Virus record (IMG/VR): IMGVR_UViG_3300017527_000761
Strand: one strand, 5' to 3'
Length of the DNA: 64,000 nucleotides
Origin: a virus
How positions within the stretch are numbered: position 1 is the first letter of the stretch; each line of letters opens with the position of its first letter. The notes under the pieces were generated by a model that worked only from the letters and a program-made list of their open reading frames with translations, had not been told where the DNA came from and did not search any database. Both the position numbers and the translations under genes were made by a program. Of this stretch, positions 1-64,000 are shown piece by piece.

Positions 1-501
1 GGTTTTACGTCCTCCACGCGCAACGCGCGCGATAGTATTTGCAGCAACTCCGTGGATACGCGCAGCTTCTGATGCACTTTCATATATAGCTATGAAGTTG
101 CCATCGAGGTCGTAAGAACAGATTTTCTTGGTACGTGTGCGGAAGGTATGGTGCGACATATTTTTATTTGTAGTACTAATTTTTTGACGCGTCGAACTAG
201 AATGTTTTTTATTCAGGACTCCACCAGTATCTAGATTATAACCGAAAGATCGATCCAGAGATTGGTACTTCAAGATATATAGTCTTTCTAATTCATCAAC
301 GTCTTCGGGGGCACAGAATGTGAGCCGTATAATTTTAAGATTATCCCATCCGTATTTGCGTATAGCATTATAAACAGGAGTATTGTATTTTCTTTCTTTA
401 GCAGTCTTTCTGTGATTAGACATTCGACTGGCAAAATTTACCGTTTGTCCAATATAAGATTTTTCATTCGGGAAAATAAATCGATATATTAAATGTTTCA
501 T
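1..501 (-). CDS. GIY-YIG homing endonuclease, partial (C-terminus lies beyond window start)
   Basis: Minus-strand ORF open to the window edge, so it is absent from the ORF track. Start around 499-501. N-terminus MKHLIYRFIFPNEKSYIGQT gives GIY...YIG, with downstream R/E residues and a NUMOD-like HTH (GVAANTIARVARGG). Confidence 0.7.
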   Translation of the reverse strand, partial: MKHLIYRFIFPNEKSYIGQTVNFASRMSNHRKTAKERKYNTPVYNAIRKYGWDNLKIIRLTFCAPEDVDELERLYILKYQSLDRSFGYNLDTGGVLNKKHSSSTRQKISTTNKNMSHHTFRTRTKKICSYDLDGNFIAIYESASEAARIHGVAANTIARVARGGRKT

Positions 502-595
502 TACTTTAATATAATCATATATTTACCCTAAGTCAAGTCATTTCTGTTAGTGGATTTGAATCCACGAAATTTAAGCTAAAATAGACCAGAAGGGC

Positions 596-901
596 CTATT
601 TTTCTTTCCGGTTTACTAGTTTGTTCCAAGTCTCGGTTGTTGTTAAAAAACAGGTTAATGCTAAACCTGAGGTTTGGTTAAATAGTACGTACACAAATTT
701 TTCAGCTATTCTGGTACAGTGCATTGAATACTTACCTTTTCTTGAAAGTACAAAAGGTTTTTCTTTCTTTAGTTGCTTGAGTAACTTTTTGTATTCTTTG
801 TCACTCATTTGTATGTCGTACCTTTCTTTTAATCTTTCCGCAAAATGTTCACTACTGTGCTTGTAGTTTGCTTGAAGTATTAGGTTGGCATACATTTTCA
901 C
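596..901 (-). CDS. hypothetical protein (101 aa)
   Basis: ORF with AAAGGAG SD upstream and a conserved promoter-like motif upstream. Antisense ORF 621..866 judged spurious. Confidence 0.5.
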   Translation of the reverse strand: MKMYANLILQANYKHSSEHFAERLKERYDIQMSDKEYKKLLKQLKKEKPFVLSRKGKYSMHCTRIAEKFVYVLFNQTSGLALTCFLTTTETWNKLVNRKEK

Positions 902-927
902 TCCTTTCTAATTAATGATTATATACT

Positions 928-940
928 ATTCTTATTCCAA
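928..940 (-). promoter_or_regulatory. conserved block-A motif TTGGAATAAGAAT (minus strand) after hairpin+T-run
   Basis: Copy 1 of 10. Preceded on the minus strand by GGGGGTGTAGTTTTCTCACCCCC-TTCTTTTT and followed by SD and ATG 901. Confidence 0.55.
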
Positions 941-959
941 TTCTTAAGCTAAAAAGAAG

Positions 960-985
960 GGGGTGAGAAAACTACACCCCCAACC
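960..985 (-). terminator. intrinsic terminator hairpin
   Basis: GGGGGTGAGAAAACTACACCCCC (plus-strand text) with a T-run on the minus strand. Confidence 0.55.
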
Positions 986-1054
986 TTTAACATATTTCCT
1001 GTTGTGGTGAATCATCAACGATCCAACCTTCTCGCTCGAATATTGACTCGTTAG

Positions 1055-1615
1055 TTAATTCAGAAATATGCTAAAACCGGCGACGACAGCGAATTGGTTC
1101 ATGCCAATTCGTCCACCGTCCCAATCTTCTGGCTCCATATTAAGAAGCAAATATTGTAGACCTATATTTAAGAGGGCCTGAGGGGCAACTTGAAATTTAA
1201 CTCCACCAACAGCACCATAAGAAAATCCTGACATAGTAGCACTACCTTCTCCGAAATCTGCGTCAGTAGAAGCATAACCGAGAAAAGCACCAATGTAAGG
1301 ATACATTTTATTTACTCTAAATACATATTGTGGAACTGCAAACAATCCCCAGGTGGTTACACTATTATCACCATGGCTTTGTGTTTGGAACATAGGCATT
1401 AAACCAAGTTCTATGCAATCGTAAACGAAGACACCGAGCATCGGTTCCACAGTAAAAGTAGAAGTAGAGTTTTCTGCTGTTTCTCCATCAAATACACTGG
1501 TTTCACTTGTGAATGAAACGTTACCGGATAATTCCCATTGTCCAGCTTTACCAAAATCCTGGGCACTGAGAGGGATGATAAATAAAATAGTAATGAGCAC
1601 GACTAGAGATTTCAT
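1055..1615 (-). CDS. secreted outer-membrane beta-barrel-like protein
   Basis: N-terminal signal peptide MKSLVVLITILFIIPLSAQ. Alternating hydrophobic/aromatic beta-strand pattern rich in G/Y/F, typical of small OMP beta-barrels. SD AAGGAGA. Confidence 0.5.
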   Translation of the reverse strand: MKSLVVLITILFIIPLSAQDFGKAGQWELSGNVSFTSETSVFDGETAENSTSTFTVEPMLGVFVYDCIELGLMPMFQTQSHGDNSVTTWGLFAVPQYVFRVNKMYPYIGAFLGYASTDADFGEGSATMSGFSYGAVGGVKFQVAPQALLNIGLQYLLLNMEPEDWDGGRIGMNQFAVVAGFSIFLN

Positions 1616-1660
1616 AATCTCTCCTTGTTAGTTTAAAAATCGAGCTTTAAGCCCTGATAT

Positions 1661-1675
1661 ATTTCTTATGCCAAA
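1661..1675 (-). promoter_or_regulatory. conserved motif TTTGGCATAAGAAAT
   Basis: Follows hairpin GGGCCTCGGGCCC plus T7. Upstream of ATG 1615. Confidence 0.55.
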
Positions 1676-1686
1676 TTTTTAACCTA

Positions 1687-1705
1687 AAAAAAGGGCCCGA
1701 GGCCC
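1687..1705 (-). terminator. intrinsic terminator hairpin
   Basis: GGGCCCGAGGCCC flanked by A7 on plus (T7 on minus). Confidence 0.6.
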
Positions 1706-1709
1706 TTTA

Positions 1710-2237
1710 TCAATTTATTAAAGTCTTTCCAGAATTTATATCGAATACAGGAGTTTCAGTTTCGGTTTTCAGTTCCTTTTCAGTCATCTCTTCTTCCACC
1801 TCATCCATAGCTTCCATTATTGGACCTTCAGCTTTTTGCATTAAAGTTTGCATAAAAGTACCCATAATAACCATTTCTTTTTTCGACAGTTCAAAACTTA
1901 CTTCCTTGAATTCATCGAGAGACATAGTAGCCATTGTTTTCATGCGTTCATGTTTGGCAGGAGCCAATTCATCATGAATTTCTTTCATAGAAACAAGTTG
2001 GTTTTCTGTCATACTAGCCATGAATTCTGCTTGAGCTTTTTGAATTTCTTCTTTAGACGCACCAGAGTTTTCAAACTCTATAGCATCTCGACTAGCTGCT
2101 TTCATTATGCTTACTATATCTTTTACTTTTTTAGTTAGAAATTCTTCATCATTTATAAATTTATTAAATAAATCAGTAGTTTCTTTTTCACATAGTTGTA
2201 CAAAATCAATAGATTCTTGAGTCATTAAATTCTCCAT
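1710..2237 (-). CDS. acidic helical hypothetical protein
   Basis: E/K/M-rich ORF. Second in-frame ATG (about 2225) has a better GGAG SD. Confidence 0.5.
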   Translation of the reverse strand: MENLMTQESIDFVQLCEKETTDLFNKFINDEEFLTKKVKDIVSIMKAASRDAIEFENSGASKEEIQKAQAEFMASMTENQLVSMKEIHDELAPAKHERMKTMATMSLDEFKEVSFELSKKEMVIMGTFMQTLMQKAEGPIMEAMDEVEEEMTEKELKTETETPVFDINSGKTLIN

Positions 2238-2288
2238 CTAAAAGAAAGCGGGATTAATTTCCCGCTTTAAGTACATAGAGTCTTCGAC

Positions 2289-3530
2289 CTACTTAGTAGG
2301 CTTCGGATTAAAGTTTAAATCTTTCGCCGCTTGCATTGTCATAATTTCCATGAAAGACTGGGCGCCATTCTGACCGCTTGTACCAGTAGTTCCCATAACA
2401 GTTGTCGGTACCCAATTACCCTGATATTTAGATACAGCATCGGCCCACATTTGTTGAACCTTTTCATATGTAGCTAATTTCATAGATAGTTGACCATCGG
2501 CACTCATCACGAGACGCTTGCGTTCAGATTCACCTTGACCAAGTTTAATTTCTTTCATCTTGGTGAATTCGGCTGCTTCCATTTCAAGTCGTGCGACTTC
2601 TCGTTTCTGTTCAGCTTCAGTTATCATTTGAGCTTTGATAACCTCTTGTTTCCATTTAGAGATTGTGGCCTCTTTCTGGCCTTTCTTCTCTTCCTGGATC
2701 AATTGCTGTTCCTGCTTTTTAGTCTCAGCAATGGCGGTTTGAACCTCCATCTGAGCTTTTTGCTGAGCAGCAATCTGTAACATAATTGTTTCTTGATATC
2801 TAATTCGCTCTATTGAAACAGCAGCAATTTTTAGGCCAAATTTTTCAAACGGAGCCTCTTCTTGCCTTGCAATTCCGCCCGGCGATTGTACACTAGAATC
2901 AAGTTCCGCAATTTTTACATACTTATCTTTACCCGTGAATTCATCTTGAACTTTCTTCTCTATAGATTTAGTTTTATAAACTCCATTTCGAAGTTGATCC
3001 TCAATGTAGCGAATAAAATCTGTACGCTTTGCGGCGTAGGATTCATAACTATTCATAAGTGGACCAGTTGCAAACACAACCTTAGTAACGGTTGGCTTGA
3101 CAAGTTCATGAATTAGATTACGCATACTACCAAAAGTAGTGTGAATTAATCTTAGATGAAGATCATCTTTTGGAAACATAATACGTATACTTCCCGATAT
3201 GTAACCATTACCACCATCATTGAAGAGTACTGGAATTTCATCATCCTCTTCTTCACCCTGATTGTCTTTATCGGAAAACCAGATCTGAAAAGATTTCTGG
3301 TATTTAGTAGTTGATCCTCCCCATTGCCCTTTCAGGCCGGGAGTAGTCCAGAAAAGCAATTCACCAGATATTGGCATCTGATTTATCACAATTTCATCTG
3401 CAGGCACATCCTCAACAATCGATCCGGAAAATGATAAGAAGAATACTGCTATAACTATTAGTATAGCTCCTTTTACCAATTTTGCTGTGGAGGAAATTCC
3501 CTTGAATGAGAATAACTTGAGCAGACCCAT
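2289..3530 (-). CDS. SPFH/band-7 (stomatin/prohibitin/flotillin-like) membrane protein
   Basis: N-terminal TM helix, then an SPFH-like core and a long AQ/E/K-rich coiled coil (IAAQQKAQMEVQTAIAETKKQEQQLIQEEKKGQKEA). Confidence 0.55.
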   Translation of the reverse strand: MGLLKLFSFKGISSTAKLVKGAILIVIAVFFLSFSGSIVEDVPADEIVINQMPISGELLFWTTPGLKGQWGGSTTKYQKSFQIWFSDKDNQGEEEDDEIPVLFNDGGNGYISGSIRIMFPKDDLHLRLIHTTFGSMRNLIHELVKPTVTKVVFATGPLMNSYESYAAKRTDFIRYIEDQLRNGVYKTKSIEKKVQDEFTGKDKYVKIAELDSSVQSPGGIARQEEAPFEKFGLKIAAVSIERIRYQETIMLQIAAQQKAQMEVQTAIAETKKQEQQLIQEEKKGQKEATISKWKQEVIKAQMITEAEQKREVARLEMEAAEFTKMKEIKLGQGESERKRLVMSADGQLSMKLATYEKVQQMWADAVSKYQGNWVPTTVMGTTGTSGQNGAQSFMEIMTMQAAKDLNFNPKPTK

Positions 3531-3546
3531 AAGTGAGTTCCTTAAA

Positions 3547-3801
3547 TTAATGAATGATTGATTTAGTTGCTTCAGCCTTTTCTTTCAAGACTTTCGCTTC
3601 ATTTTCTTCTTCCCGAATTAATTGTTCGGCTTCAGAAATATCTTCTTTAGCATCGTAATATAATTCTTTGGCTTCATCAAGCTTATCTCGAGCTGTCTGA
3701 GCTTTTTTCCTTTTACTTTTTTTAATTAACCTATAAGTAATTATTAAAGGTATTAATATTACAACGCAAACAATAAAAATCTTTGCAATTGAAAAAAACA
3801 T
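3547..3801 (-). CDS. small membrane-anchored coiled-coil protein
   Basis: N-terminal TM segment (IAKIFIVCVVILIPLIITY), basic patch, acidic coiled coil. Immediately downstream of the SPFH gene. Confidence 0.45.
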   Translation of the reverse strand: MFFSIAKIFIVCVVILIPLIITYRLIKKSKRKKAQTARDKLDEAKELYYDAKEDISEAEQLIREEENEAKVLKEKAEATKSIIH

Positions 3802-3838
3802 AGTTTGTTTTCCTTTAATTTATTAAAGTGAATCTATA

Positions 3839-3854
3839 ATTCTTATACCTAAAA
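3839..3854 (-). promoter_or_regulatory. conserved motif TTTAGGTATAAGAATT
   Basis: Follows hairpin 3869-3893 plus T8. Upstream of ATG 3801. Confidence 0.55.
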
Positions 3855-3868
3855 CGTGAGCTAAAAAA

Positions 3869-3893
3869 AAGAAGGTAGCCTTGTGAGCCACCT
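3869..3893 (-). terminator. intrinsic terminator hairpin
   Basis: GAAGGTAGCCTTGTGAGCCACCTTC preceded by A8 on plus (T8 on minus). Confidence 0.55.
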
Positions 3894-4156
3894 TCAGTAA
3901 AGTCGCTAATTTCCTTCTCAATTTTTATCCCACCCGAGGTCACTAAGGACAACATTTTCGGAGACCTGTGAAACAGAACCGGATCTACCTAATCTTGCGG
4001 CAGTTGATAATAAAAATCAATAGCTCATTGATATCTATTGCTGGAAACCCGTACTTTATGGAACGAACGAAAGCTTGTTAATATATCCTGTACCAAACAG
4101 GCACATCAAGGTTACTTCCTCACTGTCTGTTTTTAGTTAAACGTTCCATTGTACAT

Positions 4157-4170
4157 ATCTTATACCAAAT
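4157..4170 (-). promoter_or_regulatory. conserved motif ATTTGGTATAAGAT with no downstream ORF
   Basis: Follows GGGGCCCC-TTTTTATTTT. Faces a 270-nt ORF-free stretch that ends at the 3869-3893 terminator. Confidence 0.45.
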
Positions 4171-4223
4171 TTTTAAAATAAAAAGGGGCCCCGGAGATTA
4201 TCTTGTAGGATATCGTGGTACAC

Positions 4224-4236
4224 TTCTTATACCGGA
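4224..4236 (-). promoter_or_regulatory. conserved motif CCGGTATAAGAAG
   Basis: Variant copy in the same intergenic region, back-to-back with the plus-strand TTGACA promoter. Confidence 0.35.
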
Positions 4237-4239
4237 AAG

Positions 4240-4268
4240 TTGACAAAAATAAAATATATTTATATATT
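4240..4268 (+). promoter_or_regulatory. sigma70-consensus promoter TTGACA-N17-TATATT
   Basis: TTGACA at about 4240, 17-nt spacer, TATATT ending about 5 nt before ATG 4274. The transcript would be leaderless or near-leaderless. Confidence 0.5.
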
Positions 4269-4273
4269 AAGGT

Positions 4274-5059
4274 ATGAATAAATGGGCTGTATCAAATAAG
4301 GTACTTCATAGAATGCTTGAAATTGCAAAAAGCAAAGGATTTAATTCTACTGAAAAATACTTGAAAAGTGTTGGCAATAAATCTGAAATTATCGATCTTG
4401 ATCCAGCTCCTATAAAAACTCTTCGTAAGACAATCACTTCAGAAGGTAAATATCCTAAACGGTTTTACAATCCTGATGGAACTGGTAATATAAAAAAATT
4501 AGAAAATTTCATTGAAAAAGGAAAAACTTTTAGAGGTGTTCCTGGAACCAAAAAAGATCCGATGGCGGGTTTATTAGATGACATGGCACATACAAAACTA
4601 CGCCAAAAAGAAATAAATAAGCCTGTAGACAGGTTTCATACTCTTCATCCAGAAAAAGCATATGTTACGGATAAATCTTCTGTAATGTATCAATCTACAA
4701 TAAAAGAATTAGAGACTCCGGCTAAAGAAGTTATATGGAGAACAAAAGGACACCACGGTCGTCCTGGTCAAAAACCAGATCCAAAATATTGGAATGACGT
4801 CAGAGGTATTTTTTTAAAAGGACAAACTCCGAAACAAAGCGGTAAATTTAAAGAAATACCAGGAAAGACTAGTAAAGTAGAAGATCAGTTTCCTACTTTC
4901 GAGCACATGACTAAAAATGAAGGACTTCCAAAAAAGGTTAGAGTTTACGTTCCACATAATAAAGCTAAAAGAAAATTTACAGACCTAGGCGTGATGAATC
5001 ACGCCCAGATCAAGTTAAAAGCTAAACAGCTTCAGGATAAGGCAAAATTGTTTTATTAA
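4274..5059 (+). CDS. basic lysine-rich hypothetical protein (261 aa)
   Basis: Only plus-strand gene in block A. Its 3' end overlaps the convergent gene 5022..5585. Strong promoter directly upstream. Confidence 0.5.
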   Translation: MNKWAVSNKVLHRMLEIAKSKGFNSTEKYLKSVGNKSEIIDLDPAPIKTLRKTITSEGKYPKRFYNPDGTGNIKKLENFIEKGKTFRGVPGTKKDPMAGLLDDMAHTKLRQKEINKPVDRFHTLHPEKAYVTDKSSVMYQSTIKELETPAKEVIWRTKGHHGRPGQKPDPKYWNDVRGIFLKGQTPKQSGKFKEIPGKTSKVEDQFPTFEHMTKNEGLPKKVRVYVPHNKAKRKFTDLGVMNHAQIKLKAKQLQDKAKLFY

Positions 5060-5585
5060 GATAATCTGCCTGTTCTTGTGTTTTACAGACTATTGTTATA
5101 TCTGTCATATATCTGCCGGGCCTTGTATGACCTTCTGTTCGATCTGCTATAGCAGCATTAAAACTATCAGCCCACTCTACTAGTGTAAGACCAGTTTTAC
5201 TGTGACCTATTAGAGGCATTGTAACATCTGTATTTTCTCCTCCAAACCCGTCAACGTTTAAAGTAGCTAGTGCATTTTCCATCATTTCCTGAAAAGTAGT
5301 TTGATGGGCGGTACCAGGATACCCAACTAATAATTTGTCAAAATTGTTCCCGGTTTTAAAGTAGTAAACAACTACAGTGGCATATTCAGAAACAACTTTA
5401 GATTCTATCTTATAATTTTCAAGACTATCTTCATCTAAAAGGGGTAGTACCTGAGACATCAGAGAAGTAGGGCTTTTACAATGTCCTCGAACATTTGATC
5501 CTACAAGAAGGCAGCTTGATGGGTAATCGAACATATTACCGATCACGATCTTTATCATGTATCCTCCATTTAAATTAATATACAT
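5022..5585 (-). CDS. possible macro-domain (ADP-ribose binding/hydrolase) like protein
   Basis: Weak resemblance to macro-domain segments (KIVIGNMFDYPSSCLLVGSNVRG, MPLIGHSKTGLT). SD GGAGGA. A motif-level guess only. Confidence 0.3.
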   Translation of the reverse strand: MYINLNGGYMIKIVIGNMFDYPSSCLLVGSNVRGHCKSPTSLMSQVLPLLDEDSLENYKIESKVVSEYATVVVYYFKTGNNFDKLLVGYPGTAHQTTFQEMMENALATLNVDGFGGENTDVTMPLIGHSKTGLTLVEWADSFNAAIADRTEGHTRPGRYMTDITIVCKTQEQADYLNKTILPYPEAV

Positions 5586-5593
5586 ATTCCACT

Positions 5594-5607
5594 ATTCTTA
5601 TGCCAAT
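5594..5607 (-). promoter_or_regulatory. conserved motif ATTGGCATAAGAAT
   Basis: Follows hairpin CCCCGCTAGGTCGGGGG (5656-5672). Upstream of ATG 5585. Confidence 0.55.
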
Positions 5608-5962
5608 ATTTAAGCTAAAGAAAAGAAGAAGTAAGCCAACTACCCCGCTAGGTCGGGGGTGTCCTTCTCTTTTCCTTACGCATATCTGCGCGGGTGATCT
5701 TCTTGTATATACCTAGTAGTCTTGTTTGTTTTTGGACATTCAGGGTTAGTTCTATTATTGTTGGCAAATACTATCCCGCCCTTCACTCATGAAGTATGTC
5801 ATGTGTATCTAAGTTCCACACAACATCCCTATAAGCTGCATAGATCTCAACTTTCTTAGAATGCGTGGCCAATGCAAGTTAAGACCGGGCCTGGCTTCTC
5901 TTTAGGCTTGTATGCCTAAATATATCCTTATTCTGATTCTCATCAGAAACTCTTGTATGAAG

Positions 5963-6238
5963 TTAAACATAACTCCATTTTTTAAAATCTTTTTTAAAAG
6001 AAATTAACTTGGTGCCTTTTTTAAAGACACCGTTTTGAAAATCTACCAAATCATATTTACCTTTATAATACTTAATTATTACCTGACAATTTTTATTAGG
6101 TAATTCTTTATAATGCCATTTTAAGTCATTAAAGAAGTCAATGACTATAGGTAGTATATCCATATTATATGATGATCCTTGTTGGAGATATTTTTCCCTG
6201 CCGAACCAAAAGAATTTTACGTAAAATTCTACTACCAT
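5963..6238 (-). CDS. hypothetical protein, start uncertain (internal Met at about 6163 likely)
   Basis: Overlaps the 3' end of 6165..6950 in another frame. Either a short gene starting MDILPIV or a frameshifted continuation. Confidence 0.3.
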   Translation of the reverse strand: MVVEFYVKFFWFGREKYLQQGSSYNMDILPIVIDFFNDLKWHYKELPNKNCQVIIKYYKGKYDLVDFQNGVFKKGTKLISFKKDFKKWSYV

Positions 6239-6950
6239 TTACTGAAGTTCGAAAATTACCGGTTTCTTTTTTCTTTTTACTTTTTCGTAAATTTACATTT
6301 GGAAAATAGATTATATCTGTTTCCGGAAATCTTTTTGCAATTTTAGGAAGAATATCATTTTCTAAATCAACCCTTTCTTTTATTGGTAATGATGTACCAA
6401 TGTTTCCTATAATTATATATTTAGGATCTGGAGTATCTTCTCTATCGTAAATGTAATACTCTCCGAGATATTCATTGGGGTTTTCATAATCTTTTTTATG
6501 GGTTTTTGACTCTGAAGCTAAACGCATGAAATCTGCTTTTCCTGCTTCTACCATTTCTCGTATTACTGTTCTATCATATAGATAAATAATTGGTTGATAC
6601 AATTCTTGTAATTTAAATCCTGCAGGCAAATAGTTATATTTACCTCGTTTTGCGTTCCACCATTTTAAGTCATAGGATCCTTGTAGATCTCCACAAAAAC
6701 ACATTGAACGTATAAAAGTTACGTTTATATGTCTGCCTTTATCTCTTTTATTTTTTTTATCCCTGGTGGGAGATACCTGATTTGTTAAGCCAGGAGTATA
6801 TGTATGTGCTAATATATTCCCGTGAGAAAAAAAGTGTGCTTGTAGTCTTTCGTCCAATTGCTTATAAGTTTTCTTTTTTTCTGTTGTTGCTCCTGCGCCA
6901 TAAATTCTGCCACAGCTTCTTATGTCTAGTATTATATATAGTTTTGACAC
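6165..6950 (-). CDS. hypothetical protein (261 aa)
   Basis: Long ORF. Its C-terminal 30 aa look low-complexity, so a possible frameshift near 6240. Long structured leader upstream. Confidence 0.4.
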   Translation of the reverse strand: MSKLYIILDIRSCGRIYGAGATTEKKKTYKQLDERLQAHFFSHGNILAHTYTPGLTNQVSPTRDKKNKRDKGRHINVTFIRSMCFCGDLQGSYDLKWWNAKRGKYNYLPAGFKLQELYQPIIYLYDRTVIREMVEAGKADFMRLASESKTHKKDYENPNEYLGEYYIYDREDTPDPKYIIIGNIGTSLPIKERVDLENDILPKIAKRFPETDIIYFPNVNLRKSKKKKETGNFRTSVNGSRILRKILLVRQGKISPTRIII

Positions 6951-7105
6951 AATGTCCTACTGGTTAATGTTTATAAATTATCATTGACTTACCGTAATAA
7001 TTTAGCCTTGTTTGGGCATTTTACTTTTTAATGTAAAAAGGAAAATGCCTTACCTTGGGACAGGGGGTAAGTGTATCCCGTCAATGCTTACGCGCAAATT
7101 CCATT

Positions 7106-7118
7106 TCTCTTATACCAG
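7106..7118 (-). promoter_or_regulatory. conserved motif CTGGTATAAGAGA
   Basis: About 160 nt upstream of start 6950, with a long hairpin (7016-7050) in the leader. Confidence 0.45.
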
Positions 7119-7195
7119 AAAATTTGAAATAATATTAATTTAAAAAGAAGAGGAGAAGCACAACATATGTTGCACAACTCCCCGAAACTCAAGTG

Positions 7196-7381
7196 CTAGT
7201 GGCCTAGCTCTTCTTCAATAAACTCATCGACACATTTAGTACACTGCTCCCCGCAATCGTTTTCATTACCTATACATATACACGGTTCAACATAATCATC
7301 TTCCCCATTTTGCAAGAACTTAATTTTGTTAGCCGTTTCTGGACTAACAATTGCCTGATCAGATCCAATGACAATAAGCAT
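7196..7381 (-). CDS. small Cys-rich protein (61 aa)
   Basis: C-x-C-x7-C-x3-C-x2-C cluster. SD AAGGAGAG. Conserved motif upstream. Confidence 0.4.
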   Translation of the reverse strand: MLIVIGSDQAIVSPETANKIKFLQNGEDDYVEPCICIGNENDCGEQCTKCVDEFIEEELGH

Positions 7382-7430
7382 ATGACTCTCCTTGAGGTGA
7401 ATAGGAATTTGATCGAATTAGAGTTTACTA

Positions 7431-7446
7431 TTTTCTTATACCTAAA
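7431..7446 (-). promoter_or_regulatory. conserved motif TTTAGGTATAAGAAAA
   Basis: Upstream of SD AAGGAGAG and ATG 7381. Confidence 0.55.
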
Positions 7447-7700
7447 AGTTCAAGTTTAAGGAAGGGTAGGGTAGGTAGGTATTTAAATAAATCCCACATA
7501 TACCATCATGATTATAGAAATCAGCAATGCGGCCTGAATTAACTTGACTATCATGTGAACCTCGCAAAAATTTAAAAAAATTTCGACCTAGAACTAAATC
7601 AAAAGAAAAAAATTAACTCGAGCATAACAGATCCCTTGAAACAAACGGGACCTTGCCAGCTCTATCAGCTCTAGATGCTAGGTCCCGTCTATGGAGGAGT

Positions 7701-8108
7701 TCAATCCCAGTAAAAAACAAAGTCATATGTATCGGGATTAATGTAATGATCAGGAGTGTTTACTTTTCTGTAAGCATCAGCAAAATGCTGAGTTCGATTT
7801 CGTAGTTGAGATACGGCTTTCCATACCCGAACATCTACGAGTATCAGAGATACCCATTCCATCTTGCAAAACTTTTCAAGTATCGCAGTGCCTTCAGGGC
7901 CTAAATCGTAGATTGGCCGTCTTTGAGCCCATAGTCCATCAATTTCTATTCCATTGTCATGTTCCCGTATTGAATTATACAGTTCAATATTCAGGTCAGA
8001 AGGACATGCAGGATAAATTACATCACCTATCCTAATTTCCTTATTCATCAAGTTAGCAAGTTGAAGTTTGGTATCTGGTATCTTGTGTATAGCAGCTGCA
8101 TATTGCAT
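7701..8108 (-). CDS. hypothetical protein (135 aa)
   Basis: ORF in the block A operon. No recognisable motif. Confidence 0.45.
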   Translation of the reverse strand: MQYAAAIHKIPDTKLQLANLMNKEIRIGDVIYPACPSDLNIELYNSIREHDNGIEIDGLWAQRRPIYDLGPEGTAILEKFCKMEWVSLILVDVRVWKAVSQLRNRTQHFADAYRKVNTPDHYINPDTYDFVFYWD

Positions 8109-8123
8109 ATCTGCCCTTTCATT

Positions 8124-8366
8124 TTATGATAGGATTACTGTTATCTTCTTGAACGCTAACAGTTTGCGTTTGTCCATGTTCAGGATTTCTTCAAAGTTAC
8201 TGAAGTAAACTACTTCTCCCCCAAAAGTCGCATATATCTGAGCATCACGACTCAAGCTGTGCGGAAGTAGTTTATGCGGGTCGATAGCGTATATACGAGT
8301 ATACCCTACCTTTTCATCAATCACTTCGAGTAAAAGTTCTATGTTCAGGCCAGTGTACAATTTCAT
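8124..8366 (-). CDS. hypothetical protein (80 aa)
   Basis: ORF. ATGA-type overlap with the upstream small ORF. Confidence 0.4.
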   Translation of the reverse strand: MKLYTGLNIELLLEVIDEKVGYTRIYAIDPHKLLPHSLSRDAQIYATFGGEVVYFSNFEEILNMDKRKLLAFKKITVILS

Positions 8367-8542
8367 TTCAAGCCCGCTTCTTGCATTAGCTCTTCTTTTT
8401 TATCTTTAAAATGTTCGGCTGTTTTCCTCAGAGTCTCTTCGTTCAGGGTTACGCCAGGAACTCTTGATTTCCACAGGTAAGCTATTAACTCATCTGAGTA
8501 ATCATACTCTTTCAAGATTTTTTCGAATTCTTCAAATGACAT
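8363..8542 (-). CDS. small hypothetical protein (about 59 aa, below ORF-track cutoff)
   Basis: GGAGG SD then ATG. MSFEEFEKILKEYDYSDELIAYLWKSR... Stop overlaps the start of 8124..8366. Hairpin terminator of the upstream gene just 5' of it. Confidence 0.3.
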   Translation of the reverse strand: MSFEEFEKILKEYDYSDELIAYLWKSRVPGVTLNEETLRKTAEHFKDKKEELMQEAGLK

Positions 8543-8589
8543 ATATCCTCCATTTTAAAAATGTGATGGAGTAGGCCCCATCACAAAAA

Positions 8590-9048
8590 TTAATTAATTC
8601 TTGTACAAACAACTTGCAATGTTTCTGAACGCCAATTGCAAGCAACTTCCCAAGTCAGATAAGTACAATTAAAATTATGTCCGGCGGTATACTTGTAGTT
8701 CACCCCGTAGAGCTTAAAAAATCTAATGTACTTTCCAAAAAGTTGATACAGATTTTCATATGTATCATGATGCATGAGCCTGAAATAATTTAGTTCTTCG
8801 TCCTCGAATGAAAAAATTATATCATCATCACCGTTTATCACTCCAACCCATTCATGCAGGGCTTCCTTACTTGAATCTGTTTTTGCTAGCATGCAAGATA
8901 CATCAAGTTCATATTTCATCAAGTCCTGAGCCTTGTAGAATCTCGGGTAAGCAAGGTTATTAGCTCCAGGGCAACCACATGATACAAGTGAATATATAGT
9001 AAAGAGTAATAAAGCCAAACCATAAGTTAATCTGAGTAAATTTTTCAT
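8590..9048 (-). CDS. putative lipoprotein
   Basis: Signal peptide with lipobox LVSC (MKNLLRLTYGLALLLFTIYSLVSCGC). Confidence 0.55.
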   Translation of the reverse strand: MKNLLRLTYGLALLLFTIYSLVSCGCPGANNLAYPRFYKAQDLMKYELDVSCMLAKTDSSKEALHEWVGVINGDDDIIFSFEDEELNYFRLMHHDTYENLYQLFGKYIRFFKLYGVNYKYTAGHNFNCTYLTWEVACNWRSETLQVVCTRIN

Positions 9049-9293
9049 GACTTACCTCCTGAGTAAGATTGTGCTTCTGAAATACCATCATCTATAAATT
9101 CACGAATTATTTCTTCTGGGATTTTAATGGTTATTTCGTGGGCAAGCCTGTTTCTTTCTTCGTCCGTTAGAGTTGTTGCTATTGTTCTTTCGAAAGACAT
9201 TTTTTCTCGGATACATCCGGACACATCAGTAAAAACAGCTTTGCATACTTTTTCGATTAATCCTCCCTCTCCTTCAAAATCACGACGCTTCAT
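9045..9293 (-). CDS. hypothetical protein (82 aa)
   Basis: ORF. GGAGGA SD. 4-nt overlap with the downstream gene. Confidence 0.4.
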   Translation of the reverse strand: MKRRDFEGEGGLIEKVCKAVFTDVSGCIREKMSFERTIATTLTDEERNRLAHEITIKIPEEIIREFIDDGISEAQSYSGGKS

Positions 9294-9317
9294 AGATCCT
9301 CCTTGTTAATAAAAAAG

Positions 9318-9345
9318 CCGACAAAATATGCCGGCTTAAAAAATT
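9318..9345 (-). terminator. intrinsic terminator hairpin
   Basis: AAGCCGACAAAATATGCCGGCTT flanked by A-runs on plus. Confidence 0.5.
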
Positions 9346-9362
9346 AATTCTCTTTATCTACG

Positions 9363-9376
9363 ATTCTTATACCTAT
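9363..9376 (-). promoter_or_regulatory. conserved motif ATAGGTATAAGAAT overlapping stop of 9373..10206
   Basis: Here the motif precedes, rather than follows, the hairpin+T-run (9318-9345). Confidence 0.4.
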
Positions 9377-10206
9377 AAATAGGAGTAAGTTCCGTAATTG
9401 TGTGTAGTATGCATCATCAAGACACATGTGAAATTTATGATTGCGTGTTTCTCATCGTTCAAGTGAATTACCATTCCATACACATCCGCAACAAATTGAA
9501 AGTTCTCGAACAATATATTCAGGTCTTCGTATTCTATACCTCCATGCCATTCAGCTATATACTCTACAATTGATTTCTGGTAACGTCGTAAGAATTCTCT
9601 AACTGTAATAGTATGTTCTGATGCTGGAATCTTGTTACGAGCAAGTTCTGCAAGTACACTAAAATAAGAATCCCAATGAACTGCGAGTTCTTCGTATTTT
9701 TCTGTCATTAGAGCTTTGGCAGATTCCAAGCTAAACTTTGCACGAGATTTCATAGGACGTTGTGGCACAACAGCATAACCAGAAAAAGTATCAAGTTTTT
9801 TATCTCTGTACTTCCATCGCTTGAGTAATTCCTTCTCTCTCAAGATGATAATTACTTTTTTCATACCACTGTCTACACACACGTACTTATCTTTTTCAAA
9901 TCCTACAACAGCAATCCAATGGCTCCACTTATCTACACAAAGAACAACTGGAAACCCTTCTTTCAAGTTAGATCGCAAATTAAAAAAAGAAGTCTCAGCA
10001 TCAGCACCTTCAGCAATTTCTTCGAAATCACAGTCATAGTAATTTGCTGCTTTTTCGAGCCCAATTTCATCGGTACCTTGCCACCAGGTGCTTCCTGCAA
10101 TCTCTTCTATATCTCGTTCGTCCTCCATCTTCCCGAGCATCACTAGTGCATACTTGAGAGCCAGAGGACCACATTGATAAGTCAAGGGCTGTTTATAAAA
10201 ACTCAT
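9373..10206 (-). CDS. papain-fold cysteine peptidase-like protein (C39-like)
   Basis: Q-x5-CGPLALKYAL (Gln, then Cys-Gly catalytic signature) and a later SHWIAVVG His motif, arranged as in C39/papain-like peptidases. Confidence 0.4.
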   Translation of the reverse strand: MSFYKQPLTYQCGPLALKYALVMLGKMEDERDIEEIAGSTWWQGTDEIGLEKAANYYDCDFEEIAEGADAETSFFNLRSNLKEGFPVVLCVDKWSHWIAVVGFEKDKYVCVDSGMKKVIIILREKELLKRWKYRDKKLDTFSGYAVVPQRPMKSRAKFSLESAKALMTEKYEELAVHWDSYFSVLAELARNKIPASEHTITVREFLRRYQKSIVEYIAEWHGGIEYEDLNILFENFQFVADVYGMVIHLNDEKHAIINFTCVLMMHTTHNYGTYSYL

Positions 10207-10209
10207 TTA

Positions 10210-11106
10210 CTAATATCTCCCGAAATTTATTTGATAAACCATCAAGCCGAGATCTCTCCATAATTCTGTGTTCCGTTCACGATCTTCAAATACCGCAGTT
10301 ACAAAATACTTGTCTTTAATTTTATTTTCATAGATTTCTTTTTTGATATTATAGTCATGTTCATAAGACTGATCTTCTGGCCTCATATATAATTCATCAT
10401 ACTCTATGTTATTATCGGCAAGCCATTTCTTTGTAGCTTCTCTTGAAACTTCACTTCTACCAGTAACTAAAAGTATTGCTGCTTCTGCTCTATGAATAAG
10501 ATCGACAAGAGGCATGTTTGCCATATCATTTGGAATGTGTTCATGATTGAATGGATCACGTCCAGCCTTGTGCAGAGCTAGAGTCTCATCAAGATCCACA
10601 ATAATTGCATCATCAAGATCAGTCTCACCATATTCATTCAGGTACATTTCAGTCTGAATTTGTCTCGGGGGTGCATAGTAATCATCATGTTTTTGAAAAT
10701 TAGAATATAAAAGCCAAAGTTCATTCCAGGGAGCTTCTGGTATTACGCCTATTTCGCGGTGAGTATTATTATACCAGCATACTTCGCTTTCAGTATTTAT
10801 TACATGCTCTCGTACACCTACGTCACCAACTCTTCGAGCAATACGTTGCATCATTGGAAATACATCTGGAGTAAGATTTGTATCGTCTATTACAACATCA
10901 TAGCCCATGTGTAACCAACTCTCAATCGCGTAATTACGTATACGCTTGATAACTTTTTCGTCTTTTGCATTATAGTCACTATTCTGCATCATACTTCTAA
11001 AGTCATCACGATTCAGGCGTTTAGCCTTGTGGTTTTGTACATATAATTTAGCCCATATAGATTTTCCACATCCGGGTGGACCAACCATTACAATAATATC
11101 AGCCAT
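10210..11106 (-). CDS. polynucleotide 5'-kinase / 3'-phosphatase (T4 Pnk-like)
   Basis: N-terminal P-loop VMVGPPGCGKSIWAK. C-terminal HAD-type DxDxT motif IIVDLDETLALH. Domain order as in T4 Pnk. Confidence 0.55.
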   Translation of the reverse strand: MADIIVMVGPPGCGKSIWAKLYVQNHKAKRLNRDDFRSMMQNSDYNAKDEKVIKRIRNYAIESWLHMGYDVVIDDTNLTPDVFPMMQRIARRVGDVGVREHVINTESEVCWYNNTHREIGVIPEAPWNELWLLYSNFQKHDDYYAPPRQIQTEMYLNEYGETDLDDAIIVDLDETLALHKAGRDPFNHEHIPNDMANMPLVDLIHRAEAAILLVTGRSEVSREATKKWLADNNIEYDELYMRPEDQSYEHDYNIKKEIYENKIKDKYFVTAVFEDRERNTELWRDLGLMVYQINFGRY

Positions 11107-11349
11107 TTACTTTTCTCCTCGTTTTCCTGTTGCAGACCTATCTTTTTTGGTCCTAACTCCACGTGCTTCTTGTGAAGTTACAATGATTGATTCTAGTTTA
11201 TTAATTTCGCTAGCAACTCTCTTTTTATCATTATCGTCGAGAGGTCTTTTTTCCTTGAGAGTTTTGCCTGTGCGTTCCATTTCTTTCAAGCGTGCAAGTG
11301 CACTAATTCGACGGTCATTTACACGACCTTTAGAATTTTTTTGTAACAT
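11107..11349 (-). CDS. small basic protein (80 aa)
   Basis: K/R-rich ORF co-oriented with the block. The antisense 108-aa ORF was rejected. Confidence 0.35.
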   Translation of the reverse strand: MLQKNSKGRVNDRRISALARLKEMERTGKTLKEKRPLDDNDKKRVASEINKLESIIVTSQEARGVRTKKDRSATGKRGEK

Positions 11350-11366
11350 TTAAATATATCTCCTTA

Positions 11367-11966
11367 CTATCTTCTGATTAATGACCCTCTTTTGCGTTTT
11401 GCTTCAGCAGCTAAATGGGTTTCCTTGTAACATCTAATTATGTCATGAATGGCTGCTTTTCCAGCATCATTTAGGGTACGAGTGCCTATCCCAGTAAAGG
11501 TATTTAATTCAAAATATTTTTTATCTGGATATGATATATCTATCCAGGATTTATCATATTGATACCATTCTTTTTTTTCTTGATCAAAAAAGAATACAGG
11601 TAAGCCTAGCAGTATTCCGGTTCCAATTGCCCAGGCAGTTCCACCTGCAGGCATAAAATTCTTTCCATCCATTATACCTACACCAAAAACTACTTCAGAA
11701 AATAATGATTGATAGATATCTCTTTGGAGGAATTTGATTATATGTGGGCGCGCGAAAGGTGGGTTACGGTGGATAAGTTTTCCTACTTTACTTACTACAG
11801 AATTAACTTCCTCAAGTTCTTCAAGAGTCAAAATTTTTCGACGGTCAGATGTAGTGGTATGTCCTTCAAATGAGTATGCGATAACTTCTATATCTTCTAT
11901 ATCACACAACTCTTCAAATAACATGTCAGCACCGGACGCACCGCCGGTATAACATTTTATATTCAT
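11367..11966 (-). CDS. SLOG/Rossmann-like protein (DprA/LOG/YpsA-type GGxSGxD motif)
   Basis: N-terminal YTGGASGAD glycine-rich motif as in SLOG-superfamily nucleotide-binding proteins. Low confidence. Confidence 0.3.
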   Translation of the reverse strand: MNIKCYTGGASGADMLFEELCDIEDIEVIAYSFEGHTTTSDRRKILTLEELEEVNSVVSKVGKLIHRNPPFARPHIIKFLQRDIYQSLFSEVVFGVGIMDGKNFMPAGGTAWAIGTGILLGLPVFFFDQEKKEWYQYDKSWIDISYPDKKYFELNTFTGIGTRTLNDAGKAAIHDIIRCYKETHLAAEAKRKRGSLIRR

Positions 11967-12012
11967 TTTTTTACCTAAAATTTAATTGTGGTCGTATTTG
12001 AGTTCTTATACC

Positions 12013-12027
12013 AAATTACCTGATAAT
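12013..12027 (-). promoter_or_regulatory. conserved motif ATTTGGTATAAGAAC
   Basis: Upstream of ATG 11966. Confidence 0.5.
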
Positions 12028-12366
12028 TGTGTTTATATGAGGGATTTTTTTCGCGGGCGCGGAAGCTTTACTGATAGTAATAGTGTTTGTATAATTCAGA
12101 TACATCTGTTCCTTGAGTAATCCAACTTCTCTATGTAAGTTATCGTATTGATCTTGCAAGGCTGAAATAGAAGATTTTTCTAGTTCTAGTTCTTCTTCAT
12201 TCAAGTTCTTATCCAAGACATCTTTATAACTACTTTTTATCAAGTCAAGGCATTTAGCTTGTTGTTTTTGTAAACTTTCCAAGTACTGTATATCCTCTTC
12301 AAGGATCTTTTTACTAAACATTTGAATCTCCTGACTTAGTCCAACTATTAATAATAGGAACTTCAT
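12016..12366 (-). CDS. coiled-coil hypothetical protein
   Basis: ORF. Probable true start at internal Met (about 12321), which avoids overlap with the upstream gene. Confidence 0.4.
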   Translation of the reverse strand: MKFLLLIVGLSQEIQMFSKKILEEDIQYLESLQKQQAKCLDLIKSSYKDVLDKNLNEEELELEKSSISALQDQYDNLHREVGLLKEQMYLNYTNTITISKASAPAKKIPHINTIIR

Positions 12367-12616
12367 TAGCTTTCTTTATGTTAATTTCTAAATTACGCTG
12401 AGCATCTTCTTTATCCTGAATAGTATTTTGAAGCATGGCCTTTATTTTTTCAATTTCATTTACGTCTTCTTCGGTAATAAGTTTTTTCATTAGGTCATTG
12501 ATCTTGACTTGTAAATTATCTTCTATCTTCAAGAAAATAAGATTGTCAATATCTTTATTTCTTCTGTCGTTCAAGAGAAATGTATGTAGTGGATCATATT
12601 TTAAGGAGTTTGCCAT
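12314..12616 (-). CDS. coiled-coil hypothetical protein (100 aa)
   Basis: First gene of the minus block, next to the divergent promoter region. Confidence 0.4.
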   Translation of the reverse strand: MANSLKYDPLHTFLLNDRRNKDIDNLIFLKIEDNLQVKINDLMKKLITEEDVNEIEKIKAMLQNTIQDKEDAQRNLEINIKKANEVPIINSWTKSGDSNV

Positions 12617-12632
12617 ATTTTAATGTGATTAC

Positions 12633-12661
12633 TTGACAATCATTGTAAATATCGCTAAATT
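12633..12661 (+). promoter_or_regulatory. sigma70-like promoter TTGACA-N17-TAAATT in divergent intergenic region
   Basis: TTGACA at about 12633, 17-nt spacer, TAAATT. Lies about 35 nt upstream of the 12695 start. Confidence 0.45.
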
Positions 12662-12694
12662 AAACAAGCGAGATATTTTTTAATATAACTAAAA

Positions 12695-13312
12695 ATGGGT
12701 ACAAATACAATGACAAAACAAGAATTTTCGAGTTTTTGCAAGTTTGCTCAACAAAATAATAGTTTAGCCAGTACAACCGGGCTGGCATTAACTCTGTCAA
12801 AAAAATATAACAAGGCAGTTAAAAATATTGGGAAACGTTATGGCATGTCCCCTAGAACAGTTTCTTCTTATGGCTTGAACAGACGACGAATTTCTTCAGG
12901 CAGTGGAACCTTCGATAGGTATATAGGAGCGATAACAGGACAAGAATCTGGAGGTAGATGGGGAGTAGTTAATAAAACTTCGGGAGCCCTCGGAAGATAC
13001 CAGTTTATGCCGAATACCTTGAAAGGGCTAGGATATAAAGGAAACAGACAACAATTCTTAAGTAGCCCACAACTTCAAAATAAATATATGCACAAGTTTA
13101 CACAACAGAATGCAAGCCAACTTGGGTTTGGTACTGATAGTAATAAATGGACTAGACAGCAGTACAAGTATCTAGCAGCAGCTCATTATGGTGGGGTAGG
13201 CGGAGCAAGAAAACTTATGAAAGGTAATCATCGATACGGTAATACGAATTTTCATGGTAAGACTCCTTATGGCTATGTGAATGATATAGATCGAAGGATG
13301 AAATGGAATTAA
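12695..13312 (+). CDS. lytic transglycosylase (SLT/lysozyme-like domain)
   Basis: GQESGGRW...GALGRYQFMPNTL matches the catalytic Glu-Ser and GxxQxM signature of SLT domains. Confidence 0.65.
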   Translation: MGTNTMTKQEFSSFCKFAQQNNSLASTTGLALTLSKKYNKAVKNIGKRYGMSPRTVSSYGLNRRRISSGSGTFDRYIGAITGQESGGRWGVVNKTSGALGRYQFMPNTLKGLGYKGNRQQFLSSPQLQNKYMHKFTQQNASQLGFGTDSNKWTRQQYKYLAAAHYGGVGGARKLMKGNHRYGNTNFHGKTPYGYVNDIDRRMKWN

Positions 13313-13313
13313 T

Positions 13314-13709
13314 ATGTCAAAAAGTAAAATCACTCAGGAAGAGTTAAAAACCGTAGAAGGAGTGGCTGGGGCCAAGGCAGGACTTACCCTTGCTGCTAAG
13401 ATGGAAATCTTGAAAGCTAAGACATTTGCTATACCAATGGTTTTAGGAAGTGCAGCAGCTATGTTACTTCCTGGTAAAGAAACTGAAAGGAAAGTTAAGA
13501 ATGCAATTAAATTTGTAAAGGAGTCAGAGATGGATAAAGCAACATATGTATTTGAAAAAATGGGTGTGAGCGCTGCGGGTGTAGGTGCAGTTGCTTTAAT
13601 AGCAGGATCACTTGCACCAAAGCCAAGAAAAACTGCAACCAGTATTGCAACCCCGGCAGGTAAAAATATCAAGATGAAAAAAATGATTAATCTACCGAGA
13701 AAAAAATGA
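13314..13709 (+). CDS. membrane protein (2 predicted TM segments)
   Basis: Hydrophobic stretches AIPMVLGSAAAMLLPG and VGAVALIAGSLAP. Confidence 0.45.
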   Translation: MSKSKITQEELKTVEGVAGAKAGLTLAAKMEILKAKTFAIPMVLGSAAAMLLPGKETERKVKNAIKFVKESEMDKATYVFEKMGVSAAGVGAVALIAGSLAPKPRKTATSIATPAGKNIKMKKMINLPRKK

Positions 13710-14044
13710 AAGTAAGATTTACAGCAGAGACTTCGTACGATAGGGCACGGGGCCTGATGTTTAGCAAACCTCTGGCTCAAGATGAAATTGCTGTATTCAA
13801 GTTTGACAACAATACAACTTCAAAATTTTGGAATCGCAATGTCAGTTATCCAATAAAAATTGTGTTCTTTGATAGTGATTTTAATTTAGTTGGTTTAAAG
13901 AATTTAGATGCAGAGCAAACTAATTTAGTGGGTGCACTCAAACCTTACAAGTACGCAGTAGAAATGGCAAATGTTGATTCTGATGCTATGATACTAATAG
14001 ATATAAAAAATTACTTAAAAACCAAGTATGGAAATAAACTATGA
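13706..14044 (+). CDS. DUF192-like protein
   Basis: RARGLMF...PIKIVFFDSDFNLVG pattern typical of the DUF192/COG1430 family. Confidence 0.4.
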   Translation: MKVRFTAETSYDRARGLMFSKPLAQDEIAVFKFDNNTTSKFWNRNVSYPIKIVFFDSDFNLVGLKNLDAEQTNLVGALKPYKYAVEMANVDSDAMILIDIKNYLKTKYGNKL

Positions 14045-14288
14045 AACATTCGAAAATGCCCTTAAAGAGGGGAACTATGAGGATGCTTTTCATATTTTAT
14101 TCAGAATGATAGATAATTTAGATCCAGATTCTATTAAGGCAGATAAGAAATGGACTCATGCAGTACGTAGTAAATCCGACAACAAAAGAATAAAAGCCAT
14201 TGAAAATAAATTTAAGGCTCTTCCTAGAGAAAAGAAGAGAGAAATAGATAATAAATATATAAAAATTTTGGAGTTAACTAGTGGATAA
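14028..14288 (+). CDS. hypothetical protein (86 aa)
   Basis: ORF overlapping its neighbours by a few nt, in operon arrangement. Confidence 0.4.
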   Translation: MEINYETFENALKEGNYEDAFHILFRMIDNLDPDSIKADKKWTHAVRSKSDNKRIKAIENKFKALPREKKREIDNKYIKILELTSG

Positions 14289-14733
14289 ATTATTATTAAA
14301 ATTAGCTGTTACATCAACATCTTTATTAAAAAAAGATCGACCTAATATGGCAAAGACTTTACAAGCATCTGGCTACAAGAAAGTTGATTTAAAAGAATGG
14401 GAAACGAAAGATAAAGAATTGATGAATAAGAACATAGGTAAATACAATAAACAAAAAAATGTAGCTAAAGGCGTACTTGGCACGATGCTTGGAACAATTG
14501 GAGCTGCAGGTGGAGCGGGTATTGGACACATTACCTCTTCAAAACTCTTAGATGGAAAGAAATGGCCTATGGTAGCCGGTGCAGCAGTAGGTGCGGTACT
14601 TGGTGGAGTAGCCGGCTCAAAAAGTATAAATGAAGACGCCATAAAATCAAAATTAACTAAATACAGATTATCTAGAGCAGCAGTAACAGATAAAGCCAGA
14701 AGAGGCAAATATGATTTTTACGTGAAAGATTAA
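14281..14733 (+). CDS. glycine-zipper membrane protein
   Basis: GTMLGTIGAAGGAGIGHI and MVAGAAVGAVLGGVAGS glycine-zipper TM segments. GTG start. Confidence 0.45.
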   Translation: MDKLLLKLAVTSTSLLKKDRPNMAKTLQASGYKKVDLKEWETKDKELMNKNIGKYNKQKNVAKGVLGTMLGTIGAAGGAGIGHITSSKLLDGKKWPMVAGAAVGAVLGGVAGSKSINEDAIKSKLTKYRLSRAAVTDKARRGKYDFYVKD

Positions 14734-15341
14734 TGGATCCATTTTTATTTAACCTTGCCAAGGCTCTCGCTTCAAAAAATGAAGTGCAAGGTAAGTCAAT
14801 TTTAGAGGTGGGTAGTTGTAATGTAAATGGGTCTTTCAAGGCAATTTTTCAGGAACTCGGTCCAAAAAAATACACCGGCGTAGATATTGTTGAGGGCCCA
14901 AATGTAGACCTTGTATGTGATGTTAAAAATATTGTAAAACAGTTTGGTAAAGGAAGTTTTGATATAGTAGTTTGTACAGAAGTAATAGAGCATGTAGAGG
15001 AGTGGAGAATTGCTATCACAAATATGATGGAAGTTTTAAAGATAGGAGGTATTATATATTTAACTTCACGTTCAAGAGGCTTTGGAATACACGGCTATCC
15101 AAGTGATTATTGGAGGTATGAAATAGAAGATATTAAAACCATATTTAGAAAATATGATATTTTAGTACTTCACAAAGATCAATTTCAGGACGATCATTTT
15201 GGATTTTTTTTAAAAGCAGTAAAAATTAATAATAGTTTACCTGATCTTTCTCGACATTGTTTATATAATATAAATACAGATCTCCCAGAAAATACTCTAG
15301 GACTTGAAAATAATAATATAAAGAGAACACTAGAACAATGA
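14733..15341 (+). CDS. SAM-dependent methyltransferase (class I)
   Basis: Motif I ILEVGSCNVNGS and the IVVCTEVIEHVEEW region typical of Methyltransf_11-type enzymes. Confidence 0.55.
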   Translation: MDPFLFNLAKALASKNEVQGKSILEVGSCNVNGSFKAIFQELGPKKYTGVDIVEGPNVDLVCDVKNIVKQFGKGSFDIVVCTEVIEHVEEWRIAITNMMEVLKIGGIIYLTSRSRGFGIHGYPSDYWRYEIEDIKTIFRKYDILVLHKDQFQDDHFGFFLKAVKINNSLPDLSRHCLYNINTDLPENTLGLENNNIKRTLEQ

Positions 15342-16657
15342 CTCCGATAGGAATACCTGATAGAAGTAGATTTTCTAGTATACCAAGTACATCCACTTCT
15401 GGATGGAAAGGAAATATACAATATCATCAGGCAAAGAAAGCTGGACCACACTATGATCTCAGATTAAGTCCACCAGGTTCAAGTGATGCTTTATCGTGGG
15501 CAGTTAGAAATTTTCCCGGTCCGGGACAAAAGACAAAAGCTATCGAACAACCAACTCATGAAAGTTCTTATATGGGTTGGGAAGGTAAGATAGAATCAGG
15601 ATACGGTGCAGGCACAGTAAAAAGTATGTTCTTTGATAAAGTGGAAGTATTAGAATCTAAGTCAGATAAAATATTATTCAATTTATATCGTGGTCAAGGA
15701 GTTTTTAGATATATGTTACTCAAGACTAGTGGTAAAGATTGGCTCCTATATAATTATACAGGACAGACAGGAGAAAAAGTTCCTGACTACAAGCCACACT
15801 ATAAGTCTATTAAAATTGAACAGCTCAAGTCAGATCACAAGGATGAAGTTTGGGCACCGAAGCTAGATGGTGCACATAACACGGTAGTTATACGACCTAA
15901 CAAAAGACTTGATACATACTCATATAGAGTAAGTAAAAAATCTGGAGGCCAAATAGATCATTCATATAGAACAGATCTTTACAAGACTCGTGGACCAGTC
16001 GACCTTGGAAACACAGTTGTTAGAACAGAGTTATATCTTCCAGGTAAAGACTCTTCTACGCTTGGCGGAATTTTAAACTCAAACGTATGGAAAGCGAGAG
16101 ATACTCAAGTTCGAACTGGGAAAGTTAAGCCAGCTATGATAGACATAGTCAAGTTCAGAGGTAAGAATGTAGAAAAAAGTCCGTATGAAGAAAAGCTCAA
16201 GATGTTAAAAGAAATATCAGAAAAAATACCTGAGCTCGAATTACCTCCTTTGGCTTATACACAACAAGAAAAAATGAAACTTAAAAACGATATACTTTCG
16301 GGCAAACACCCGCTAACGCGGGAGGGAGTAGTAGTCTATAAGTTAAAAGAGGCAGTCCCTTACAAATCAAAGTCAAGTGAAGACTTTGACGTTCTAATAA
16401 CTGGAGTGTTCAGTGCTAGTTCCGGCAGCAAGTACGAAGGCAACGCCATCGGAGGGTTCGTTGGAATCCCAGAAAATAGCAAAACCAAGATAAGAGTAGG
16501 ATCGGGGCTTTCTGATGAATTACGAAGAGAAGCCTATTTAAATCCAAATAAATTTATAGGCAATTGGATTAAAGTAAAAGGACAAATGAAATATTCAGGA
16601 ACTGGAAAAATAAGAATGCCAATTTTTAAAGAATTCAGAACGGAGAAGTATAAATAA
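15338..16657 (+). CDS. ATP-dependent polynucleotide ligase with N-terminal LigD-type 3'-phosphoesterase domain
   Basis: N-terminal HYDLRL...SWAV...YMGWEGKIESGYGAGTV matches the LigD PE-domain signature. Ligase motif I WAPKLDGAHN (KxDG) and motif IV REGVVVYK (EGxxxK). Confidence 0.6.
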   Translation: MTPIGIPDRSRFSSIPSTSTSGWKGNIQYHQAKKAGPHYDLRLSPPGSSDALSWAVRNFPGPGQKTKAIEQPTHESSYMGWEGKIESGYGAGTVKSMFFDKVEVLESKSDKILFNLYRGQGVFRYMLLKTSGKDWLLYNYTGQTGEKVPDYKPHYKSIKIEQLKSDHKDEVWAPKLDGAHNTVVIRPNKRLDTYSYRVSKKSGGQIDHSYRTDLYKTRGPVDLGNTVVRTELYLPGKDSSTLGGILNSNVWKARDTQVRTGKVKPAMIDIVKFRGKNVEKSPYEEKLKMLKEISEKIPELELPPLAYTQQEKMKLKNDILSGKHPLTREGVVVYKLKEAVPYKSKSSEDFDVLITGVFSASSGSKYEGNAIGGFVGIPENSKTKIRVGSGLSDELRREAYLNPNKFIGNWIKVKGQMKYSGTGKIRMPIFKEFRTEKYK

Positions 16658-17148
16658 TGAGTTCTGGAATTTACAAAATAGCTAACAAAATAACTGGAGA
16701 TTTTTATATTGGGTCAACTAACAATATAACAAGAAGATTTGGGGAACACAAAACCCATTTAAAAAACAATAAACATCCGAATATAATATTGCAAAGGGCA
16801 TGTAACAAATATGGCTTGGAAACTATGCACTTTCAACCTGTAGAATTAGTTAAGGATATAAATAATTTAACTACTAGAGAGCAGTATTATTTGGATACAT
16901 TAGATCCTAAATATAACATTCGAAGAGTGGCTAACAATAATTTAGGTATGAAACATTCTGGTAAAACAAAAGAAAAAATATCTAAAAGTAAAGCACAGCC
17001 ATTTAAAATTATAAGTCCCACAGGGAAACTAATTTCAGCCATAGGACTTAACAGATTTTGCAGAGAACATGACTTAGATGCAGGACATCTAAGTAAAGTT
17101 ATTCTCGGTCAGAGGAAATCACATGTTGGGTGGACACAAGCTTTGTAA
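16657..17148 (+). CDS. GIY-YIG homing endonuclease (free-standing)
   Basis: SGIYKIANKITGDFYIGST (GIY-x10-YIG), conserved R and E, C-terminal DNA-binding-like region. 1-nt overlap with the ligase stop. Confidence 0.75.
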   Translation: MSSGIYKIANKITGDFYIGSTNNITRRFGEHKTHLKNNKHPNIILQRACNKYGLETMHFQPVELVKDINNLTTREQYYLDTLDPKYNIRRVANNNLGMKHSGKTKEKISKSKAQPFKIISPTGKLISAIGLNRFCREHDLDAGHLSKVILGQRKSHVGWTQAL

Positions 17149-17151
17149 AAT

Positions 17152-17180
17152 TTGTATATTTGCACAAAAAATGCTATATT
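17152..17180 (+). promoter_or_regulatory. sigma70-like promoter TTGTAT-N17-TATATT
   Basis: Upstream of 17211 with an AAGGAGG SD leader. Confidence 0.4.
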
Positions 17181-17210
17181 TAATAAACAATAATTAAGGA
17201 GGAATACTCG

Positions 17211-17429
17211 ATGAGTATGACACTATATCAGCGTGCGTATGCTAAAAAATTAGCTGCAGGCGCTACACAAAACACATACATTCAATCTGTATATGACACA
17301 TACTCACATCAGGCAACTGGTGGAGATAGTGGTGCAACCAGTAAATGGAAAGCACAAAAAACCAGAGAGAAAGAAAATGTGCATGCATACACACGCAAGC
17401 TTACCGTATTACACGGTGGTCCAGCATAA
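17211..17429 (+). CDS. hypothetical protein (72 aa)
   Basis: ORF with strong SD AAGGAGG. Confidence 0.45.
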   Translation: MSMTLYQRAYAKKLAAGATQNTYIQSVYDTYSHQATGGDSGATSKWKAQKTREKENVHAYTRKLTVLHGGPA

Positions 17430-17441
17430 TCAGAGATACAT

Positions 17442-17774
17442 ATGGCAAGATCATTATTTCATATAGCTGAAGTTAGAACTAAACAGCGTGATGCAGCAAA
17501 AGCAAAAGAAGTATTAATTGAAGAGCCTGTGGTTGAAGAGCCACAGGTTCCTTCTGAAACAATTTTAGAGGAAGTAAAGAAAGATATTGTAGAACCCGTT
17601 GTAACAGAAAAGGAAGATAAAAAACCGGAAGTTATACCCGAAGTTCCTGAAGAAGTAAAAAAGGAAATGGTAGAAACTTTGATTGAAAAAGAAGTTCCTA
17701 AAAGTAAAGGTTCTAAGGATCCCAAAAAAACCGCTTCCAGAAAGAAATCTAAAAAAGAGGACAGTGATGAATAA
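17442..17774 (+). CDS. acidic E/P/V-repeat protein
   Basis: EEPVVEEPQVPSE...PEVIPEVPEEVKKE low-complexity acidic repeats with a basic tail. Confidence 0.45.
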   Translation: MARSLFHIAEVRTKQRDAAKAKEVLIEEPVVEEPQVPSETILEEVKKDIVEPVVTEKEDKKPEVIPEVPEEVKKEMVETLIEKEVPKSKGSKDPKKTASRKKSKKEDSDE

Positions 17775-18222
17775 GCAGAATCTTGTAGGATTTAAAAACG
17801 AGATACAGAAAGATGCTAAATTTTTACCTTTAGTGCGCGGTAAGGGTGCTATAAAAAGATTTTTTGCTAAGAGAAAAGGAGCAAAAGATATCTACAAGCA
17901 GACATCAAATGAAGCTGCCGCAATGTTAAAGAAAGATCCAAATTTTAATGTTAGTGGATATATGAAGGAAAGAGGCGCTCAGTTAACCAGGCTCGGCAAA
18001 GAGCAGGCATCTAAAGCAGAAAATGTTGCACTTACTAGTGGTAAAGGACCTAAAGGCAAAGGTTTTGTAAGTCGTCATAAAAAAGGATTGGTCGTAGGTG
18101 GAGCAGCGGTTGCTGGAGGTTTATATCTAGCTAATTCCGCAAACGAATCTAGTGAAAAGAAACGTAGACAATTAGCTTCAATGCGAGGCCTGAATATACC
18201 ACAACGAGCATATTATAATTAA
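17768..18222 (+). CDS. basic lysine-rich protein
   Basis: Start moved to the ATG overlapping the upstream stop (MNKQNLVGFK). The ORF-track start at 17683 overlaps 90 nt. Confidence 0.45.
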
Positions 18223-18527
18223 TGTATCTCTTAATAGAACACAATGGAACCGAGGCAGCTAACGACTTAGCAGTAGCTCTAAAAAATGTTGCAGAAGACA
18301 ACTTTGGAGCTACTTGCGAGTTTGTTATTTCTGATATTCCAGATATAGGAATATATAACGAGGATCAAAAAGAATTAATCCGATTTACTGGTCCACGTTC
18401 AAACGAAGATCTAAATTATATTATTAATTTTATATATGAAGACGACGAAGATAAAGAAGCAGAACGTCGTAAAAAAGCGAGGAAAAAAGATGGGTTACGA
18501 AATATTTCAACACCTGAATTACGATAA
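18222..18527 (+). CDS. hypothetical protein (101 aa)
   Basis: ORF. Confidence 0.4.
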   Translation: MYLLIEHNGTEAANDLAVALKNVAEDNFGATCEFVISDIPDIGIYNEDQKELIRFTGPRSNEDLNYIINFIYEDDEDKEAERRKKARKKDGLRNISTPELR

Positions 18528-18720
18528 AGAACCCGAAACTCCAAATGAGTTTGATTCTTTATTTTGTAAGATAGCCGAAAAAGCACAGCCAGAATCTTTT
18601 GTTAAGATGGGAGAAATGGTCAAGGAAGCTTTTGAAGGCAAGTATGACAATCAATTCACCGAGTGGGGAGAAAAACTTAAGCTCGACAGAGAGAAATTAG
18701 CTAAATTATTTGTACACTAA
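18490..18720 (+). CDS. hypothetical protein
   Basis: Internal Met with GAGGA SD (MGYEIFQHL) is the likely start. ORF track gives 18436. Confidence 0.35.
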   Translation: MGYEIFQHLNYDKEPETPNEFDSLFCKIAEKAQPESFVKMGEMVKEAFEGKYDNQFTEWGEKLKLDREKLAKLFVH

Positions 18721-18887
18721 TGCAACCTAAAAAACTTACAAAGACACAGGTTGGGCCTCGAAGTGTCAAGTGCCCTGTTTGTGGAGGGCAAACTGCTAGA
18801 ATAGAGTCTAGTGTAAATTCAGCCGGGAGGACTCATAGAAAAATTATTTGCCATGCTCCAAACTGTAGGAGTGAAAGAAATGTCTAA
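18720..18887 (+). CDS. small zinc-ribbon protein (55 aa, below ORF-track cutoff)
   Basis: CPVCGG...CHAPNC (C-x2-C ... C-x4-C). Start overlaps the upstream stop (TAATG). Confidence 0.35.
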   Translation: MQPKKLTKTQVGPRSVKCPVCGGQTARIESSVNSAGRTHRKIICHAPNCRSERNV

Positions 18888-18980
18888 AGCAGATATTGTT
18901 TTTAAAAAGTTAGCTCGTCGTAAGTGTAAGAAGGTTAAATATATTAAAACTAAAATGAGGGATGACTTTCGAATAAAAAA

Positions 18981-19829
18981 ATGAAAATACCTTATATAAA
19001 ATATATAGAAGCATTAGTTTGTAGTAAATTATCAAAAGACCATATAGAAGAAAAACTTGCTGAGCAAGAATTTTTTATTCCTTTTGATGGTACAGATCAG
19101 GTTCATGCAACTCTTGCAAAAATTAATCCAGATTATATTACTAAGAATCAACCAGATCCAAATTGGTTAATGGAAATGGGCGTTGATAAGATGGTAAGTT
19201 ACTTGCGTAAGTTAGATATGCCGAACGGAACCACTGGTATAGAAGGAGCATTTCGATTACTTGAAGACCCCCTTATGTATCGCTTGATTACCTCTCTAGC
19301 ACTTGCCAAAATAACAGACGAAGATATTGAATTGATTGTTAATGGAAAGTATAATATTAGCTATACATCAGAAGACATTGCAGAATTTTTACATTACTTT
19401 TTTAATGTCAAGTCTTGGTCACTTACAGACAAAATAGAATTTGTAGATATAACTGAAAATAGTAATTTAAAAAGATTTTATAAATTAGCTCTCGAAGGAG
19501 ATAAAGACCGTCTTGTTTGGAAACTTGGCGCAGCACCAAACAAATCTTTTGATTCTATGCTCAGAGAAATAATGACGGATTCATTTTATAATTTCAAGGA
19601 AAGTTCAAAGACTAATACAGACGTAGCTCAGAAATGGGGTAACCTTGCACTCAAGACTGTAGAAAAACTTGAAAAATTTGATAGGGATACCAAGGAAAAG
19701 AAAGATGTATTTACTGAAATTTCATTCAAGTTAAATAAAAAGAAAGAGCAGGATTTACCTGCATCTGAAGGACCTATAACTCAAGCAGAAGAAGAAGTCA
19801 AGATTAAACATATATCAGAGCTAAATTAA
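18981..19829 (+). CDS. hypothetical protein (282 aa)
   Basis: ORF. No recognisable motif. Confidence 0.5.
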   Translation: MKIPYIKYIEALVCSKLSKDHIEEKLAEQEFFIPFDGTDQVHATLAKINPDYITKNQPDPNWLMEMGVDKMVSYLRKLDMPNGTTGIEGAFRLLEDPLMYRLITSLALAKITDEDIELIVNGKYNISYTSEDIAEFLHYFFNVKSWSLTDKIEFVDITENSNLKRFYKLALEGDKDRLVWKLGAAPNKSFDSMLREIMTDSFYNFKESSKTNTDVAQKWGNLALKTVEKLEKFDRDTKEKKDVFTEISFKLNKKKEQDLPASEGPITQAEEEVKIKHISELN

Positions 19830-20330
19830 ATGGATAAAGCTGCTAAATTTTATAGACCATTAATGGTGCTAACAGAAAATGTAAGCAGAACAGGCAATAA
19901 GGCTGCAGATGGGGCTTCCCTAAGTAACGCAAGTTTGCACAGAAATTTTAAAAGATTTTGGAAACAGGAGCCTGCCCTTAGACCTACTCTTAGAAAAGCA
20001 ATTATAGAAGATAAAGGAATAGTATTTATAGCAGACAAGAAAAAAAATGACAGGTTTTTACTTAGGCACGAATTAACTCATGCTATTAGAGCTAAAAAAG
20101 GAAAACTATCTGGAAAACTTTATCCACTTTTACCATTTAATATAATTGAAGAGGTTGCTGCAAATCGAGCGGCTTGGAGAAAACTAAAAGAGGTACCTAA
20201 AGGATTTAAAACAATGGCTGCAATTGAAGTTGGGACTAAACAAGCGATAAAGCAAAGACCAATACAAGCGACAATTGCTGCGGGAGGAACAGTGACCGGC
20301 AGCGCATATTTAAAATTTAAAAAGAAATAA
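19830..20330 (+). CDS. hypothetical protein with HExxH motif (possible small zinc metallopeptidase)
   Basis: LLRHELTHAIR contains HELTH. Confidence 0.4.
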   Translation: MDKAAKFYRPLMVLTENVSRTGNKAADGASLSNASLHRNFKRFWKQEPALRPTLRKAIIEDKGIVFIADKKKNDRFLLRHELTHAIRAKKGKLSGKLYPLLPFNIIEEVAANRAAWRKLKEVPKGFKTMAAIEVGTKQAIKQRPIQATIAAGGTVTGSAYLKFKKK

Positions 20331-21280
20331 TGATGGACAAGGCTTCACAAGTTTATAAAAAAATAAAGAATACTCCTACAAGTCAGGCAATAGATGCGTT
20401 GTCTAAGGAATGGTTTAATCGTAAACCACCTAAAGGAATACGTAAGGAAAAAGCTGAAGTAGTATTCTTCAAGCGTGCTGGTATATTAGATCGTAAAGCT
20501 AACAAGATGGCACCTGATTTATGGTTGCCGGATGGAAGTCACTTGTTGCCTAACGTTCGCGATCATATCATGAAAGTAGTATACAGACTTGCACCAAAAG
20601 AGTCTGTTAAGCAAATAGTCCTTATAGGATCTACAACTGGACTTCGATATACTTCCAAGTCGGATGTAGATGTAAATGCAGTACTTGATCCGCCAAGTTT
20701 GGTTGAAGAACTTTGGGAAGAACGAAGAAAGTATAATGATAAAAATATACCAGGAACTAGCCATCCTTTAAATCTATATTTACAAGGAATGAGAGATGAG
20801 ATACCAGGATATCAAGATTCTTACTTCGGCGTATATGACGTATTAGCTGATGAATGGTTAGTTAATCCGCCAGATGAGTCTACTTATAGACGAGTAGAAG
20901 ATAAATTTTGGGCAGAACTCACGACAGTTCGAATGCTCGCAAACGAATTCATGAGAAGAGCTGATAACTATGAAAACAGTTTAAAAGATATAAAAAAATA
21001 CGGCAGAAACCCATGGAAAATAATTACATTAGAAAATCGTATACAAAGAGATCTAAAACAATTAATATCCTTCATTGAAGAATTACAACTGGGAAGAGAT
21101 TTCGCATATAATTGGGGTTGGGGATCTCCTAGAGTTGGATATCGTAATATTCTTTATAAGTTTATGCATAAAAGATTACCAATTAAATATCAGATTATAT
21201 TGGAAGATGTGGAGGAAATAATACACCAATCAAAAGCGAATGATGCCGGTAGAAGTGGAAGTTCGGAACAGCAGCAATGA
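20330..21280 (+). CDS. nucleotidyltransferase-fold protein (Pol-beta superfamily)
   Basis: IVLIGSTTGLRYTSKSDVDVNAVLD matches hG[GS]-x9-13-DhDh of minimal NTases, followed by a helical region. Confidence 0.4.
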   Translation: MMDKASQVYKKIKNTPTSQAIDALSKEWFNRKPPKGIRKEKAEVVFFKRAGILDRKANKMAPDLWLPDGSHLLPNVRDHIMKVVYRLAPKESVKQIVLIGSTTGLRYTSKSDVDVNAVLDPPSLVEELWEERRKYNDKNIPGTSHPLNLYLQGMRDEIPGYQDSYFGVYDVLADEWLVNPPDESTYRRVEDKFWAELTTVRMLANEFMRRADNYENSLKDIKKYGRNPWKIITLENRIQRDLKQLISFIEELQLGRDFAYNWGWGSPRVGYRNILYKFMHKRLPIKYQIILEDVEEIIHQSKANDAGRSGSSEQQQ

Positions 21281-21422
21281 AGCACTAGAGATAGCTCTTC
21301 GTAAGTTTAAAAAGAAAATGGAAACATCTAAAATTTTAGATGAATTTAATAAAAGACAATTTTATGTCAAACCTTCTTTAGCTAAAAGAGAAAGAAGAAA
21401 AATGAGAGCGAAATATGGATAA
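21243..21422 (+). CDS. rpsU: ribosomal protein bS21 homologue
   Basis: MPVEVEVRNSSNEALEIALRKFKKKMETSKILDEFNKRQFYVKPSLAKRERRK aligns along its length with bacterial S21 (ALRRFKR...EFYEKP..ERKR). Confidence 0.85.
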   Translation: MPVEVEVRNSSNEALEIALRKFKKKMETSKILDEFNKRQFYVKPSLAKRERRKMRAKYG

Positions 21423-21717
21423 AGCAGAAACTGTGTTTCAAAAATATGCAGGAGTTTGGGGTTCGATAGTCAAGACATTTAAGAAAACTACTAAACTTCC
21501 TAAATATGAAGGACCAATAAAAATACAACCTACACCAAGAATGAACAAAGTAAATAAAATGTATTCTGGAAAAGGTACAGCAGCACAGGTCTTGAGAGAA
21601 AAACACATGTCGGCTGAACTAGTAACTGGTGGTAAATTACCTGTGAGTGTTTTAAATAAAAAAGAATTAGCAAAAAACGTAGTTCGTGACAGATATTTAA
21701 AAAGCCTGGGAATGTAA
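21415..21717 (+). CDS. hypothetical protein; candidate small terminase subunit by position
   Basis: 100-aa ORF immediately upstream of the large terminase. No motif support. Confidence 0.3.
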   Translation: MDKAETVFQKYAGVWGSIVKTFKKTTKLPKYEGPIKIQPTPRMNKVNKMYSGKGTAAQVLREKHMSAELVTGGKLPVSVLNKKELAKNVVRDRYLKSLGM

Positions 21718-23265
21718 ATGTCTCAAGTTATACACACAACTAAAGCAGATTTTGCTGAGAATTTCTTGTATCTGAATGGTCATCAATTATCATTGAATGA
21801 CTACCCACATTTACGCGCAATTTACAATTCAGATGCGCCAGAGTCCGTCTATATGTTTTCAAGACAGACGGCGAAGTCTACCACTTTATCTAATCTTATG
21901 ATAACAAATAGTGTGATGTATAATTATTTCAAGTCTCTCTATATTTCTCCTACAGTAGACCAAACAAAAGTGTTTTCTCATGATAGAGTGAACCCAGTGC
22001 TCGAGGGTAGTCCGCTTATCAAGGAACATTATATGAATTCGTCATTAGTTCAAAACGTATTTATGAAACAACTCTTGAATGGTTCGAGAATGTACTTGAG
22101 GTATGCACTCTTAAATGCTGACAGAATCAGAGGGTACTCTGCTGACATGAATATATTTGATGAAGTGCAGGATTTAAGAGAAGATATTATTCCTGTAATA
22201 CAGGAAACCATGTCGCGTTCTATGTTCAAGTGGAGCTTGTATGCGGGGACCCCAAAGCGCAGTAAAGGAACTCTTGCAAATATTTGGGACAGATCTACTA
22301 AAAATGAGTATATCCTGAAATGTCAGTCATGTAATCATTGGAATATATTAGGTCCTGATAATATTGGTGATCTTGGAGTTGTGTGTAATAAATGTGGAAG
22401 ATCGCTTGATGTTAAGCAGGGAGGGGAATGGGTATCTACTTTTTCTTTAACTAAAAAACCAGTACTAGAAGGATTCAGAGTTTGCTTATTACATTTTGAT
22501 AAAGCTCCGTGGGTAGACTGGGAAAAAGATGTACTTGGCAAGAGAGAAAAATACTCTACTGCTAAATATCATAATGAAGTACTTGCACTTGAATATGATG
22601 AAGGAACATCTCCTATAACTGAAGCAGACTTAGTCAAGAATTGTAGATCAGAATATGTTATGTCTGGAGAACCAAACGACCTTGATGTTTCGTACAAGAG
22701 TATTATGGGAATTGATTATGGCCCAATAAATTCAGAAAATTCTCACACAGTTATTACTATAATGCAAAAACGTGGAGATAGATACCATGTTTTATACTTG
22801 AAGAAATTTTTAGGTAAGGAAGCAGATTATGCTTACATACATCGACTGATTCCTGAACTCATGGAGAAGTGGAAAGTAGTACATCTTGCTGCTGACTACG
22901 GTATGGGTGAAGCACCAAATTCAGAAATCCGTAGTAAAGTAGGACATAATAAGGTAATTGCTTTCCAACATTTACCTACACAGAAAGAAAAAATTAGATG
23001 GAATCCAAAGATGCCTGCTTACACTCTTAATCGTAGTCAAGTGATGAATGAACTGTTTCAGGAAATTAGAAAAGGAAACATGGTTTTGCCTCGTTGGGAC
23101 GATTTTGAGCCATTTAAAGATGATTTTCTCAATGTTCAAATGGACTATGATGAGGAAAAGAATAGCATGAAGTACATCAGTATAGGTCCTGATGATGCAG
23201 TACATTCAACACTTTTCTGTAAAGTAGCGCTTGACCTAATGCATGGAATTGCAAATTTTTCTTAA
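21718..23265 (+). CDS. terL: terminase large subunit
   Basis: Walker A-like FSRQTAKSTT, Walker B IFDEVQDL, and a C-terminal nuclease-like region with conserved acidic residues. Confidence 0.75.
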   Translation: MSQVIHTTKADFAENFLYLNGHQLSLNDYPHLRAIYNSDAPESVYMFSRQTAKSTTLSNLMITNSVMYNYFKSLYISPTVDQTKVFSHDRVNPVLEGSPLIKEHYMNSSLVQNVFMKQLLNGSRMYLRYALLNADRIRGYSADMNIFDEVQDLREDIIPVIQETMSRSMFKWSLYAGTPKRSKGTLANIWDRSTKNEYILKCQSCNHWNILGPDNIGDLGVVCNKCGRSLDVKQGGEWVSTFSLTKKPVLEGFRVCLLHFDKAPWVDWEKDVLGKREKYSTAKYHNEVLALEYDEGTSPITEADLVKNCRSEYVMSGEPNDLDVSYKSIMGIDYGPINSENSHTVITIMQKRGDRYHVLYLKKFLGKEADYAYIHRLIPELMEKWKVVHLAADYGMGEAPNSEIRSKVGHNKVIAFQHLPTQKEKIRWNPKMPAYTLNRSQVMNELFQEIRKGNMVLPRWDDFEPFKDDFLNVQMDYDEEKNSMKYISIGPDDAVHSTLFCKVALDLMHGIANFS

Positions 23266-23271
23266 ATTTAC

Positions 23272-23300
23272 TTGACAGTAACTAAACAAAGGAGTATATT
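23272..23300 (+). promoter_or_regulatory. sigma70-consensus promoter TTGACA-N17-TATATTCAATTA
   Basis: Perfect -35/-10 with 17-nt spacer. The spacer overlaps the SD AAAGGAG of gene 23306. Confidence 0.4.
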
Positions 23301-23305
23301 CAATT

Positions 23306-24337
23306 ATGGTAGAACCTAAAGAACTTGAGAAGTTAGGCGAACGCATATCAAAAGACTATGTACAAAAGCATATCACCTTGAATGAAGGACTCAAGAAAGT
23401 TGCGTCTGAACAGGGTTTGAACAAGCAACAATTACGTAGAGTTGCAGAGAGTGCTAATGTATCTACATATCTTGCGCTTATCAAAACAGCCGAAGAGAAA
23501 TATTTGAAATTTGATTTAGCAGATGCCGAACTTGCTCATGAAGAAACAGTAAAAGTAGGTAAAGAGGAAATTCCTATGTATGACTATACACTAGATACTC
23601 CGGACACGGAGGTATCAAGCATTTTTGATTTATATAAGAAAGCAGAAGTCTCTTTACATTCAGATTTAGAAATAGAAAATATTGTAAAACACCGAGATTC
23701 GATCAAGACTTCAAGCGGAGACTTCGTAAAGAAAAGCGAATATCTACAAGGAGTAGTCGAATACTTGAATGATAATTTTGTACAAACACAAGGATCTTTT
23801 ACAACTGATGTAGAAGAACTAGAAACACTTGTAAAACAAGCAGTTCTAGAAGGGACTACTTTTGCAGATATTTCGGGTATTATCAAGACTGCAGCAGAAT
23901 GTACAGGTGAAGCTATGATAGATTTATTTAAGTCTCGTCTAGCTGATAGAATGACACACATCGATTTTGACAAACAGGCAGAATTCTCAAGTTCGCTTCC
24001 AAACACCGAATCACGTCTATTCAAATTAGCTAATGAAATTGAAGATAAATACTTACATGCTTTACGTTTAGAAGAAGCATATGAAGCTTACAAGGCAGAA
24101 TATGAATCTCTTCGCAGTTCAAATAATTCACCAAATATGATTAAGAACGCTGGCTTTTTTAACACTGCTAGTGAATCCTTCAAGTGGTTCAAGGAACATC
24201 CAACTGCTACCGCAGCCGTGGCAATGCTTGTATCTTTCAAGGCTGGAAGAATGATGCCACAAAAAAAGAAACAATCTAAAGTACCTCTCACTCGAGATGC
24301 TGTTAATTTACGTTTACAACAATATAAGGTAAGATAA
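23306..24337 (+). CDS. hypothetical virion-module protein (343 aa)
   Basis: ORF after the terminase. Confidence 0.5.
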   Translation: MVEPKELEKLGERISKDYVQKHITLNEGLKKVASEQGLNKQQLRRVAESANVSTYLALIKTAEEKYLKFDLADAELAHEETVKVGKEEIPMYDYTLDTPDTEVSSIFDLYKKAEVSLHSDLEIENIVKHRDSIKTSSGDFVKKSEYLQGVVEYLNDNFVQTQGSFTTDVEELETLVKQAVLEGTTFADISGIIKTAAECTGEAMIDLFKSRLADRMTHIDFDKQAEFSSSLPNTESRLFKLANEIEDKYLHALRLEEAYEAYKAEYESLRSSNNSPNMIKNAGFFNTASESFKWFKEHPTATAAVAMLVSFKAGRMMPQKKKQSKVPLTRDAVNLRLQQYKVR

Positions 24338-24855
24338 TGGAGAAACAAAGTAAAATTCAGTGGGGTGCAGTGGCTGCTTCAATTATTGGTAGTGGTACGA
24401 TAATGATAGGTTCTGTTTTTGCTGATGAGATGCTTGCTTGGTTCAAGGAAAATAAAATGAAGTCCAAGAGTAAAGAATATTACAGAGAAATGTTGAAAGC
24501 ACATCCGGCTCTTAAAAAAGAAGATCCTAAAGTTGTAGCAAGATACTGGGCATCATTATTTCATTTCGCTCCACATATGGCAGCAGACCCTTTATCTGCT
24601 GGAGCTTTTATTAGACAATCGATTGATAGGGGATTTCCAGAATTATATGGCGGTCCACCGGTTGATACTTACAACACATTAGCAGCAATACAAAAAGCCC
24701 AGACAGAAGCTAAACAAGAGAAAAGAAGATTTAGTGAAATAGCAGACGCTGCTGTAGGAAAAGTAGTAGGTACCGGTCTAGTTTATGAATCAGGGTATGG
24801 ATCAAAGTCGGATTTTACGAAATTAGATACATATGGTCCTCTAGAAGCGGATTAA
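24337..24855 (+). CDS. hypothetical membrane-associated protein
   Basis: N-terminal hydrophobic segment WGAVAASIIGSGTIMIGSVF. Confidence 0.45.
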   Translation: MEKQSKIQWGAVAASIIGSGTIMIGSVFADEMLAWFKENKMKSKSKEYYREMLKAHPALKKEDPKVVARYWASLFHFAPHMAADPLSAGAFIRQSIDRGFPELYGGPPVDTYNTLAAIQKAQTEAKQEKRRFSEIADAAVGKVVGTGLVYESGYGSKSDFTKLDTYGPLEAD

Positions 24856-24858
24856 TGA

Positions 24859-26631
24859 ATGATTAATAAAGAAATATTATTCGAATATGGCGATAATAAT
24901 TCTGAAGTTTTACAATTAGTTCATCCGAGCAATTTTGTTAAAACGGCAGAATATTCTCAGGTTCTTGTAGATTTTATCAAGACGCTGAAAGAAAAAGCTG
25001 ACAAGATATATGCTCTTGTGAATGCTCTTTCCGCAGGGGAATATTACGGCTCAAATCGCAACGGCGATTATTTTCCAGAAAATGCTCTGAAAGAATATCA
25101 CAAAACTTTTGAGGCGCTCGGCCATGTTTACAGACATCACGTGAACAAGGATCCTAACAAGTCTATGGGTAAGGTAGTGTTTTCTCATTATAACCCAGAA
25201 ATGCATAGGGTAGAGTTAATTATAGAACTTGATAAAGCAAAAGCAGAAGACGTAGTTCAGAAACTTGAAAAAGGGGATTTGCCTGCAGTATCTATGGGAT
25301 GTAGAGTTCCATGGGATGAATGTTCTATCTGTGGCAATCGCGCACGCACGAGAAAAGAATACTGTGAACATTTAGCAAAGAAAATGAATCACGTGATTTC
25401 AAGTGGACAACGTATTGTAGCAATAAATAGAATGCCCAAGTTTTTTGACCTGAGTGTTGTTCTTATCCCTGCAGATAGAACTGCGGGATTTTTATCTAAA
25501 GTAGCAGGATACAATGGAAAGGAAGCTACATTTATGAAGGTGGCTAATTATGCACCTAATTTAGAAAGTAATTTACAAAAATTAGCTGAACAGGATACTC
25601 TAGCCGAAATTCGTAAGAATATAGAAGCTAAGGTTGATTGTGTAAGTTCCGATCCAAAATTACTCGTACGTAATTCACAGAATAGATTGCCAGAAGAGAA
25701 ATTAAAGAAACTTGCAGAGTTTCCTCTGAACCAGGTTTTATCTACAATGAATGCTCTACGTATTTTTCCTTTAAAAGAGGATTTTCAGAAGTTAGCACTA
25801 TACAATTTAGGTGAGATAAGTCTCGCTGATGAATTGGAACAAAAAGGAGAGGTATTTAATATCTCTGCCAACACTGTTCCCGAAGTCCCTGTTGATGTAT
25901 CTTTTGATAACTATGATGAAAAGGTAGCAGAACTTCTAATGGAAGAAATTCCAGATATGTCTATGACTAAAGAACTGATAGTTACACGAGCTTTAACTAA
26001 ACTTGCACAGGAAAGTAAGGGCACATATTTTGACCCAAGTGAACAGACGGAAACTGCAAAGACAGTATTTCCTCCACAGGCGCCGGTTGATAGAAGCTTT
26101 ATTAGTAAAATATTTTTTGGTCATGAACCAGATCCGGAAACAACTGCACACAAGAATCCTATATTACCTCTTGGTATTTTAGGAGGACTATATTATGGAT
26201 ATGCAAAAGTATTTAATAATACTAGTAAGACTGGATTTAGACAATTTATGATGAAGAATAAATGGTTATTACCAGTTTTAGTAGGTGCTGGGACAGTAGG
26301 AAGCTTGTTTGCTCAAGATGAGTCTTTCAAGAAAACTGCTGGGCTTGCAATTAACATAGATAGATTTTTACGAAATTCGCTTGTAAGTGTTCCTGTTTCT
26401 TACTATATGTCAGCTAAAGCAGAGAATAAAGCGAAAAGAGGAGAACCCATCTCTTCAACAGAGAACTTTATTAGAAAGCATCCCGTTCTAACTGGACTAG
26501 TTGCTTCTCTTGGCTTGGTTGGTGCTGAAAAAGCACTTGATCGATCTCTAGGGATTGCTAAACTAGGAGAGTTTGTAGCTAAAATGGATGATGCTCATCT
26601 ACAATTAATATATATGGATTTAATTAACTAA
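24859..26631 (+). CDS. large virion-module protein (590 aa); portal candidate by position only
   Basis: Between terminase and scaffold/capsid genes. No motif support. Confidence 0.3.
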   Translation: MINKEILFEYGDNNSEVLQLVHPSNFVKTAEYSQVLVDFIKTLKEKADKIYALVNALSAGEYYGSNRNGDYFPENALKEYHKTFEALGHVYRHHVNKDPNKSMGKVVFSHYNPEMHRVELIIELDKAKAEDVVQKLEKGDLPAVSMGCRVPWDECSICGNRARTRKEYCEHLAKKMNHVISSGQRIVAINRMPKFFDLSVVLIPADRTAGFLSKVAGYNGKEATFMKVANYAPNLESNLQKLAEQDTLAEIRKNIEAKVDCVSSDPKLLVRNSQNRLPEEKLKKLAEFPLNQVLSTMNALRIFPLKEDFQKLALYNLGEISLADELEQKGEVFNISANTVPEVPVDVSFDNYDEKVAELLMEEIPDMSMTKELIVTRALTKLAQESKGTYFDPSEQTETAKTVFPPQAPVDRSFISKIFFGHEPDPETTAHKNPILPLGILGGLYYGYAKVFNNTSKTGFRQFMMKNKWLLPVLVGAGTVGSLFAQDESFKKTAGLAINIDRFLRNSLVSVPVSYYMSAKAENKAKRGEPISSTENFIRKHPVLTGLVASLGLVGAEKALDRSLGIAKLGEFVAKMDDAHLQLIYMDLIN

Positions 26632-26648
26632 CTAAGGGAGGTTAAAAT

Positions 26649-27068
26649 ATGGCTGGATTAAATGTCGATCAAATCCTTGAAAAATTAGGACGACAAAAAA
26701 CTGCAGAAGAAAAGCTGGTTGAAGGATTAAGCGAGAAAGAAGAAGCTGCAGAAGAAGTAAAAGCCGAAGAAACCTCAGCGGAAGAAACTTCTAAAGAAGC
26801 AGAAGAATCTAAAGAAGAGGTTAAAGAAGAAGTAAAAGAAGAAGAAAAAGAAGCTGAAGCTGAAGTGAAAGAAGAAGTGAATGAAGAAGTGAAAGAAGAA
26901 GAAAAAGAAGCTAAAGCTGAAGTTAAGGAAGAAACCGAATCTAAAGAAGAAACTGTTGAAGAACCTAAATCAGAATCTGAAATTAAATTAGCTGAAGCAG
27001 AAGAAGCTTATAATGCAGCAAAAGCTGTGGTAGAAGCAGAAGAAGCTGAAAAAAAACGTAGAGGCTGA
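26649..27068 (+). CDS. acidic E/K-rich scaffold-like protein (upstream frame)
   Basis: EEVKEEVKEEEKEAEAEVKEE repeats. Ends 10 nt after an A8 run. The +1 frame continues the same composition. Confidence 0.45.
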   Translation: MAGLNVDQILEKLGRQKTAEEKLVEGLSEKEEAAEEVKAEETSAEETSKEAEESKEEVKEEVKEEEKEAEAEVKEEVNEEVKEEEKEAKAEVKEETESKEETVEEPKSESEIKLAEAEEAYNAAKAVVEAEEAEKKRRG

Positions 27069-27126
27069 AAAGCTTGCTGCAGAAGAAGCTGAAAAAGTTA
27101 AAGAAGCTGAAGAAACTGGAGCAATC

Positions 27127-27342
27127 ATGGCACGCTCATTTCATGCAGAGATAAAAAAATTAGCCGAAGCAGAAATGAATGAAGAAGTGGTTGAAGAGGT
27201 AAAGGAAGAGGTAAAAGAAGAAGTAAAGGAAGAAGTTAAAGAAGCTGAGAAAGAAGAAAAAGTTGAACCAGCAGAAGAAGAACTTTCTAAACAGGCTCAG
27301 GTACTTGTCAATCTCTATCAAAAATTATGGGGGGAAAACTAA
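27127..27342 (+). CDS. acidic scaffold-like protein segment (probable continuation via frameshift)
   Basis: Frame is open from about 27034. Same E/V/K repeat composition as the upstream ORF. Confidence 0.4.
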   Translation: MARSFHAEIKKLAEAEMNEEVVEEVKEEVKEEVKEEVKEAEKEEKVEPAEEELSKQAQVLVNLYQKLWGEN

Positions 27343-27665
27343 TGAGTTTACTAGAAAGGTATGAATTAATGAAACAAGCTGAACAAGAAGTAGAAGTTTC
27401 TGAGGAAGAAGTAAAAGTCGCTTCTGAAAGAATGGATATTCTTGCTAAGTACGCCGAGGTTGCCGACGAAGCTCTTAAAGCTGAATATGGCGAAGACTAT
27501 GAATTAGAAGATGTCGAGAAATTGGCAGAAATGTTAATTCAAAATGATTTGCAAATAGAAGAAGAGGAAGTAAAAGTAGCAGAATTAGTCGAATCGGGAA
27601 AAATTCTTGCACAATCTTTTGCTGAAGAACTTCAGACTATCGCAGATAACACTGAAGAAAAATAA
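27342..27665 (+). CDS. acidic coiled-coil protein
   Basis: Start at the ATG overlapping the upstream stop (MSLLERYELMKQ). ORF track gives 27327. Confidence 0.4.
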   Translation: MSLLERYELMKQAEQEVEVSEEEVKVASERMDILAKYAEVADEALKAEYGEDYELEDVEKLAEMLIQNDLQIEEEEVKVAELVESGKILAQSFAEELQTIADNTEEK

Positions 27666-27668
27666 AAA

Positions 27669-28007
27669 TTGAATCTAATGGATGCTGAATTACAAAAATT
27701 AGCCGCAGATGCTATTGTTCAATTACAGGAAGAGATTCTTGAAAAAACGGCAGAGCTTGAAACTAAAAATAAGGCACATGAACTTGCGTTCCGACTTTTC
27801 AAGTTGGGTTCTATTCCTGTCGAAGAACTAGAGTCTTCTATTGAAAAATTTGCATCAAAAACTATGGAAGAATTAAATTTAATGGAGAAAGCCATTGAAT
27901 TCAATGCACATGAGGGTAATACTAAATTCGGCACCCTTAGTTCACGCATACAAGACGACGATACGTTAGACCCGTTGACTCGTTATTTATTATCAGATGT
28001 ACTCTAA
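27669..28007 (+). CDS. helical hypothetical protein (112 aa)
   Basis: ORF. Confidence 0.45.
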   Translation: MNLMDAELQKLAADAIVQLQEEILEKTAELETKNKAHELAFRLFKLGSIPVEELESSIEKFASKTMEELNLMEKAIEFNAHEGNTKFGTLSSRIQDDDTLDPLTRYLLSDVL

Positions 28008-28038
28008 ATGGGTACATATTAATTGGAGGAAGAAGTAA

Positions 28039-28467
28039 ATGCTTCAAATACTAAGTAGCTTAAACCTAGCAACCAGAATGGATCTTGCGTATGACACGTG
28101 GATTCTAGCTTCTGGTGTTACGGGCACTTGGGTTTCTCCTGGCGGAGATGATGACTGCGGTATACCTACTGCAGGAGATCTCGCGTTCCCAATTTGGTCA
28201 GAATCTAATAGAGACGGTAGTGCTGGTTTCTCTCCAGATATCGCTTCTACTGGAAATGTTACAGTTATCTACGGTAAATTACGTGGCGTAACAGATCAAT
28301 TTGTAGGATCACCGACAGCAGGTGCACCACTGTTTGTGGATGCAACTGGTAAATTGTCAATAACTTCTGCAGGCGACGCCGTTGTAGTAGCTTATTGCAC
28401 AAAACCATCACACTCAACAACTTATCTTGGTCAAGGATTCACAGCAATTGAATTCGTAACCGCATAA
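28039..28467 (+). CDS. possible head decoration/accessory protein
   Basis: 142-aa G/T/S-rich beta-type protein immediately upstream of the capsid gene. Call is by position only. Confidence 0.3.
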   Translation: MLQILSSLNLATRMDLAYDTWILASGVTGTWVSPGGDDDCGIPTAGDLAFPIWSESNRDGSAGFSPDIASTGNVTVIYGKLRGVTDQFVGSPTAGAPLFVDATGKLSITSAGDAVVVAYCTKPSHSTTYLGQGFTAIEFVTA

Positions 28468-28481
28468 CGGAGGGTTATAGC

Positions 28482-29402
28482 ATGGAAAATATCAGTGCCA
28501 GCACGATAAACGAACTGTTTATCCAGAAGCTGAACTCTCCTGAAGGGCTTGAAAAAGTTGCACAAGAGGGTTCTGCCTTTATTAGACAGAAACTACGTGA
28601 GGTTTCTTTCGCAAGAAAGATAGTACAACCTGAGTACGTAACAAAAATGGATCTACAGAGATCTGTAAACCATGATGGTATGGTTAAAATAGTTGACATC
28701 GAACCTGAATCTAAAGCGATGATCGTCAACTTCCGTGGTAATCCCACAAATAACTATGTAATGGGCGAAAGATATGAAATCCCATTCTTCTTCGTATCAA
28801 GTGAAGACTTCCAGAAAACAGAAGAAGAGCTTTTAGCTTATGATATGCCTTTAACTGAGGTTATCGAGAAAAACTCTGTATTGGATATTCAGGAGACAGA
28901 AGATACTGCATTTTTATCACAAGTTAATTCAGCTATCACTATCGAAGTAGCAGCAGGAAATCAGACAGCAGTGTCTGGTCTTTATGCAACTAGTGGTGAA
29001 GTAGGATCGATCGTAAAGAACGATCTTAAATCACTTTTCGATACGCTTGATGGCAACAGACTGAGAACAGAAGTTATCCTTATGGATGCTACAATGTTCA
29101 ATAGACTGTTCTTATATGATGCAACTACAGCTGGTGATGCAGTTGGTTCAGAAACTCATGTTAATGGGTATTCATATTCAACATTATTTGGTCGTAGATT
29201 GATCGTTTCTAACAAGACAGACTTGTTAGAAAATACTATCTATGCATTCACTGCACAGGAGTTCTTCGGAAACTTCTATATTCTGAATGATACTAAATTC
29301 TGGATTGAAAAGAAAAAGAATATCATTTCATGGGCAGCTTATGAAACTATTGGCATGGGAATTGGTAATACCAAATCTTGCGCTAAATTGACTCTTAGCT
29401 AA
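28482..29402 (+). CDS. major capsid protein candidate
   Basis: 306-aa ORF downstream of the scaffold-like genes, followed by the strongest intrinsic terminator in the window. Strong SD GGAGGG. Confidence 0.5.
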   Translation: MENISASTINELFIQKLNSPEGLEKVAQEGSAFIRQKLREVSFARKIVQPEYVTKMDLQRSVNHDGMVKIVDIEPESKAMIVNFRGNPTNNYVMGERYEIPFFFVSSEDFQKTEEELLAYDMPLTEVIEKNSVLDIQETEDTAFLSQVNSAITIEVAAGNQTAVSGLYATSGEVGSIVKNDLKSLFDTLDGNRLRTEVILMDATMFNRLFLYDATTAGDAVGSETHVNGYSYSTLFGRRLIVSNKTDLLENTIYAFTAQEFFGNFYILNDTKFWIEKKKNIISWAAYETIGMGIGNTKSCAKLTLS

Positions 29403-29423
29403 TCTGTAGAAATATAAGATATT

Positions 29424-29449
29424 TCGGGCCGGCATAGACCGGCCTTTTT
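29424..29449 (+). terminator. rho-independent terminator
   Basis: GGGCCGGCATAGACCGGCC hairpin followed by TTTTTTGT. Confidence 0.75.
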
Positions 29450-29459
29450 TGTATCTATC

Positions 29460-29488
29460 TTGACAATAAAGACAAATATAACTATATT
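29460..29488 (+). promoter_or_regulatory. sigma70-consensus promoter TTGACA-N17-TATATTCAATTA
   Basis: Same extended sequence as the 23272 promoter. A 59-nt leader with SD ACGGAGA precedes ATG 29548. Confidence 0.55.
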
Positions 29489-29547
29489 CAATTAATAGAA
29501 TATTCTTAATTTATACAAATTAATGTACATTAAACGGAGATAATTAA

Positions 29548-31275
29548 ATGGCTATAGTAGCTGGCGATTGGGAAGTTACCAGGTCATCAGGGAACATCCG
29601 ATATATTGGAGGCGATCATTCTTCATCCCCTACATACGCAACTGTTATTCAGTTCCATAGATGGTTGCAAGGACTAGCGGATGATGCTGTAGCGACAGGT
29701 GATGATGAGCTTGATATTACAAATACTGATCCCTCAAGACGATCAACGGACAACATTATAACGCTTATAAATGGTTATAATATAACTGCCACAGAAGCGG
29801 AGCATTTATATGATGGTTCTATTATTCAAGATGGCGGAGATGAAATATGGGACGGAATAGTAAACTTTGGAAATAGTGACGTACAAATACAATTAATACA
29901 AGATGGTGCCGTTTTAGCAGATGATTGGTGGAATTACGGTGGCGCTGGCTTGAACCCGGATGAAACTGCTGGTATTTCACACAGGTTCATGATTAAAACA
30001 AGAGATAGTGGAGCAGATATTGATGGTCGTAGACTAATTGGTACATGTCGTAGATTTGGTTATACCTATTCAGAATTCTCAATTAATGGAACTTCACGTG
30101 GTAACAACGTCCTTGCGTTAACCGATTCTAATGACTTGAATAATGAAACTGTATCCGGAGTAGTATCAACTTGGTCAGGAATTACAAATGTTACAGAAAA
30201 CTATGTAGGACTTGATGTAAATAATGATACTACAGATGAGTACTATTACTCAGAATGGGACAGAGATTCTTATACTATTAACCAGTTTTATGAAAGAATG
30301 AAATGGTTAACCACAGATGGCACCACTGAAAGCATATATGGCTTGAACGGTGAACTATTCAGAGGCATAACTCATCAAGTAGCAATTGATAGTGGCACAG
30401 GTACTTGGGCAGGAGCAGAAGAATTAACTTGGGGAGCAGGTGCTACCGCAGGTGTAGGACAACTGTTTGCAGTAGATAATAACACCGGCTCAGCTTCGAC
30501 TACCCTATGGATGCAGCTACTTAGTGGCGTAGTTCCTAGTTCACTTACTATAACTGGTACAACTAGTAGTGCAACAGCAACGGTTTTAGGATCACCAAAC
30601 ACAGAAAGATCAATTTCTAAACCTTTCTGCGGAGCTTCTACCGGTAGTGCGATTATTGGTGCTTATGGTTTAGGTATAGAAGTGCTTGACCTAACATCTA
30701 ATGATAAAGTAACTGATTTAGGAAATAATGTAATTACACCACCTAACTATGTTGAAAATACAGTTGCAGGACTTGAAAGTGGACAAGACAGAGTTCTTGT
30801 AGCTCCTTGGAATGGTTCAAGTACGGACACAAACGGTGATCCAGCAATTACAAAAGATCAGCTATCATTAGCAACTATCCTTGATGCAGATAATGAAACA
30901 GAAGTAGAAGTATCAGAAGCAATTCCTGCGGATACTCCTTCTAGTGGATATATTAGAGTAACTGATGATAATGGATTTGAGAGAAGGTTGCATTATTCAA
31001 GTTGGTCAACGAGCACATTTACAATTGATACAACTGATGGTAATGAGGATTTTCAAGGAAATGAGGCAGCAGTATCTAATGATGTATATATTGCTTACAT
31101 AGATGAATTAGCTGGCAGTTCAACTGCAACATTTACGAGTGTGCAGTCTGGAACAAGACAATTAGTTGTTATAGTTCGAGATGGTGATGCTTCACCGATC
31201 AAGCAGTTCATTTCATCTTGGTCACAGACTTCATCAGCACAGACTATTACTGCTATTAGGACTACTGATGCATAA
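29548..31275 (+). CDS. large T/S/G/D-rich virion protein (fibre/spike-like)
   Basis: 575-aa beta-rich low-complexity composition typical of receptor-binding or fibre proteins. Confidence 0.45.
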   Translation: MAIVAGDWEVTRSSGNIRYIGGDHSSSPTYATVIQFHRWLQGLADDAVATGDDELDITNTDPSRRSTDNIITLINGYNITATEAEHLYDGSIIQDGGDEIWDGIVNFGNSDVQIQLIQDGAVLADDWWNYGGAGLNPDETAGISHRFMIKTRDSGADIDGRRLIGTCRRFGYTYSEFSINGTSRGNNVLALTDSNDLNNETVSGVVSTWSGITNVTENYVGLDVNNDTTDEYYYSEWDRDSYTINQFYERMKWLTTDGTTESIYGLNGELFRGITHQVAIDSGTGTWAGAEELTWGAGATAGVGQLFAVDNNTGSASTTLWMQLLSGVVPSSLTITGTTSSATATVLGSPNTERSISKPFCGASTGSAIIGAYGLGIEVLDLTSNDKVTDLGNNVITPPNYVENTVAGLESGQDRVLVAPWNGSSTDTNGDPAITKDQLSLATILDADNETEVEVSEAIPADTPSSGYIRVTDDNGFERRLHYSSWSTSTFTIDTTDGNEDFQGNEAAVSNDVYIAYIDELAGSSTATFTSVQSGTRQLVVIVRDGDASPIKQFISSWSQTSSAQTITAIRTTDA

Positions 31276-32561
31276 TGGCTTATGGTACAGATATAGACAC
31301 ATTAAATCCCGATCACAGATGGGACTTTGATGGAGACGCATTAGATCAAGTTGGTTCCGTAAACGGAACTGCTACGTCTATAATATATACTAGTGCCGGT
31401 ATTTGTAGGGATGTTACAAATTGTGCAGAAACAAATGCTACAACAGACGATCGGATAACAATTCCGACAACGTCTGGCATAAGCAGTGCCCAGTCACGGA
31501 AAGCTGTGGCTGGGTGGTTTATGAATACTGCTATACAGCCTCCGCCAAAACGAATTTATGGCGAAGGAACGAATGCAACTTGTTTTCAGTTTGTAATGGC
31601 GTATGGTAATAATGTAATGTTTGAATGTGTAGAGCCGACAAATTTTGATCTTCAGGTATTTGGGCCGGTTATGCAGCCGAATAGAGCATATCATCTATGT
31701 GGTATTTTTGAAGGCAATGGATATGGTAATGAAGTAAGATTTTACGTAGATGGTGTAGAAATGACAGATGCAGAACCATCTGACAGGCAGCCTGATACGG
31801 CCGACCTTAATGTGAGATCTGTTGTTGAATTTGGCGATCCTGTAGGAGGTATTCCTGGAACAGTGGGTATTGGTGGAGATTTAATTCAGTTAAATGCTTG
31901 TACTAACGGAAAATGGAATGAATGGGCTACATGGGATGAAGCTGATGCAGTACTTACAGAGAATGAAGTAAGGGAAACTTTATTTGAAAAAGGAGCTTTA
32001 CCTGACATAACTATATCAACTGGTACAGAGGCTGCAATGCAAACTGCATTAGATGCGTATTCAGCAACTGAAAGAGCAGATGCTCCATTATGTTTAGAAA
32101 TTGAGGCTGTTTCAGGTGGTGGAGACTTCGAACTTGAAATCGATAATATAACATTCAATTCTTTAGCTTCAATTCATATTCAATACACTGGAACATCCGA
32201 TACTTTAACTTTGATCAATATAAATGGATCAAATTGTTCAATAACTTCTGCGCCCTTTGGCGGAAGTATAGTATTAAAAACAAGAACTACAATAACTATC
32301 ACCGCACTTAACTTGAGTGATTTTTCAGCGGTTGAGGGGGCAAGAGTTTATATTAGTGGAGTAGGAGAAACTGAAATTTTAAATGACATTACTAATGTTT
32401 CAGGAATAATTACGACTAGTTATGATTATATTACAGATCAATCTATTGTTGGGTATGTAAGACAAGGAACATCTTCTACTTACTTCCAGCAAGGAAATAT
32501 TAATGGACCTATAACTAGTGCTGGTCTGACTGAAACTATATTATTAATTCCAGACGAATAA
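31275..32561 (+). CDS. tail fibre-like protein with concanavalin/LamG-like lectin domain
   Basis: CFQFVMAYGNNVMFE...AYHLCGIFEGNGYGNEVRFYVDGVE lectin-fold pattern. C-terminal ...ILLIPDE shared with 32842..35364. Confidence 0.5.
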   Translation: MAYGTDIDTLNPDHRWDFDGDALDQVGSVNGTATSIIYTSAGICRDVTNCAETNATTDDRITIPTTSGISSAQSRKAVAGWFMNTAIQPPPKRIYGEGTNATCFQFVMAYGNNVMFECVEPTNFDLQVFGPVMQPNRAYHLCGIFEGNGYGNEVRFYVDGVEMTDAEPSDRQPDTADLNVRSVVEFGDPVGGIPGTVGIGGDLIQLNACTNGKWNEWATWDEADAVLTENEVRETLFEKGALPDITISTGTEAAMQTALDAYSATERADAPLCLEIEAVSGGGDFELEIDNITFNSLASIHIQYTGTSDTLTLININGSNCSITSAPFGGSIVLKTRTTITITALNLSDFSAVEGARVYISGVGETEILNDITNVSGIITTSYDYITDQSIVGYVRQGTSSTYFQQGNINGPITSAGLTETILLIPDE

Positions 32562-32563
32562 TC

Positions 32564-32842
32564 ATGAAAGATTTAGAAAGAAAAATTAGCGAGTATTTAT
32601 TAGAAGCTTCTTTAATCAGAGAATTTTATGAAGCTATGATAAATATAGATACTGGGAAAACTCAACAAAATTGGTGTATAGAAAAATATGGAGAAGCAGC
32701 AAATATACAACGAGATTCTAGATTTATAAAATATGAACAACTAGGAACAATTTTAAAAGAAGTGCTAGAAGCATTTCCTAAATCAGAAGAATACCCTGAT
32801 ATTGAAAAGTTTATTCGTAAGCAAACAGGATTGGATTTCTAA
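32564..32842 (+). CDS. hypothetical protein (92 aa)
   Basis: ORF between the paralogous fibre genes. Confidence 0.4.
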   Translation: MKDLERKISEYLLEASLIREFYEAMINIDTGKTQQNWCIEKYGEAANIQRDSRFIKYEQLGTILKEVLEAFPKSEEYPDIEKFIRKQTGLDF

Positions 32843-35364
32843 TGGCTATCGCTATAACAGGTAATGGTGCTACAAGTTACACCGCAGTTCGAACATCAAT
32901 AACTCTAACTATTCCAGGAGGAGCCGGTAGTGGAGACTTGATGATTGCAGTATGTTATGAGTCTGAAAATACCAGTGCCGGGACTTGGGACGATGATGGT
33001 GGTGGTGGGAATGATTGGATACAATTGCATTATGCTCGAAGTACACAGGGCAGAGATAGAGAAACAGCAATCTATTGGAAATTTCATGATGGCAGTGAAT
33101 CGAATCCTACATTTACTCATGGTTTATCTGAGCCTATGAATGGCATGATATTTACTTTTAGTGGTGTAGATACTGTCACCCCTTTTGAATGGAAGTTTCT
33201 TGCAGGAAATGATACTATAAATCCTACTAATACTGCCATTGGTTGTGCTGCTGATAATTCCTTGGCCTTAGTTGTTCAATGTGCTACTCATGATGACATT
33301 GACACTACAGGTGTGCCAAGTGGGTATACACTAAGAGCAGAGGTGACTGTGTCAAGATCCGGAACCGACTTTGACCATACTGACCAATTTGGTGCAACTA
33401 AATCTGGAATTTCAGCAGGAACTGAAACTCCTGGTGCATGGACTCACTCAGGTACCCCGACGACGACGGCAGAATATCATTGCTATACTTTTGCAATCAT
33501 GGAAGTACAGAATGTTCGTGTAACAGATTTTAATACAACCGAAGAATTTACTTGGGGCGCCACAGGGTTGGTCGTAACCGGAACGGGATTTGAAGCTTCT
33601 CAGGGAAGTGGTAAAGTAGAGTTTTGGTCTGACCTTTCTGGAACAATCAAAACTGTCCAGACAATTGATACCTGGTCTGCCACATCTATTACTATAGATA
33701 CTGTACAGGGTTCTCTTGGCGATAAAACTACTGTGTATATGGTAGTCACTAATGATTCTGCCGAAAAAAGTGCAGCATTTGCTTGCGACGTGGGATTCCT
33801 TGAATATGTTGAGATTATAGGTAAGTTAAAACCAGATCATTATTGGAAACTCGATAATTCTTACACAGATACTGGCAATACTGGTCCTCAATTAGATATG
33901 GGCACAAGTGATCATGCTTCGGATTATGGAGCTTTTACAGCTTCTGGAACCGTTATTGCTGAAGATAGTGACTATGCTTGGAAAGTAGATGCCGTAACAG
34001 AAGCAAGAGAAATAGCCGATAGTCCGAATATGAACGTTACTATTTCATCACAGGAAAGAACGGTCGCTGGCTGGATACAGCTCGGCGGAGTACAACAATC
34101 TCTGGGGTGTGTCTGGAAAGAAGGGGGCCAGATACAGAATCTAGCATTTGTAGTGGGAATAGGAAATGTACTCCTTGCTCAATTGGCTGATACCGCCGGT
34201 ACTAGAGATAACGTACAAGCTGTAGCCGATGTTCGACTGACTCCAAATAGACCTTACCACATTTGTATGAGGTATACACATCTCGAAACTACGAAAGAAT
34301 TTTTATTATTTTTAGACGGGGAAGAGCAAACTGTTACTGATGGTAATCCAATGACGCTCGGAATTTTTGATACACATTCAGGAAACGTAGTTTGGGCTGA
34401 TCCTGACAATAACCTCGAGACAGGCACCACAGATATTTCTTATGCAGGACAAGAAGATTGCACGTATTCTCATTGGGTTACATGGAGCGATAATTCACAA
34501 GGCGGTAGTGCAGGAGCATTGGATCCCACAACAGAAATTCGTGATAAATTATTTAGAAGGGGAGCATTATCTAAATATACTATTTCTACTGATACTGAAG
34601 CTAATATGCAAGCAGATTTAAATACACAGCTTAGTGGTTCTGAAGTGGAAGATTGGCCGTTAGGGATTAGAATTGAAGCTCCGACTGGAGATGGAGATCT
34701 AGAATTGATTGCTAGTGGTATTACTTTTGATAGCAGAACTACAGCACAGCTAGAATGGAGAGGTACTGGAACTCTTACATGGGTATTAGAGGATGGATCA
34801 GAACTGGATTCTGATAAAATATTTTCTCCCTTAAGAGGAAACGTAACAATAATAAATGCTCCAGCTGTGACAATAACAGTAAAAAATGCTTCAGATGCAT
34901 CAGTAGTATCGGGTGCGCGAGTACGCATAAGAGCAGCATCTGGAGGAGACATGCCTTTCGAAGAATCTATAACAATAGTTAGATCTGGTTCTACTGCAAC
35001 TGTGACTCATACCGCACACGGAATGCGTACTGGACTAAAAATATTTATAAAAGGAGCTACTCAAAAAGAGTATAATGGTACATATGAGATTACTGTTACA
35101 GATGTAGATACATATACTTATACTGTTAGCGGTACCCCAGATAGTCCAGCTACTGGAACAATTAAGGCTACTGCTACTCTTTTATCTGATGCAACAGATG
35201 GTTCTGGAGAAGCAACATTTAATCATAGATATACATCAGACCAGCCTATGCTAGGAATAGCTAGATCTGCTACTGCAGGAACTCTATATTCACAGGGAAA
35301 TTTATCTGCAACTATAAGTGCTACTGGGTATACAGGAGTAATATTATTAATCGAGGATGAATAA
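32842..35364 (+). CDS. tail fibre-like protein, paralogue of 31275..32561 with LamG-like domain
   Basis: Shares internal blocks (FEKGALPDITISTGTEAAMQ vs FRRGALSKYTISTDTEANMQ; GGDFELEIDNITFNS vs DGDLELIASGITFDS) and the C-terminal ILLIEDE. Confidence 0.55.
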   Translation: MAIAITGNGATSYTAVRTSITLTIPGGAGSGDLMIAVCYESENTSAGTWDDDGGGGNDWIQLHYARSTQGRDRETAIYWKFHDGSESNPTFTHGLSEPMNGMIFTFSGVDTVTPFEWKFLAGNDTINPTNTAIGCAADNSLALVVQCATHDDIDTTGVPSGYTLRAEVTVSRSGTDFDHTDQFGATKSGISAGTETPGAWTHSGTPTTTAEYHCYTFAIMEVQNVRVTDFNTTEEFTWGATGLVVTGTGFEASQGSGKVEFWSDLSGTIKTVQTIDTWSATSITIDTVQGSLGDKTTVYMVVTNDSAEKSAAFACDVGFLEYVEIIGKLKPDHYWKLDNSYTDTGNTGPQLDMGTSDHASDYGAFTASGTVIAEDSDYAWKVDAVTEAREIADSPNMNVTISSQERTVAGWIQLGGVQQSLGCVWKEGGQIQNLAFVVGIGNVLLAQLADTAGTRDNVQAVADVRLTPNRPYHICMRYTHLETTKEFLLFLDGEEQTVTDGNPMTLGIFDTHSGNVVWADPDNNLETGTTDISYAGQEDCTYSHWVTWSDNSQGGSAGALDPTTEIRDKLFRRGALSKYTISTDTEANMQADLNTQLSGSEVEDWPLGIRIEAPTGDGDLELIASGITFDSRTTAQLEWRGTGTLTWVLEDGSELDSDKIFSPLRGNVTIINAPAVTITVKNASDASVVSGARVRIRAASGGDMPFEESITIVRSGSTATVTHTAHGMRTGLKIFIKGATQKEYNGTYEITVTDVDTYTYTVSGTPDSPATGTIKATATLLSDATDGSGEATFNHRYTSDQPMLGIARSATAGTLYSQGNLSATISATGYTGVILLIEDE

Positions 35365-35366
35365 AA

Positions 35367-35591
35367 ATGGAAGCAGGAGAAATAGAATTAAGGCAAGCAT
35401 TTGAGGAAGTAACTACTAATAATGTAAAGGCAACAGTAGCATTTACTAATGAAACCAGAAAATTAGTAAAGGAATTAGAAGATAAGGTAATATTACTAGA
35501 AGGCCGACTTAGAGAACAAGATTCTACTATTGAAAACTTGAGACTACAATTATCTAGTGTACAGCAAAAATTATATAGCGGAGGCAGTTAA
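35367..35591 (+). CDS. small coiled-coil protein (74 aa)
   Basis: Heptad-like LEDKVILLEGRLREQDSTIENLRLQL. Confidence 0.45.
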   Translation: MEAGEIELRQAFEEVTTNNVKATVAFTNETRKLVKELEDKVILLEGRLREQDSTIENLRLQLSSVQQKLYSGGS

Positions 35592-37828
35592 TGGCTATTT
35601 CTATAGATTGGATTACAAGCGTTATTTCTGTGCCACAATCATATTTGACTTTGGTTAGTGGAACTATATATACTTTTGATACCAATCAATTCAGGTTAGA
35701 TTTAAAAGCTATAGAAGCTAGTATAGAAGGTATGGGATTTTTAAAAACTCATATTCACAATACAGAAGTAACTGTAGCGGGAACTACTTTTGCACGAACA
35801 GTAGAAATTCTTGCACCATATAGTGTGGAGTTTGAAGATGGCCAATATACAGTAATTTTAGAAGGATCTAATAATAACGTTTTTGATGTTGCAAATAATA
35901 TTTTAGTTCAAAATCAAGTTCAAATTATATCAACTAACTCAGCGGGCTTAATCACTGTGGTCTCTGGTTCAGGTGTAACTCCTCAAGACAAACTTGATAT
36001 AGCAGATAGAGTTTGGGATGAGGACGTTGCTGATCATGTCACGCCCGCAACATTTGGAAAAGAAGTAGCTAAAGTTGATGATTTAGGTTCAATTTCTATT
36101 TCTGGTATTTCAATCGATGCAGATGAAATATCATCAGCTGTGTGGAATAAACTTTTAATAGATCACACAATATCAGGCACTTATGGAGCAGAGGTTGCTA
36201 CTGCGGCTGATCTTGAGGTGACAAATTCAAAAATTGATGGAATAGGTAGCGGTACAGGGGCTGCTTTGAATTTTATAGCTACAGATGATAATGTGGATGG
36301 AGTCATAGCGGGTGCGCCCGTATTTACCCCACTTGCACCATTTATAGGAATACAAACAACAGGAACATATGTTAGTACTTATGCCGATGATGATAATTAT
36401 CATTACTTTGACGATGACACAAATGAGATTGATGTGATTTATCAATTTGAAGTAGGTCCTGGACGAAGCTGTGTCAAGGTAGTATTTACTGGGTATTTAA
36501 GAGGTCGCAATGATGATTGTGTAGTTAAAGCTTATAATTTTACTACAGGAGACTGGGATAATAGATATACAATAGATGGACAAGGTACTGCAAATGATAT
36601 TACTGTAGATGTAACTCTTTTATCAGCACATACGGGCACAGGAACATATGCAGGCAAAGTTTACTTGAGATTTGATTCAACTGGGTCTAACCAGCGATTA
36701 TATATAGATTCTCTAACAGCTCAGGCACAAAATCTTGGGCAAACAGTCGGTTATTCTGATGGCGCTATTTGGATTGATACTAATGCATCTAATACGAACA
36801 CTACTCCATTCGTAGATGGAACTGGAGATAATCCGGTTAGCACAATGGTAGCAGCTAATACATTATCTACAGCAGTAGGATTAAACAAATTTATTATAGT
36901 AAATGGTTCAAGTATAGAGTTTATTCAAGCACAAGAAAATCAATTATTTAAAGGAAATGATTGGGATTTAAATTTATCTGATGAGTCTATAAGTGAAAGT
37001 ACTTTTTATGGAGCAAACGTTACTGGTTCTGGACTTGCCTTAAATGCGCCCCATTTTCATGATTGTAAAATTGGAGAAACTACTATACCGGCTGGTACGT
37101 TTATAGAATGCGGTATTGGAAACAATGATGGACAATTTACGGCAGGTAGTTCTGGCGAGTATGTGTTTATAGACTGTTATAGTTTAGTACCTGGGGCAGG
37201 AACCCCTGTGTTTGATTTCAGTGGTTTAGGGGATACTACAGGTATAAATATCAGAAGATGGTCAGGCGGTACAAATATCACGCTTGATAGTGATTGTACT
37301 ATGACAGTTGAAGTAGTTACAGGTGGAGGTCAAACAATTACTACGGGTGGAGGAAATGCCGAAATTAGAGGTATATGTCGGGCAGTTACAATTACTAGTA
37401 GTGGCAGTAGTATAACACAAATTTCAGCAGTAACAGGACCTGTTGTTGTAAATGGTACTGGAGGTACGGTAAGGTTGTATGGTGTAGCTGGAGTCGTAAC
37501 AGATAATTCGAGCGGCAGTGTTACAATAGATAATAAAGCAGTTAGTCAGGATACAATTAATTTACAAATGGATTTATCTCTAACAGATTATGATGTAGCT
37601 ACCGGAACAGAAGTGACTTTATCTGAAGATAATATATTATCTACTATTTCTGGATTAAATGTAGATTTACAATTTATTAGCGATCTTGAAAGTGGTAAAC
37701 ATGTGCTTGTTGCAAATCAATTGATTTGCTATAAACCAGATAATATTACGGAACTCATTAGATTTAACTTATATGATGCTGGCGGAAGCCCAACAACAGA
37801 TGATGTTTATAGAAGAGATAGGGTATAA
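35591..37828 (+). CDS. tail spike-like protein with parallel beta-helix-type repeats
   Basis: Repeated G/T/S/N-rich short strands (GGTNITLDSDCTMTVEVVTGGGQTITTGGGNAEIRG...) typical of pectin-lyase-fold spikes. Confidence 0.45.
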   Translation: MAISIDWITSVISVPQSYLTLVSGTIYTFDTNQFRLDLKAIEASIEGMGFLKTHIHNTEVTVAGTTFARTVEILAPYSVEFEDGQYTVILEGSNNNVFDVANNILVQNQVQIISTNSAGLITVVSGSGVTPQDKLDIADRVWDEDVADHVTPATFGKEVAKVDDLGSISISGISIDADEISSAVWNKLLIDHTISGTYGAEVATAADLEVTNSKIDGIGSGTGAALNFIATDDNVDGVIAGAPVFTPLAPFIGIQTTGTYVSTYADDDNYHYFDDDTNEIDVIYQFEVGPGRSCVKVVFTGYLRGRNDDCVVKAYNFTTGDWDNRYTIDGQGTANDITVDVTLLSAHTGTGTYAGKVYLRFDSTGSNQRLYIDSLTAQAQNLGQTVGYSDGAIWIDTNASNTNTTPFVDGTGDNPVSTMVAANTLSTAVGLNKFIIVNGSSIEFIQAQENQLFKGNDWDLNLSDESISESTFYGANVTGSGLALNAPHFHDCKIGETTIPAGTFIECGIGNNDGQFTAGSSGEYVFIDCYSLVPGAGTPVFDFSGLGDTTGINIRRWSGGTNITLDSDCTMTVEVVTGGGQTITTGGGNAEIRGICRAVTITSSGSSITQISAVTGPVVVNGTGGTVRLYGVAGVVTDNSSGSVTIDNKAVSQDTINLQMDLSLTDYDVATGTEVTLSEDNILSTISGLNVDLQFISDLESGKHVLVANQLICYKPDNITELIRFNLYDAGGSPTTDDVYRRDRV

Positions 37829-38134
37829 TGGTAACAGTTAGACTAACAAAAGGAGTTGGTGTTAATATTCTAACTTGGGGACTCGGAGGTAGAATAAAGA
37901 AAATATATCAAGCAATGAGAGAATTAATAACAATGAACTCATTTATAACTAAAATAATCAGGATGGTATCAAATAACTAATGGAAATAGTATATTTTAAC
38001 TCAAAAATAACTAAAAGTCAGGATTATGATTCTAACGTAGAAATTGCTATATTATATAATAGCGCCATTTTGAATTTAATTACAGGTAATTCAATAGTAC
38101 AAAAAATCAAATATATAATTTCGAAGGTGTTCTA

Positions 38135-38422
38135 ATGGGAAAAATATATGTAGGACAAACGGCTCTGAGGTTTCAGCTTACTACTGATGTTGACGTAAAC
38201 GGGGCTACTTGTCAAGTTAAGCACAAAAAGCCAGACGGTACAATAGCTACATGGTCGGGTATTATATCTGATGCAGATACGGGAGTGTTTTATTATGATG
38301 TGCAGGCAAATGATCTAGATATTCCAGGAGATTGGATACTTTGGGCATATGTGATATTTCCAGACACAACTTTTGCTCCAGGTGAACCAAATACAATCGA
38401 AGTGTATGAGGAGGGTAAATAA
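38135..38422 (+). CDS. small beta-sandwich-like virion protein
   Basis: ORF. 150-nt AT-rich untranslated region upstream. Confidence 0.4.
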   Translation: MGKIYVGQTALRFQLTTDVDVNGATCQVKHKKPDGTIATWSGIISDADTGVFYYDVQANDLDIPGDWILWAYVIFPDTTFAPGEPNTIEVYEEGK

Positions 38423-38907
38423 TGGCAGAGACAGCTTTTGACATAACTAATGATGAAACTATTCCAACTGCAGATCGTCCTTATGTAAATAGACTTCGTA
38501 GATTCTTACAGGATCAGGATGTCTTGAACACACTCGATCAAGTACAAGAATCAACAAACGTTGATTTATATTTTGCATTACAGGATTCACTCGATGAAAT
38601 AAATGTTACCCCACCAATTACCACACATACAGCTTTTACTGACGTACCATGGAGTATCTTGAAGCTTGGCGGAGTCCTGAATATACTTATATCTCAGGGT
38701 ATACTTTCTGCACGTAATCAACTTACTTATAATGATACGGGCGGTATTCAAGTGTCTGATATAGACAAGTATGGTAGATATGTAAATTGGTTTAATGTAC
38801 TTATAGCTAAGTATCAAAGAGCAATAATTTCTTGGAAGTTAACTAAAAACGTCGATGAAGCGTATGGAGAAATTCCATCTGAATATGCGGATTTAGGGGA
38901 TGCGTAA
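38422..38907 (+). CDS. hypothetical structural protein (161 aa)
   Basis: Operon-coupled ORF. Confidence 0.45.
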   Translation: MAETAFDITNDETIPTADRPYVNRLRRFLQDQDVLNTLDQVQESTNVDLYFALQDSLDEINVTPPITTHTAFTDVPWSILKLGGVLNILISQGILSARNQLTYNDTGGIQVSDIDKYGRYVNWFNVLIAKYQRAIISWKLTKNVDEAYGEIPSEYADLGDA

Positions 38908-39698
38908 TGTTAATATTAAAGTCACTTGATATAGCAACATATGATGGCCAAAGCTATAATGTGTCTTGGGAGTTTGAACCAGATACAGATCTGTATAGTG
39001 ATTACTCTGTAAATATCTATCGTTCTGAATCACCCGTTGATGATATAACTCAATATGAAACTGTTGCTTCTGGCCTGAATGCTAACTTGTATAGTTATAT
39101 AGATACAGGAATAGCTCAGTTATTAGATCTTGGGCGTCCATGGTTCTACAAGCTTGGTATATATGAAACAATAAATATATCAGGTATTACTTATCAACCG
39201 GATCCAGCAGCGTACTTGAAAGATGAAGTTCCAAACAGAGTATTCAGGGAAATTGTAAGACGTAAAAATATTAATCTCTTGAATCCCAGATTTTCAGGGA
39301 GAGACTTCAAGATATTCAAGCGACGTTCATGGGGTACACATTGTAATGTATGTTGGGATGAATCTCTTCAACGTTCAACAGATTCAAGTTGCACCACGTG
39401 TTATGGAACGGGTTGGATTAATGGTTATTATGATGCAATAGATATTAGGGGAATGAAGAACTCTAGTCCTAAATTAAGTCAAATAAATATGTTTGGTGAA
39501 TGGAAACCGAGCGATAGTATGTTATACATGCTTGGCTATCCACCACTCAAGTCTCGTGATATAGTGGCAGATGATAATAATCACTTGTGGACAGTTGTTC
39601 AAGTACGCTCGACAGAGCATCTTGGGTATGTTATTGAACAACAAGCACAAATAGCTTCTCTAGCACAGGATGAACTTTTATATAAACAATTATTATAA
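38907..39698 (+). CDS. hypothetical structural protein with Cys4 zinc-ribbon-like motif
   Basis: CNVCWD...CTTCYGTG. Confidence 0.45.
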   Translation: MLILKSLDIATYDGQSYNVSWEFEPDTDLYSDYSVNIYRSESPVDDITQYETVASGLNANLYSYIDTGIAQLLDLGRPWFYKLGIYETINISGITYQPDPAAYLKDEVPNRVFREIVRRKNINLLNPRFSGRDFKIFKRRSWGTHCNVCWDESLQRSTDSSCTTCYGTGWINGYYDAIDIRGMKNSSPKLSQINMFGEWKPSDSMLYMLGYPPLKSRDIVADDNNHLWTVVQVRSTEHLGYVIEQQAQIASLAQDELLYKQLL

Positions 39699-40537
39699 TG
39701 GCAGTAGAATTATTATTAAAAAATGTAAGTGATGTACATCCTAATCCTAGAATAGACAGAATAAGTTCCCTCAAGCGGGGAGACTTGACGTTTGCTAAGA
39801 CTCTTCCTGATGATTGGAATACTTATGAGACGCTCCCTGAATTTGCTCGGCTTATAGTATCTGATGCAAATATATCAGGTGTTTCTCAATATATGGAACC
39901 ATGGTATGTTGAACTTGATTATGAAACTCTAAATTATGATGATGTGAATGATATATACACTGTACGTATGTTTTCTAATACTCCGGGTCTTGGAGAAATT
40001 GGTGTGCTTAAACCTGCTGATGTAGCGTCCCATTTAGAAAATTGGGGACTTGCTATTTCTGGATTTAATTCAAACGAAGTAGTTTTTGAAGCAGATATGA
40101 AAAAGGTATTTGAATCCCCTCCTTTTTGGGGAGGAGTTGCACAAGGATTAGTATTTTCACATATATCTTTTGATTTACCAAGTAAAACACACACTTTCAA
40201 GTTAAGTTATTCCGGATATTTACCATACAGAACTAGTCGAACTTCAGTCAGAAATGAAATTGAAAATTTTTTATTTTCAAATAATGCTACCATTGCACAA
40301 GAAAGTATTTATGGTCAACTAATGGAAATAGTTATACCCAGCTTAACGGTCGTACAAAAATTTAAGACGGATATTGCTTCGAAAGCTAAAAAAATTGTCT
40401 TTGCTCGTAGATATTATATTACTAATGGAGCAATGAATACTATAGAAGCCTATATGCAGAATAATAACGGCGATGCAATGACTACGGATAAAGCAACACT
40501 TTTAACTTACTTGAATGATAGGTTAGATGAAATCTAA
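39698..40537 (+). CDS. hypothetical structural protein (279 aa)
   Basis: Operon-coupled ORF. Confidence 0.45.
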   Translation: MAVELLLKNVSDVHPNPRIDRISSLKRGDLTFAKTLPDDWNTYETLPEFARLIVSDANISGVSQYMEPWYVELDYETLNYDDVNDIYTVRMFSNTPGLGEIGVLKPADVASHLENWGLAISGFNSNEVVFEADMKKVFESPPFWGGVAQGLVFSHISFDLPSKTHTFKLSYSGYLPYRTSRTSVRNEIENFLFSNNATIAQESIYGQLMEIVIPSLTVVQKFKTDIASKAKKIVFARRYYITNGAMNTIEAYMQNNNGDAMTTDKATLLTYLNDRLDEI

Positions 40538-41193
40538 TGAAATTTATTAAACATTATCTTCCGGATACAGAATATTACAAAACAGAATATCCTAAAGAAC
40601 AAATATATTTGCATCACACGGTATCTAGCTCAGCGGCTTCAGCAATGAATTGGTGGAAACAGGATGGAGTTCATGTTGCTACTGCTTATGTAATAGATAA
40701 AGATGGTACCGTTTATGAGACATTCGAACCTAAGTATTGGTCTTATCATTTAGGCTTGAGAGGAACTGGAGGAAGTATAGATAAAAAATCTATAGGTATA
40801 GAAATTGTAAATGAAGGCTGGTTAACTAAAAGAGATAATACTTTTTTATGGTTTAATGGTAAAGCAGTGTATAGAGGTCCTGTACATGAACTTGGTGTTG
40901 AATGGAGAGGTCAAAAATATTTTGCTGCATACACAGAAGCGCAAGTAAGATCTGCAGCAATAGTAACAAAAATACTTGCATATAATATGAATATACCATT
41001 TAATTTCATAGGCCATTTAAATTATGACAAAAATTTAGCTTCAAGTTTTACTGGAATACTAAATCACTGTAATGTAAGGTCAGATAAAACAGACATTTCG
41101 CCTGCATTTCCTATGAATGATTTTATAAGTAACGCAAGTTATTTAGAAAATAATCCTATTTTACCGAGAGGTCTAGACAAAATCGGAGCATAG
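40537..41193 (+). CDS. N-acetylmuramoyl-L-alanine amidase (PGRP/amidase_2 type endolysin)
   Basis: Zn-binding pattern around HHTVSS..., W/Y-rich core and GLRGTGGSIDKKSIGIEIVNEG typical of T7-lysozyme-like amidases. Confidence 0.55.
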   Translation: MKFIKHYLPDTEYYKTEYPKEQIYLHHTVSSSAASAMNWWKQDGVHVATAYVIDKDGTVYETFEPKYWSYHLGLRGTGGSIDKKSIGIEIVNEGWLTKRDNTFLWFNGKAVYRGPVHELGVEWRGQKYFAAYTEAQVRSAAIVTKILAYNMNIPFNFIGHLNYDKNLASSFTGILNHCNVRSDKTDISPAFPMNDFISNASYLENNPILPRGLDKIGA

Positions 41194-41195
41194 TT

Positions 41196-41942
41196 ATGAA
41201 ACTGTGGGACAAGATTATAAACGGTGTTTTAGCAGGAGTGTTGTTTGGCAGTATTATTTGGTTTGTTATGTATGAGCATGATAAATTCGATATACCTACT
41301 TATGAAGTACCAGAACAAATACTTGATCAACCTGAAAAGATTGATTGGGCACCACTTATTCCGGGAATTTCTAGTGTAGCTATATTTTTCTTGCGGTATT
41401 TTTTGTTTGAACGAAAGAAAAAGAAGTTACTTGTAAGACCTCCTTTATCAGACCATTTAATTTTTGATACTATAGAAGATATGCTTGAGAACGATGTGCG
41501 TCATAAGCATTTTGGCAGTGAGGGTAGAACAGAAGCCATGCGATGTATTATCACAATACAACTTGATACTTATAGAGATATACTCAAGGAATTCATTTAT
41601 GATAATCCTAAATTTATTGATGCTACAGATTTTCGGAAAAAATTACGGGCTTGTATATTTCATATGGTAGAAGAGACAACTGAAAACTGGAAAGAAAGAC
41701 AACTTCCACAGCCGCTTATTGATAAGTATAGTGCTTTATATAAACACAGAATTGATTTACTTTTAGCAGATGTGTTGTCATCAACTTTCATGGCAGATAT
41801 AGAGACAAATGAAGCATTAAATACTTTTTTAAATGATGCTCGAATTATATTTCGTTCGGGGCTTTTAGAGGATGTAGTGTTAGCTCTAAGATCAATGAAC
41901 GGAGAATTAAGTGGTTTAACTTTTAATGGTAAAAAACTATAA
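41196..41942 (+). CDS. membrane protein with two N-terminal TM helices (possible holin/lysis regulator)
   Basis: TM segments at about aa 10-26 and 55-70, then a soluble domain. Immediately follows the endolysin. Confidence 0.35.
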   Translation: MKLWDKIINGVLAGVLFGSIIWFVMYEHDKFDIPTYEVPEQILDQPEKIDWAPLIPGISSVAIFFLRYFLFERKKKKLLVRPPLSDHLIFDTIEDMLENDVRHKHFGSEGRTEAMRCIITIQLDTYRDILKEFIYDNPKFIDATDFRKKLRACIFHMVEETTENWKERQLPQPLIDKYSALYKHRIDLLLADVLSSTFMADIETNEALNTFLNDARIIFRSGLLEDVVLALRSMNGELSGLTFNGKKL

Positions 41943-43111
41943 TGAAAAATTTGTTTAGTAAAAATATTAGTATAGATAGTGAACAAAGATTCGAAGAGCA
42001 GCTACTACAGAATTTTGAATTTTATAAGTCTGCTTTTGAATTGTCTAAAGATCCTAAATTGGTTTTAGAAAATTGTGTAATTATTCGGTTTAACCCGGTC
42101 ACAATGGGGTTTTTTGAATGTGATGACCCACATTTAATACACATGCACAAGTTTAGTGAATTTTTAACTAAAGAGCTTGCAGAAACAGAGAATTTAAAAG
42201 AAAAGTGTGAAGGGAATGTTGAAGTAGAAACAGAACTAAAGACTTGTTCTGGCAATTGGGTTCCAGTAAATATAAATTTTGACACGATAGGCCAAAATGG
42301 TAAACAAAGAACTATAGTTACTGTGCATGATATTTCTGAAAGAAAGGCTGCACATAAAAAACTTGAAGAAAGTAATGAGTTTATATTTCAAATTATGGAG
42401 AACATGCCTATTGGGTTAGGAGTAAAATCTATAAGTAAAGGTGAAACCAAGTACCTAAATTCTAATTTTAGTAATATTATTGGATGGCCACTGGATGTGG
42501 CACAAGACTTTGACAAATTTTTTGAATCTGCTTACCCTGATCCTGAAGAATCAAAAAGAGTAAAAACTTTAGTAATGAATACCATAAAAAAGAAGGGTTT
42601 TGCACACTGGGATCTGGTACAAATAAAAGATTCAAAAGGAAAAGAACGCCTGTTAGATATTACGATGTTTGCTATCGAAGAACAAGATAGCATTATCACC
42701 ATGATAAGCAATGTTACACAAGAAATAAAAGATAGGGCATGGCTTAAAGTTAAAAGTGAAGCTATCAAAGCAATTCCTAATAGTGTAGTGATTACTAAAA
42801 TTGACGGTGAGATTTTATGGGTTAATCCGGCTTTTACTAGAATTTATGGGTATACTCTTGATGAGGTAAAAGGCCAAACTCCGCGCATCTTAAAATCCGG
42901 AAAACACGATGATAAATTCTATAAAGATATGTGGGACCATATTATATCTGATAAAATATGGAAGGGTAGGTTGTTTAATAAAAAGAAAGATGGGACTATT
43001 TTTGAGGACATACAAATTATATCCCCAGTAAAAGCAACAGGTACAGAAATCACTCATTTTGTAGCTATAAAAAACTTAACTGAAGAAGAACTTGACTATA
43101 ATGCAAAATAA
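41942..43111 (+). CDS. multi-PAS-domain protein without recognisable output domain
   Basis: ILWVNPAFTRIYGYTLDEVKGQTPRILKSG...GTIFEDIQIISPV... is a canonical PAS core. IVTVHDISERKAAHKKLEESNEF is a typical PAS C-terminus plus linker. Confidence 0.7.
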   Translation: MKNLFSKNISIDSEQRFEEQLLQNFEFYKSAFELSKDPKLVLENCVIIRFNPVTMGFFECDDPHLIHMHKFSEFLTKELAETENLKEKCEGNVEVETELKTCSGNWVPVNINFDTIGQNGKQRTIVTVHDISERKAAHKKLEESNEFIFQIMENMPIGLGVKSISKGETKYLNSNFSNIIGWPLDVAQDFDKFFESAYPDPEESKRVKTLVMNTIKKKGFAHWDLVQIKDSKGKERLLDITMFAIEEQDSIITMISNVTQEIKDRAWLKVKSEAIKAIPNSVVITKIDGEILWVNPAFTRIYGYTLDEVKGQTPRILKSGKHDDKFYKDMWDHIISDKIWKGRLFNKKKDGTIFEDIQIISPVKATGTEITHFVAIKNLTEEELDYNAK

Positions 43112-43130
43112 CAATATATTCTAATAAACC

Positions 43131-43322
43131 ATGGGAATTGCGTATTCGTATACTTTGAAAAGGGTCGATAATGTGGGCGAAAGTTTTCGTTCAGATATGA
43201 ATATTGTCGAACTTGCAAGAAAACGTGCTCAAAAGAAACACAAGCGCAAATACATTGAACAAGATTTAGGAACTGATCCTATCCCTGTAAAAGACTTTTT
43301 ATATAAACGACTTGAGATATAA
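43131..43322 (+). CDS. hypothetical protein (63 aa)
   Basis: ORF. Confidence 0.35.
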   Translation: MGIAYSYTLKRVDNVGESFRSDMNIVELARKRAQKKHKRKYIEQDLGTDPIPVKDFLYKRLEI

Positions 43323-44311
43323 TGCAACTATACAATCCTTACAATAATATAAACCTGTGGATTAAACACACGTTTCTAAGTTTTGCTCAAGGATATTTTT
43401 CGCTAGATACTAAGTTTACATGGGATAGTAACCCGCAAACAACTAAAATTATAATTGCTGATAAGTTTGCAGTAGATCTGGGTGTTATAGAAAAGAGACC
43501 AGCAATAGTATTATCTCGTGGAAGTTTTGGTTGGACAGATACAATACGTGGGCAAGATGGACAAAATAGTGTTCTTTCAAGTAAGAAGGTAGATACATTG
43601 TCTCCCGAACCTAGTGGAGATAGATGGTTAGATTTTTCATTTACTGATTTGTTACGTGGTTCTATTACTTATAATGTTCTTTCAAAAAATGGTATAGAAG
43701 CAGAAGAAATAGCAAATAAATTGTTTATAGCCCTTAGTGGGTACAAACAAGAATTAAGAAAATATGGTATTCATAAGACTACGGGACTTTCAATTGGCGA
43801 TGAAAGAATTGTAAAAACAACATCTGAAATAGAAGCAATGGGAGTCACAGTAAGTTTAGGATTTATAGCACAGAAAACTGTAGAAAAAGCAGGCAAATTA
43901 AATAACATAGAGGTTGTTGTTCAGATACCTAGAGAGACAACTACTGGAACAGTTACTGTAGATATTCCAGTATATGAAAACATAGATTACAAGATAACAA
44001 ATAATGGTACAACGGTTGAGTTTACAAATCCACCGGCAGATAATACAGAAGCTATAAACGTTAGTTTTGTAAATGCAGTAGATTTAGAAACAGTCACATC
44101 AGAACTTGTAGGAGATTATGATGGAGAAAATACTACCTATACTGTACTTAGTGGCGCTGTGTATGGCTATTATGTTTTGAACAATGCAATAATTATAAGT
44201 GGTACTTATACTGTGTCTGGGCTAACTGATTATATATTTAATACAGAATCAGGTCTGACCCAAACAGAAGAAGTAGCGAGCCCCGATCCATTTATAAGTA
44301 TTACTAATTAG
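43322..44311 (+). CDS. hypothetical structural protein (329 aa)
   Basis: ORF upstream of the sheath-like gene. Confidence 0.45.
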   Translation: MQLYNPYNNINLWIKHTFLSFAQGYFSLDTKFTWDSNPQTTKIIIADKFAVDLGVIEKRPAIVLSRGSFGWTDTIRGQDGQNSVLSSKKVDTLSPEPSGDRWLDFSFTDLLRGSITYNVLSKNGIEAEEIANKLFIALSGYKQELRKYGIHKTTGLSIGDERIVKTTSEIEAMGVTVSLGFIAQKTVEKAGKLNNIEVVVQIPRETTTGTVTVDIPVYENIDYKITNNGTTVEFTNPPADNTEAINVSFVNAVDLETVTSELVGDYDGENTTYTVLSGAVYGYYVLNNAIIISGTYTVSGLTDYIFNTESGLTQTEEVASPDPFISITN

Positions 44312-44335
44312 TTCCAATCCTAAAAAAGGAGATAT

Positions 44336-45094
44336 ATGAACAAACTATCAGAAGAAATAGTTTTAGCTAGTTTTTTAAATGAATTAGAAAAGCAGGCTGG
44401 TTTAAAAACTATAGTAAAAGTTTTGAAAAACGTGGATTTGGTAGCAGGTACTAAGGGCATCAAGGAAGGATTAAAAGTCCTTGAGAAACATAAAGGCCCC
44501 GTGTTTGCATTGCCAAAAGGAGCCTTAAAGAAACCCGTTAAAGTAGAAACTTATGCAAAAAATGTTGGTGGTGTTGAGAAATACATTTTAAGAGAATTTG
44601 GAGATACGGCACATGCCTTTCGCAGAGTTAGTGAAGGTGTAGGTAAGGGTAAATCTCTTTCTACAAATGCTACAACTCTAGCTAAAAACTTTGGTCATTT
44701 ATTGAAAGATCAAGTAAGAGGTGCCAGATATAAAGTTATCTCAAAAGAAACAGCCACACTAACTGGACCTAAAATAATACCTAAAGCAATAAAAAGTAGG
44801 TTGAAAAAAACCAAAATTCAGGGCAAAGGTTTATTTAAACATGAAAGATTTAACAGACCTATACAGGGAAGAACTAGCGCTGGTGATTATATAGTGAAAA
44901 AAAGAAAAGGTGCAGTCCCAGGCGCTATGGCATTGACCCCAATAGGATTCGGTGCTGGAACTTTTTTATTGGGCTCTGGAAAGAAAAATGAATCCCTTGT
45001 ATCTAGAACAAGCGGTGGATTACAAGAAACAGCACTGTGGTCATTAGCACCACCTGTAGCTCAAGTTAAACTAATTTCTGATATGTTAAAATAA
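44336..45094 (+). CDS. basic K/G-rich hypothetical protein (252 aa)
   Basis: ORF with SD AAAGGAGA. Confidence 0.45.
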   Translation: MNKLSEEIVLASFLNELEKQAGLKTIVKVLKNVDLVAGTKGIKEGLKVLEKHKGPVFALPKGALKKPVKVETYAKNVGGVEKYILREFGDTAHAFRRVSEGVGKGKSLSTNATTLAKNFGHLLKDQVRGARYKVISKETATLTGPKIIPKAIKSRLKKTKIQGKGLFKHERFNRPIQGRTSAGDYIVKKRKGAVPGAMALTPIGFGAGTFLLGSGKKNESLVSRTSGGLQETALWSLAPPVAQVKLISDMLK

Positions 45095-45113
45095 TTTATT
45101 GGAGGATATATAA

Positions 45114-46724
45114 ATGGCTTATGTAAAACCCGGAGTTGAAATTGTACAAGAAGCTAAAACAACTACTCCTGCGTTAATTACCCCAGATCTTGAAGGCGTA
45201 CTTATTGGTAATGGATACCATTGGCAAGATCCTTCTTCAGATCTATCAATTGTCGAAGGAACCACTTATGACGGACAGTCTACAGATGTTATACTTAGCG
45301 GAATTAATTCTGTTTTCTATCAAGTAGGTGATTTGGAAGAAATGGTTGTAGTAGATTTAATTACAGTTTCTGGAAACGGAATAGGGGATGTGACTCATCT
45401 AGTTTACACAGATGATTACACAGTAGCCAATGATACAGTAACTATATCAGCAAATGCAGCATACCAAAGTAATTTATACCAAATAAGAATAGGCTTTCTA
45501 GCACTTAAGAATGCTAGTGACTATGGATATAAAAATCTTTATTCGCTGGCTGATGTAGAAGAAACTATTGGAGAACCCGTATCTTGGAACCCGCTAGCAT
45601 TTGGTGCAAGACTAGCAATGTTAAATTCTGGTCGTGAAATGAATGTATTAAATGTGTCAGGGGTTGGTCAAGTAGATATGGAAAACGCTGTTGATAGTTT
45701 ACTTAGTACGAGAGAAGTGTATGCTATTGCACCAGTTACACATAATATAACTATAGGCGCAATGCAAACTCATGTAGATACACAATCATTAGCTATAAAT
45801 AAAAAAGAGAGAATTGCTATCATGAATCAGGACCTTTCAGGTTTTTGGGCAGGAACAGCTTTCTCAACAGACAACACAGAAAAAACGACCACAGCGACAT
45901 CTATAAGAGATGCAAATATTGCTTATCTTGATAGAAGAGTTGTTATTACACACCCAGATGTGGCATATATAACAGAAACTCGTCATATCAGTACAATTAG
46001 CCCGACATGGATTGCTAATAGCTTTACTGGAACTTCTGCGGGGTTTGCATCTTATGCTTTAAAAGCAAAATTTGCATTTGATGCGTTTATAAACAACAAG
46101 AAGTATAAAGCTGGTACAGAGATTACTGCTGCAATATGGGCAGAAGTCAAAGACGCTGGATGGGCAGGTGGAGATGGTATGGTAACAGTAAAAGTTCCTG
46201 TTCCTGGTTATTACTACCCAGCTATGGTAGTAGGACAAATTATTGGGGAGTTCCCAGAACAACCTTTAACTAATTTACCAACTACAGGATTAGAAGAAAC
46301 TTACGGTTCTGGCGATTATTTTAATGAAGCACAACTGAATATAATGGCTGAGGGCGGAACTTATATTATGGTTCAGACAAATCCTAGTGCTCCTATAGTA
46401 TCTAGACATCAGTTAACTACTGATATGACTCAGGTATCTAAAAGAGAATTAAGTATTGTCAAGGCTCTTGATTATGTAGCTAAGTTCATTAGAAAATCAA
46501 TGGTACCTTACATAGGTAGATATACTATTACACCGGCATTCTTAAAGCTTGTTAATTCAATATTAATTAGTATTTCCTTGTATCTGACACGAGAAGGTAG
46601 AATAGCAGATATGAAAATATTATCAGTTGCTGTTGATGATATCGCACCGGATACTATCAGAGTAACCGTGGATATTAAAGTTAAGTATCCAGTTAATTAT
46701 ATTAAAGTAACCTTACTATTCTAA
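45114..46724 (+). CDS. tail sheath-like protein (tentative)
   Basis: N-terminus MAYVKPGVEIVQEA resembles the conserved sheath N-terminus (T4 gp18 MTLLSPGIELKET). 536 aa. SD GGAGGA. Confidence 0.4.
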   Translation: MAYVKPGVEIVQEAKTTTPALITPDLEGVLIGNGYHWQDPSSDLSIVEGTTYDGQSTDVILSGINSVFYQVGDLEEMVVVDLITVSGNGIGDVTHLVYTDDYTVANDTVTISANAAYQSNLYQIRIGFLALKNASDYGYKNLYSLADVEETIGEPVSWNPLAFGARLAMLNSGREMNVLNVSGVGQVDMENAVDSLLSTREVYAIAPVTHNITIGAMQTHVDTQSLAINKKERIAIMNQDLSGFWAGTAFSTDNTEKTTTATSIRDANIAYLDRRVVITHPDVAYITETRHISTISPTWIANSFTGTSAGFASYALKAKFAFDAFINNKKYKAGTEITAAIWAEVKDAGWAGGDGMVTVKVPVPGYYYPAMVVGQIIGEFPEQPLTNLPTTGLEETYGSGDYFNEAQLNIMAEGGTYIMVQTNPSAPIVSRHQLTTDMTQVSKRELSIVKALDYVAKFIRKSMVPYIGRYTITPAFLKLVNSILISISLYLTREGRIADMKILSVAVDDIAPDTIRVTVDIKVKYPVNYIKVTLLF

Positions 46725-46735
46725 GGAGGAATAAC

Positions 46736-47470
46736 ATGGCAAGTGTAAAAACATTACAAACATGGATAGAAAAGTTTACCAGTGATCATACACAGCCTCT
46801 GGACACGACTGCGGGAGATTTCTTATCTTCAGAATCAGTTGTGTTGCTGTCAGGTCCGCCAAAATTGGATACTGCGATCACTCCTACTAACTTAATACCC
46901 ATTGGTTTGGTACAAAACGTGCAGGTGACACAAGCAAAACAAATTCAACAACTGTTTGAAATTGGCTCTAAGTTACCATTCTTTGTTCCTGGCAGAACTA
47001 CTGTACAGGTTGGAATGGCTAGAGTATTGTTTGATGGACCATCATTAATGCAGGCGCTTTACGTATATAATGAAGGAGGTGCTGACTTATATATACCTGC
47101 TACTAATGTAGCTTCAGATCAAACATCGACATCAAATCCTGGCGAACCATATAATGTTACTGGAGAAGATCCAGTACTTATTGGAACTACTACTGGTGGA
47201 TTTGATACATCAAATAACGCAGAGTTCTTTATTAATATAGCATCAGAATTCTTTAATAAACCTTTAGGTCTTGGTTGTGTATTATATGATATGCAGCAAC
47301 AAGCTTATGGTGGATTTTATCTTGAAGAGTGCTATTTACAGTCACATAGATTCTCCGCGTCAGCTCAGCAAACTGTACTTATGGAAGATGTTGGCATTCG
47401 TTGCACAGCATTACGTCCTATCAGTATTGATGAGCTTGGTGGAAGTTCAGACGGTTCAGTAGCTGTATAA
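46736..47470 (+). CDS. possible tail tube protein (by position)
   Basis: 244-aa ORF directly after the sheath-like gene, followed by a terminator. Confidence 0.3.
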   Translation: MASVKTLQTWIEKFTSDHTQPLDTTAGDFLSSESVVLLSGPPKLDTAITPTNLIPIGLVQNVQVTQAKQIQQLFEIGSKLPFFVPGRTTVQVGMARVLFDGPSLMQALYVYNEGGADLYIPATNVASDQTSTSNPGEPYNVTGEDPVLIGTTTGGFDTSNNAEFFINIASEFFNKPLGLGCVLYDMQQQAYGGFYLEECYLQSHRFSASAQQTVLMEDVGIRCTALRPISIDELGGSSDGSVAV

Positions 47471-47486
47471 AATTTAAGCTAAAAAA

Positions 47487-47515
47487 ATAGAAAGGGGGCG
47501 TAAGCCCCTCTTCTA
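47487..47515. terminator. bidirectional intrinsic terminator at the convergence of plus and minus blocks
   Basis: ATAGAAAGGGGGCGTAAGCCCCTCTTCTAT palindrome flanked by A-run and T-run. Confidence 0.55.
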
Positions 47516-48241
47516 TTGTTTAAATGCTGCGGCCATTTGTACCGGGTCAATAAATCCGTGATAGAATTCATCAACTTCGTCTATTAATTTAGGTACATTT
47601 ACTGCTGTTAAAGTTACATCGGCGGGATAACCTTCCAGTTCAGCTTCAGATGGGTGGTCAGGATCTCTATCGTCTGCGATATATTGAGAACCATCTTCTT
47701 TTGTTCTAACCACTTTTATATAATAACCACCGTTTATTCTTAAAGCATCGACTTCATTTTTAAATCTTGTGTCTGGAACTAAAATATATCCGGTTTGCAT
47801 TTCTTTAGCTAACTCAAAAGCTTTTTGCATAGTGAGATTCACCCAGTAATTTCCATCGCAGTGAGTTCGACGATAGTTAGTTCCCCAGAATTGTAGTATT
47901 TCTGGGTCTTTGTCGGTCATTCCCTGATACTCGGTTATTTTTCTTTCTGTAAATATTTTATGTAGATAAGGATCAGTCAAGTTAGATATTGCAAACCTCT
48001 CTCCAGTTTCTTTGTTTGCTAAAACTGTATAGTATGTTTTAACAGAAGTTACAAATTCTTGTAATATGAGAGGATATTTAGAATCAGCGTTTGTACATTC
48101 TTCATACACACCGTCTGCCCAACGGATTATTTCTACGTTTGAACTTACTAATTTTTCTTTTAAGTAATTGGCTGCGGTATCTTTACCATTTCTGGCTCGA
48201 TGTCCAAATCCAATTAACATTACACTAGGATAATTTACCAT
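47513..48241 (-). CDS. deoxynucleoside monophosphate kinase (T4 gp1-like)
   Basis: P-loop-like LIGFGHRARNGKDTAANYL as in phage dNMP kinases. Confidence 0.5.
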   Translation of the reverse strand: MVNYPSVMLIGFGHRARNGKDTAANYLKEKLVSSNVEIIRWADGVYEECTNADSKYPLILQEFVTSVKTYYTVLANKETGERFAISNLTDPYLHKIFTERKITEYQGMTDKDPEILQFWGTNYRRTHCDGNYWVNLTMQKAFELAKEMQTGYILVPDTRFKNEVDALRINGGYYIKVVRTKEDGSQYIADDRDPDHPSEAELEGYPADVTLTAVNVPKLIDEVDEFYHGFIDPVQMAAAFKQ

Positions 48242-48253
48242 TCTGTTTTATGA

Positions 48254-50047
48254 TTAATGTATCCAATGTTTTCCCACCTTTGCGGTTACTTCCATTGGGA
48301 CTGAATCAGCATAATGATTAAATGCTTTTACCATTTCTTCTTCGATAGCAATTTTTACTTCTTGTGTATGTTCTGGAGCAACTTCCACAAGGATTTCATC
48401 ATGAATAGCGTTCACAATTTTTGCATTATACTTACTTTTTTTAATTCTGTTATTTAATCTAACTAAAGCTAATTTAGTGGTTGACGCACCTGTACCCTGA
48501 AAAGGCAAATTTTTAGATTGATTTATTGCATGCGCAACCATAGCTTTGTTTTCCCAGTCAATACCAAATAAATCTACTCGTCTTTTATCTAAAGGTGACA
48601 CGGCATATTTATTTACTTGAACTTGCTCAACTACATCATCCATAAATTTCTTTACTTTTGTGAATACAGTAAAATATCTATTCATTAAATTTCTAGCGTC
48701 TCCATAAGGTATCTTCAAGGTTCTAGAAAGTTTTTGAGGTCCAGCACCATATAATAGTGCAAATGTGATAGCTTTACATTGATTTCTTTCTTCCGGTGTA
48801 ATATCATTATAGTCTTTTTTAAACAAAAGACTTGCTGAGAAAGTATGTAAATCTACTCCGTCTTTTAAGGCCTTTATCATTTGAGGTTCTTTACTTGCAT
48901 GTGCAAGTAATCTAAGTTCCTGTCCACTAAAATCGGCACTAATAAAATTCCAGGTTGGATCCTGAACGCAAAAAGGCGTTCTGTATGATTGATCTTTGGG
49001 AAGATTCATCATATTAGGTTCATTAGAACTCATTCGTCCAGTCTGTGCGTACAACTGTCTAAATTTAGAATGTATCCTTTTATCATGTTTATGTATATGC
49101 TCTAAAAAGGCAGTTCCATAAGTTGAAATCTTTTTTTGTTCTTTTCTATAATCAATTAAATCTGCAATTACGTTGTGTTTATCTTTATAAAATTCTAGAT
49201 ATTTTGCATCTGTACTAGCTAGTTCTAGTTGTGTTACTTCTCTAAGCCTCGGCAGCAGCTGTTTTGGGGAGTTATAGTTTATAACATGTTCTACCGAACC
49301 AAATAAGTCTGTAGATACATTAGCTTCAATATAGTATTGAAAATGCTCATCTAACTTTTCTTTGGCTTTTTGTAAACTAATTTTTGCTTGGTCTTCAAGA
49401 GGTATCCATAAATCTTTATCAAGATAAATACCATTCAAGGTCATGTCTCCTAGTACAGCTGCGGCTTCATTTTCTAAAAGATATAATTCTTCCATCTCTC
49501 TCGCTGCTAGTAAAGGAAGTATACTATTATATACGGGAATGGAGTATTGAACATCCTCTGCAGAGTATTCAATTTGTTCTTCGGTAAAAGGGTCTCCAAA
49601 ATTATGATGTTGAAAAGTTTCTCTAACCGATTTTTCCAAGATAACCCCAATATATTTTTTAACTACTGCAGCTAAAGTATAAGGATGTCCTTTTTTTCCT
49701 TGATACATTAACTGTTCTCCAAGCATGGTACATTTCATGTTAGTTAATCCAACACCAAATTTATGTTTCAGATGCATGTAGTCAAACATAGAATTATGAA
49801 GAATCTTTGCAATATTTGGTTGGTTTATCGAAGTTAAAAGTTGTTTAACTTTTTTATCTCCTATTTGTGCTACATCGAATACATATTGTCTTGTGGGGGT
49901 ACCTATCTGTATTAATAACACAAACCCTGTCAGCGGATCAAGAGAGGTCGTTTCTGTATCAATACCAATAGCGTCTTGTTGTTTCAGCCAATCTATAGCA
50001 TCTTGTACGTTTTCAGGTTTGTCTATATAATTTTGATTGCTATTCAT
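48254..50047 (-). CDS. family A DNA polymerase with 3'-5' exonuclease domain
   Basis: Exo I GIDTETTSL. Pol motif B RNQCKAITFALLYGAG. Motif C HDEILVE. Confidence 0.85.
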   Translation of the reverse strand: MNSNQNYIDKPENVQDAIDWLKQQDAIGIDTETTSLDPLTGFVLLIQIGTPTRQYVFDVAQIGDKKVKQLLTSINQPNIAKILHNSMFDYMHLKHKFGVGLTNMKCTMLGEQLMYQGKKGHPYTLAAVVKKYIGVILEKSVRETFQHHNFGDPFTEEQIEYSAEDVQYSIPVYNSILPLLAAREMEELYLLENEAAAVLGDMTLNGIYLDKDLWIPLEDQAKISLQKAKEKLDEHFQYYIEANVSTDLFGSVEHVINYNSPKQLLPRLREVTQLELASTDAKYLEFYKDKHNVIADLIDYRKEQKKISTYGTAFLEHIHKHDKRIHSKFRQLYAQTGRMSSNEPNMMNLPKDQSYRTPFCVQDPTWNFISADFSGQELRLLAHASKEPQMIKALKDGVDLHTFSASLLFKKDYNDITPEERNQCKAITFALLYGAGPQKLSRTLKIPYGDARNLMNRYFTVFTKVKKFMDDVVEQVQVNKYAVSPLDKRRVDLFGIDWENKAMVAHAINQSKNLPFQGTGASTTKLALVRLNNRIKKSKYNAKIVNAIHDEILVEVAPEHTQEVKIAIEEEMVKAFNHYADSVPMEVTAKVGKHWIH

Positions 50048-50851
50048 TTATTCAAGGTACTCTCTGAGCTGGTTTGAGTATTTATCGTCTTTTAATTTAC
50101 CAATTGTTTTTTCTTTTATTTGTCTTATTCTTTCTCTAGTTAAACCTTTGTCGACACCAATTTCTTTTAAAGTATAGGGTCTAATTTGGTCTATACCAAA
50201 ATACATTATTAAAATATCTCGTTCTCTTTCAGAAAAATCATCTAAAATATATTTTAGTTCATCTTTTATATCTTCAATTGTTATTTGCATGTCTGCTGCA
50301 GATTTATTAGGAAGTATATGATTTAGATCTTTGTCATTTTCTGTCCTTGGTGCATCTATGTCAATAATTCCATAATTATATTTAACAGCATTCGCTACTT
50401 CTTCGTTATCTGTAAGTTCTAACAATTCGTCGGTTGTTAGGCTTCTACCTAATTCTTGTTCTAATTCTTTTTTAACTTTATTTAATTTAGATAATTCCAT
50501 AATAACATTTAGAGGTAATCTTATTACTCTAGCATTATCATGAATTGCTTTCATAATTGACTGACGAATCCACCAGACAGCATAAGTTATAAATTTAAAG
50601 TTACGATCAACTTCGAATTTTTTAAAAGCTGTAATTAATCCGAAGTTTCCTTCTTGTATTAGTTCGTCCAGTGGTAACCCTTGATTTTGATATTTTTTAG
50701 CCACACTTACCACAAACCTCAAGTTCCGATTCATAAGTTCGTCATAGGCTTGTCTGTTACCAGCTTTAGCTTTATCTATAACTATTCTTTCTTCTTCTTT
50801 TGTAAAAGGAGGAAACTTTCGGATTTCTTTTAAATATTGTTCAATTGCCAT
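50048..50851 (-). CDS. sigma-70 family RNA polymerase sigma factor
   Basis: Region 2 ([41 protein letters not shown]) and region 4 HTH ([28 protein letters not shown]). Confidence 0.8.
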
Positions 50852-51091
50852 TTAACTCCCTTTTGGTTTCAAATGTTCAACGGATTTTCCGTCATCGATC
50901 ATTTCACATATAGTACATTTTTTTATCCGTTTTCTTCCATTACAATTTTCAGGGTTTTCCCAGTTATGAAATGTACGATCCCATTTTAAATCATCGATAT
51001 CCATATCAGTTTGTATATTTACAATTTCTTTAAAGTCTTTTGATTGTCGCCTGTGTTGTCTGCCATCGTCTGGCTTATTGTAAAATTCCAT
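50852..51091 (-). CDS. small Cys-cluster protein (79 aa)
   Basis: C-x7-C-x2-C (CNGRKRIKKCTIC). Translationally coupled to E1 upstream and sigma downstream. Confidence 0.4.
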   Translation of the reverse strand: MEFYNKPDDGRQHRRQSKDFKEIVNIQTDMDIDDLKWDRTFHNWENPENCNGRKRIKKCTICEMIDDGKSVEHLKPKGS

Positions 51092-51696
51092 TATAATGTA
51101 TGAATAAATTCTGCGGGGTTAGGGTCTCCACGCAACCAGTTTAAAATATAACTTACGCCATAACTTGCGGCGTGAATATTTCCACGCTGTACAATACCTT
51201 GTTCTAATTCCCAGGCATTTTGACAACTACCATCCTCAACATCTTTATCCGGCAAAGTATTCAACATAGATTTATATGTATGTTTTTTACTTTTAGTGTA
51301 TGTTGCATAAGATTTTCCTTCACTACGTAGATCAATCCAATATACTTTTGGGTTATCATTAAAAACGTAGTCAAATAGCATTTTTCTAAATTTTGTATTA
51401 TCTACAGCTGCTATTATACAATCATATCCTTCGAATACATCTTTGGTTTCTATTTTTTGGTTAATGCCTTCTTCCATTCCGTACCTAGCTGAAATTATTT
51501 CTACTTTCGGATCCAGAACATCTGATTTATTAAAGTTTTGATAAGGCAGATTTTTAGTATCTACATCATCATAATCGGCAAAAGTTATTAGTGCTGTCGT
51601 TATTTGATTTGTTTTTCTAAGGCGGTCAAGCTCTGGTGCTATCCATGAACCAATACCCCCCGCTCCAACAATTAAAATATTTTTTACTTTTTCCAT
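51091..51696 (-). CDS. ThiF/MoeB-type E1-like adenylyltransferase (compact, 201 aa)
   Basis: ILIVGAGGIGSWIAPELDRL Rossmann motif, DYDDVDTKNL, CIIAAVDN. No fused E2 or rhodanese domain. Confidence 0.7.
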   Translation of the reverse strand: MEKVKNILIVGAGGIGSWIAPELDRLRKTNQITTALITFADYDDVDTKNLPYQNFNKSDVLDPKVEIISARYGMEEGINQKIETKDVFEGYDCIIAAVDNTKFRKMLFDYVFNDNPKVYWIDLRSEGKSYATYTKSKKHTYKSMLNTLPDKDVEDGSCQNAWELEQGIVQRGNIHAASYGVSYILNWLRGDPNPAEFIHTL

Positions 51697-51736
51697 GTTT
51701 TCTATTCTCTTTAGATGCTTTAAAATTAAAAAGGTT

Positions 51737-52222
51737 TCATCTTACATACAGATACGCCCCACCGAAGCCTCTGTCACCTCTATAAGTGGCCGTAGCGACA
51801 CTTGAATCATCCGATCCTTCGTTATACCAGGCCATTAAATCATTATATAAATTTGAGTAAATCACGTATATTCCAGCATACCCAGCCCCTTCAATATCCA
51901 TTTCAGATGGAATTGGCCGCCAATAAGGATGGTTGTGAAATACACCAACAAAAGAAAGTGGTGCTTTTGGATTCATGTGTACTTGACTATTATTCAATAC
52001 CTTACTTAAAAGTTCATTTCCGTCCATCACGTAGTCAGCTACTCCAACGCCAGCTATATTTTTTATTGGAACAAAGCTGACCATTTTATATAATCCAAAA
52101 TCTTTGTCAATAACATTGCCCATTATAGCACCACAAATTTCCTTGTCTGGAGACGTCTTTGCGTATTGTATCAATTCATTTAATTGCGTATAGGTTAACA
52201 AGAGTCCATGTTTTTTGTCCAT
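51737..52222 (-). CDS. JAB/MPN (JAMM) metalloprotease-like protein
   Basis: Upstream Glu (EICGAIMG) and complete HxHx7Sx2D: HNHPYWRPIPSEMD. Confidence 0.7.
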   Translation of the reverse strand: MDKKHGLLLTYTQLNELIQYAKTSPDKEICGAIMGNVIDKDFGLYKMVSFVPIKNIAGVGVADYVMDGNELLSKVLNNSQVHMNPKAPLSFVGVFHNHPYWRPIPSEMDIEGAGYAGIYVIYSNLYNDLMAWYNEGSDDSSVATATYRGDRGFGGAYLYVR

Positions 52223-52440
52223 ATTTCCTCATTATTACTAAGTTGATAGTTTAAATGTCGTCCAAATAAACTATCAATTTCTTGTTTTAAGTTGTGTATT
52301 ATTTGTTTGATTGTTTTTCTTTCTTTTTTATGTGTTAATCTTTTTGTATATTTACCAGGTTCTTCTCCCTGTGGGTGTAATCTAGATTTCCAATATTCTT
52401 TCCCTTGATGTCCTCTTTTTTCAGCACTTATACCATTCAT
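52195..52440 (-). CDS. small basic protein (81 aa)
   Basis: K/R/H-rich ORF. 28-nt overlap with the JAB gene start. Confidence 0.35.
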   Translation of the reverse strand: MNGISAEKRGHQGKEYWKSRLHPQGEEPGKYTKRLTHKKERKTIKQIIHNLKQEIDSLFGRHLNYQLSNNEEIWTKNMDSC

Positions 52441-52464
52441 ATAAAATACCTCGATTAAATGAAT

Positions 52465-52480
52465 ACTAACGCGGGGTTTC
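52465..52480 (-). terminator. GC-rich hairpin (possible partial terminator/attenuator) inside the operon
   Basis: GCGGGGTTTCCCCCGC between the Ubl gene and downstream genes. No clean U-tract. Confidence 0.3.
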
Positions 52481-52500
52481 CCCCGCGCTTAAATAACAGG

Positions 52501-52767
52501 TTACCCTCCTACGAGAGCATTAGTTAAAATGACATACTCTGCATCTAATAATTTTTCTACAGTTAAATTATTTGGATTTTGTTGTACTCCATCAATATAT
52601 AACCATTTTTTACTATTAGCTGTTTCATTTTGTATCCTCGATAATGCTATTTCAGGGACATCTTCCCAATCATCGTGTCCTTTCGAACTTACAACTCTGA
52701 CTCTTACTTTACGTTCAAGTTGTTCCTGAAACTCTTCAATATCTAATGTTTCTTTATTTTCGTCCAT
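52501..52767 (-). CDS. ubiquitin-like beta-grasp protein (MoaD/ThiS-like) ending in Gly-Gly
   Basis: 88 aa with C-terminus ...EYVILTNALVGG-stop (compare MoaD ...DEVAFFPPVTGG). KVRVRVVSS beta-strand start. Confidence 0.55.
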   Translation of the reverse strand: MDENKETLDIEEFQEQLERKVRVRVVSSKGHDDWEDVPEIALSRIQNETANSKKWLYIDGVQQNPNNLTVEKLLDAEYVILTNALVGG

Positions 52768-52787
52768 GTGTTTAGTTGGTTAACCAA

Positions 52788-54944
52788 TCAGTTTAAAGTG
52801 TGGATATCTTGCGCTAACGCATGATCATTTGATAACGCATATAAGCGGTTTACTAGTTTATCTTTACCAACCTGAGAAGTAGATTTGTCGACTATACATA
52901 TGTATCTTCCTGAGGGGTATTCATAAACCTCGCATTTTTCCGAGTTTGCTACCACATATTGTCTAAGTTTTCCGTTTACTATATAACCCTCTCGAACAGT
53001 GATTTCATTCATTTGAATATCTTTTCGTTTTTCTAACTTGAGGGTTTTTTCTGTTTCTTCTAATAATTTTTTACTTTTATCAATAGCAGATTGAAATTCT
53101 ATTTTAGCTAATTTAAGAACACTTTTTGCGTCATCAATAGTCATACCTTCGATAACTTTATCTCCGAGCAAAAGTTCCATAATTTCGCCTAGATCACTCA
53201 TGTTCTGTGTATTTATAAGCCTGTTTGTATCTCTAACTTTATATTCGTTGTCTCCTAATACAATATACATTAAATTTTTTCTACGTTCAAGCGGTAACTT
53301 GAAAGAAAATCCTTCGTTATATCTCATTCCAGACACTTGAAAATCTACTCCTGTCTGGAGGTATCTGTGGAATTTTAGAGAACAGCTGCTTACGTTAGAT
53401 AAAAATTCATTAAAATCTTCTTGAGTTTCATAACACACCGCCCTTCTTAAACAATCCAGAATTTCCATTTTATTTATTCTGTGGTCATTCAAGTAAGTTT
53501 TTGTGCTAGTTATATTAGCTCTATTAGTAGATTCTTCATATCTAAGTGCAAAAGACACATCTCCTATTTCACCCTTTGAATTTTCTCGAGAAATGGTTCT
53601 AATAAATTCTTCAAATACCGAATCCCAATTTATATCATCAAATTTATATGCCCTACTTAAACGCAATAAAGAAGTGTATACCCAATCAGCTTTATCAGAT
53701 CGTTTTAAAATTTGTTCTTCATATTCAATAGAATCTTTTTTGATAGTCATTCCATTTAGTATTAATTTTTTACCAGCTTTTATAGTTTCTATTTTTTGCT
53801 TTAATTTAGTTTCAAGAGCCTTTTTTTCATCTTCCTCTTCTTTTTTACGTCGTATATCCTCAGAGAATTTTTTTACAGATAATTTTAATTGTGACGCGTC
53901 ATATAATTGTGTGTCATTTCCTGTAATGTGCCTTACAATCCATTGTAAGGCTTCTCTTGTAGGTAAGGTAACTTCCTCGGTAAATAAAAGTTTACCAAAC
54001 ACCCCAGTTTTAGATATAGGAATTGTAGTATAACTATAATGATTTCTACGATCTATAACACAAATTCTATCGATATCTGCATAATTAAAAAGATCATCCT
54101 CATGATTTAATAAAAATAATCGTCTGTAAGATGATTTCCTATAATGATCTTTAGTGTATAATGAAATTATTCCAAGTCTGTGATTGTCTTTTTCTAAAAT
54201 TCCTTCAATATATCCCAGAGCTTCTCCCCGATCTCCAAAATTTTCAGATAGTAGTTGTTTTTCTAAAACATCATCTTTTGTCTCTGTTTTCTTTGCTCCC
54301 GGAAGTAACCAATCACACATTTCAATTATTTTATCGAAGGAGTCGTCGAATTCTTTTGAACTATTTATAGCAAGGCCATCATTCAATTCTTCTGCTTTTA
54401 TTTTTTCAAAAATTCTTGGTCCGTTCGTAACTTCTATCAACCAGGTCAGATCATCATAAACTTCAATCCCATTGTGTTTTTCTATTTCTTCATCATTTAA
54501 TGCATGTATTTCCATTTCACTACAATAGTGCAAATTCTCTAATAATGTGTATAATTGCTCAGGCACAATTGTTTTAACTTTAATGCAATTTCTTCCACCA
54601 CCGGTTAAAAATTCTGGTCGTAGTTCAAAATAAGAGGTTGTAGTAGCAGGAAGAGTTTCTTTTCCTTCCTCCTCATCATCTTCTTCGTCGGGATGTCCTG
54701 CATGAATTTCCAATCTACCTTCCCAAGAATCAGAGACATACATAGTGTGGGTTATAGTGTTTACCCCATTATCTATTATGTGGCTTATAGTTCCCACACT
54801 AGTATTCTTGAATGGTTTTCCTAAGTCTTTTAATTTTTCAATTACCTCGTCATGGACGGAAAAAGCTTTTTGCATTTCGTCTTCTGAAAACTTAAGTTCA
54901 TACATTTCGTTGAATAGAGGTAAAGTTTGTTGTGTTACTTTCAT
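52788..54944 (-). CDS. large hypothetical protein (718 aa) co-transcribed with the Ubl/E1/JAB genes
   Basis: No motif recognised. Acidic patch HPDEEDDEEEG and several Cys. First large gene of the operon. Confidence 0.5.
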   Translation of the reverse strand: MKVTQQTLPLFNEMYELKFSEDEMQKAFSVHDEVIEKLKDLGKPFKNTSVGTISHIIDNGVNTITHTMYVSDSWEGRLEIHAGHPDEEDDEEEGKETLPATTTSYFELRPEFLTGGGRNCIKVKTIVPEQLYTLLENLHYCSEMEIHALNDEEIEKHNGIEVYDDLTWLIEVTNGPRIFEKIKAEELNDGLAINSSKEFDDSFDKIIEMCDWLLPGAKKTETKDDVLEKQLLSENFGDRGEALGYIEGILEKDNHRLGIISLYTKDHYRKSSYRRLFLLNHEDDLFNYADIDRICVIDRRNHYSYTTIPISKTGVFGKLLFTEEVTLPTREALQWIVRHITGNDTQLYDASQLKLSVKKFSEDIRRKKEEEDEKKALETKLKQKIETIKAGKKLILNGMTIKKDSIEYEEQILKRSDKADWVYTSLLRLSRAYKFDDINWDSVFEEFIRTISRENSKGEIGDVSFALRYEESTNRANITSTKTYLNDHRINKMEILDCLRRAVCYETQEDFNEFLSNVSSCSLKFHRYLQTGVDFQVSGMRYNEGFSFKLPLERRKNLMYIVLGDNEYKVRDTNRLINTQNMSDLGEIMELLLGDKVIEGMTIDDAKSVLKLAKIEFQSAIDKSKKLLEETEKTLKLEKRKDIQMNEITVREGYIVNGKLRQYVVANSEKCEVYEYPSGRYICIVDKSTSQVGKDKLVNRLYALSNDHALAQDIHTLN

Positions 54945-54963
54945 GTTGTCTGTGTTTTATTAT

Positions 54964-55395
54964 TTAATCGAAAAGTTCGCCTTTGACCGGCTTTGGTTTT
55001 TCTTCGTCAACCATTGTTGATTTCAAATCATCTTCAGTAATTTCGCATGTAGTTAATACGAGATAATTGTTTTTGTCCGGATACACAGCTAATTTTTTAT
55101 CTACGAAGTCCTTTAATTTATCAACTCCATGATATTTCATTAATTGTGCTACCGCAGACATTGGAGAAATTCCATTTTTACCAGTTGAATACCAAAGACC
55201 TTTAATATCTTTTTCTCCTTTGTAGTCTTCTATCCAGCAGTCCGAGATAGTGAATGTTCTGCCATTTTCATCTTCTACAGTAAATTCAACTTTTTCAGAT
55301 ACCTTATCTGGCATACTTACACTTTTTAACCTTATATCTTTAACCGTAACATCTCTATCTAAACTACCAATAGCTTTGTTTAAGAAGTCTTCCAT
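54964..55395 (-). CDS. hypothetical protein (143 aa), first gene of the operon
   Basis: ORF preceded by tandem 21-nt direct repeats. Confidence 0.5.
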   Translation of the reverse strand: MEDFLNKAIGSLDRDVTVKDIRLKSVSMPDKVSEKVEFTVEDENGRTFTISDCWIEDYKGEKDIKGLWYSTGKNGISPMSAVAQLMKYHGVDKLKDFVDKKLAVYPDKNNYLVLTTCEITEDDLKSTMVDEEKPKPVKGELFD

Positions 55396-55419
55396 ATTGT
55401 TTTCTGTCTGATTGTATTT

Positions 55420-55463
55420 TATTTATTAAATGTTTCGCATAGTATTTAATAAATGTTCCGCAT
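55420..55463 (-). repeat. two tandem 21-nt direct repeats (ATGCGRAACATTTAWTAAATA on minus strand)
   Basis: TATTTATTAAATGTTTCGCAT and TATTTAATAAATGTTCCGCAT, 23 nt start to start, between the nrdJ stop and the 143-aa gene start. Confidence 0.6.
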
Positions 55464-55464
55464 G

Positions 55465-58023
55465 TTAGCATTTACTCCAACCACAATTAGTACATGTTTT
55501 GCATCCATCTTGATAAATTATTGAACTGTGTTTACAAGAAGGGCACTTTTCTTTTTTAACTTTTGTGCCATCTTGTATATAACGAGCCAATAATTTTTTC
55601 AAATGAAAAACAAAACTTGATAATTCATGTGGGTATTGATCTAGTATTTCTACTATATCTTGTATCTTCAGATTATGGCGCAGGGCCATCCCAATAATTC
55701 TAGCAATTCGAGTAGCGTTTTTTTGATTTTCGTATTTTTCTATTTGCTCTTCTATTAGATTTTTAGGTAAACCTTTTTCTATAAGAAGCTTTTCCATAGA
55801 TTTAATAAGTTCTTCAGTAACTTCTGTACTCTCTATGTTATTTGTATTTACGAAAATCGCATAAGGCCGAGTCATGGCATCGTCAACAAATGCTAGGTTG
55901 ATATACCATTTTTTACGCCCATTATCTTTTATTTTAAAACCACGGGCAAAATATTCATTTGGTATTTTTACTACATGCGGTATTATTCTATCTCCAGCTT
56001 CTTCGAATTGTCTTTCTAGTTCATTTTGATAAATTTTTACTTTTTGTGTTTCTAAAACAGCGGTCATAGTACCTGCTCTATATGTAGTAAGTCCTTTTAT
56101 ATTTGATTTCCAGGCATCTAAATATAAAGACTTAAATTCTTCATAAGAATAGTCGTTTGGTAAGTTAACTGTTTTAGAATTATTCATGTTAGTATAGTGA
56201 GCTATTACTTTAAGAACATTAATGTGATCTGACACACTGAGCTCCATAGCGCTTGCAAATACACCTCTATCTATCATTTTTGGTAGATCATTTTTGTAGT
56301 GTTTTTTTGCAAATGCCCAGCCATAATCTTCGACGTTTGTAGCTTTTACGAGACCTCTATTTTTATCTACTTCATAATCAGTGTCGTCAAAAGTTCCGTG
56401 CAACACTTGTTCATCACCACGAATACTAAATTTCATATGATCAGTTTCAAACCATTCGCCTTTCATAGGGTCTGGCCAAGTAAATCCTTTTTTCCTTAAA
56501 TTACGTCTCTCATACTCGGTCACAATTGCCCAACGCATATACTCTAATAAATACGCTGGTTCAATACCACCAGTCACTATGTTTGCATATATGGCGCTGT
56601 TGCCATTAGGGGCATTCATAGAATGATGTGAATTTCGCATATGTGCTATACTTTCTATTTCTTTTTTTACGCTTGGTGCTATTTTTAAATTATTCCACCA
56701 GTAGGTGTTAAAATACTTTCGTTTATTAAATAATTTAAAACTACCTTTTTCCACACCAAGTTTTGCTGAAGCTAACAATTCAGTTTCAGCTTTTAATTTA
56801 TAAATATTTTTAATCAAGTCTAGTGATTCTTTTGACCCATATCTTATACCAAACATTATCATTAAAGATCCGAGTCCCATGTTTCCTAAACCTATTCTAC
56901 GTTTTGTAGTCATAGAATTTTTATATTCGGGCAGAGGCGTTCTAGATATATCATTTATATTGTCTAAAAATCTCACGCCAATATTTACACACCGTGCATA
57001 TTCATCGAAATCGAATACTAGTTTTTCATTTTCCAGTTTAACAAATTTTGTGAGATTAAGAGAACCCAAGTTACATACTCCTGTTGCCATTCCTATTTCT
57101 CCACAAGGGTTAGTTGCAAAGATTTTTTCAGCGTACTTGAGTGAATTTAATTTATTAAATAAATCTAAAAATATAACTCCTGGTTCATTCCTTGTGTAGG
57201 TAGCATAAGATATGCTATCCCAAAGATCTTTAGCTTTTACAGTTTTATGAACTATAATTTTGTAACCTTTACTTACCCATTGATCGATATCCCCATTCCA
57301 TTCTGATGCATATTTAGGGTGTTCTGTATCAGGAAAAATGAGTTGCCAGTTTTTATTATTTTCTACTGCTTTCATAAACCCGCCAGTAATTCCTATTGAC
57401 AGGTTGAATTTAGTTAATCGTCCCGGAGTTTGTTTTGCCGTAATATAGTCTTCTATTTCCGGATGCCAAACAGAAAGGACTCCCATTTGAGCACCCTTTC
57501 TTATTTTTATTTTTTCATCTTCTTTTAGCTCACCAAGAATTTTTTCAGACCCCATAGTAATAATTTCAGAAGAGGTATCCCAAAGTTCCATAAATTTCAA
57601 CACACCTGGGGTTCTGCTTCCAATACCTTTTACATAAGCTCCTGCGGGACGGATCCAACTAAAATTTATTCCATAACCACCTTCTGATTTCAGAGTATGT
57701 GCCTGAGCTTTTAACATATTATAGATCCCCTCAATCGAATCCGGATCTTTATAATTAATGTCTTTAGGATGATGCACATAACAATTCATCAGGGTAGTTG
57801 CATGTCGCGTATTGATGCCAAGATTTGCCATGATACGACCGCCGGGGATAAATTTAAAATCTTTCAGAATTGAATAAAACTCATTTGCCACTTTCTTTTC
57901 TATTTTTTTATTTTCAGGTTTTGCTGCTTCATTTGCTAAGCGTTTCCAAGTATCTTCTACAGTTTCTTCGTGGGGTCCTCTGTAATTATCATTCCAGATT
58001 TCCTTTGAGTATTTATTCATCAT
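55465..58023 (-). CDS. nrdJ: class II (adenosylcobalamin-dependent) ribonucleotide reductase
   Basis: Active-site NPCGEIGMATGVCNLGSLNL. C-terminal Cys-rich zinc ribbon CPSCKHSSIIYQDGCKTCTNCGWSKC. Confidence 0.8.
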   Translation of the reverse strand: MMNKYSKEIWNDNYRGPHEETVEDTWKRLANEAAKPENKKIEKKVANEFYSILKDFKFIPGGRIMANLGINTRHATTLMNCYVHHPKDINYKDPDSIEGIYNMLKAQAHTLKSEGGYGINFSWIRPAGAYVKGIGSRTPGVLKFMELWDTSSEIITMGSEKILGELKEDEKIKIRKGAQMGVLSVWHPEIEDYITAKQTPGRLTKFNLSIGITGGFMKAVENNKNWQLIFPDTEHPKYASEWNGDIDQWVSKGYKIIVHKTVKAKDLWDSISYATYTRNEPGVIFLDLFNKLNSLKYAEKIFATNPCGEIGMATGVCNLGSLNLTKFVKLENEKLVFDFDEYARCVNIGVRFLDNINDISRTPLPEYKNSMTTKRRIGLGNMGLGSLMIMFGIRYGSKESLDLIKNIYKLKAETELLASAKLGVEKGSFKLFNKRKYFNTYWWNNLKIAPSVKKEIESIAHMRNSHHSMNAPNGNSAIYANIVTGGIEPAYLLEYMRWAIVTEYERRNLRKKGFTWPDPMKGEWFETDHMKFSIRGDEQVLHGTFDDTDYEVDKNRGLVKATNVEDYGWAFAKKHYKNDLPKMIDRGVFASAMELSVSDHINVLKVIAHYTNMNNSKTVNLPNDYSYEEFKSLYLDAWKSNIKGLTTYRAGTMTAVLETQKVKIYQNELERQFEEAGDRIIPHVVKIPNEYFARGFKIKDNGRKKWYINLAFVDDAMTRPYAIFVNTNNIESTEVTEELIKSMEKLLIEKGLPKNLIEEQIEKYENQKNATRIARIIGMALRHNLKIQDIVEILDQYPHELSSFVFHLKKLLARYIQDGTKVKKEKCPSCKHSSIIYQDGCKTCTNCGWSKC

Positions 58024-58044
58024 ATAGTATTCCTCGACGGTTGG

Positions 58045-58485
58045 CTATTTTTTATCGGATGAGCCAAATGCTTTTTCTCCGCGGTCTGTATCGTCCAGCT
58101 CTTCTACAAATTCAAATTTAACTATGGGTTGCCTGTGTATTACTATTTGTGCTATTTTTTCTCCAGCTTCTATTTCTTCTGGATATGAACCACAATTTTG
58201 AAATACTACTTTAATTTCTCCGCGGTATTCAGAGTCTATAACTCCGGCTTTTAATTTTAATGTGTTTCTCATAGAGAATCCGCTACGCTCTTCAATTTGT
58301 CCATAATATCCGTTTGGTATAGCTACCGCATACCCTGTTGAAATCGCTTCTCTATTTCCTGAGGCAAGTTTTATCCTTCCTACCGCATACAAATCTATGC
58401 CAGCATCAGAGTCTCTATCTTTTGTGGGTGCAACTCCTAGTGGGTTTATCTTTTTAAATTTTAAATTAGCTATCATCTGCGCCAT
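58045..58485 (-). CDS. dut: dUTP diphosphatase
   Basis: AGIDLYA, GVIDSEYRGEI, and a C-terminal FG/RG motif. Confidence 0.8.
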   Translation of the reverse strand: MAQMIANLKFKKINPLGVAPTKDRDSDAGIDLYAVGRIKLASGNREAISTGYAVAIPNGYYGQIEERSGFSMRNTLKLKAGVIDSEYRGEIKVVFQNCGSYPEEIEAGEKIAQIVIHRQPIVKFEFVEELDDTDRGEKAFGSSDKK

Positions 58486-58744
58486 TAGTTTCTGTTGATT
58501 TTATTTCATTTAATGTTACTCTAAATATATATTTAATATCCGATATTGGGAATAGTGCTTTATCAAATTCCACGGCATTATCTATTTGTTCAAGTAACTC
58601 ATTTTCTTTAAACCCCTGTATCTCAATACCATTATTTGCAGGACTTATATCAGTCACTCTTCCAATAACTCCTACAGCGGTATCTGTAGTTATTCTTACA
58701 GTATCTCCTCGTTTTATTCTTTCACTTAAATATATAGCATTCAT
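58466..58744 (-). CDS. hypothetical protein (92 aa)
   Basis: ORF between recU and dut. Confidence 0.4.
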   Translation of the reverse strand: MNAIYLSERIKRGDTVRITTDTAVGVIGRVTDISPANNGIEIQGFKENELLEQIDNAVEFDKALFPISDIKYIFRVTLNEIKSTETNGADDS

Positions 58745-59217
58745 GTTAATTCATCTTCCATTTCTTTTACTTTATCTAGATAATTCTCTATTTCAATTAA
58801 CCATTCTTTTTTAAATATTTTGAATGGAATAGACTTTCTAATTCCTTCGTCTCGATATTTTTCAACTAGACTTATGGGCGTAATAAACACTTTATCTGAA
58901 TACACAGTTTTAAAGTGAATCATAAAAAACGCAATTCCTCCCAGTTTCTGTTGAAAATTTAAATAAGCTAATTGATGATCTTCAATGTTTGCTAGTGGAA
59001 AACTGGTTTTACTTCTCGTCTCTTTTGCATCAAAAGCAATAGATTTTCCACCCTTTAATGTGCCCGTGTAGTCGACTGTGGATTGCTTTGCTACAAGACC
59101 TTTTCTAGTTATAATTATAGGAACTTCTACCTTAAGAATCAAGGCTTCATAATCTTTTCTGTATAAAATATTTTGTTTATTTGCTCTCTTTTCGAGATCA
59201 TTTCCTTTTAGTCCCAT
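58741..59217 (-). CDS. recU: RecU-type Holliday junction resolvase
   Basis: STVDYTGTLKGGKSIAFDAKETRSKTSFPLANIEDHQLAYL...GGIAFFMIHF aligns closely with the RecU catalytic core. Confidence 0.75.
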   Translation of the reverse strand: MGLKGNDLEKRANKQNILYRKDYEALILKVEVPIIITRKGLVAKQSTVDYTGTLKGGKSIAFDAKETRSKTSFPLANIEDHQLAYLNFQQKLGGIAFFMIHFKTVYSDKVFITPISLVEKYRDEGIRKSIPFKIFKKEWLIEIENYLDKVKEMEDELT

Positions 59218-59273
59218 ATACCAATAGTGGTTTGTATGTTATATGCTGATTCCTGTAACAAATTTTAATTTCA

Positions 59274-59936
59274 TTATAAAGCCTTTGACCAATGAGTTAT
59301 AGTTTTTATTTCTCCTTTATAGAAGATTTCATCTTCTGGTAAATTATTAGGATCTAGATACCATGTGGTATGTCTTGCAATATAAGGAAACCCTGTTCTA
59401 AATGAACGAGACCATGCGGAATTTTTCCTCGGGTCGTGCATAGCAAAAGTAGTATCTACATCAGCTTTATATAACCCTGGTTCTATTTCTGTTTTCCAAA
59501 ATTGATCCTCCCATCCCAGAACAGATTCTTTATGAGGAAAATGATCCGGAATATCATCTATCTTAAGTCCCATTCCTAATTTTAAATGTTGAGGATATTT
59601 TTTTAGCACAGCATAAAGATGGTGTATAAGGTCTGCTGGGCATTCTTCAATAGGAACTACGTCCGGGTCTGTATATACAAAATGTTCTTTTTTAAACCTA
59701 TTGGTGTATAGACCAGATTTCCAAAGAGCCTCATGACCCAAATTGTTACCCAACATAATTATTTCGTAGGGTAAAGTTTTATAATATTCAAGCAAAGGTT
59801 CATAAATAGACCCGTTATCAAGTATCACAACCGGATTAGGTAGTTTTTTATCTACAATAAAATTAATTAATTGTTTTAAACAAGTTAGTCTATTAAATGA
59901 ATTAATTATAATAGGTATATTATCTGCATTCATCAA
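59274..59936 (-). CDS. glycosyltransferase (GT-A/GT2-like)
   Basis: IPIIINSFNRLTCL...VVILDNGS...YTDPD resemble GT2 N-terminal motifs and DxD. Confidence 0.5.
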   Translation of the reverse strand: MMNADNIPIIINSFNRLTCLKQLINFIVDKKLPNPVVILDNGSIYEPLLEYYKTLPYEIIMLGNNLGHEALWKSGLYTNRFKKEHFVYTDPDVVPIEECPADLIHHLYAVLKKYPQHLKLGMGLKIDDIPDHFPHKESVLGWEDQFWKTEIEPGLYKADVDTTFAMHDPRKNSAWSRSFRTGFPYIARHTTWYLDPNNLPEDEIFYKGEIKTITHWSKAL

Positions 59937-60768
59937 AAAACTCCTTCATTTCTGTTAATTGCTTTAGTAATCCAGGTGGATCCCAAGTATCACAGACTAA
60001 ACTTCTGTCACACGGATTAGGCCCAGTAGTTTTATTTATTGTTAAGCCGAGATGATATACAGTATTTATCATAGTTAATAAATCAAATTTATTTATTGCT
60101 CGGCTTGCGTATGTAATTAAATCTTCTGTTTGGCCGTTATCTAATCCATTAGATAATAATCCATCTATGTACTTAGCTAATTCTAAAGTAGTGACTCCAC
60201 TCCAAATGTGGTCTGTCCAACCCTGTACTTCTTTCCCCTTTTGTGATATAGCCCATTCAAGGAGCGAATATTTATTAGCTAATTCTTCTCCTATTATGGA
60301 GGTACGTATTACTAAAGTATCTGTGCTTTCACAGGCCTCTCCTAAACTTTTAGACATTCCATACAAGTCTGTGGCATCTGGTATGTCGTCGCTTCTATAA
60401 TTTCCGCGATTACCAGTAAATACACAATCAGTAGATATATGAATCATTGCTACGTCATGTCCAGCTTCAGTTAATCTAGAAACATATTTAGAGAGTTGTA
60501 TAGGAAACGCAGAGTTTATTTTGAGTACTTCTTCCACAGACATATTTTTAATTCTGGGTTTGACTATTCCTGCACAATTTATAATTACCGTAAGGTAATC
60601 ATTATAATTTACTAACATGGGTCTTAAGTTTTCAATTGAATCATTTAATATATCAAACCCACTAGTAGGTATATCGATAACGTCGTAAAGTTTACTCTGC
60701 TTAAGATACTTGCTAACTACGTTACCTAACATCCCGGTTGATCCAAATATTACTACTTTATCTGTCAT
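59920..60768 (-). CDS. dTDP-4-dehydrorhamnose reductase-like SDR (RmlD-like)
   Basis: VIFGSTGMLG (TGxxGxxG) and YGMSK (YxxxK). Size about 280 aa. Confidence 0.55.
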   Translation of the reverse strand: MTDKVVIFGSTGMLGNVVSKYLKQSKLYDVIDIPTSGFDILNDSIENLRPMLVNYNDYLTVIINCAGIVKPRIKNMSVEEVLKINSAFPIQLSKYVSRLTEAGHDVAMIHISTDCVFTGNRGNYRSDDIPDATDLYGMSKSLGEACESTDTLVIRTSIIGEELANKYSLLEWAISQKGKEVQGWTDHIWSGVTTLELAKYIDGLLSNGLDNGQTEDLITYASRAINKFDLLTMINTVYHLGLTINKTTGPNPCDRSLVCDTWDPPGLLKQLTEMKEFFDECR

Positions 60769-61223
60769 CTTTCATCCGCCGCAAAAAAGTGGTCGTTTTC
60801 GTTATTATAAGTAAATCGAATATCGTCAATTTTACTTTCTTCTGTGGTACTTGATGAGAATACCATTAATTTAGAATCTGGAGTTAATAATTTAAAACCA
60901 TTAGCATAGCCAGGTGGCACATAAAATACTGCGGGCTTATTAGCCGAAATAGTTTCTCTTGCTTGTATATCCCAATTCAGATTCCATTCGTTTTTGTATA
61001 ACATCATTTGTGCTGCTACAATAATGGCACTGCCTGACAACATAGTAAAATACTTAGCTTCTCTTTCATGTCCATGCCAAGCACGAATAAATCCCGGGAC
61101 ATGGTTTGATACTATGTAATATCTCTTAATGGGAGTTAAATCTAAATCATTATTAAATTCTACTATCCCTCTGTCATCTACAAAAATAGTTCCTTCATAT
61201 AATTTTGGTTCTGGTAATATCAT
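60765..61223 (-). CDS. cupin-fold sugar 3,5-epimerase / 3,4-ketoisomerase (RmlC/FdtA-like)
   Basis: FVDDRGIVEF, WHGHERE, YVPPGYANGF cupin motifs. Confidence 0.55.
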   Translation of the reverse strand: MILPEPKLYEGTIFVDDRGIVEFNNDLDLTPIKRYYIVSNHVPGFIRAWHGHEREAKYFTMLSGSAIIVAAQMMLYKNEWNLNWDIQARETISANKPAVFYVPPGYANGFKLLTPDSKLMVFSSSTTEESKIDDIRFTYNNENDHFFAADER

Positions 61224-61227
61224 AATT

Positions 61228-62205
61228 TTAAATTTGTTTTATGTCTAAGCCAGTTAAATAGGCTTGGTTAGAATATCTTGTATTATCTAAGTTTTTTATA
61301 CGTTTTGTTTCCACAAGATATTTAATTTCTTCGATGCCCTGATCTATCGAACAAGTTGGATTAAATTTTAAACCGACTCGAGCTTTTTCGCTGGACACTC
61401 TATAGTTTCTTGTGTCTTGAAATGGCATTTCAGTGTGGTTAATTTGCATATCCGGAAAATGATTTCTAACCTGATAAGCAAGATCAATTATTCTTACGTT
61501 TTGTTTGTGAATGTTATATATTCCCTGTGCGGGAGAGTATAAATTATCTACAACCGTATGAGCAACGTCTTTAACGTGTAAGAGAGGTCTGAACTGGTCT
61601 CCACCGAACACATCTATTTTACCATCTGTGTGCGCTTTGGCTGTCAATATATTTACGACTAGGTCTAATCTGATACGCGAATATTTATCTCCTACACCAA
61701 ATAAAGTTCCAAGTCTATATATAATTGCATTTTTTGGTTCTAAGTATTTTTCTGCATTCAATTTAGTAATTGCATATGCAGAAAGGGGGTTAGTTGGTGA
61801 GGTCTCATCAAGTTCTTTATCTTGAGCACCATAAACAGAGCAAGTGGATAGAAATACAATCCTTCCATCATAATTCTCTGCAAGCCACTTAATTGAATCC
61901 TCGTTCAACTCTTTAGTTAGGTCAGGATTAATTTGACATGCCCCATCTCCTACGAGAGCTGCGAGCCATATCACTGAATGTGCTTTCTTGAGTAGTGGCA
62001 ATAGTTTTTCCCTATCTCTAATATCGCCATATATAAAATTTACATCCTTACGAAATGAATCTTCGTACAAGAGATTATCGTAAACAGTAACTTCGTGTCC
62101 TACATAACCAGGGATACGCTTAGGAAGGTCTCTATCTTTCAAGAGCATGTCTACAATTGCTCCACCTACATACCCTGCTCCTCCAACTACTAAAATTCTA
62201 TTCAT
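61228..62205 (-). CDS. NAD-dependent sugar epimerase/dehydratase (extended SDR)
   Basis: VVGGAGYVGGAIV Rossmann motif. SAYAITK (YxxxK). Confidence 0.65.
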   Translation of the reverse strand: MNRILVVGGAGYVGGAIVDMLLKDRDLPKRIPGYVGHEVTVYDNLLYEDSFRKDVNFIYGDIRDREKLLPLLKKAHSVIWLAALVGDGACQINPDLTKELNEDSIKWLAENYDGRIVFLSTCSVYGAQDKELDETSPTNPLSAYAITKLNAEKYLEPKNAIIYRLGTLFGVGDKYSRIRLDLVVNILTAKAHTDGKIDVFGGDQFRPLLHVKDVAHTVVDNLYSPAQGIYNIHKQNVRIIDLAYQVRNHFPDMQINHTEMPFQDTRNYRVSSEKARVGLKFNPTCSIDQGIEEIKYLVETKRIKNLDNTRYSNQAYLTGLDIKQI

Positions 62206-62558
62206 TATATATCAACATCCTCTAGGCCGTGATTTCTCGGAATTTCTATAGCATATGCGGTAGTTTCTGATGAGTTCGGTTTAAGGTCATTGAGTAATAC
62301 TCGCATTCCTCCTCCTATTCCCAGAATAAGTTGGTCGTAAAATAAACCATGATAAGCTAATTGTTTCTCGGTTATTTCTCTATCGCTTTCTCTGCGTCCA
62401 GAGACAAGGATAATGTTATATCCTTTTAAATCCCATTCAACAAATTTATCTATCACTCCAGGAAGTATAGGACGTTCTCCTCTAAGGCAATTCTCCCTTC
62501 CTGTATGTTCAAAAATTGTACCATCAATGTCTATAAATATTGTTTTTGGTCTATTCAT
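62205..62558 (-). CDS. HAD-superfamily phosphatase (small)
   Basis: FIDIDGTIFEH (DxDGT motif I) and ILVSGRRES motif II. Confidence 0.55.
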   Translation of the reverse strand: MNRPKTIFIDIDGTIFEHTGRENCLRGERPILPGVIDKFVEWDLKGYNIILVSGRRESDREITEKQLAYHGLFYDQLILGIGGGMRVLLNDLKPNSSETTAYAIEIPRNHGLEDVDI

Positions 62559-63526
62559 ATGCGCTCTTTTATAAAAGAAAATATATCTGCGGATACTAAT
62601 TCGTATACGGACTCGAGGTCAAAATTAAATTTAGGATGACTAAAAACATAATGACCACACAACTCTAAAACTCTTGCTTTATGTTTGCGAGGGTCGAAGT
62701 TTTCTGGAAACCATTTTTTCCATCTACCGTCTTCCATTAATAATGTAAACCACAATTCAATCACGGAAATATTTTCTAATACATACTTGGTTTCTAAATT
62801 AGCTATTTCTGGGGCTATATTAATTGCTGATAGGCCCAGATTAAATTTTTCTTTTATTAGAGAAGCCGACAAATAATCTCCATTATGTTCTTTTGAAAGA
62901 ATAGAATAACGTCTGCACGTGTCAGACATTTCTTTAAGAGATTCTTTACTATAGGTTCCTGTATTATTTCCAGCTTCTAGAGATGTACCTGATTGAATAA
63001 CTCCATATATAATCTTATGAAATTTATCTGGTATTTGTTCTTTCAAGGTTTCAATAAATACTTCAAATACATGTGGGTTCATAGGATATATTGCTTGCTC
63101 AGTTCCTACTTCAAACAGACATGAGTCATTCACTGAAGAACACATTTTAATTATGTCTATCGTATAAGCTACAGCTTCTTTGAAGTTTAATTTTTTCCAC
63201 GGATCTATATGGATTATGTCCATATATTTAGCGTCTTCCAAGAATGAAAACATACCACCATCGTTATAATTTCCTTGTCCAGTACCACCGTGATCTCTAC
63301 ATAATATAATATTATTAGTTCTTTCCCTGACATAAGATGTAAATTCTCTAGTATTCCAGTTATTCACATAACCGCCCGTATCGTCTACTTGACGTCGCGA
63401 CGCAACTAACCCTATAGATTGGTCAGTCTCGTTAACAAATTGAATAACACTATCTACTATATTTTTACTCATCGGACCTAAGTAAAGTTTAGTCCGTTTT
63501 ATTTTGTCAAGGATAGTTGTTTCCAC
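62555..63526 (-). CDS. hypothetical enzyme of the sugar cluster (323 aa)
   Basis: No clear motif. Operon-coupled between the kinase and the phosphatase. Confidence 0.4.
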   Translation of the reverse strand: METTILDKIKRTKLYLGPMSKNIVDSVIQFVNETDQSIGLVASRRQVDDTGGYVNNWNTREFTSYVRERTNNIILCRDHGGTGQGNYNDGGMFSFLEDAKYMDIIHIDPWKKLNFKEAVAYTIDIIKMCSSVNDSCLFEVGTEQAIYPMNPHVFEVFIETLKEQIPDKFHKIIYGVIQSGTSLEAGNNTGTYSKESLKEMSDTCRRYSILSKEHNGDYLSASLIKEKFNLGLSAINIAPEIANLETKYVLENISVIELWFTLLMEDGRWKKWFPENFDPRKHKARVLELCGHYVFSHPKFNFDLESVYELVSADIFSFIKERI

Positions 63527-64000
63527 AGATTATACTTACCAAAGTAAAATAAAAATTTATTTAAAGGATATACATGTAATGCAGACATATTTAACCATAT
63601 AATTGCAGATAAAATCTGAATTTTATTAATATCATATCCCTTAGATTCAAGTAATTTTAATAAGCTTTGTTGATACAAGACCATATTATGACTTCTATGT
63701 AAATCACAGGCTATGTCTCCATTATCAATACTCAGGTGATACCCTTTATTATCAATTATTGCGTGGTTAAAAACCAGATTGTGGTTTAATTTTGCTAAGT
63801 CATAATAAATGTCTCCGGCTTCTATATTTCCACCAAAATCCTGTCTCCAATCAAGCAAAGTAAATTTGTCATTATTATATAATATATTTTCTAATACAAA
63901 ATCACCATGAAAAAGGGAGGGTAGGGTAGTGTAAAGGTCAGTCCAATCTATGCCCTCGTATATTTTTTCACACGTGGGTACGTGCATGCCATTGATATTA
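63499..64000 (-). CDS. APH/choline-kinase-fold small-molecule kinase, partial (N-terminus beyond window end)
   Basis: HGDFVLENILY...LLDWRQ (Brenner HGD-x-N and DxxW motifs). ORF open to the window edge. Confidence 0.5.
   Translation of the reverse strand, partial: NINGMHVPTCEKIYEGIDWTDLYTTLPSLFHGDFVLENILYNNDKFTLLDWRQDFGGNIEAGDIYYDLAKLNHNLVFNHAIIDNKGYHLSIDNGDIACDLHRSHNMVLYQQSLLKLLESKGYDINKIQILSAIIWLNMSALHVYPLNKFLFYFGKYNLWKQLSLTK

Follow-up and report, generated by a model that had tools for sequence, protein, structure and literature searches.

The leftward arm of this phage genome, block A of the 64,000-nt stretch that was analysed (the window), carries a short sequence repeated in front of its genes. 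This raises the question of what the sequence does, and by which specificity factor it may be read. A sequence-only reading had listed ten copies upstream of minus-strand genes. All ten were confirmed on the minus strand and lie where they had been placed. Each is named here by the plus coordinate of the first G of its GG, and the type is called class II, as opposed to the canonical promoters of class I. The scores given below refer to a 15-column matrix, which was derived from the ten sites and scanned over the window.

11998..12016, minus strand: class II promoter (-18 to predicted +1), GG at 12012-12011, score 19.8
9359..9377, minus strand: class II promoter, first G at 9373, score 19.3, overlapping the TAG stop of a C39-like gene (9373-10206)
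7428..7446, minus strand: class II promoter, first G at 7442, score 20.4, upstream of ORF 7196-7381
7102..7120, minus strand: class II promoter of variant form GGTATAAGAG, first G at 7116, score 18.3, after terminator 7142-7183
5590..5608, minus strand: class II promoter, first G at 5604, score 19.3, after a terminator-like region at about 5617-5678
4219..4237, minus strand: class II promoter, first G at 4233, score 17.7, back-to-back with a plus-strand canonical promoter (4240-4268)
4152..4170, minus strand: class II promoter of variant form GGTATAAGAT, first G at 4166, score 18.1
3835..3853, minus strand: class II promoter, first G at 3849, score 20.4, 22 nt past terminator 3871-3895
1658..1676, minus strand: class II promoter, first G at 1672, score 19.9, after terminator 1690-1708
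924..942, minus strand: class II promoter, first G at 938, score 17.2, after terminator 951-981 (hairpin) and upstream of ORF 596-895

The core of the motif is a strictly conserved 11-base signal, present in ten copies in this one genome arm. Exact GGNATAAGAA occurs 9 times against 0.95 ± 0.93 expected, and 0 of 100 dinucleotide-preserving shuffles reach 9. Eight of the nine matches are located in block A on the minus strand, and the plus strand has none; the ninth (25460-25469, minus strand) is antisense within a block B gene and has a matrix score of only 9.3. Matrix scores in the window are distributed bimodally: the ten sites, all on the minus strand, score 17.2–20.4 and no other position does so, the best non-site match reaches 14.4 (at 56850, within the RNR coding sequence), and all others stay at or below 10. 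First-order Markov simulations yield 0.79 matches of at least 14.5 per window, compared with 10 real matches of at least 17. The repeated motif is real. Its absence from blocks B and C, as noted earlier, is borne out by the matrix scan of the window, which finds no class II site in them. One further site, the eleventh, is situated immediately left of the window.

In relatives whose proteins are only 25–62% identical, the motif recurs at the orthologous places, although the sequence around it has diverged. High-scoring sites in relatives of block A all lie on the gene-sense strand (e.g. 10 of 10 in L032 and 6 of 6 in L099). Site 12012 overlaps the 3′ end of ORF 12016-12366, with an ATG (11966) 36 nt downstream, and has orthologues at L026 7699 / L032 672, L034 7829 and L041 221. 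As at site 9373, the motif is found just past the stop codon of the C39-like orthologue in L032, L034, L037, L038, L040 and L041. Site 1672 is located upstream of an OMP beta-barrel gene (1055-1615), and its orthologue L032 9941 upstream of an OMP homologue.

Class II sites lie either 33–51 nt upstream of SD sequences and start codons or upstream of non-coding units. To the former belong site 7442 (SD and ATG about 50 nt downstream), site 5604 (SD and ATG, at about 5558, of gene 5022-5585 36 nt downstream; orthologue L034 15113) and site 3849 (ATG of gene 3547-3801 38 nt downstream). Between site 7116, preceded by a hairpin of -19.2 kcal/mol, and ORF 6165-6950 lies at least about 150 nt of leader or non-coding sequence; the orthologue of this site, L026 1206 / L032 7165, has the same final G. 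Site 4166 is followed by about 250 nt without a convincing ORF, up to terminator 3871-3895. Site 4233 heads a unit of about 40 nt (4219-4180), closed by GGGGCCCC and a T-run; this unit shows no stable hairpin on folding and is conserved in L031/L032, L034 and L037; the tandem pair of 4166 and 4233 is conserved in L032, L034 and L037. A terminator-like hairpin (9337-9315) lies between site 9373 and gene 9045-9293.

The sequence-only reading had placed the motif usually right after a hairpin and T-run, in terminator-promoter cassettes that would give each small gene its own transcription unit. A hairpin with T-run is present within about 40 nt upstream of five sites (938, 1672, 3849, 5604, 7116), and site 4166 is preceded by GGGGCCCC and T5, which folds into no hairpin. 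No upstream terminator was found at 4233, 7442, 9373 and 12012, the last two of which extend into the 3′ end of the preceding gene. Hence "usually" applies to five or six of the ten sites, and the full order of stop codon, terminator, motif, SD and ATG, described for most cases, is true of only four (938, 1672, 3849, 5604). What stands is one promoter class heading separate units, with the cassette often, though not always, present. The bipartite form of the motif has to be abandoned: its upstream half is a terminator tail, as TTAGCTTAA also follows motif-less terminators at 580 and 47483 (minus strand) and therefore belongs with the terminator, not with the promoter.

Terminator-like or T-run sequence within about 50 nt after sites 9373 and 4233, and after L004 5500 and L038 2211, together with four tandem cassette copies in L039, may suggest that the motif is no promoter at all, but an RNA-level signal (processing or translation), the operator of a DNA-binding protein, or a mobile terminator-cassette repeat. 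However, five sites lie just past a hairpin and T-run and a sixth past GGGGCCCC and a T-run, and a motif directly downstream of terminator-like sequence would be poorly transcribed. The element is also asymmetric rather than a dyad, keeps a strict orientation and spacing to SD and ATG, and has a conserved Y-R dinucleotide at the canonical start distance. Moreover, sites within diverged coding 3′ ends are conserved without any cassette. A function other than promotion thus appears very unlikely, and the ten elements almost certainly mark starts of transcription, in an unusual form that is conserved across the related phage clade.

A consensus pooled from 44 non-redundant sites of the window and its relatives reads wwTt G-14 G-13 (T>C>A)-12 A-11 T-10 A-9 A-8 G-7 A-6 A-5 nnn T-1 R+1. 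G-14 and A-11 occur in 44 of 44 sites, and position -15 is T in 27, A in 14, C in 2 and G in 1. Position -12 is variable, as had been noticed before (T 34, C 8, A 2). Outside the columns of the search matrix, +1 is a purine in 43 of 44 sites and -1 is T in 32 of 44. This purine lies exactly 7 nt past the last base of the -10-like hexamer, the normal bacterial distance, and we predict from the sequence that class II transcripts start at this position, 14 nt downstream of the first G. The 44 sites thus share with sigma70-family promoters a -10 region element with A-11, about 7 nt before a predicted purine start. T-7 is nearly invariant in sigma70-type promoters. Here, G occupies -7 in 44 of 44 sites (a column within the site-selection matrix), and window scores between 10 and 17 hold no T-7 variants of the motif. 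In the register T-15 G-14 G-13 N-12 A-11 T-10 A-9 A-8 G-7, the oddity therefore exceeds a variable -12, since an invariant G replaces T-7. To our knowledge, no characterised primary sigma prefers G at this position. The logo of the 44 sites displays no TTGACA-like -35 signal 16–18 bp upstream; upstream, only the T-run that remains from terminators stands out. The proposed resemblance to an extended -10 element holds in part: the lack of a -35 box and the invariant G-14 agree with it, whereas -12 is variable, and G-7, G-13, A-6 and A-5 are invariant as well.

Canonical promoters (TTGACA-N17-TATATT) had been described for blocks B and C, and this description is upheld. The class I pattern TTGACW-N17-TAWATT, with perfect TTGACW and a 17-bp spacer, has 6 sites in the window versus 0.18 expected. 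These sites and the phage sigma gene, suggested earlier as a possible source of the class II reader, are as follows.

12633..12661, plus strand: class I promoter TTGACA-N17-TAAATT, start of block B
4240-4268, plus strand: class I site
23272-23300, plus strand: class I site
29460-29488, plus strand: class I site
43092-43120, plus strand: class I site
508-536, minus strand: class I site
50048..50851, minus strand: phage sigma70-family gene with regions 1.2, 2, 3 and 4 and no region 1.1 (Pfam, SigA/RpoD structure alignment)

Class I precedes the start of block B, structural genes and homing-endonuclease genes, and the promoter at 12633..12661 has orthologous copies in L025, L026 and L001. It is also located directly upstream of the sigma gene in L185/L193, L196 and several distant relatives; a canonical promoter lies about 110–460 nt upstream of sigma in L185/L193, L196, L210, L215, L216, L233 and L250.

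This last arrangement would fit a cascade in which host sigma70 reads class I and the phage sigma, once made by the host, activates block A through class II as its cognate promoters. Phage sigma factors normally differ in specificity from the host, and of the two classes it is class II that is non-canonical. Class II sites near sigma are concentrated in a sigma subclade of at least about 43% identity, as a sigma-dependent motif would be, and at more distant sigma loci they are at most sporadic (single matrix matches in 5). Compared with primary sigmas, the phage sigma family is changed at H455 (N), S428 (I), T432 (V), T440, R441 and in region 1.2, and a scan of the window, L029 and eight relative loci turned up no further sigma paralogue. 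However, these family-wide substitutions are shared by Bacteroidota-phage members that lack class II. Region 4.2, the -35-reading helix, is invariant across 113 homologues and has the residues by which primary sigmas contact the -35 element, yet a -35 box is missing from class II. The Q437 equivalent is likewise invariant in the 113 homologues. The expected contact positions in regions 3.0 and 2.4 are not co-conserved with G-14, G-13 and N-12: in class-II-bearing phages, the E458 equivalent is M/S/A/S/G/N and the T440 equivalent M/F/V/I/I/L, whereas G-14 and G-13 never vary. Furthermore, class I precedes structural genes, the usual target of a phage sigma. An invariant -35-reading helix combined with variable extended -10 contacts suggests that the phage sigma more likely reads canonical class I, not class II; its role as class II reader is disfavoured and, in our estimate, improbable.

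Based on this dataset, we hypothesize that class II elements are promoters for a bacterial-type multisubunit RNA polymerase holoenzyme, working without a -35 box. Along with intrinsic terminators, they would divide the leftward accessory arm into numerous short transcription units insulated from one another. The cargo of this arm comprises PNKP, a C39-like peptidase, an SPFH protein, an OMP-like protein, small membrane peptides and several non-coding units; its first two genes (12016-12616) have no class II promoter. Class I would be a second class, serving the start of block B, structural genes and homing-endonuclease genes, and presumably read by the phage sigma. Class II would then require a different specificity factor, likeliest the holoenzyme present at infection, with the putative sigma of an SD-using host, and block A would be an early or host-takeover arm. 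Judged from sequence, this combined reading has about an even chance of being correct.

Two sigma-family relatives, L222 and L244, carry 12–17 near-invariant copies of TTTG-N19-TACCTTTG per 20 kb, some of them upstream of the sigma module. These copies are of the type used as promoters by Bacteroidota hosts; phages of this family can therefore bear host-type promoters that are both abundant and invariant. Also in line with the favoured reading, class II sites precede sigma by 3–5 kb, on its own strand, in L003-L007, L185/L193, L189, L191, L194 and L195. As G-7 departs from every characterised primary sigma, a host reader needs an uncharacterised host specificity; host polymerase acting on an extended -10, as proposed earlier, is possible only if the host sigma accepts G-7. 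In a simple cascade, class I directly upstream of sigma would be host-type, so the favoured model needs sigma autoregulation.

T4 late promoters consist of TATAAATA and are recognised by gp55 together with gp33 and the sliding clamp. Class II, as a -10-only element of similar geometry that agrees with TATAAATA at 6 of 8 bases, could correspondingly be read by another phage factor, such as a gp55-like or gp28-like minimal sigma or a host-sigma appropriator, which would make block A a middle or late class. The near-absolute invariance of the motif and the bimodal scores are consistent with this. Many ORFs have no family match, and the factor could be encoded by the first two arm genes, which have no class II promoter, among unannotated small ORFs, or in the about 31.5 kb of the 103.7-kb genome beyond the sequence seen. 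On the other hand, Pfam and PHROG scans (about 50 of the roughly 89 window ORFs) and the paralogue search yielded no candidate, gp55/gp33-type or other. Moreover, class II precedes accessory or counter-defence genes rather than late ones, and the strictly conserved host-type promoters in L222 imply that invariance needs no phage factor. We therefore consider a further phage factor unlikely.

That class II represents a promoter specificity new for any sigma (-35-less, with obligatory G-14, G-13, G-7, A-6 and A-5), read by a non-canonical host housekeeping sigma or an undiscovered phage factor, seems to us slightly short of an even bet. In the host variant, the host would be an SD-using uncultured lineage, and the phage clade would supply a canonical sigma70-like factor of its own to run an orthogonal late system; Bacteroidota-infecting cousins may use their own sigma70-like factor in the same way. 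Taken alone, finding such a promoter motif conserved in one arm of a phage is routine phage genomics. Here, it gives the promoters of a widespread uncultured phage clade (genomes of 50–180 kb, G+C 30–38% where membership is established) a precise definition open to testing; the genomes of this clade are partitioned by two orthogonal promoter classes. If class II is host-type, the promoter code of a bacterial lineage not known so far would come to light, as would the reason why these phages have a canonical sigma70-like gene; if phage-read, it points to a new sigma specificity. Units of promoter and terminator without an ORF are candidate phage small RNAs.

Among known systems, extended -10 (TGn) promoters of sigma70/sigmaA (E. 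coli galP1; the -16 region of Gram-positive bacteria and Campylobacterota) likewise lack a -35 box. Class II agrees with them in its invariant G-14 and common T-15, in A-11, T-10, A-9 and A-8, which fit TATAAT, in a predicted purine start 7 nt past the hexamer and in an A/T-rich upstream region. It differs in that G-7 replaces T, G-13, A-6 and A-5 are invariant, T-12 is dispensable and T-15 is found in only 27 of 44 sites. With T4 late promoters, class II shares a single, nearly invariant -10-region element of about 8 bp, no -35 box and a similar start distance. However, in (T)ATAAGAA, G and A are invariant where T4 has A and T, GG is added at -14/-13, and accessory or early-looking genes are served; the family A polymerase also indicates that the phage is not T4-like. 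Host-takeover and early arms of large lytic phages (SPO1 terminal-redundancy module, T4 and T5 early regions) resemble block A in their many strong promoters and terminators before small accessory genes, and block A similarly adjoins a divergent junction. Their early promoters are of the canonical host sigma type, whereas the canonical class of this phage lies elsewhere. Bacteroidota promoters (-33 TTTG / -7 TAnnTTTG), as in L222 and L244, differ from class II in sequence and by their -33 element, and the present phage uses SD sites, unlike L222. Nevertheless, they too have an 8-bp element from -12 to about -5 starting with TA, and are found in many near-invariant copies before small phage genes, beside a phage sigma70-like gene of the same family.

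The window has a G+C content of 35% and is organized in three gene blocks:

1-12616, minus strand: block A, small accessory genes
12695-47470, plus strand: block B, methyltransferase, ligase, GIY-YIG, terminase at 21718 and structural genes
47513-64000, minus strand: block C, dNMP kinase, family A polymerase, sigma70-family protein (50048-50851), ThiF/JAB, RNR and sugar-modification genes

Products of block A include an OMP beta-barrel-like protein, an SPFH protein, a C39-like peptidase, a polynucleotide kinase/phosphatase and a NADAR/DprA-like protein. The ten class II elements of this block, predicted promoters without a -35 box that are named here by the plus coordinate of the first G of their GG, are all recovered by GGNATAAGAA and two one-base variants, GGTATAAGAT at 4166 and GGTATAAGAG at 7116, which confirms the list of the sequence-only reading. 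GGNATAAGAA occurs 9 times in the window where 0.95 copies are expected, with 8 copies on the minus strand of block A and 0 on the plus strand. A 15-column matrix scores the ten sites at 17.2-20.4, followed by a match of 14.4 inside the RNR coding sequence and a remainder of at most 10; Markov simulations yield 0.79 matches of at least 14.5 per window. The alternative of chance occurrence in AT-rich DNA was checked against this excess and against the score distribution, which is bimodal, strand-specific and limited to the first 12 kb, and the motif stands. An eleventh class II site lies about 35 nt past the left end of the window, at the end of a GIY-YIG gene (position 5662 of L027, a sequence used for comparison).

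The description of the motif as usually following a hairpin and T-run holds for half of the sites. A GC-rich hairpin with T-run precedes 938, 1672, 3849, 5604 and 7116; site 4166 is preceded by GGGGCCCC and T5, which do not fold; and 4233, 7442, 9373 and 12012 have no terminator upstream, with 9373 and 12012 overlapping the 3′ end of the gene upstream. A Shine-Dalgarno (SD) sequence and start codon are found 33-51 nt downstream of 938, 1672, 3849, 5604, 7442 and 12012. The proposed bipartite form had to be abandoned, because its 'TTAGCTTAA' half also trails the terminators at 580 and 47483, where the motif is absent; 'TTAGCTTAA' thus belongs to the terminator and is ruled out as half of a promoter.

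Syntenic relatives were recovered via the ligase, the OMP-like protein and the C39-like protein. The related loci L026/L032 have block A genes in common with the window at only 25-62% amino-acid identity and carry ten class II sites, every one of them in sense orientation. Orthologous positions are seen for four: one falls on the C39-like stop codon, and the others precede the NADAR gene, a 261-aa homologue (where the variant final G is shared) and the OMP gene. The same pattern of conservation is seen in L034/L035, L037, L038, L039, L040/L041 and L042; in six relatives the motif persists just past the C39-like stop codon, and the coding sequence ahead of it drifts. A 15-mer scan of IMG/VR gave mostly chance single matches, two further plausible contigs (L137, L158) and one real multi-site contig, L099, which carries a homologue of the phage sigma. 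This 180-kb contig (L099/L193; sigma 48% identical) has almost no genes in common with block A, and displays six class II sites within 14 kb; an SD sequence and ATG follow each of them at a distance of 30-45 nt. BLAST analysis with the cassette consensus returned chance matches only. The conservation is strong evidence of function, and position and orientation fit a promoter.

For the register of the motif, 44 non-redundant sites from the window and its relatives were pooled, the first G being numbered -14. G-14, G-13, A-11, T-10, A-9, A-8, G-7 and A-6 are invariant, an invariance that is partly circular as the same matrix columns were used for finding the sites. A-5 is present in 38 of 44 sites; position -12 is T in 34, C in 8 and A in 2; position -15 is T in 27 and A in 14; and positions -17 and -18 are A or T at every site. 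Three and four positions beyond the matrix, in columns not used in the search, follow a T (32/44) and a purine (43/44, including 10/10 in the window), and this pyrimidine-purine dinucleotide, the predicted start, falls exactly 7 nt past the last base of the hexamer NATAAG. Upstream of class II no -35 signal was found, the only feature there being the T-run left by terminators. Taking the motif itself for a -35 box (TTGGNA) would call for a -10 element at a spacing of 16-18 bp, which only 5604 offers, and this alternative was rejected. The earlier proposal of an extended -10 element survives in that class II would work like a -35-independent -10-type promoter, with a predicted start position; its register needed correction, and G-7 is added as an anomaly. 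Taken together, we consider it very probable that the class II elements are promoters.

Canonical promoters of the form TTGACW-N17-TAWATT (class I) were observed 6 times in the window versus 0.18 expected, all correctly oriented:

12633-12661, plus strand: class I, start of block B
23272-23300, plus strand: class I, structural region
29460-29488, plus strand: class I, structural region
43092-43120, plus strand: class I, structural region
4240-4268, plus strand: class I, serves a plus-strand ORF inside block A
508-536, minus strand: class I, serves a GIY-YIG gene

Orthologous class I copies are present in the related sequences L025, L026 and L001, and T is almost always found at -8. The 78-bp divergent region 12617-12694 is conserved with L026; only the class I promoter of the plus strand and a hairpin that follows could be assigned in it. 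The two genes that open the leftward arm (12016-12616) have no class II promoter, and no other promoter for them was found. Both the opposite-strand ORF without annotation inside block A (4274-5059, plus strand) and the GIY-YIG gene just left of position 1 possess a class I promoter of their own; none was found for the other GIY-YIG gene (16657-17148, plus strand). The two GIY-YIG genes and the opposite-strand ORF are probably mobile insertions. At 4240 and 23272, and also at L099 713, an ATG starts 5 nt after the class I -10 element, which for the two window sites suggests leaderless mRNAs. Class II and class I stand back to back and divergent at 4233/4240 (4219-4268; predicted starts about 56 bp apart) and at L099 703/713 (690-745). 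Since the -35 box of one promoter is contained in the other promoter's spacer region, binding by the two polymerases is expected to be mutually exclusive, and the arrangement may serve as a temporal switch.

Regions 1.2-4 of the phage sigma can be aligned with primary sigmas. In a set of 113 homologues (44-100% identical) the helix that contacts the -35 box never varies, and its contact residues are those of primary sigmas; the same constancy holds for the Q437 equivalent and the W-dyad, H455 is always N, and the equivalents of E458, T440 and R441 vary. Among phages bearing class II, the E458 equivalent is M/S/A/S/G/N and the T440 equivalent M/F/V/I/I/L, and the motif including G-14 and G-13 is unchanged. 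Class I has a perfect -35 box and no conserved bases at -17 to -13, whereas class II has no -35 box and an invariant -14/-13. A sigma whose -35 helix is fixed and whose extended -10 positions vary suits class I and not class II, from which we infer that the phage sigma reads class I. Dependence of class II on the phage sigma, one of the two options of the sequence-only reading, is disfavored on the same grounds. A simple cascade, in which class I is host-type and class II depends on the phage sigma, draws support from canonical class I promoters directly preceding the sigma gene in the related loci L185/L193 and L196 and in several distant members, an arrangement that also speaks against the host holoenzyme as reader of class II.

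With the phage sigma assigned to class I, class II needs another reader, and the favored one would be the host holoenzyme. The genes served have the look of early, counter-defence or takeover functions, and many relatives have class II sites 3-5 kb upstream of sigma, on the strand of the sigma gene. These sites are concentrated in the sigma subclade of at least 43% identity, which fits the host and sigma models alike. Moreover, host-type promoters (TTTG-N19-TACCTTTG), nearly invariant and some of them upstream of sigma, number 12-17 per 20 kb in two loci of the sigma family from Bacteroidota-infecting phages (L222, L244), so numerous invariant promoters in this phage family can be host-type. 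On the other hand, no characterized primary sigma is known to prefer G at -7. A further phage factor, encoded in the remaining 31.5 kb outside the sequence scanned, is another candidate reader; against it, no second sigma paralogue was found in the window, in L029 or in eight relative loci, and Pfam/PHROG scans of ORFs without annotation yielded no transcription factors.

TACCTTTG is present in 7-17 copies per 20 kb in L222, L240 and L244; TTTG lies about 19 nt upstream of every copy where flanks were read (L222 and L244; Bacteroidota promoter type), and no SD sites were found in these two. The same sigma70-like family is thus also present in phages that infect Bacteroidota, bacteria with a sigma of their own that makes no use of canonical promoters. 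A search for canonical promoters in these relatives, as a test of sigma specificity, gave nothing convincing within 10 kb of sigma.

Some class II promoters may serve non-coding units. From site 4233 a unit of about 40 nt (4180-4219, minus strand) reads ACCACGATATCCTACWAGATAATCTCC(Y)GGGGCCCC plus T-run, with site 4166 directly next. The tandem arrangement and the unit sequence are conserved in L032 and L034 (about 90% identity) and L037 (about 75%), the neighboring proteins being 25-62% identical. The unit displays no ORF, stable fold or covariation, and the non-coding units have no match in Rfam (gathering thresholds and E <= 1). It contains a CU-rich AUCUCC, which could pair with Shine-Dalgarno sequences. 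The minus-strand stretches 3900-4152, 5620-5960 and 6951-7102 have no convincing ORF, lie downstream of class II promoters (4166, 7116) or between gene and terminator, and are candidate phage non-coding RNAs. Block 5860-5910 (caggcccgg..cttaacttgca..ggcc) within them has conserved counterparts in L032 (8695-9000) and L034 (14790-15100), there with a class II promoter of their own; in the window the corresponding promoter looks degenerate (AGAATAAGGATA at about 5940). In L039 (6278-6869), four tandem units, each of terminator, class II promoter and a predicted transcript of about 110 nt, may form an array of small RNA genes. A terminator-like hairpin comes 20-50 nt after the predicted start at 9373, and such hairpins are seen in L004 and L038 too; some units may hence yield short RNAs or undergo attenuation.

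A 103,690-bp metagenomic contig (Ga0216253_10000103) carries a sigma identical to that of the window. Window positions below about 10727 map past the contig end, via L029; the window seems to span the contig ends, pointing to a genome that is circular or terminally redundant, or else to a different assembly. No near-identical DNA was found among cultured phages, the closest of which by polymerase, sigma and terminase all show <40% identity and therefore give no clue to the host. The OMP-like protein matched only itself and one relative, and the sugar epimerase, compared with 185,000 genomes, gave at most 38% identity in scattered phyla and no pointer to a host. A module at 50048-59217 (minus strand), conserved in L004 and L185, comprises RecU, dUTPase, RNR, two small ORFs, a protein of 690-792 aa without family match (window 52788-54944), a small ORF, a JAB deubiquitinase-like and a ThiF/E1-like protein, a 67-97-aa ORF, sigma and PolA; the JAB and ThiF pair adjoins the sigma gene. 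On the strand of block C, about 12 clustered genes (59274-63987 and L029 826-12932, the latter running on past 64000) encode glycosyltransferases, methyltransferases, epimerases and dTDP-sugar enzymes, and could serve DNA or surface glycan modification.

Among known promoter types, the consensuses of sigma54, sigma28, sigmaB, sigmaF, sigmaH and SP6/T7-type polymerases match the class II motif neither in sequence nor in spacing. Class II differs from T4 late promoters in lacking their octamer, and from canonical sigma70 promoters in having G instead of T at -7; the spacing of its start dinucleotide is that of sigma70-family holoenzymes.

What the first reader, a model, noticed from the sequence alone, without database searches (positions are those of the whole stretch)
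50852..55463. Phage-encoded ubiquitin-like protein, ThiF-type E1 and JAB/JAMM operon inside the replication and nucleotide-metabolism module
Seen in sequence: an 88-aa ORF (52501..52767) ends exactly in ...NALVGG-stop and reads like a MoaD/ThiS beta-grasp protein. A 201-aa ORF (51091..51696) carries the ThiF/MoeB Rossmann signature ILIVGAGGIGS...DYDDVD. A 161-aa ORF (51737..52222) carries a complete JAMM motif (E...HNHPYWRPIPSEMD, which is HxHx7Sx2D). These are co-oriented and tightly packed with a 143-aa gene, a 718-aa gene, an 81-aa basic gene and a 79-aa Cys-cluster gene, none with a recognisable family. The operon then continues into the sigma factor, family-A DNA polymerase and dNMP kinase. 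Established: bacterial Ubl, E1 and JAB triads act either as sulfur carriers (CysO/MoeZ/Mec+, thioquinolobactin QbsE/C/D) or as protein-conjugation systems (Bil/6E-type, which also need an E2). In phages these domains are best known from tail assembly (lambda gpI Ubl and gpK JAB), not from a replication operon. No E2-like gene is visible and the E1 is minimal (no rhodanese or E2 fusion). Inference: this is either an E2-independent conjugation system tagging a phage or host protein during early infection, or a sulfur-carrier system feeding a nucleotide or DNA thio-modification. The two large orphan genes would be the candidate partner enzyme or target. I am not aware of this gene neighbourhood having been described.
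Basis: partly seen in the sequence, partly recalled or inferred. Interest (0 to 1): 0.85.

Follow-up and report, generated by a model that had tools for sequence, protein, structure and literature searches.

The report
Virus-encoded ubiquitin-like tagging gene cassette
This phage carries a compact four-gene set (a ubiquitin-like protein, its activating enzyme, a trimming protease and a large unknown partner protein) that recurs in many uncultivated marine viruses of bacteria and archaea and has not been described as a system, so viruses may run their own ubiquitin-like chemistry.

Summary
On the minus strand lie a 718-aa orphan gene, an 88-aa gene ending ...NALVGG-stop, a 161-aa JAB/JAMM peptidase (Pfam Prok-JAB, above cut-off) and a 201-aa ThiF-type E1 (Pfam ThiF, above cut-off). 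They sit between a class II ribonucleotide reductase and sigma-70, PolA and dNMP kinase genes. The 88-aa protein models as a beta-grasp fold whose top structural matches are all ubiquitin, NEDD8 or SUMO.

The new result is that these are a conserved cassette. In 71 non-redundant viral or MAG loci, the 718-aa family (or its roughly 390-aa homologue) accompanies Ubl and E1 in 70, and JAB in 67. The cassette occurs in sigma-70/PolA phages and in magrovirus-like archaeal viruses. E1-JAB gene fusions exist. The GG is invariant, but 0-9 extra residues follow it. The four loci without JAB all have tail-less Ubls.

No E2 fold, rhodanese domain or sulfur-acceptor enzyme was found. The 143-, 81- and 79-aa genes are not core.

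The most likely function is E2-independent Ubl activation and conjugation, SAMP-like, with the 718-aa family as obligate partner. A sulfur-carrier role is not excluded. Only the E1 had been noted before, as a viral "MoeB AMG".

The parts
52788..54944 (-). 718-aa orphan protein, the 'partner' family. The conserved core is the C-terminal ~400 aa, with invariant or near-invariant C504, H526, G658, Y663, C683, D686, R700, N706, D707 and a terminal ...I.TL motif.
52501..52767 (-). 88-aa ubiquitin-like beta-grasp protein ending ...NALVGG-stop.
   Evidence: ORF. The AF2 model has beta-grasp topology. Foldseek top hits are NEDD8, ubiquitin and SUMO. G87 and G88 are invariant across both virus groups. 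Relatives carry 0, 1, 2, 3 or 9 residues after GG.
52468..52489 (-). GC-rich hairpin directly after the Ubl stop codon, a candidate terminator, attenuator or mRNA 3' stabiliser.
   Evidence: Found. A hairpin sits at the same place with a different stem sequence in L001 and L002. Folding energies are -18.6, -17.5 and -14.4 kcal/mol, with z-scores -2.4, -4.2 and -1.5.
52195..52440 (-). 81-aa basic ORF in a variable slot between Ubl and JAB. It is not core.
   Evidence: A homologue exists only in L001. It is absent in L002. A 276-aa gene occupies this slot in L077.
51737..52222 (-). 161-aa JAB/JAMM metallopeptidase, the predicted Ubl C-terminal trimming enzyme and deconjugase.
   Evidence: Pfam Prok-JAB above cut-off. 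E28, H96, H98, S106 and D109 are invariant. The closest solved relatives are 2kcq and Pyrococcus JAMM1 (5lda) at E ~1e-8. The only NCBIfam hit is 'desampylase' at 3.4e-10, below its cut-off. It is fused to the E1 in L090 and L096-L098.
51091..51696 (-). 201-aa minimal ThiF-type E1 (adenylation domain only) with invariant Cys158.
   Evidence: Pfam ThiF above cut-off. G11, G13, G14, D41, D43, N49, Q53, K64, D99, R104, D122, R124 and C158 are invariant in 40 homologues. The [SG]C[QL] motif is present in 76 of 76 members. The PDB profile hits UBA3, SAE2, UBA5, MccB, Cap2, ThiF and MoeB over the N-terminal ~105-120 residues only.
50852..51091 (-). 79-aa small Cys-containing ORF between the E1 and sigma-70. 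It is lineage-specific and not core.
   Evidence: Homologues exist only in L001 and L002. Other small ORFs occupy this slot in L077.
54964..55395 (-). 143-aa ORF conserved only in the sigma-70/PolA phage group. It is probably not part of the Ubl system.
   Evidence: Homologues in L001, L002, L077 and L079 only. No Cys is conserved. It has no family or PDB match.

Best explanation
The region encodes a virus-borne, four-component ubiquitin-like system: partner protein (718 aa), Ubl (88 aa), JAB peptidase (161 aa) and a minimal E1 (201 aa).

Proposed mechanism:
1. The Ubl exposes a C-terminal Gly-Gly. In this phage it is made ready. In most relatives the JAB must first remove 1-9 extra residues.
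2. The E1 adenylates the terminal glycine with ATP, and probably takes it onto its invariant Cys158 as a thioester.
3. The activated Ubl is passed on without a canonical E2, as in archaeal SAMP/UbaA sampylation. It goes to lysines of target proteins either directly or through the conserved cysteines (C504, C683) of the 718-aa family. That family is either the dedicated transferase or adaptor, or the main target.
4. The JAB also reverses the modification.

Shown here: domain identities, Ubl fold, invariant catalytic residues, the fixed gene cassette, fusions, and variable tails after GG. Inferred: adenylation, thioester formation, protein conjugation, and the role of the 718-aa protein.
For: - Domain calls are above Pfam cut-offs.
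- The Ubl has a beta-grasp model with ubiquitin-family structural hits.
- GG is invariant while the tail after it varies from 0 to 9 residues.
- All four JAB-less loci have tail-less Ubls, against 47 of 67 tailed Ubls where JAB is present. The hypergeometric p is about 0.011 by my arithmetic, uncorrected for phylogeny.
- E1-JAB fusion ORFs exist.
- E1 Cys158 is invariant, in 40 of 40 homologues and 76 of 76 members.
- The E1 has no rhodanese domain and no CxxC zinc motifs.
- The JAB is closest to the JAMM1/desampylase type.
- The partner family is present in 70 of 71 loci, with a fixed order partner-Ubl-JAB-E1 and abutting or overlapping genes.
- No sulfur-acceptor, PP-loop, rhodanese or desulfurase gene was seen nearby.
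- The cassette is retained across viruses with bacterial-type (sigma-70, PolA) and archaeal-type (TFIIB-like, GroEL, ATP ligase) gene sets.
Against: - No biochemical data exist.
- The Ubl matches no Ubl sequence family, and its structural TM-scores are only 0.42-0.47.
- Two-residue tails after GG removed by a JAMM enzyme are also the hallmark of the sulfur carrier QbsE, and JAB, E1 and Ubl triads include CysO/Mec+.
- The E1's best named sequence hits are ThiF-type sulfur-carrier adenylyltransferases, although far below their cut-offs.
- The usual Arg of the NLxRQ ATP-binding motif is Tyr or His in this family, so even adenylation is not guaranteed.
- The 718-aa protein has no recognisable fold, so its role as transferase or target is a guess.
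- No target is known.
Confidence: 0.5

Rival explanations
1. Sulfur-carrier system. The E1 adenylates the Ubl, a host sulfurtransferase converts it to a thiocarboxylate, and the 718-aa family is the enzyme that uses this sulfur to make a thio-modified nucleotide, DNA or tRNA base, or cofactor. The JAB trims the pro-Ubl, as QbsD does, or releases an adduct, as Mec+ does.
For: The best named E1 hits are ThiF or ThiS-adenylyltransferase models. Short tails after GG in JAB-containing loci mirror QbsE/QbsD, which I cite from established knowledge. The cassette sits among RNR, dUTPase and dNMP kinase genes in this phage. The partner has two invariant cysteines. Viromics pipelines already label such genes 'sulfur relay'.
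Against: - The E1 has no rhodanese domain.
- No desulfurase, rhodanese, PP-loop or radical-SAM partner was found in the window or in annotated relatives.
- In magrovirus-like viruses the cassette sits next to TFIIB-like and GroEL genes, and RNR is nearby in only 28 of 48 loci.
- The JAB is nearest to desampylase-type enzymes.
- The partner has no known sulfur-insertion fold.
Confidence: 0.2
2. Counter-defence module. The virus uses its own JAB, E1 and Ubl to interfere with host ubiquitin-like immunity (Bil, type II CBASS Cap2/Cap3, or archaeal SAMP-proteasome). It could strip host conjugates, act as a decoy Ubl, or mark host defence proteins.
For: PADLOC gives weak hits of the JAB and E1 to CBASS-type JAB and E1-E2 models. 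Bacterial Ubl pathways act in antiphage immunity (PMC10557695 and PMC11601596). The genes lie in an early or middle expression region.
Against: The hits are weak and cover only the domains. A cassette this strictly conserved, with a large dedicated partner, across bacterial and archaeal viruses is unusual for anti-defence genes, which tend to be patchy. Nothing links the hosts to Bil or CBASS.
Confidence: 0.1
3. Non-protein ligation. The E1 activates the Ubl C-terminus, or the conserved ...TL C-terminal tail of the 718-aa protein, for amide, ester or phosphoramidate formation with a small molecule or nucleic acid. This would be MccB- or PaaA-like chemistry rather than lysine conjugation.
For: MccB and PaaA are among the E1 profile's PDB hits. 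The most conserved segment of the partner is its C-terminal tail, which is modelled with low confidence as if it were a flexible peptide.
Against: A GG-ended beta-grasp protein and a JAB are present in essentially every locus, which fits Ubl chemistry. The partner's residues after ...TL vary and are not small, so it makes a poor E1 substrate.
Confidence: 0.07

Closest known systems
Archaeal sampylation (SAMP1-3, E1 UbaA, desampylase HvJAMM1/PfJAMM1)
   Same: It has a small beta-grasp Ubl ending in GG, a single stand-alone E1, a stand-alone JAMM peptidase and no E2 or E3. The window JAB's closest solved and named relatives are PfJAMM1 (E 1.4e-8) and 'desampylase' (E 3.4e-10). The cassette is abundant in viruses assigned to archaea.
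   Different: All scores are far below the family cut-offs: UbaA 21.8 bits against 450, and desampylase 39.9 bits against 130. The E1 is about 70 residues shorter, lacks the CxxC zinc motifs and has NLxYQ in place of NLxRQ. The system is virus-encoded and always comes with a large orphan partner that SAMP systems lack.
Bacterial sulfur-carrier triads (CysO/MoeZ/Mec+; QbsE/QbsC/QbsD)
   Same: These also combine a Ubl ending in GG, an E1 and a JAMM enzyme. A 2-residue tail after GG, as on QbsE, is removed by the JAMM enzyme. Tails of 1-2 residues are the commonest state in the viral family.
   Different: MoeZ and QbsC carry a rhodanese domain, which is absent here. No CysM-like or other sulfur-acceptor enzyme is nearby. 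The genomic context is viral replication and transcription genes.
Bil (BilABCD), Bub, and type II CBASS Cap2/Cap3 antiphage ubiquitin-like pathways
   Same: These use E1-like adenylation of a C-terminus, a JAB (or other) peptidase that pre-processes and deconjugates, and protein conjugation in prokaryotes (PMC10557695, PMC11601596). PADLOC gives weak domain-level hits to the CBASS JAB and E1-E2 models.
   Different: Those systems have an E2, separate or fused. Bil E1 has two adenylation domains. CBASS activates a CD-NTase. Bub uses oxyester chemistry and a serine protease. Here there is no E2 fold, a single 201-aa E1 and no CD-NTase, and the system is on the virus side rather than the host side.
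Lambda/T1 tail-assembly gpI (Ubl) and gpK (JAB plus NlpC/P60)
   Same: This is a phage-encoded Ubl with a conserved C-terminal Gly, together with a JAB domain (PMC1779556). The window JAB hits PHROG 5556 'tail protein'.
   Different: Here there is no NlpC/P60 domain, no TAPI-C domain and no adjacency to tail genes. An E1 is present. The cassette lies between RNR and sigma/PolA on the opposite strand from the structural module.
Viral 'MoeB/ThiF AMG' of predicted archaeal viruses, and E1-like genes of Asgard (Nidhogg) viruses
   Same: This is very probably the same E1 gene family as the MoeB/ThiF reported among the most prevalent AMGs of predicted archaeal viruses (PMC8276007). A link to ubiquitination was suggested there and for Asgard viruses.
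   Different: Those reports note the E1 alone and propose hijacking of host Ubl systems. The virus-encoded Ubl, the JAB and the partner family, and the presence of the cassette in sigma-70/PolA phages, were not described in the papers I could search.
PRTRC (ParB-related, ThiF-related cassette) of ICEs and plasmids
   Same: It is a mobile-element-borne minimal ThiF-family protein. It is the second-best NCBIfam hit of the E1 (E 1.6e-11) and the best hit of the E1-JAB fusion.
   Different: The score is 44 bits against a cut-off of 144.75. None of the other PRTRC proteins match the Ubl, the JAB or the partner. There is no ParB.

Membership tests
E1-like / ThiF superfamily (PF00899) | Rossmann-type adenylation domain with a GxGxxG loop, scoring above the Pfam gathering score | tested here: met
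   52.4 bits against a cut-off of 28.1. GAGGIGS is invariant.
E1-like / ThiF superfamily (PF00899) | Conserved catalytic Asp (Mg/ATP) and Lys/Arg of the adenylation site | tested here: met
   D41, D43, K64, D99, R104 and R124 are invariant in 40 homologues. However, the Arg of NLxRQ is replaced by Tyr or His.
MoeB/ThiF sensu stricto | Two CxxC zinc-binding motifs | tested here: not met
   C158 is the only conserved Cys, and no CxxC is present. Scores are far below the NCBIfam ThiF and MoeB cut-offs.
MoeZ / QbsC / Uba4 sulfur-carrier E1 | C-terminal rhodanese domain | tested here: not met
   The protein is 201 aa and ends after the adenylation domain. There is no rhodanese hit.
JAB/JAMM metallopeptidase (PF14464) | E...HxHx7Sx2D motif, scoring above the Pfam gathering score | tested here: met
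   30.9 bits against a cut-off of 25. E28, H96, H98, S106 and D109 are invariant. 69 of 70 magrovirus-like JABs keep HxHx7SxxD.
Ubiquitin-like beta-grasp modifier or carrier | Beta-grasp fold | tested here: met
   The AF2 model has pLDDT 81.5 and topology bb-a-bb-(a)-b. The Foldseek top 30 or more hits are ubiquitin, NEDD8 or SUMO at probability 0.9-0.99, with modest TM of 0.42-0.47.
Ubiquitin-like beta-grasp modifier or carrier | Conserved C-terminal Gly-Gly | tested here: met
   G87 and G88 are invariant in 32 sequences. GG is present in all 79 non-redundant loci, followed by 0-9 residues.
ThiS / MoaD / ubiquitin sequence families (Pfam) | Match to a family HMM | tested here: not met
   No Pfam or NCBIfam Ubl hit. 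The PDB profile search found nothing. hhalign against E. coli ThiS gives probability 5%.
Archaeal SAMP/UbaA/JAMM1 system | E1 and JAMM belong to the UbaA and desampylase equivalogs | tested here: not met
   UbaA scores 21.8 bits against 450, and desampylase 39.9 bits against 130. Desampylase is nonetheless the only NCBIfam hit of the JAB.
Archaeal SAMP/UbaA/JAMM1 system | E2-independent isopeptide conjugation to lysines | not testable with these tools
   This needs biochemistry. The absence of an E2 is consistent with it.
Bil / 6E-type ubiquitination | UBC-like E2 with a catalytic Cys in the operon | tested here: not met
   The 143-aa protein has no conserved Cys. The 718-aa model has no E2 or any other fold match. 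There is no PADLOC Bil hit. The lone 'HPN' ORF is a GIY-YIG endonuclease.
Type II CBASS Cap2/Cap3 | E1-E2 fusion plus a CD-NTase | tested here: not met
   Only weak domain-level hits, with a best E of 2.7e-6 to the E1 part of E1-E2 models. The E1 is a single domain, and no CD-NTase is present.
Lambda I/K tail-assembly module | JAB fused to NlpC/P60, Ubl with a TAPI-C domain, adjacent to tail genes | tested here: not met
   The JAB is a stand-alone 161-aa protein. The Ubl is 88 aa and ends at GG. The location is the replication module. The definition is from PMC1779556.
PRTRC cassette | PRTRC_ThiF equivalog plus PRTRC proteins A-E and ParB | tested here: not met
   44 bits against a cut-off of 144.75. 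No PRTRC hits for the other cassette proteins.

The most novel reading that the evidence does not exclude
The 718-aa family and its ~390-aa magrovirus-like homologue form a previously unrecognised class of Ubl-handling enzyme. It would be an E2/E3 analogue with no UBC fold that receives the Ubl from the minimal E1 on its invariant cysteines (C504, C683) and ligates it to viral or host proteins. Tailed viruses of both bacteria and archaea would then carry an independently evolved, self-contained ubiquitin-like conjugation machine used during early infection.
Probability: 0.3. Interest if true: 0.9.

Novelty: new variant of a known kind. Interest (0 to 1): 0.72.

Why it matters
Ubiquitin-like conjugation in prokaryotes has recently been shown to be a host weapon against phages (Bil, Bub, CBASS Cap2/Cap3). 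This cassette would be the mirror image: a complete, minimal Ubl system carried by the viruses themselves. It is conserved across abundant uncultivated marine viruses of both bacteria and archaea, and it always travels with a large protein family that has no known fold or function.

It also gives a concrete and cheap experimental system. Four genes can be co-expressed in E. coli to ask three questions:
- How can Ubl transfer work without an E2?
- What does the orphan family do?
- Are the 'MoeB/mec sulfur-relay AMGs' routinely counted in viromics really metabolic genes at all?

Tried and rejected
- blastn and tblastn of the region and of the 718-aa protein against about 50,000 GenBank phage records found no match. 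Only distant jumbo-phage ThiF genes appeared, in unrelated contexts.
- The Ubl profile against PDB sequences, and against E. coli ThiS by hhalign, gave nothing significant.
- The 718-aa family gave nothing against Pfam (59 members) or PDB sequences.
- No fusions of the 718-aa family with Ubl, E1 or JAB were found among 149 representatives.
- The 143-aa protein was rejected as an E2 because it has no conserved Cys. It has no PDB or family hit. Its acidic ...ELFD tail suggests an SSB-like protein, but that is only a guess.
- Motif scans of all window ORFs for PP-loop, rhodanese, radical-SAM, UBC-HPN and further GG-ended proteins gave only chance hits.
- The shared ...HTL C-terminus of the E1 and the 718-aa protein is not conserved for the E1 beyond close relatives, so I did not build on it.
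- A scan of genome contigs with the 59-member partner alignment failed for lack of a conserved stretch.
Full report
**What is there.** The window is a tailed-phage genome fragment, 100% identical at protein level to a 103,690-bp JGI metagenome contig. The structural module is on the plus strand, with terminase at 21718-23265 and a sheath-like protein at 45114-46724. The replication and nucleotide module is on the minus strand from about 47.5 kb onward. Read in the direction of transcription, the minus strand carries these genes:

- dUTPase
- class II RNR (NrdJ, 434 bits against a cut-off of 400)
- a 143-aa ORF
- a 718-aa ORF
- the 88-aa ORF ending NALVGG-stop
- an 81-aa ORF
- the 161-aa JAB
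- the 201-aa E1
- a 79-aa ORF
- an RpoD/RpoS-like sigma-70 (E 1e-67)
- PolA
- a dNMP-kinase-like gene

**Domain identities.**

- *E1.* It matches Pfam ThiF at 5.3e-14, above the gathering score.
- *JAB.* It matches Pfam Prok-JAB at 2.6e-7, also above the gathering score. E28, H96, H98, S106 and D109 are invariant.
- *Ubl.* The 88-aa protein has no sequence-family hit. An AlphaFold2 model built from 31 close homologues (mean pLDDT 81.5) has the beta-grasp order of elements after an N-terminal helix. All of its best Foldseek PDB matches are NEDD8, ubiquitin or SUMO, at probability up to 0.99, E from 2e-3 and TM 0.42-0.47. UniRef already auto-labels one homologue 'Ubiquitin-like domain-c...'.

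**The cassette is conserved far beyond this phage.**

- The E1 has 107 homologues, all stand-alone proteins of about 200 aa.
- Scanning IMG/VR with an E1 alignment gave 76 loci. Clustering their ORFs showed two groups.
- Group 1 is the window's own group: L001, L002, L077 and L079, plus L003/L004. These are contigs of 60-215 kb. L001, L002, L077 and L079 keep the order RNR, ~130 aa, ~700 aa, Ubl, (variable insert), JAB, E1 ... sigma-70, PolA, DNMK. L003/L004 keep p718-like, Ubl and E1 next to sigma-70 and PolA, without a detectable JAB or RNR in the locus.
- Group 2 is about 70 marine contigs of roughly 90 kb. They carry GroEL (Cpn60, 3e-44), ATP-dependent ligase, class II RNR and a weak TFIIB-like zinc ribbon and cyclin match. 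This gene set is reported for magroviruses of Marine Group II archaea (PMC5434244).
- Group 2 also has a ~68-aa Ubl, a ~185-aa E1 and a ~190-aa JAB carrying HTHPx7SGTD.

**The 718-aa protein is the fourth component.**

- An exhaustive HMMER search found 452 family representatives at 50% identity. The conserved core is the C-terminal ~400 residues.
- Invariant or near-invariant residues include C504, H526, G658, Y663, C683, R700, N706, D707 and a terminal I.TL motif.
- With this deeper profile, the ~390-aa magrovirus-like family c8 is clearly homologous: hhalign probability 96.8%, E 2.4e-10, 251 collinear columns. A JAB-against-JAB control with shallow profiles gave only E 8e-3.
- A second IMG/VR scan seeded with the 718-aa family, independent of the E1, returned 33 loci. 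All 33 have Ubl and E1 directly downstream and 32 have JAB, always in the order partner, Ubl, JAB, E1.
- Pooling everything gives 79 non-redundant Ubl plus E1 loci. Of the 71 with enough flanking sequence, 70 have the partner and 67 have JAB.
- Other arrangements include partner-Ubl-E1 with abutting or overlapping genes and no JAB (L004, L011, L162). There is also E1-partner-Ubl in a Bathyarchaeia-binned contig, and the partner abutting the E1 in a Micrarchaeota-binned contig.
- By contrast, the 143-aa gene is confined to group 1 and has no conserved Cys. The 81- and 79-aa genes occur only in the nearest relatives. I treat these three as passengers.

**Evidence that the components work together as a Ubl system.**

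1. Both C-terminal glycines are invariant, but what follows them is not. The counts are no residues in 27 loci, one in 12, two in 37, three in 1 and nine in 2. This is the signature of a pro-Ubl that must be trimmed to expose GG.
2. All four JAB-less loci have Ubls that stop exactly at GG, whereas 47 of 67 JAB-containing loci have tailed Ubls. The hypergeometric p is about 0.011 by my arithmetic, not corrected for relatedness. Twenty JAB-containing loci, this window among them, have tail-less Ubls, so the JAB probably also deconjugates.
3. E1 and JAB are fused into one ORF of about 400 aa in several Poseidoniales-binned contigs, each preceded by a Ubl.
4. The E1 keeps the nucleotide loop, D41, D43, K64, D99, R104 and R124, and a single invariant cysteine. 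C158 is conserved in 40 of 40 homologues, and the S-C-Q motif in 76 of 76. C158 lies 59 residues after D99. From memory, this is about the spacing of the crossover-loop Cys184 from Asp127 in E. coli ThiF, so I infer a covalent-catalysis cysteine.
5. A GC-rich hairpin follows the Ubl stop codon in the window, L001 and L002, with different stem sequences. This suggests the partner and Ubl are expressed as the 3' end of one transcription unit, possibly at a higher level than the enzymes.

**What it is not.**

- *Not a lambda I/K tail module.* There is no NlpC/P60 and no TAPI-C domain, an E1 is present, and the location is the replication module.
- *Not a member of the ThiF, MoeB, MoeZ, UbaA, PRTRC or desampylase equivalogs.* All scores are far below cut-offs.
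- *No sulfur-transfer partners.* The E1 lacks rhodanese and both CxxC motifs, and has NLxYQ where E1s normally have NLxRQ. No desulfurase, rhodanese, PP-loop or radical-SAM partner was seen in the window or in Pfam-annotated relatives.

**Most likely mechanism.** The nearest functional analogue is archaeal sampylation: a GG-ended Ubl, a lone E1, a lone JAMM and no E2. The JAB's closest solved and named relatives are PfJAMM1 and 'desampylase'. I therefore favour E2-independent activation and conjugation at about 0.5. The steps would be:

1. JAB trimming of the Ubl where a tail is present.
2. Adenylation of the terminal glycine by the E1.
3. Thioester formation on C158.
4. Transfer to lysines, with the 718-aa family as transferase, adaptor or principal target.
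5. Reversal by the JAB.

Everything after 'the domains and motifs are intact and always co-inherited' is inference. The sulfur-carrier alternative (about 0.2) remains open. Tails removed by a JAMM enzyme, and the ThiF-like best hits, are exactly what QbsE/C/D-type systems show. SAMP and Urm1 systems do both jobs. Counter-defence (about 0.1) and non-protein ligation (about 0.07) are less likely.

**Prior knowledge.**

- The classic survey of prokaryotic Ubl systems covers phages only for the lambda/T1 tail module (PMC1779556).
- The magrovirus papers I could search do not mention ThiF, JAB or ubiquitin.
- RaFAH noted a MoeB/ThiF gene as one of the most prevalent AMGs of predicted archaeal viruses and linked it to ubiquitination (PMC8276007).
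- Viromics studies count thiF, moeB and mec as 'sulfur relay' AMGs (PMC10134843).
- Asgard-virus E1-like genes were proposed to hijack host Ubls.

I found no description of the virus-encoded Ubl, the JAB, the partner family, their fixed cassette, or their presence in sigma-70/PolA phages. The library searched is incomplete, so this is absence of evidence.

**Verdict.** This is a real, strongly conserved, virus-borne ubiquitin-like cassette with an orphan fourth component. It is a new variant of a known kind of system. The function is unresolved but directly testable.

Noticed in passing
window 52468-52489 (- strand); L001 9204-9228; L002 9484-9506: A stable GC-rich hairpin sits immediately after the Ubl stop codon in three genomes, with different stem sequences. 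Folding energies are -18.6, -17.5 and -14.4 kcal/mol. It may be a terminator, an attenuator or an mRNA 3' stabiliser separating partner-Ubl from JAB-E1.
   Followed up: partly
L090 2312-3493; L096 1711-2970; L097 499-1830; L098 7875-9083: E1 and JAB are fused in one ORF of 393-443 aa in contigs binned as Poseidoniales, Euryarchaeota or Verrucomicrobia. The JAMM variant is HTHPRDAYWS(A/S)TD. Each fusion is preceded by a Ubl ending GGF, GGLC or GGQ.
   Followed up: partly
L001 2745-6233 and 11640-14425; L077 630-3599 and 9872-11977; L079 13179-15506: Relatives carry an intein-like insertion in the RNR (1162 aa in L001; Intein_splicing plus HNH_3 in L077). Their PolA genes are split by inserted ORFs. 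The window's RNR (852 aa) and PolA (597 aa) are uninterrupted.
   Followed up: no
window 59274-62205 (- strand): A run of sugar-nucleotide genes lies inside the replication module: RmlD-like reductase, an FdtA/RmlC-like cupin, an NAD-dependent epimerase/dehydratase and a possible glycosyltransferase. This could serve DNA or surface glycan modification.
   Followed up: no
L079 (GCA_001595875.1, LSSF01000041.1, 104.6 kb): A contig deposited in a 'Thermoplasmatales archaeon SG8-52-4' MAG carries sigma-70, PolA, RecU and the full cassette. It is probably a bacteriophage contig mis-binned into an archaeal genome.
   Followed up: no
magrovirus-like loci such as L037 8770-9663; window 50048-50851: In the archaeal-type viruses a TFIIB-like gene lies between the partner homologue and the E1, in 47 of 48 loci. 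In the window's group a sigma-70 gene lies just downstream of the E1. A transcription-initiation factor therefore neighbours the cassette in both virus types.
   Followed up: no
window 52788-52805 and 51091-51105 (C-termini of the 718-aa protein and the E1): Both proteins end in ...(I)HTL(N) in the window, L001 and L002. The motif is near-invariant in the partner family but is kept in the E1 only among close relatives, so it may be coincidence or a shared docking motif.
   Followed up: partly
window 15338-17148 (+ strand): An ATP-dependent DNA ligase (PHROG 114) is followed directly by a GIY-YIG-type endonuclease ORF. Magrovirus-like contigs also carry an ATP-dependent ligase near their cassette.
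   Followed up: no
window 50852-51091 (- strand): The 79-aa ORF has a C-x8-C-x2-C cluster conserved in L001 and L002. Its start overlaps the E1 stop and it abuts the sigma-70 start. It could be a small zinc-binding regulator.
   Followed up: no
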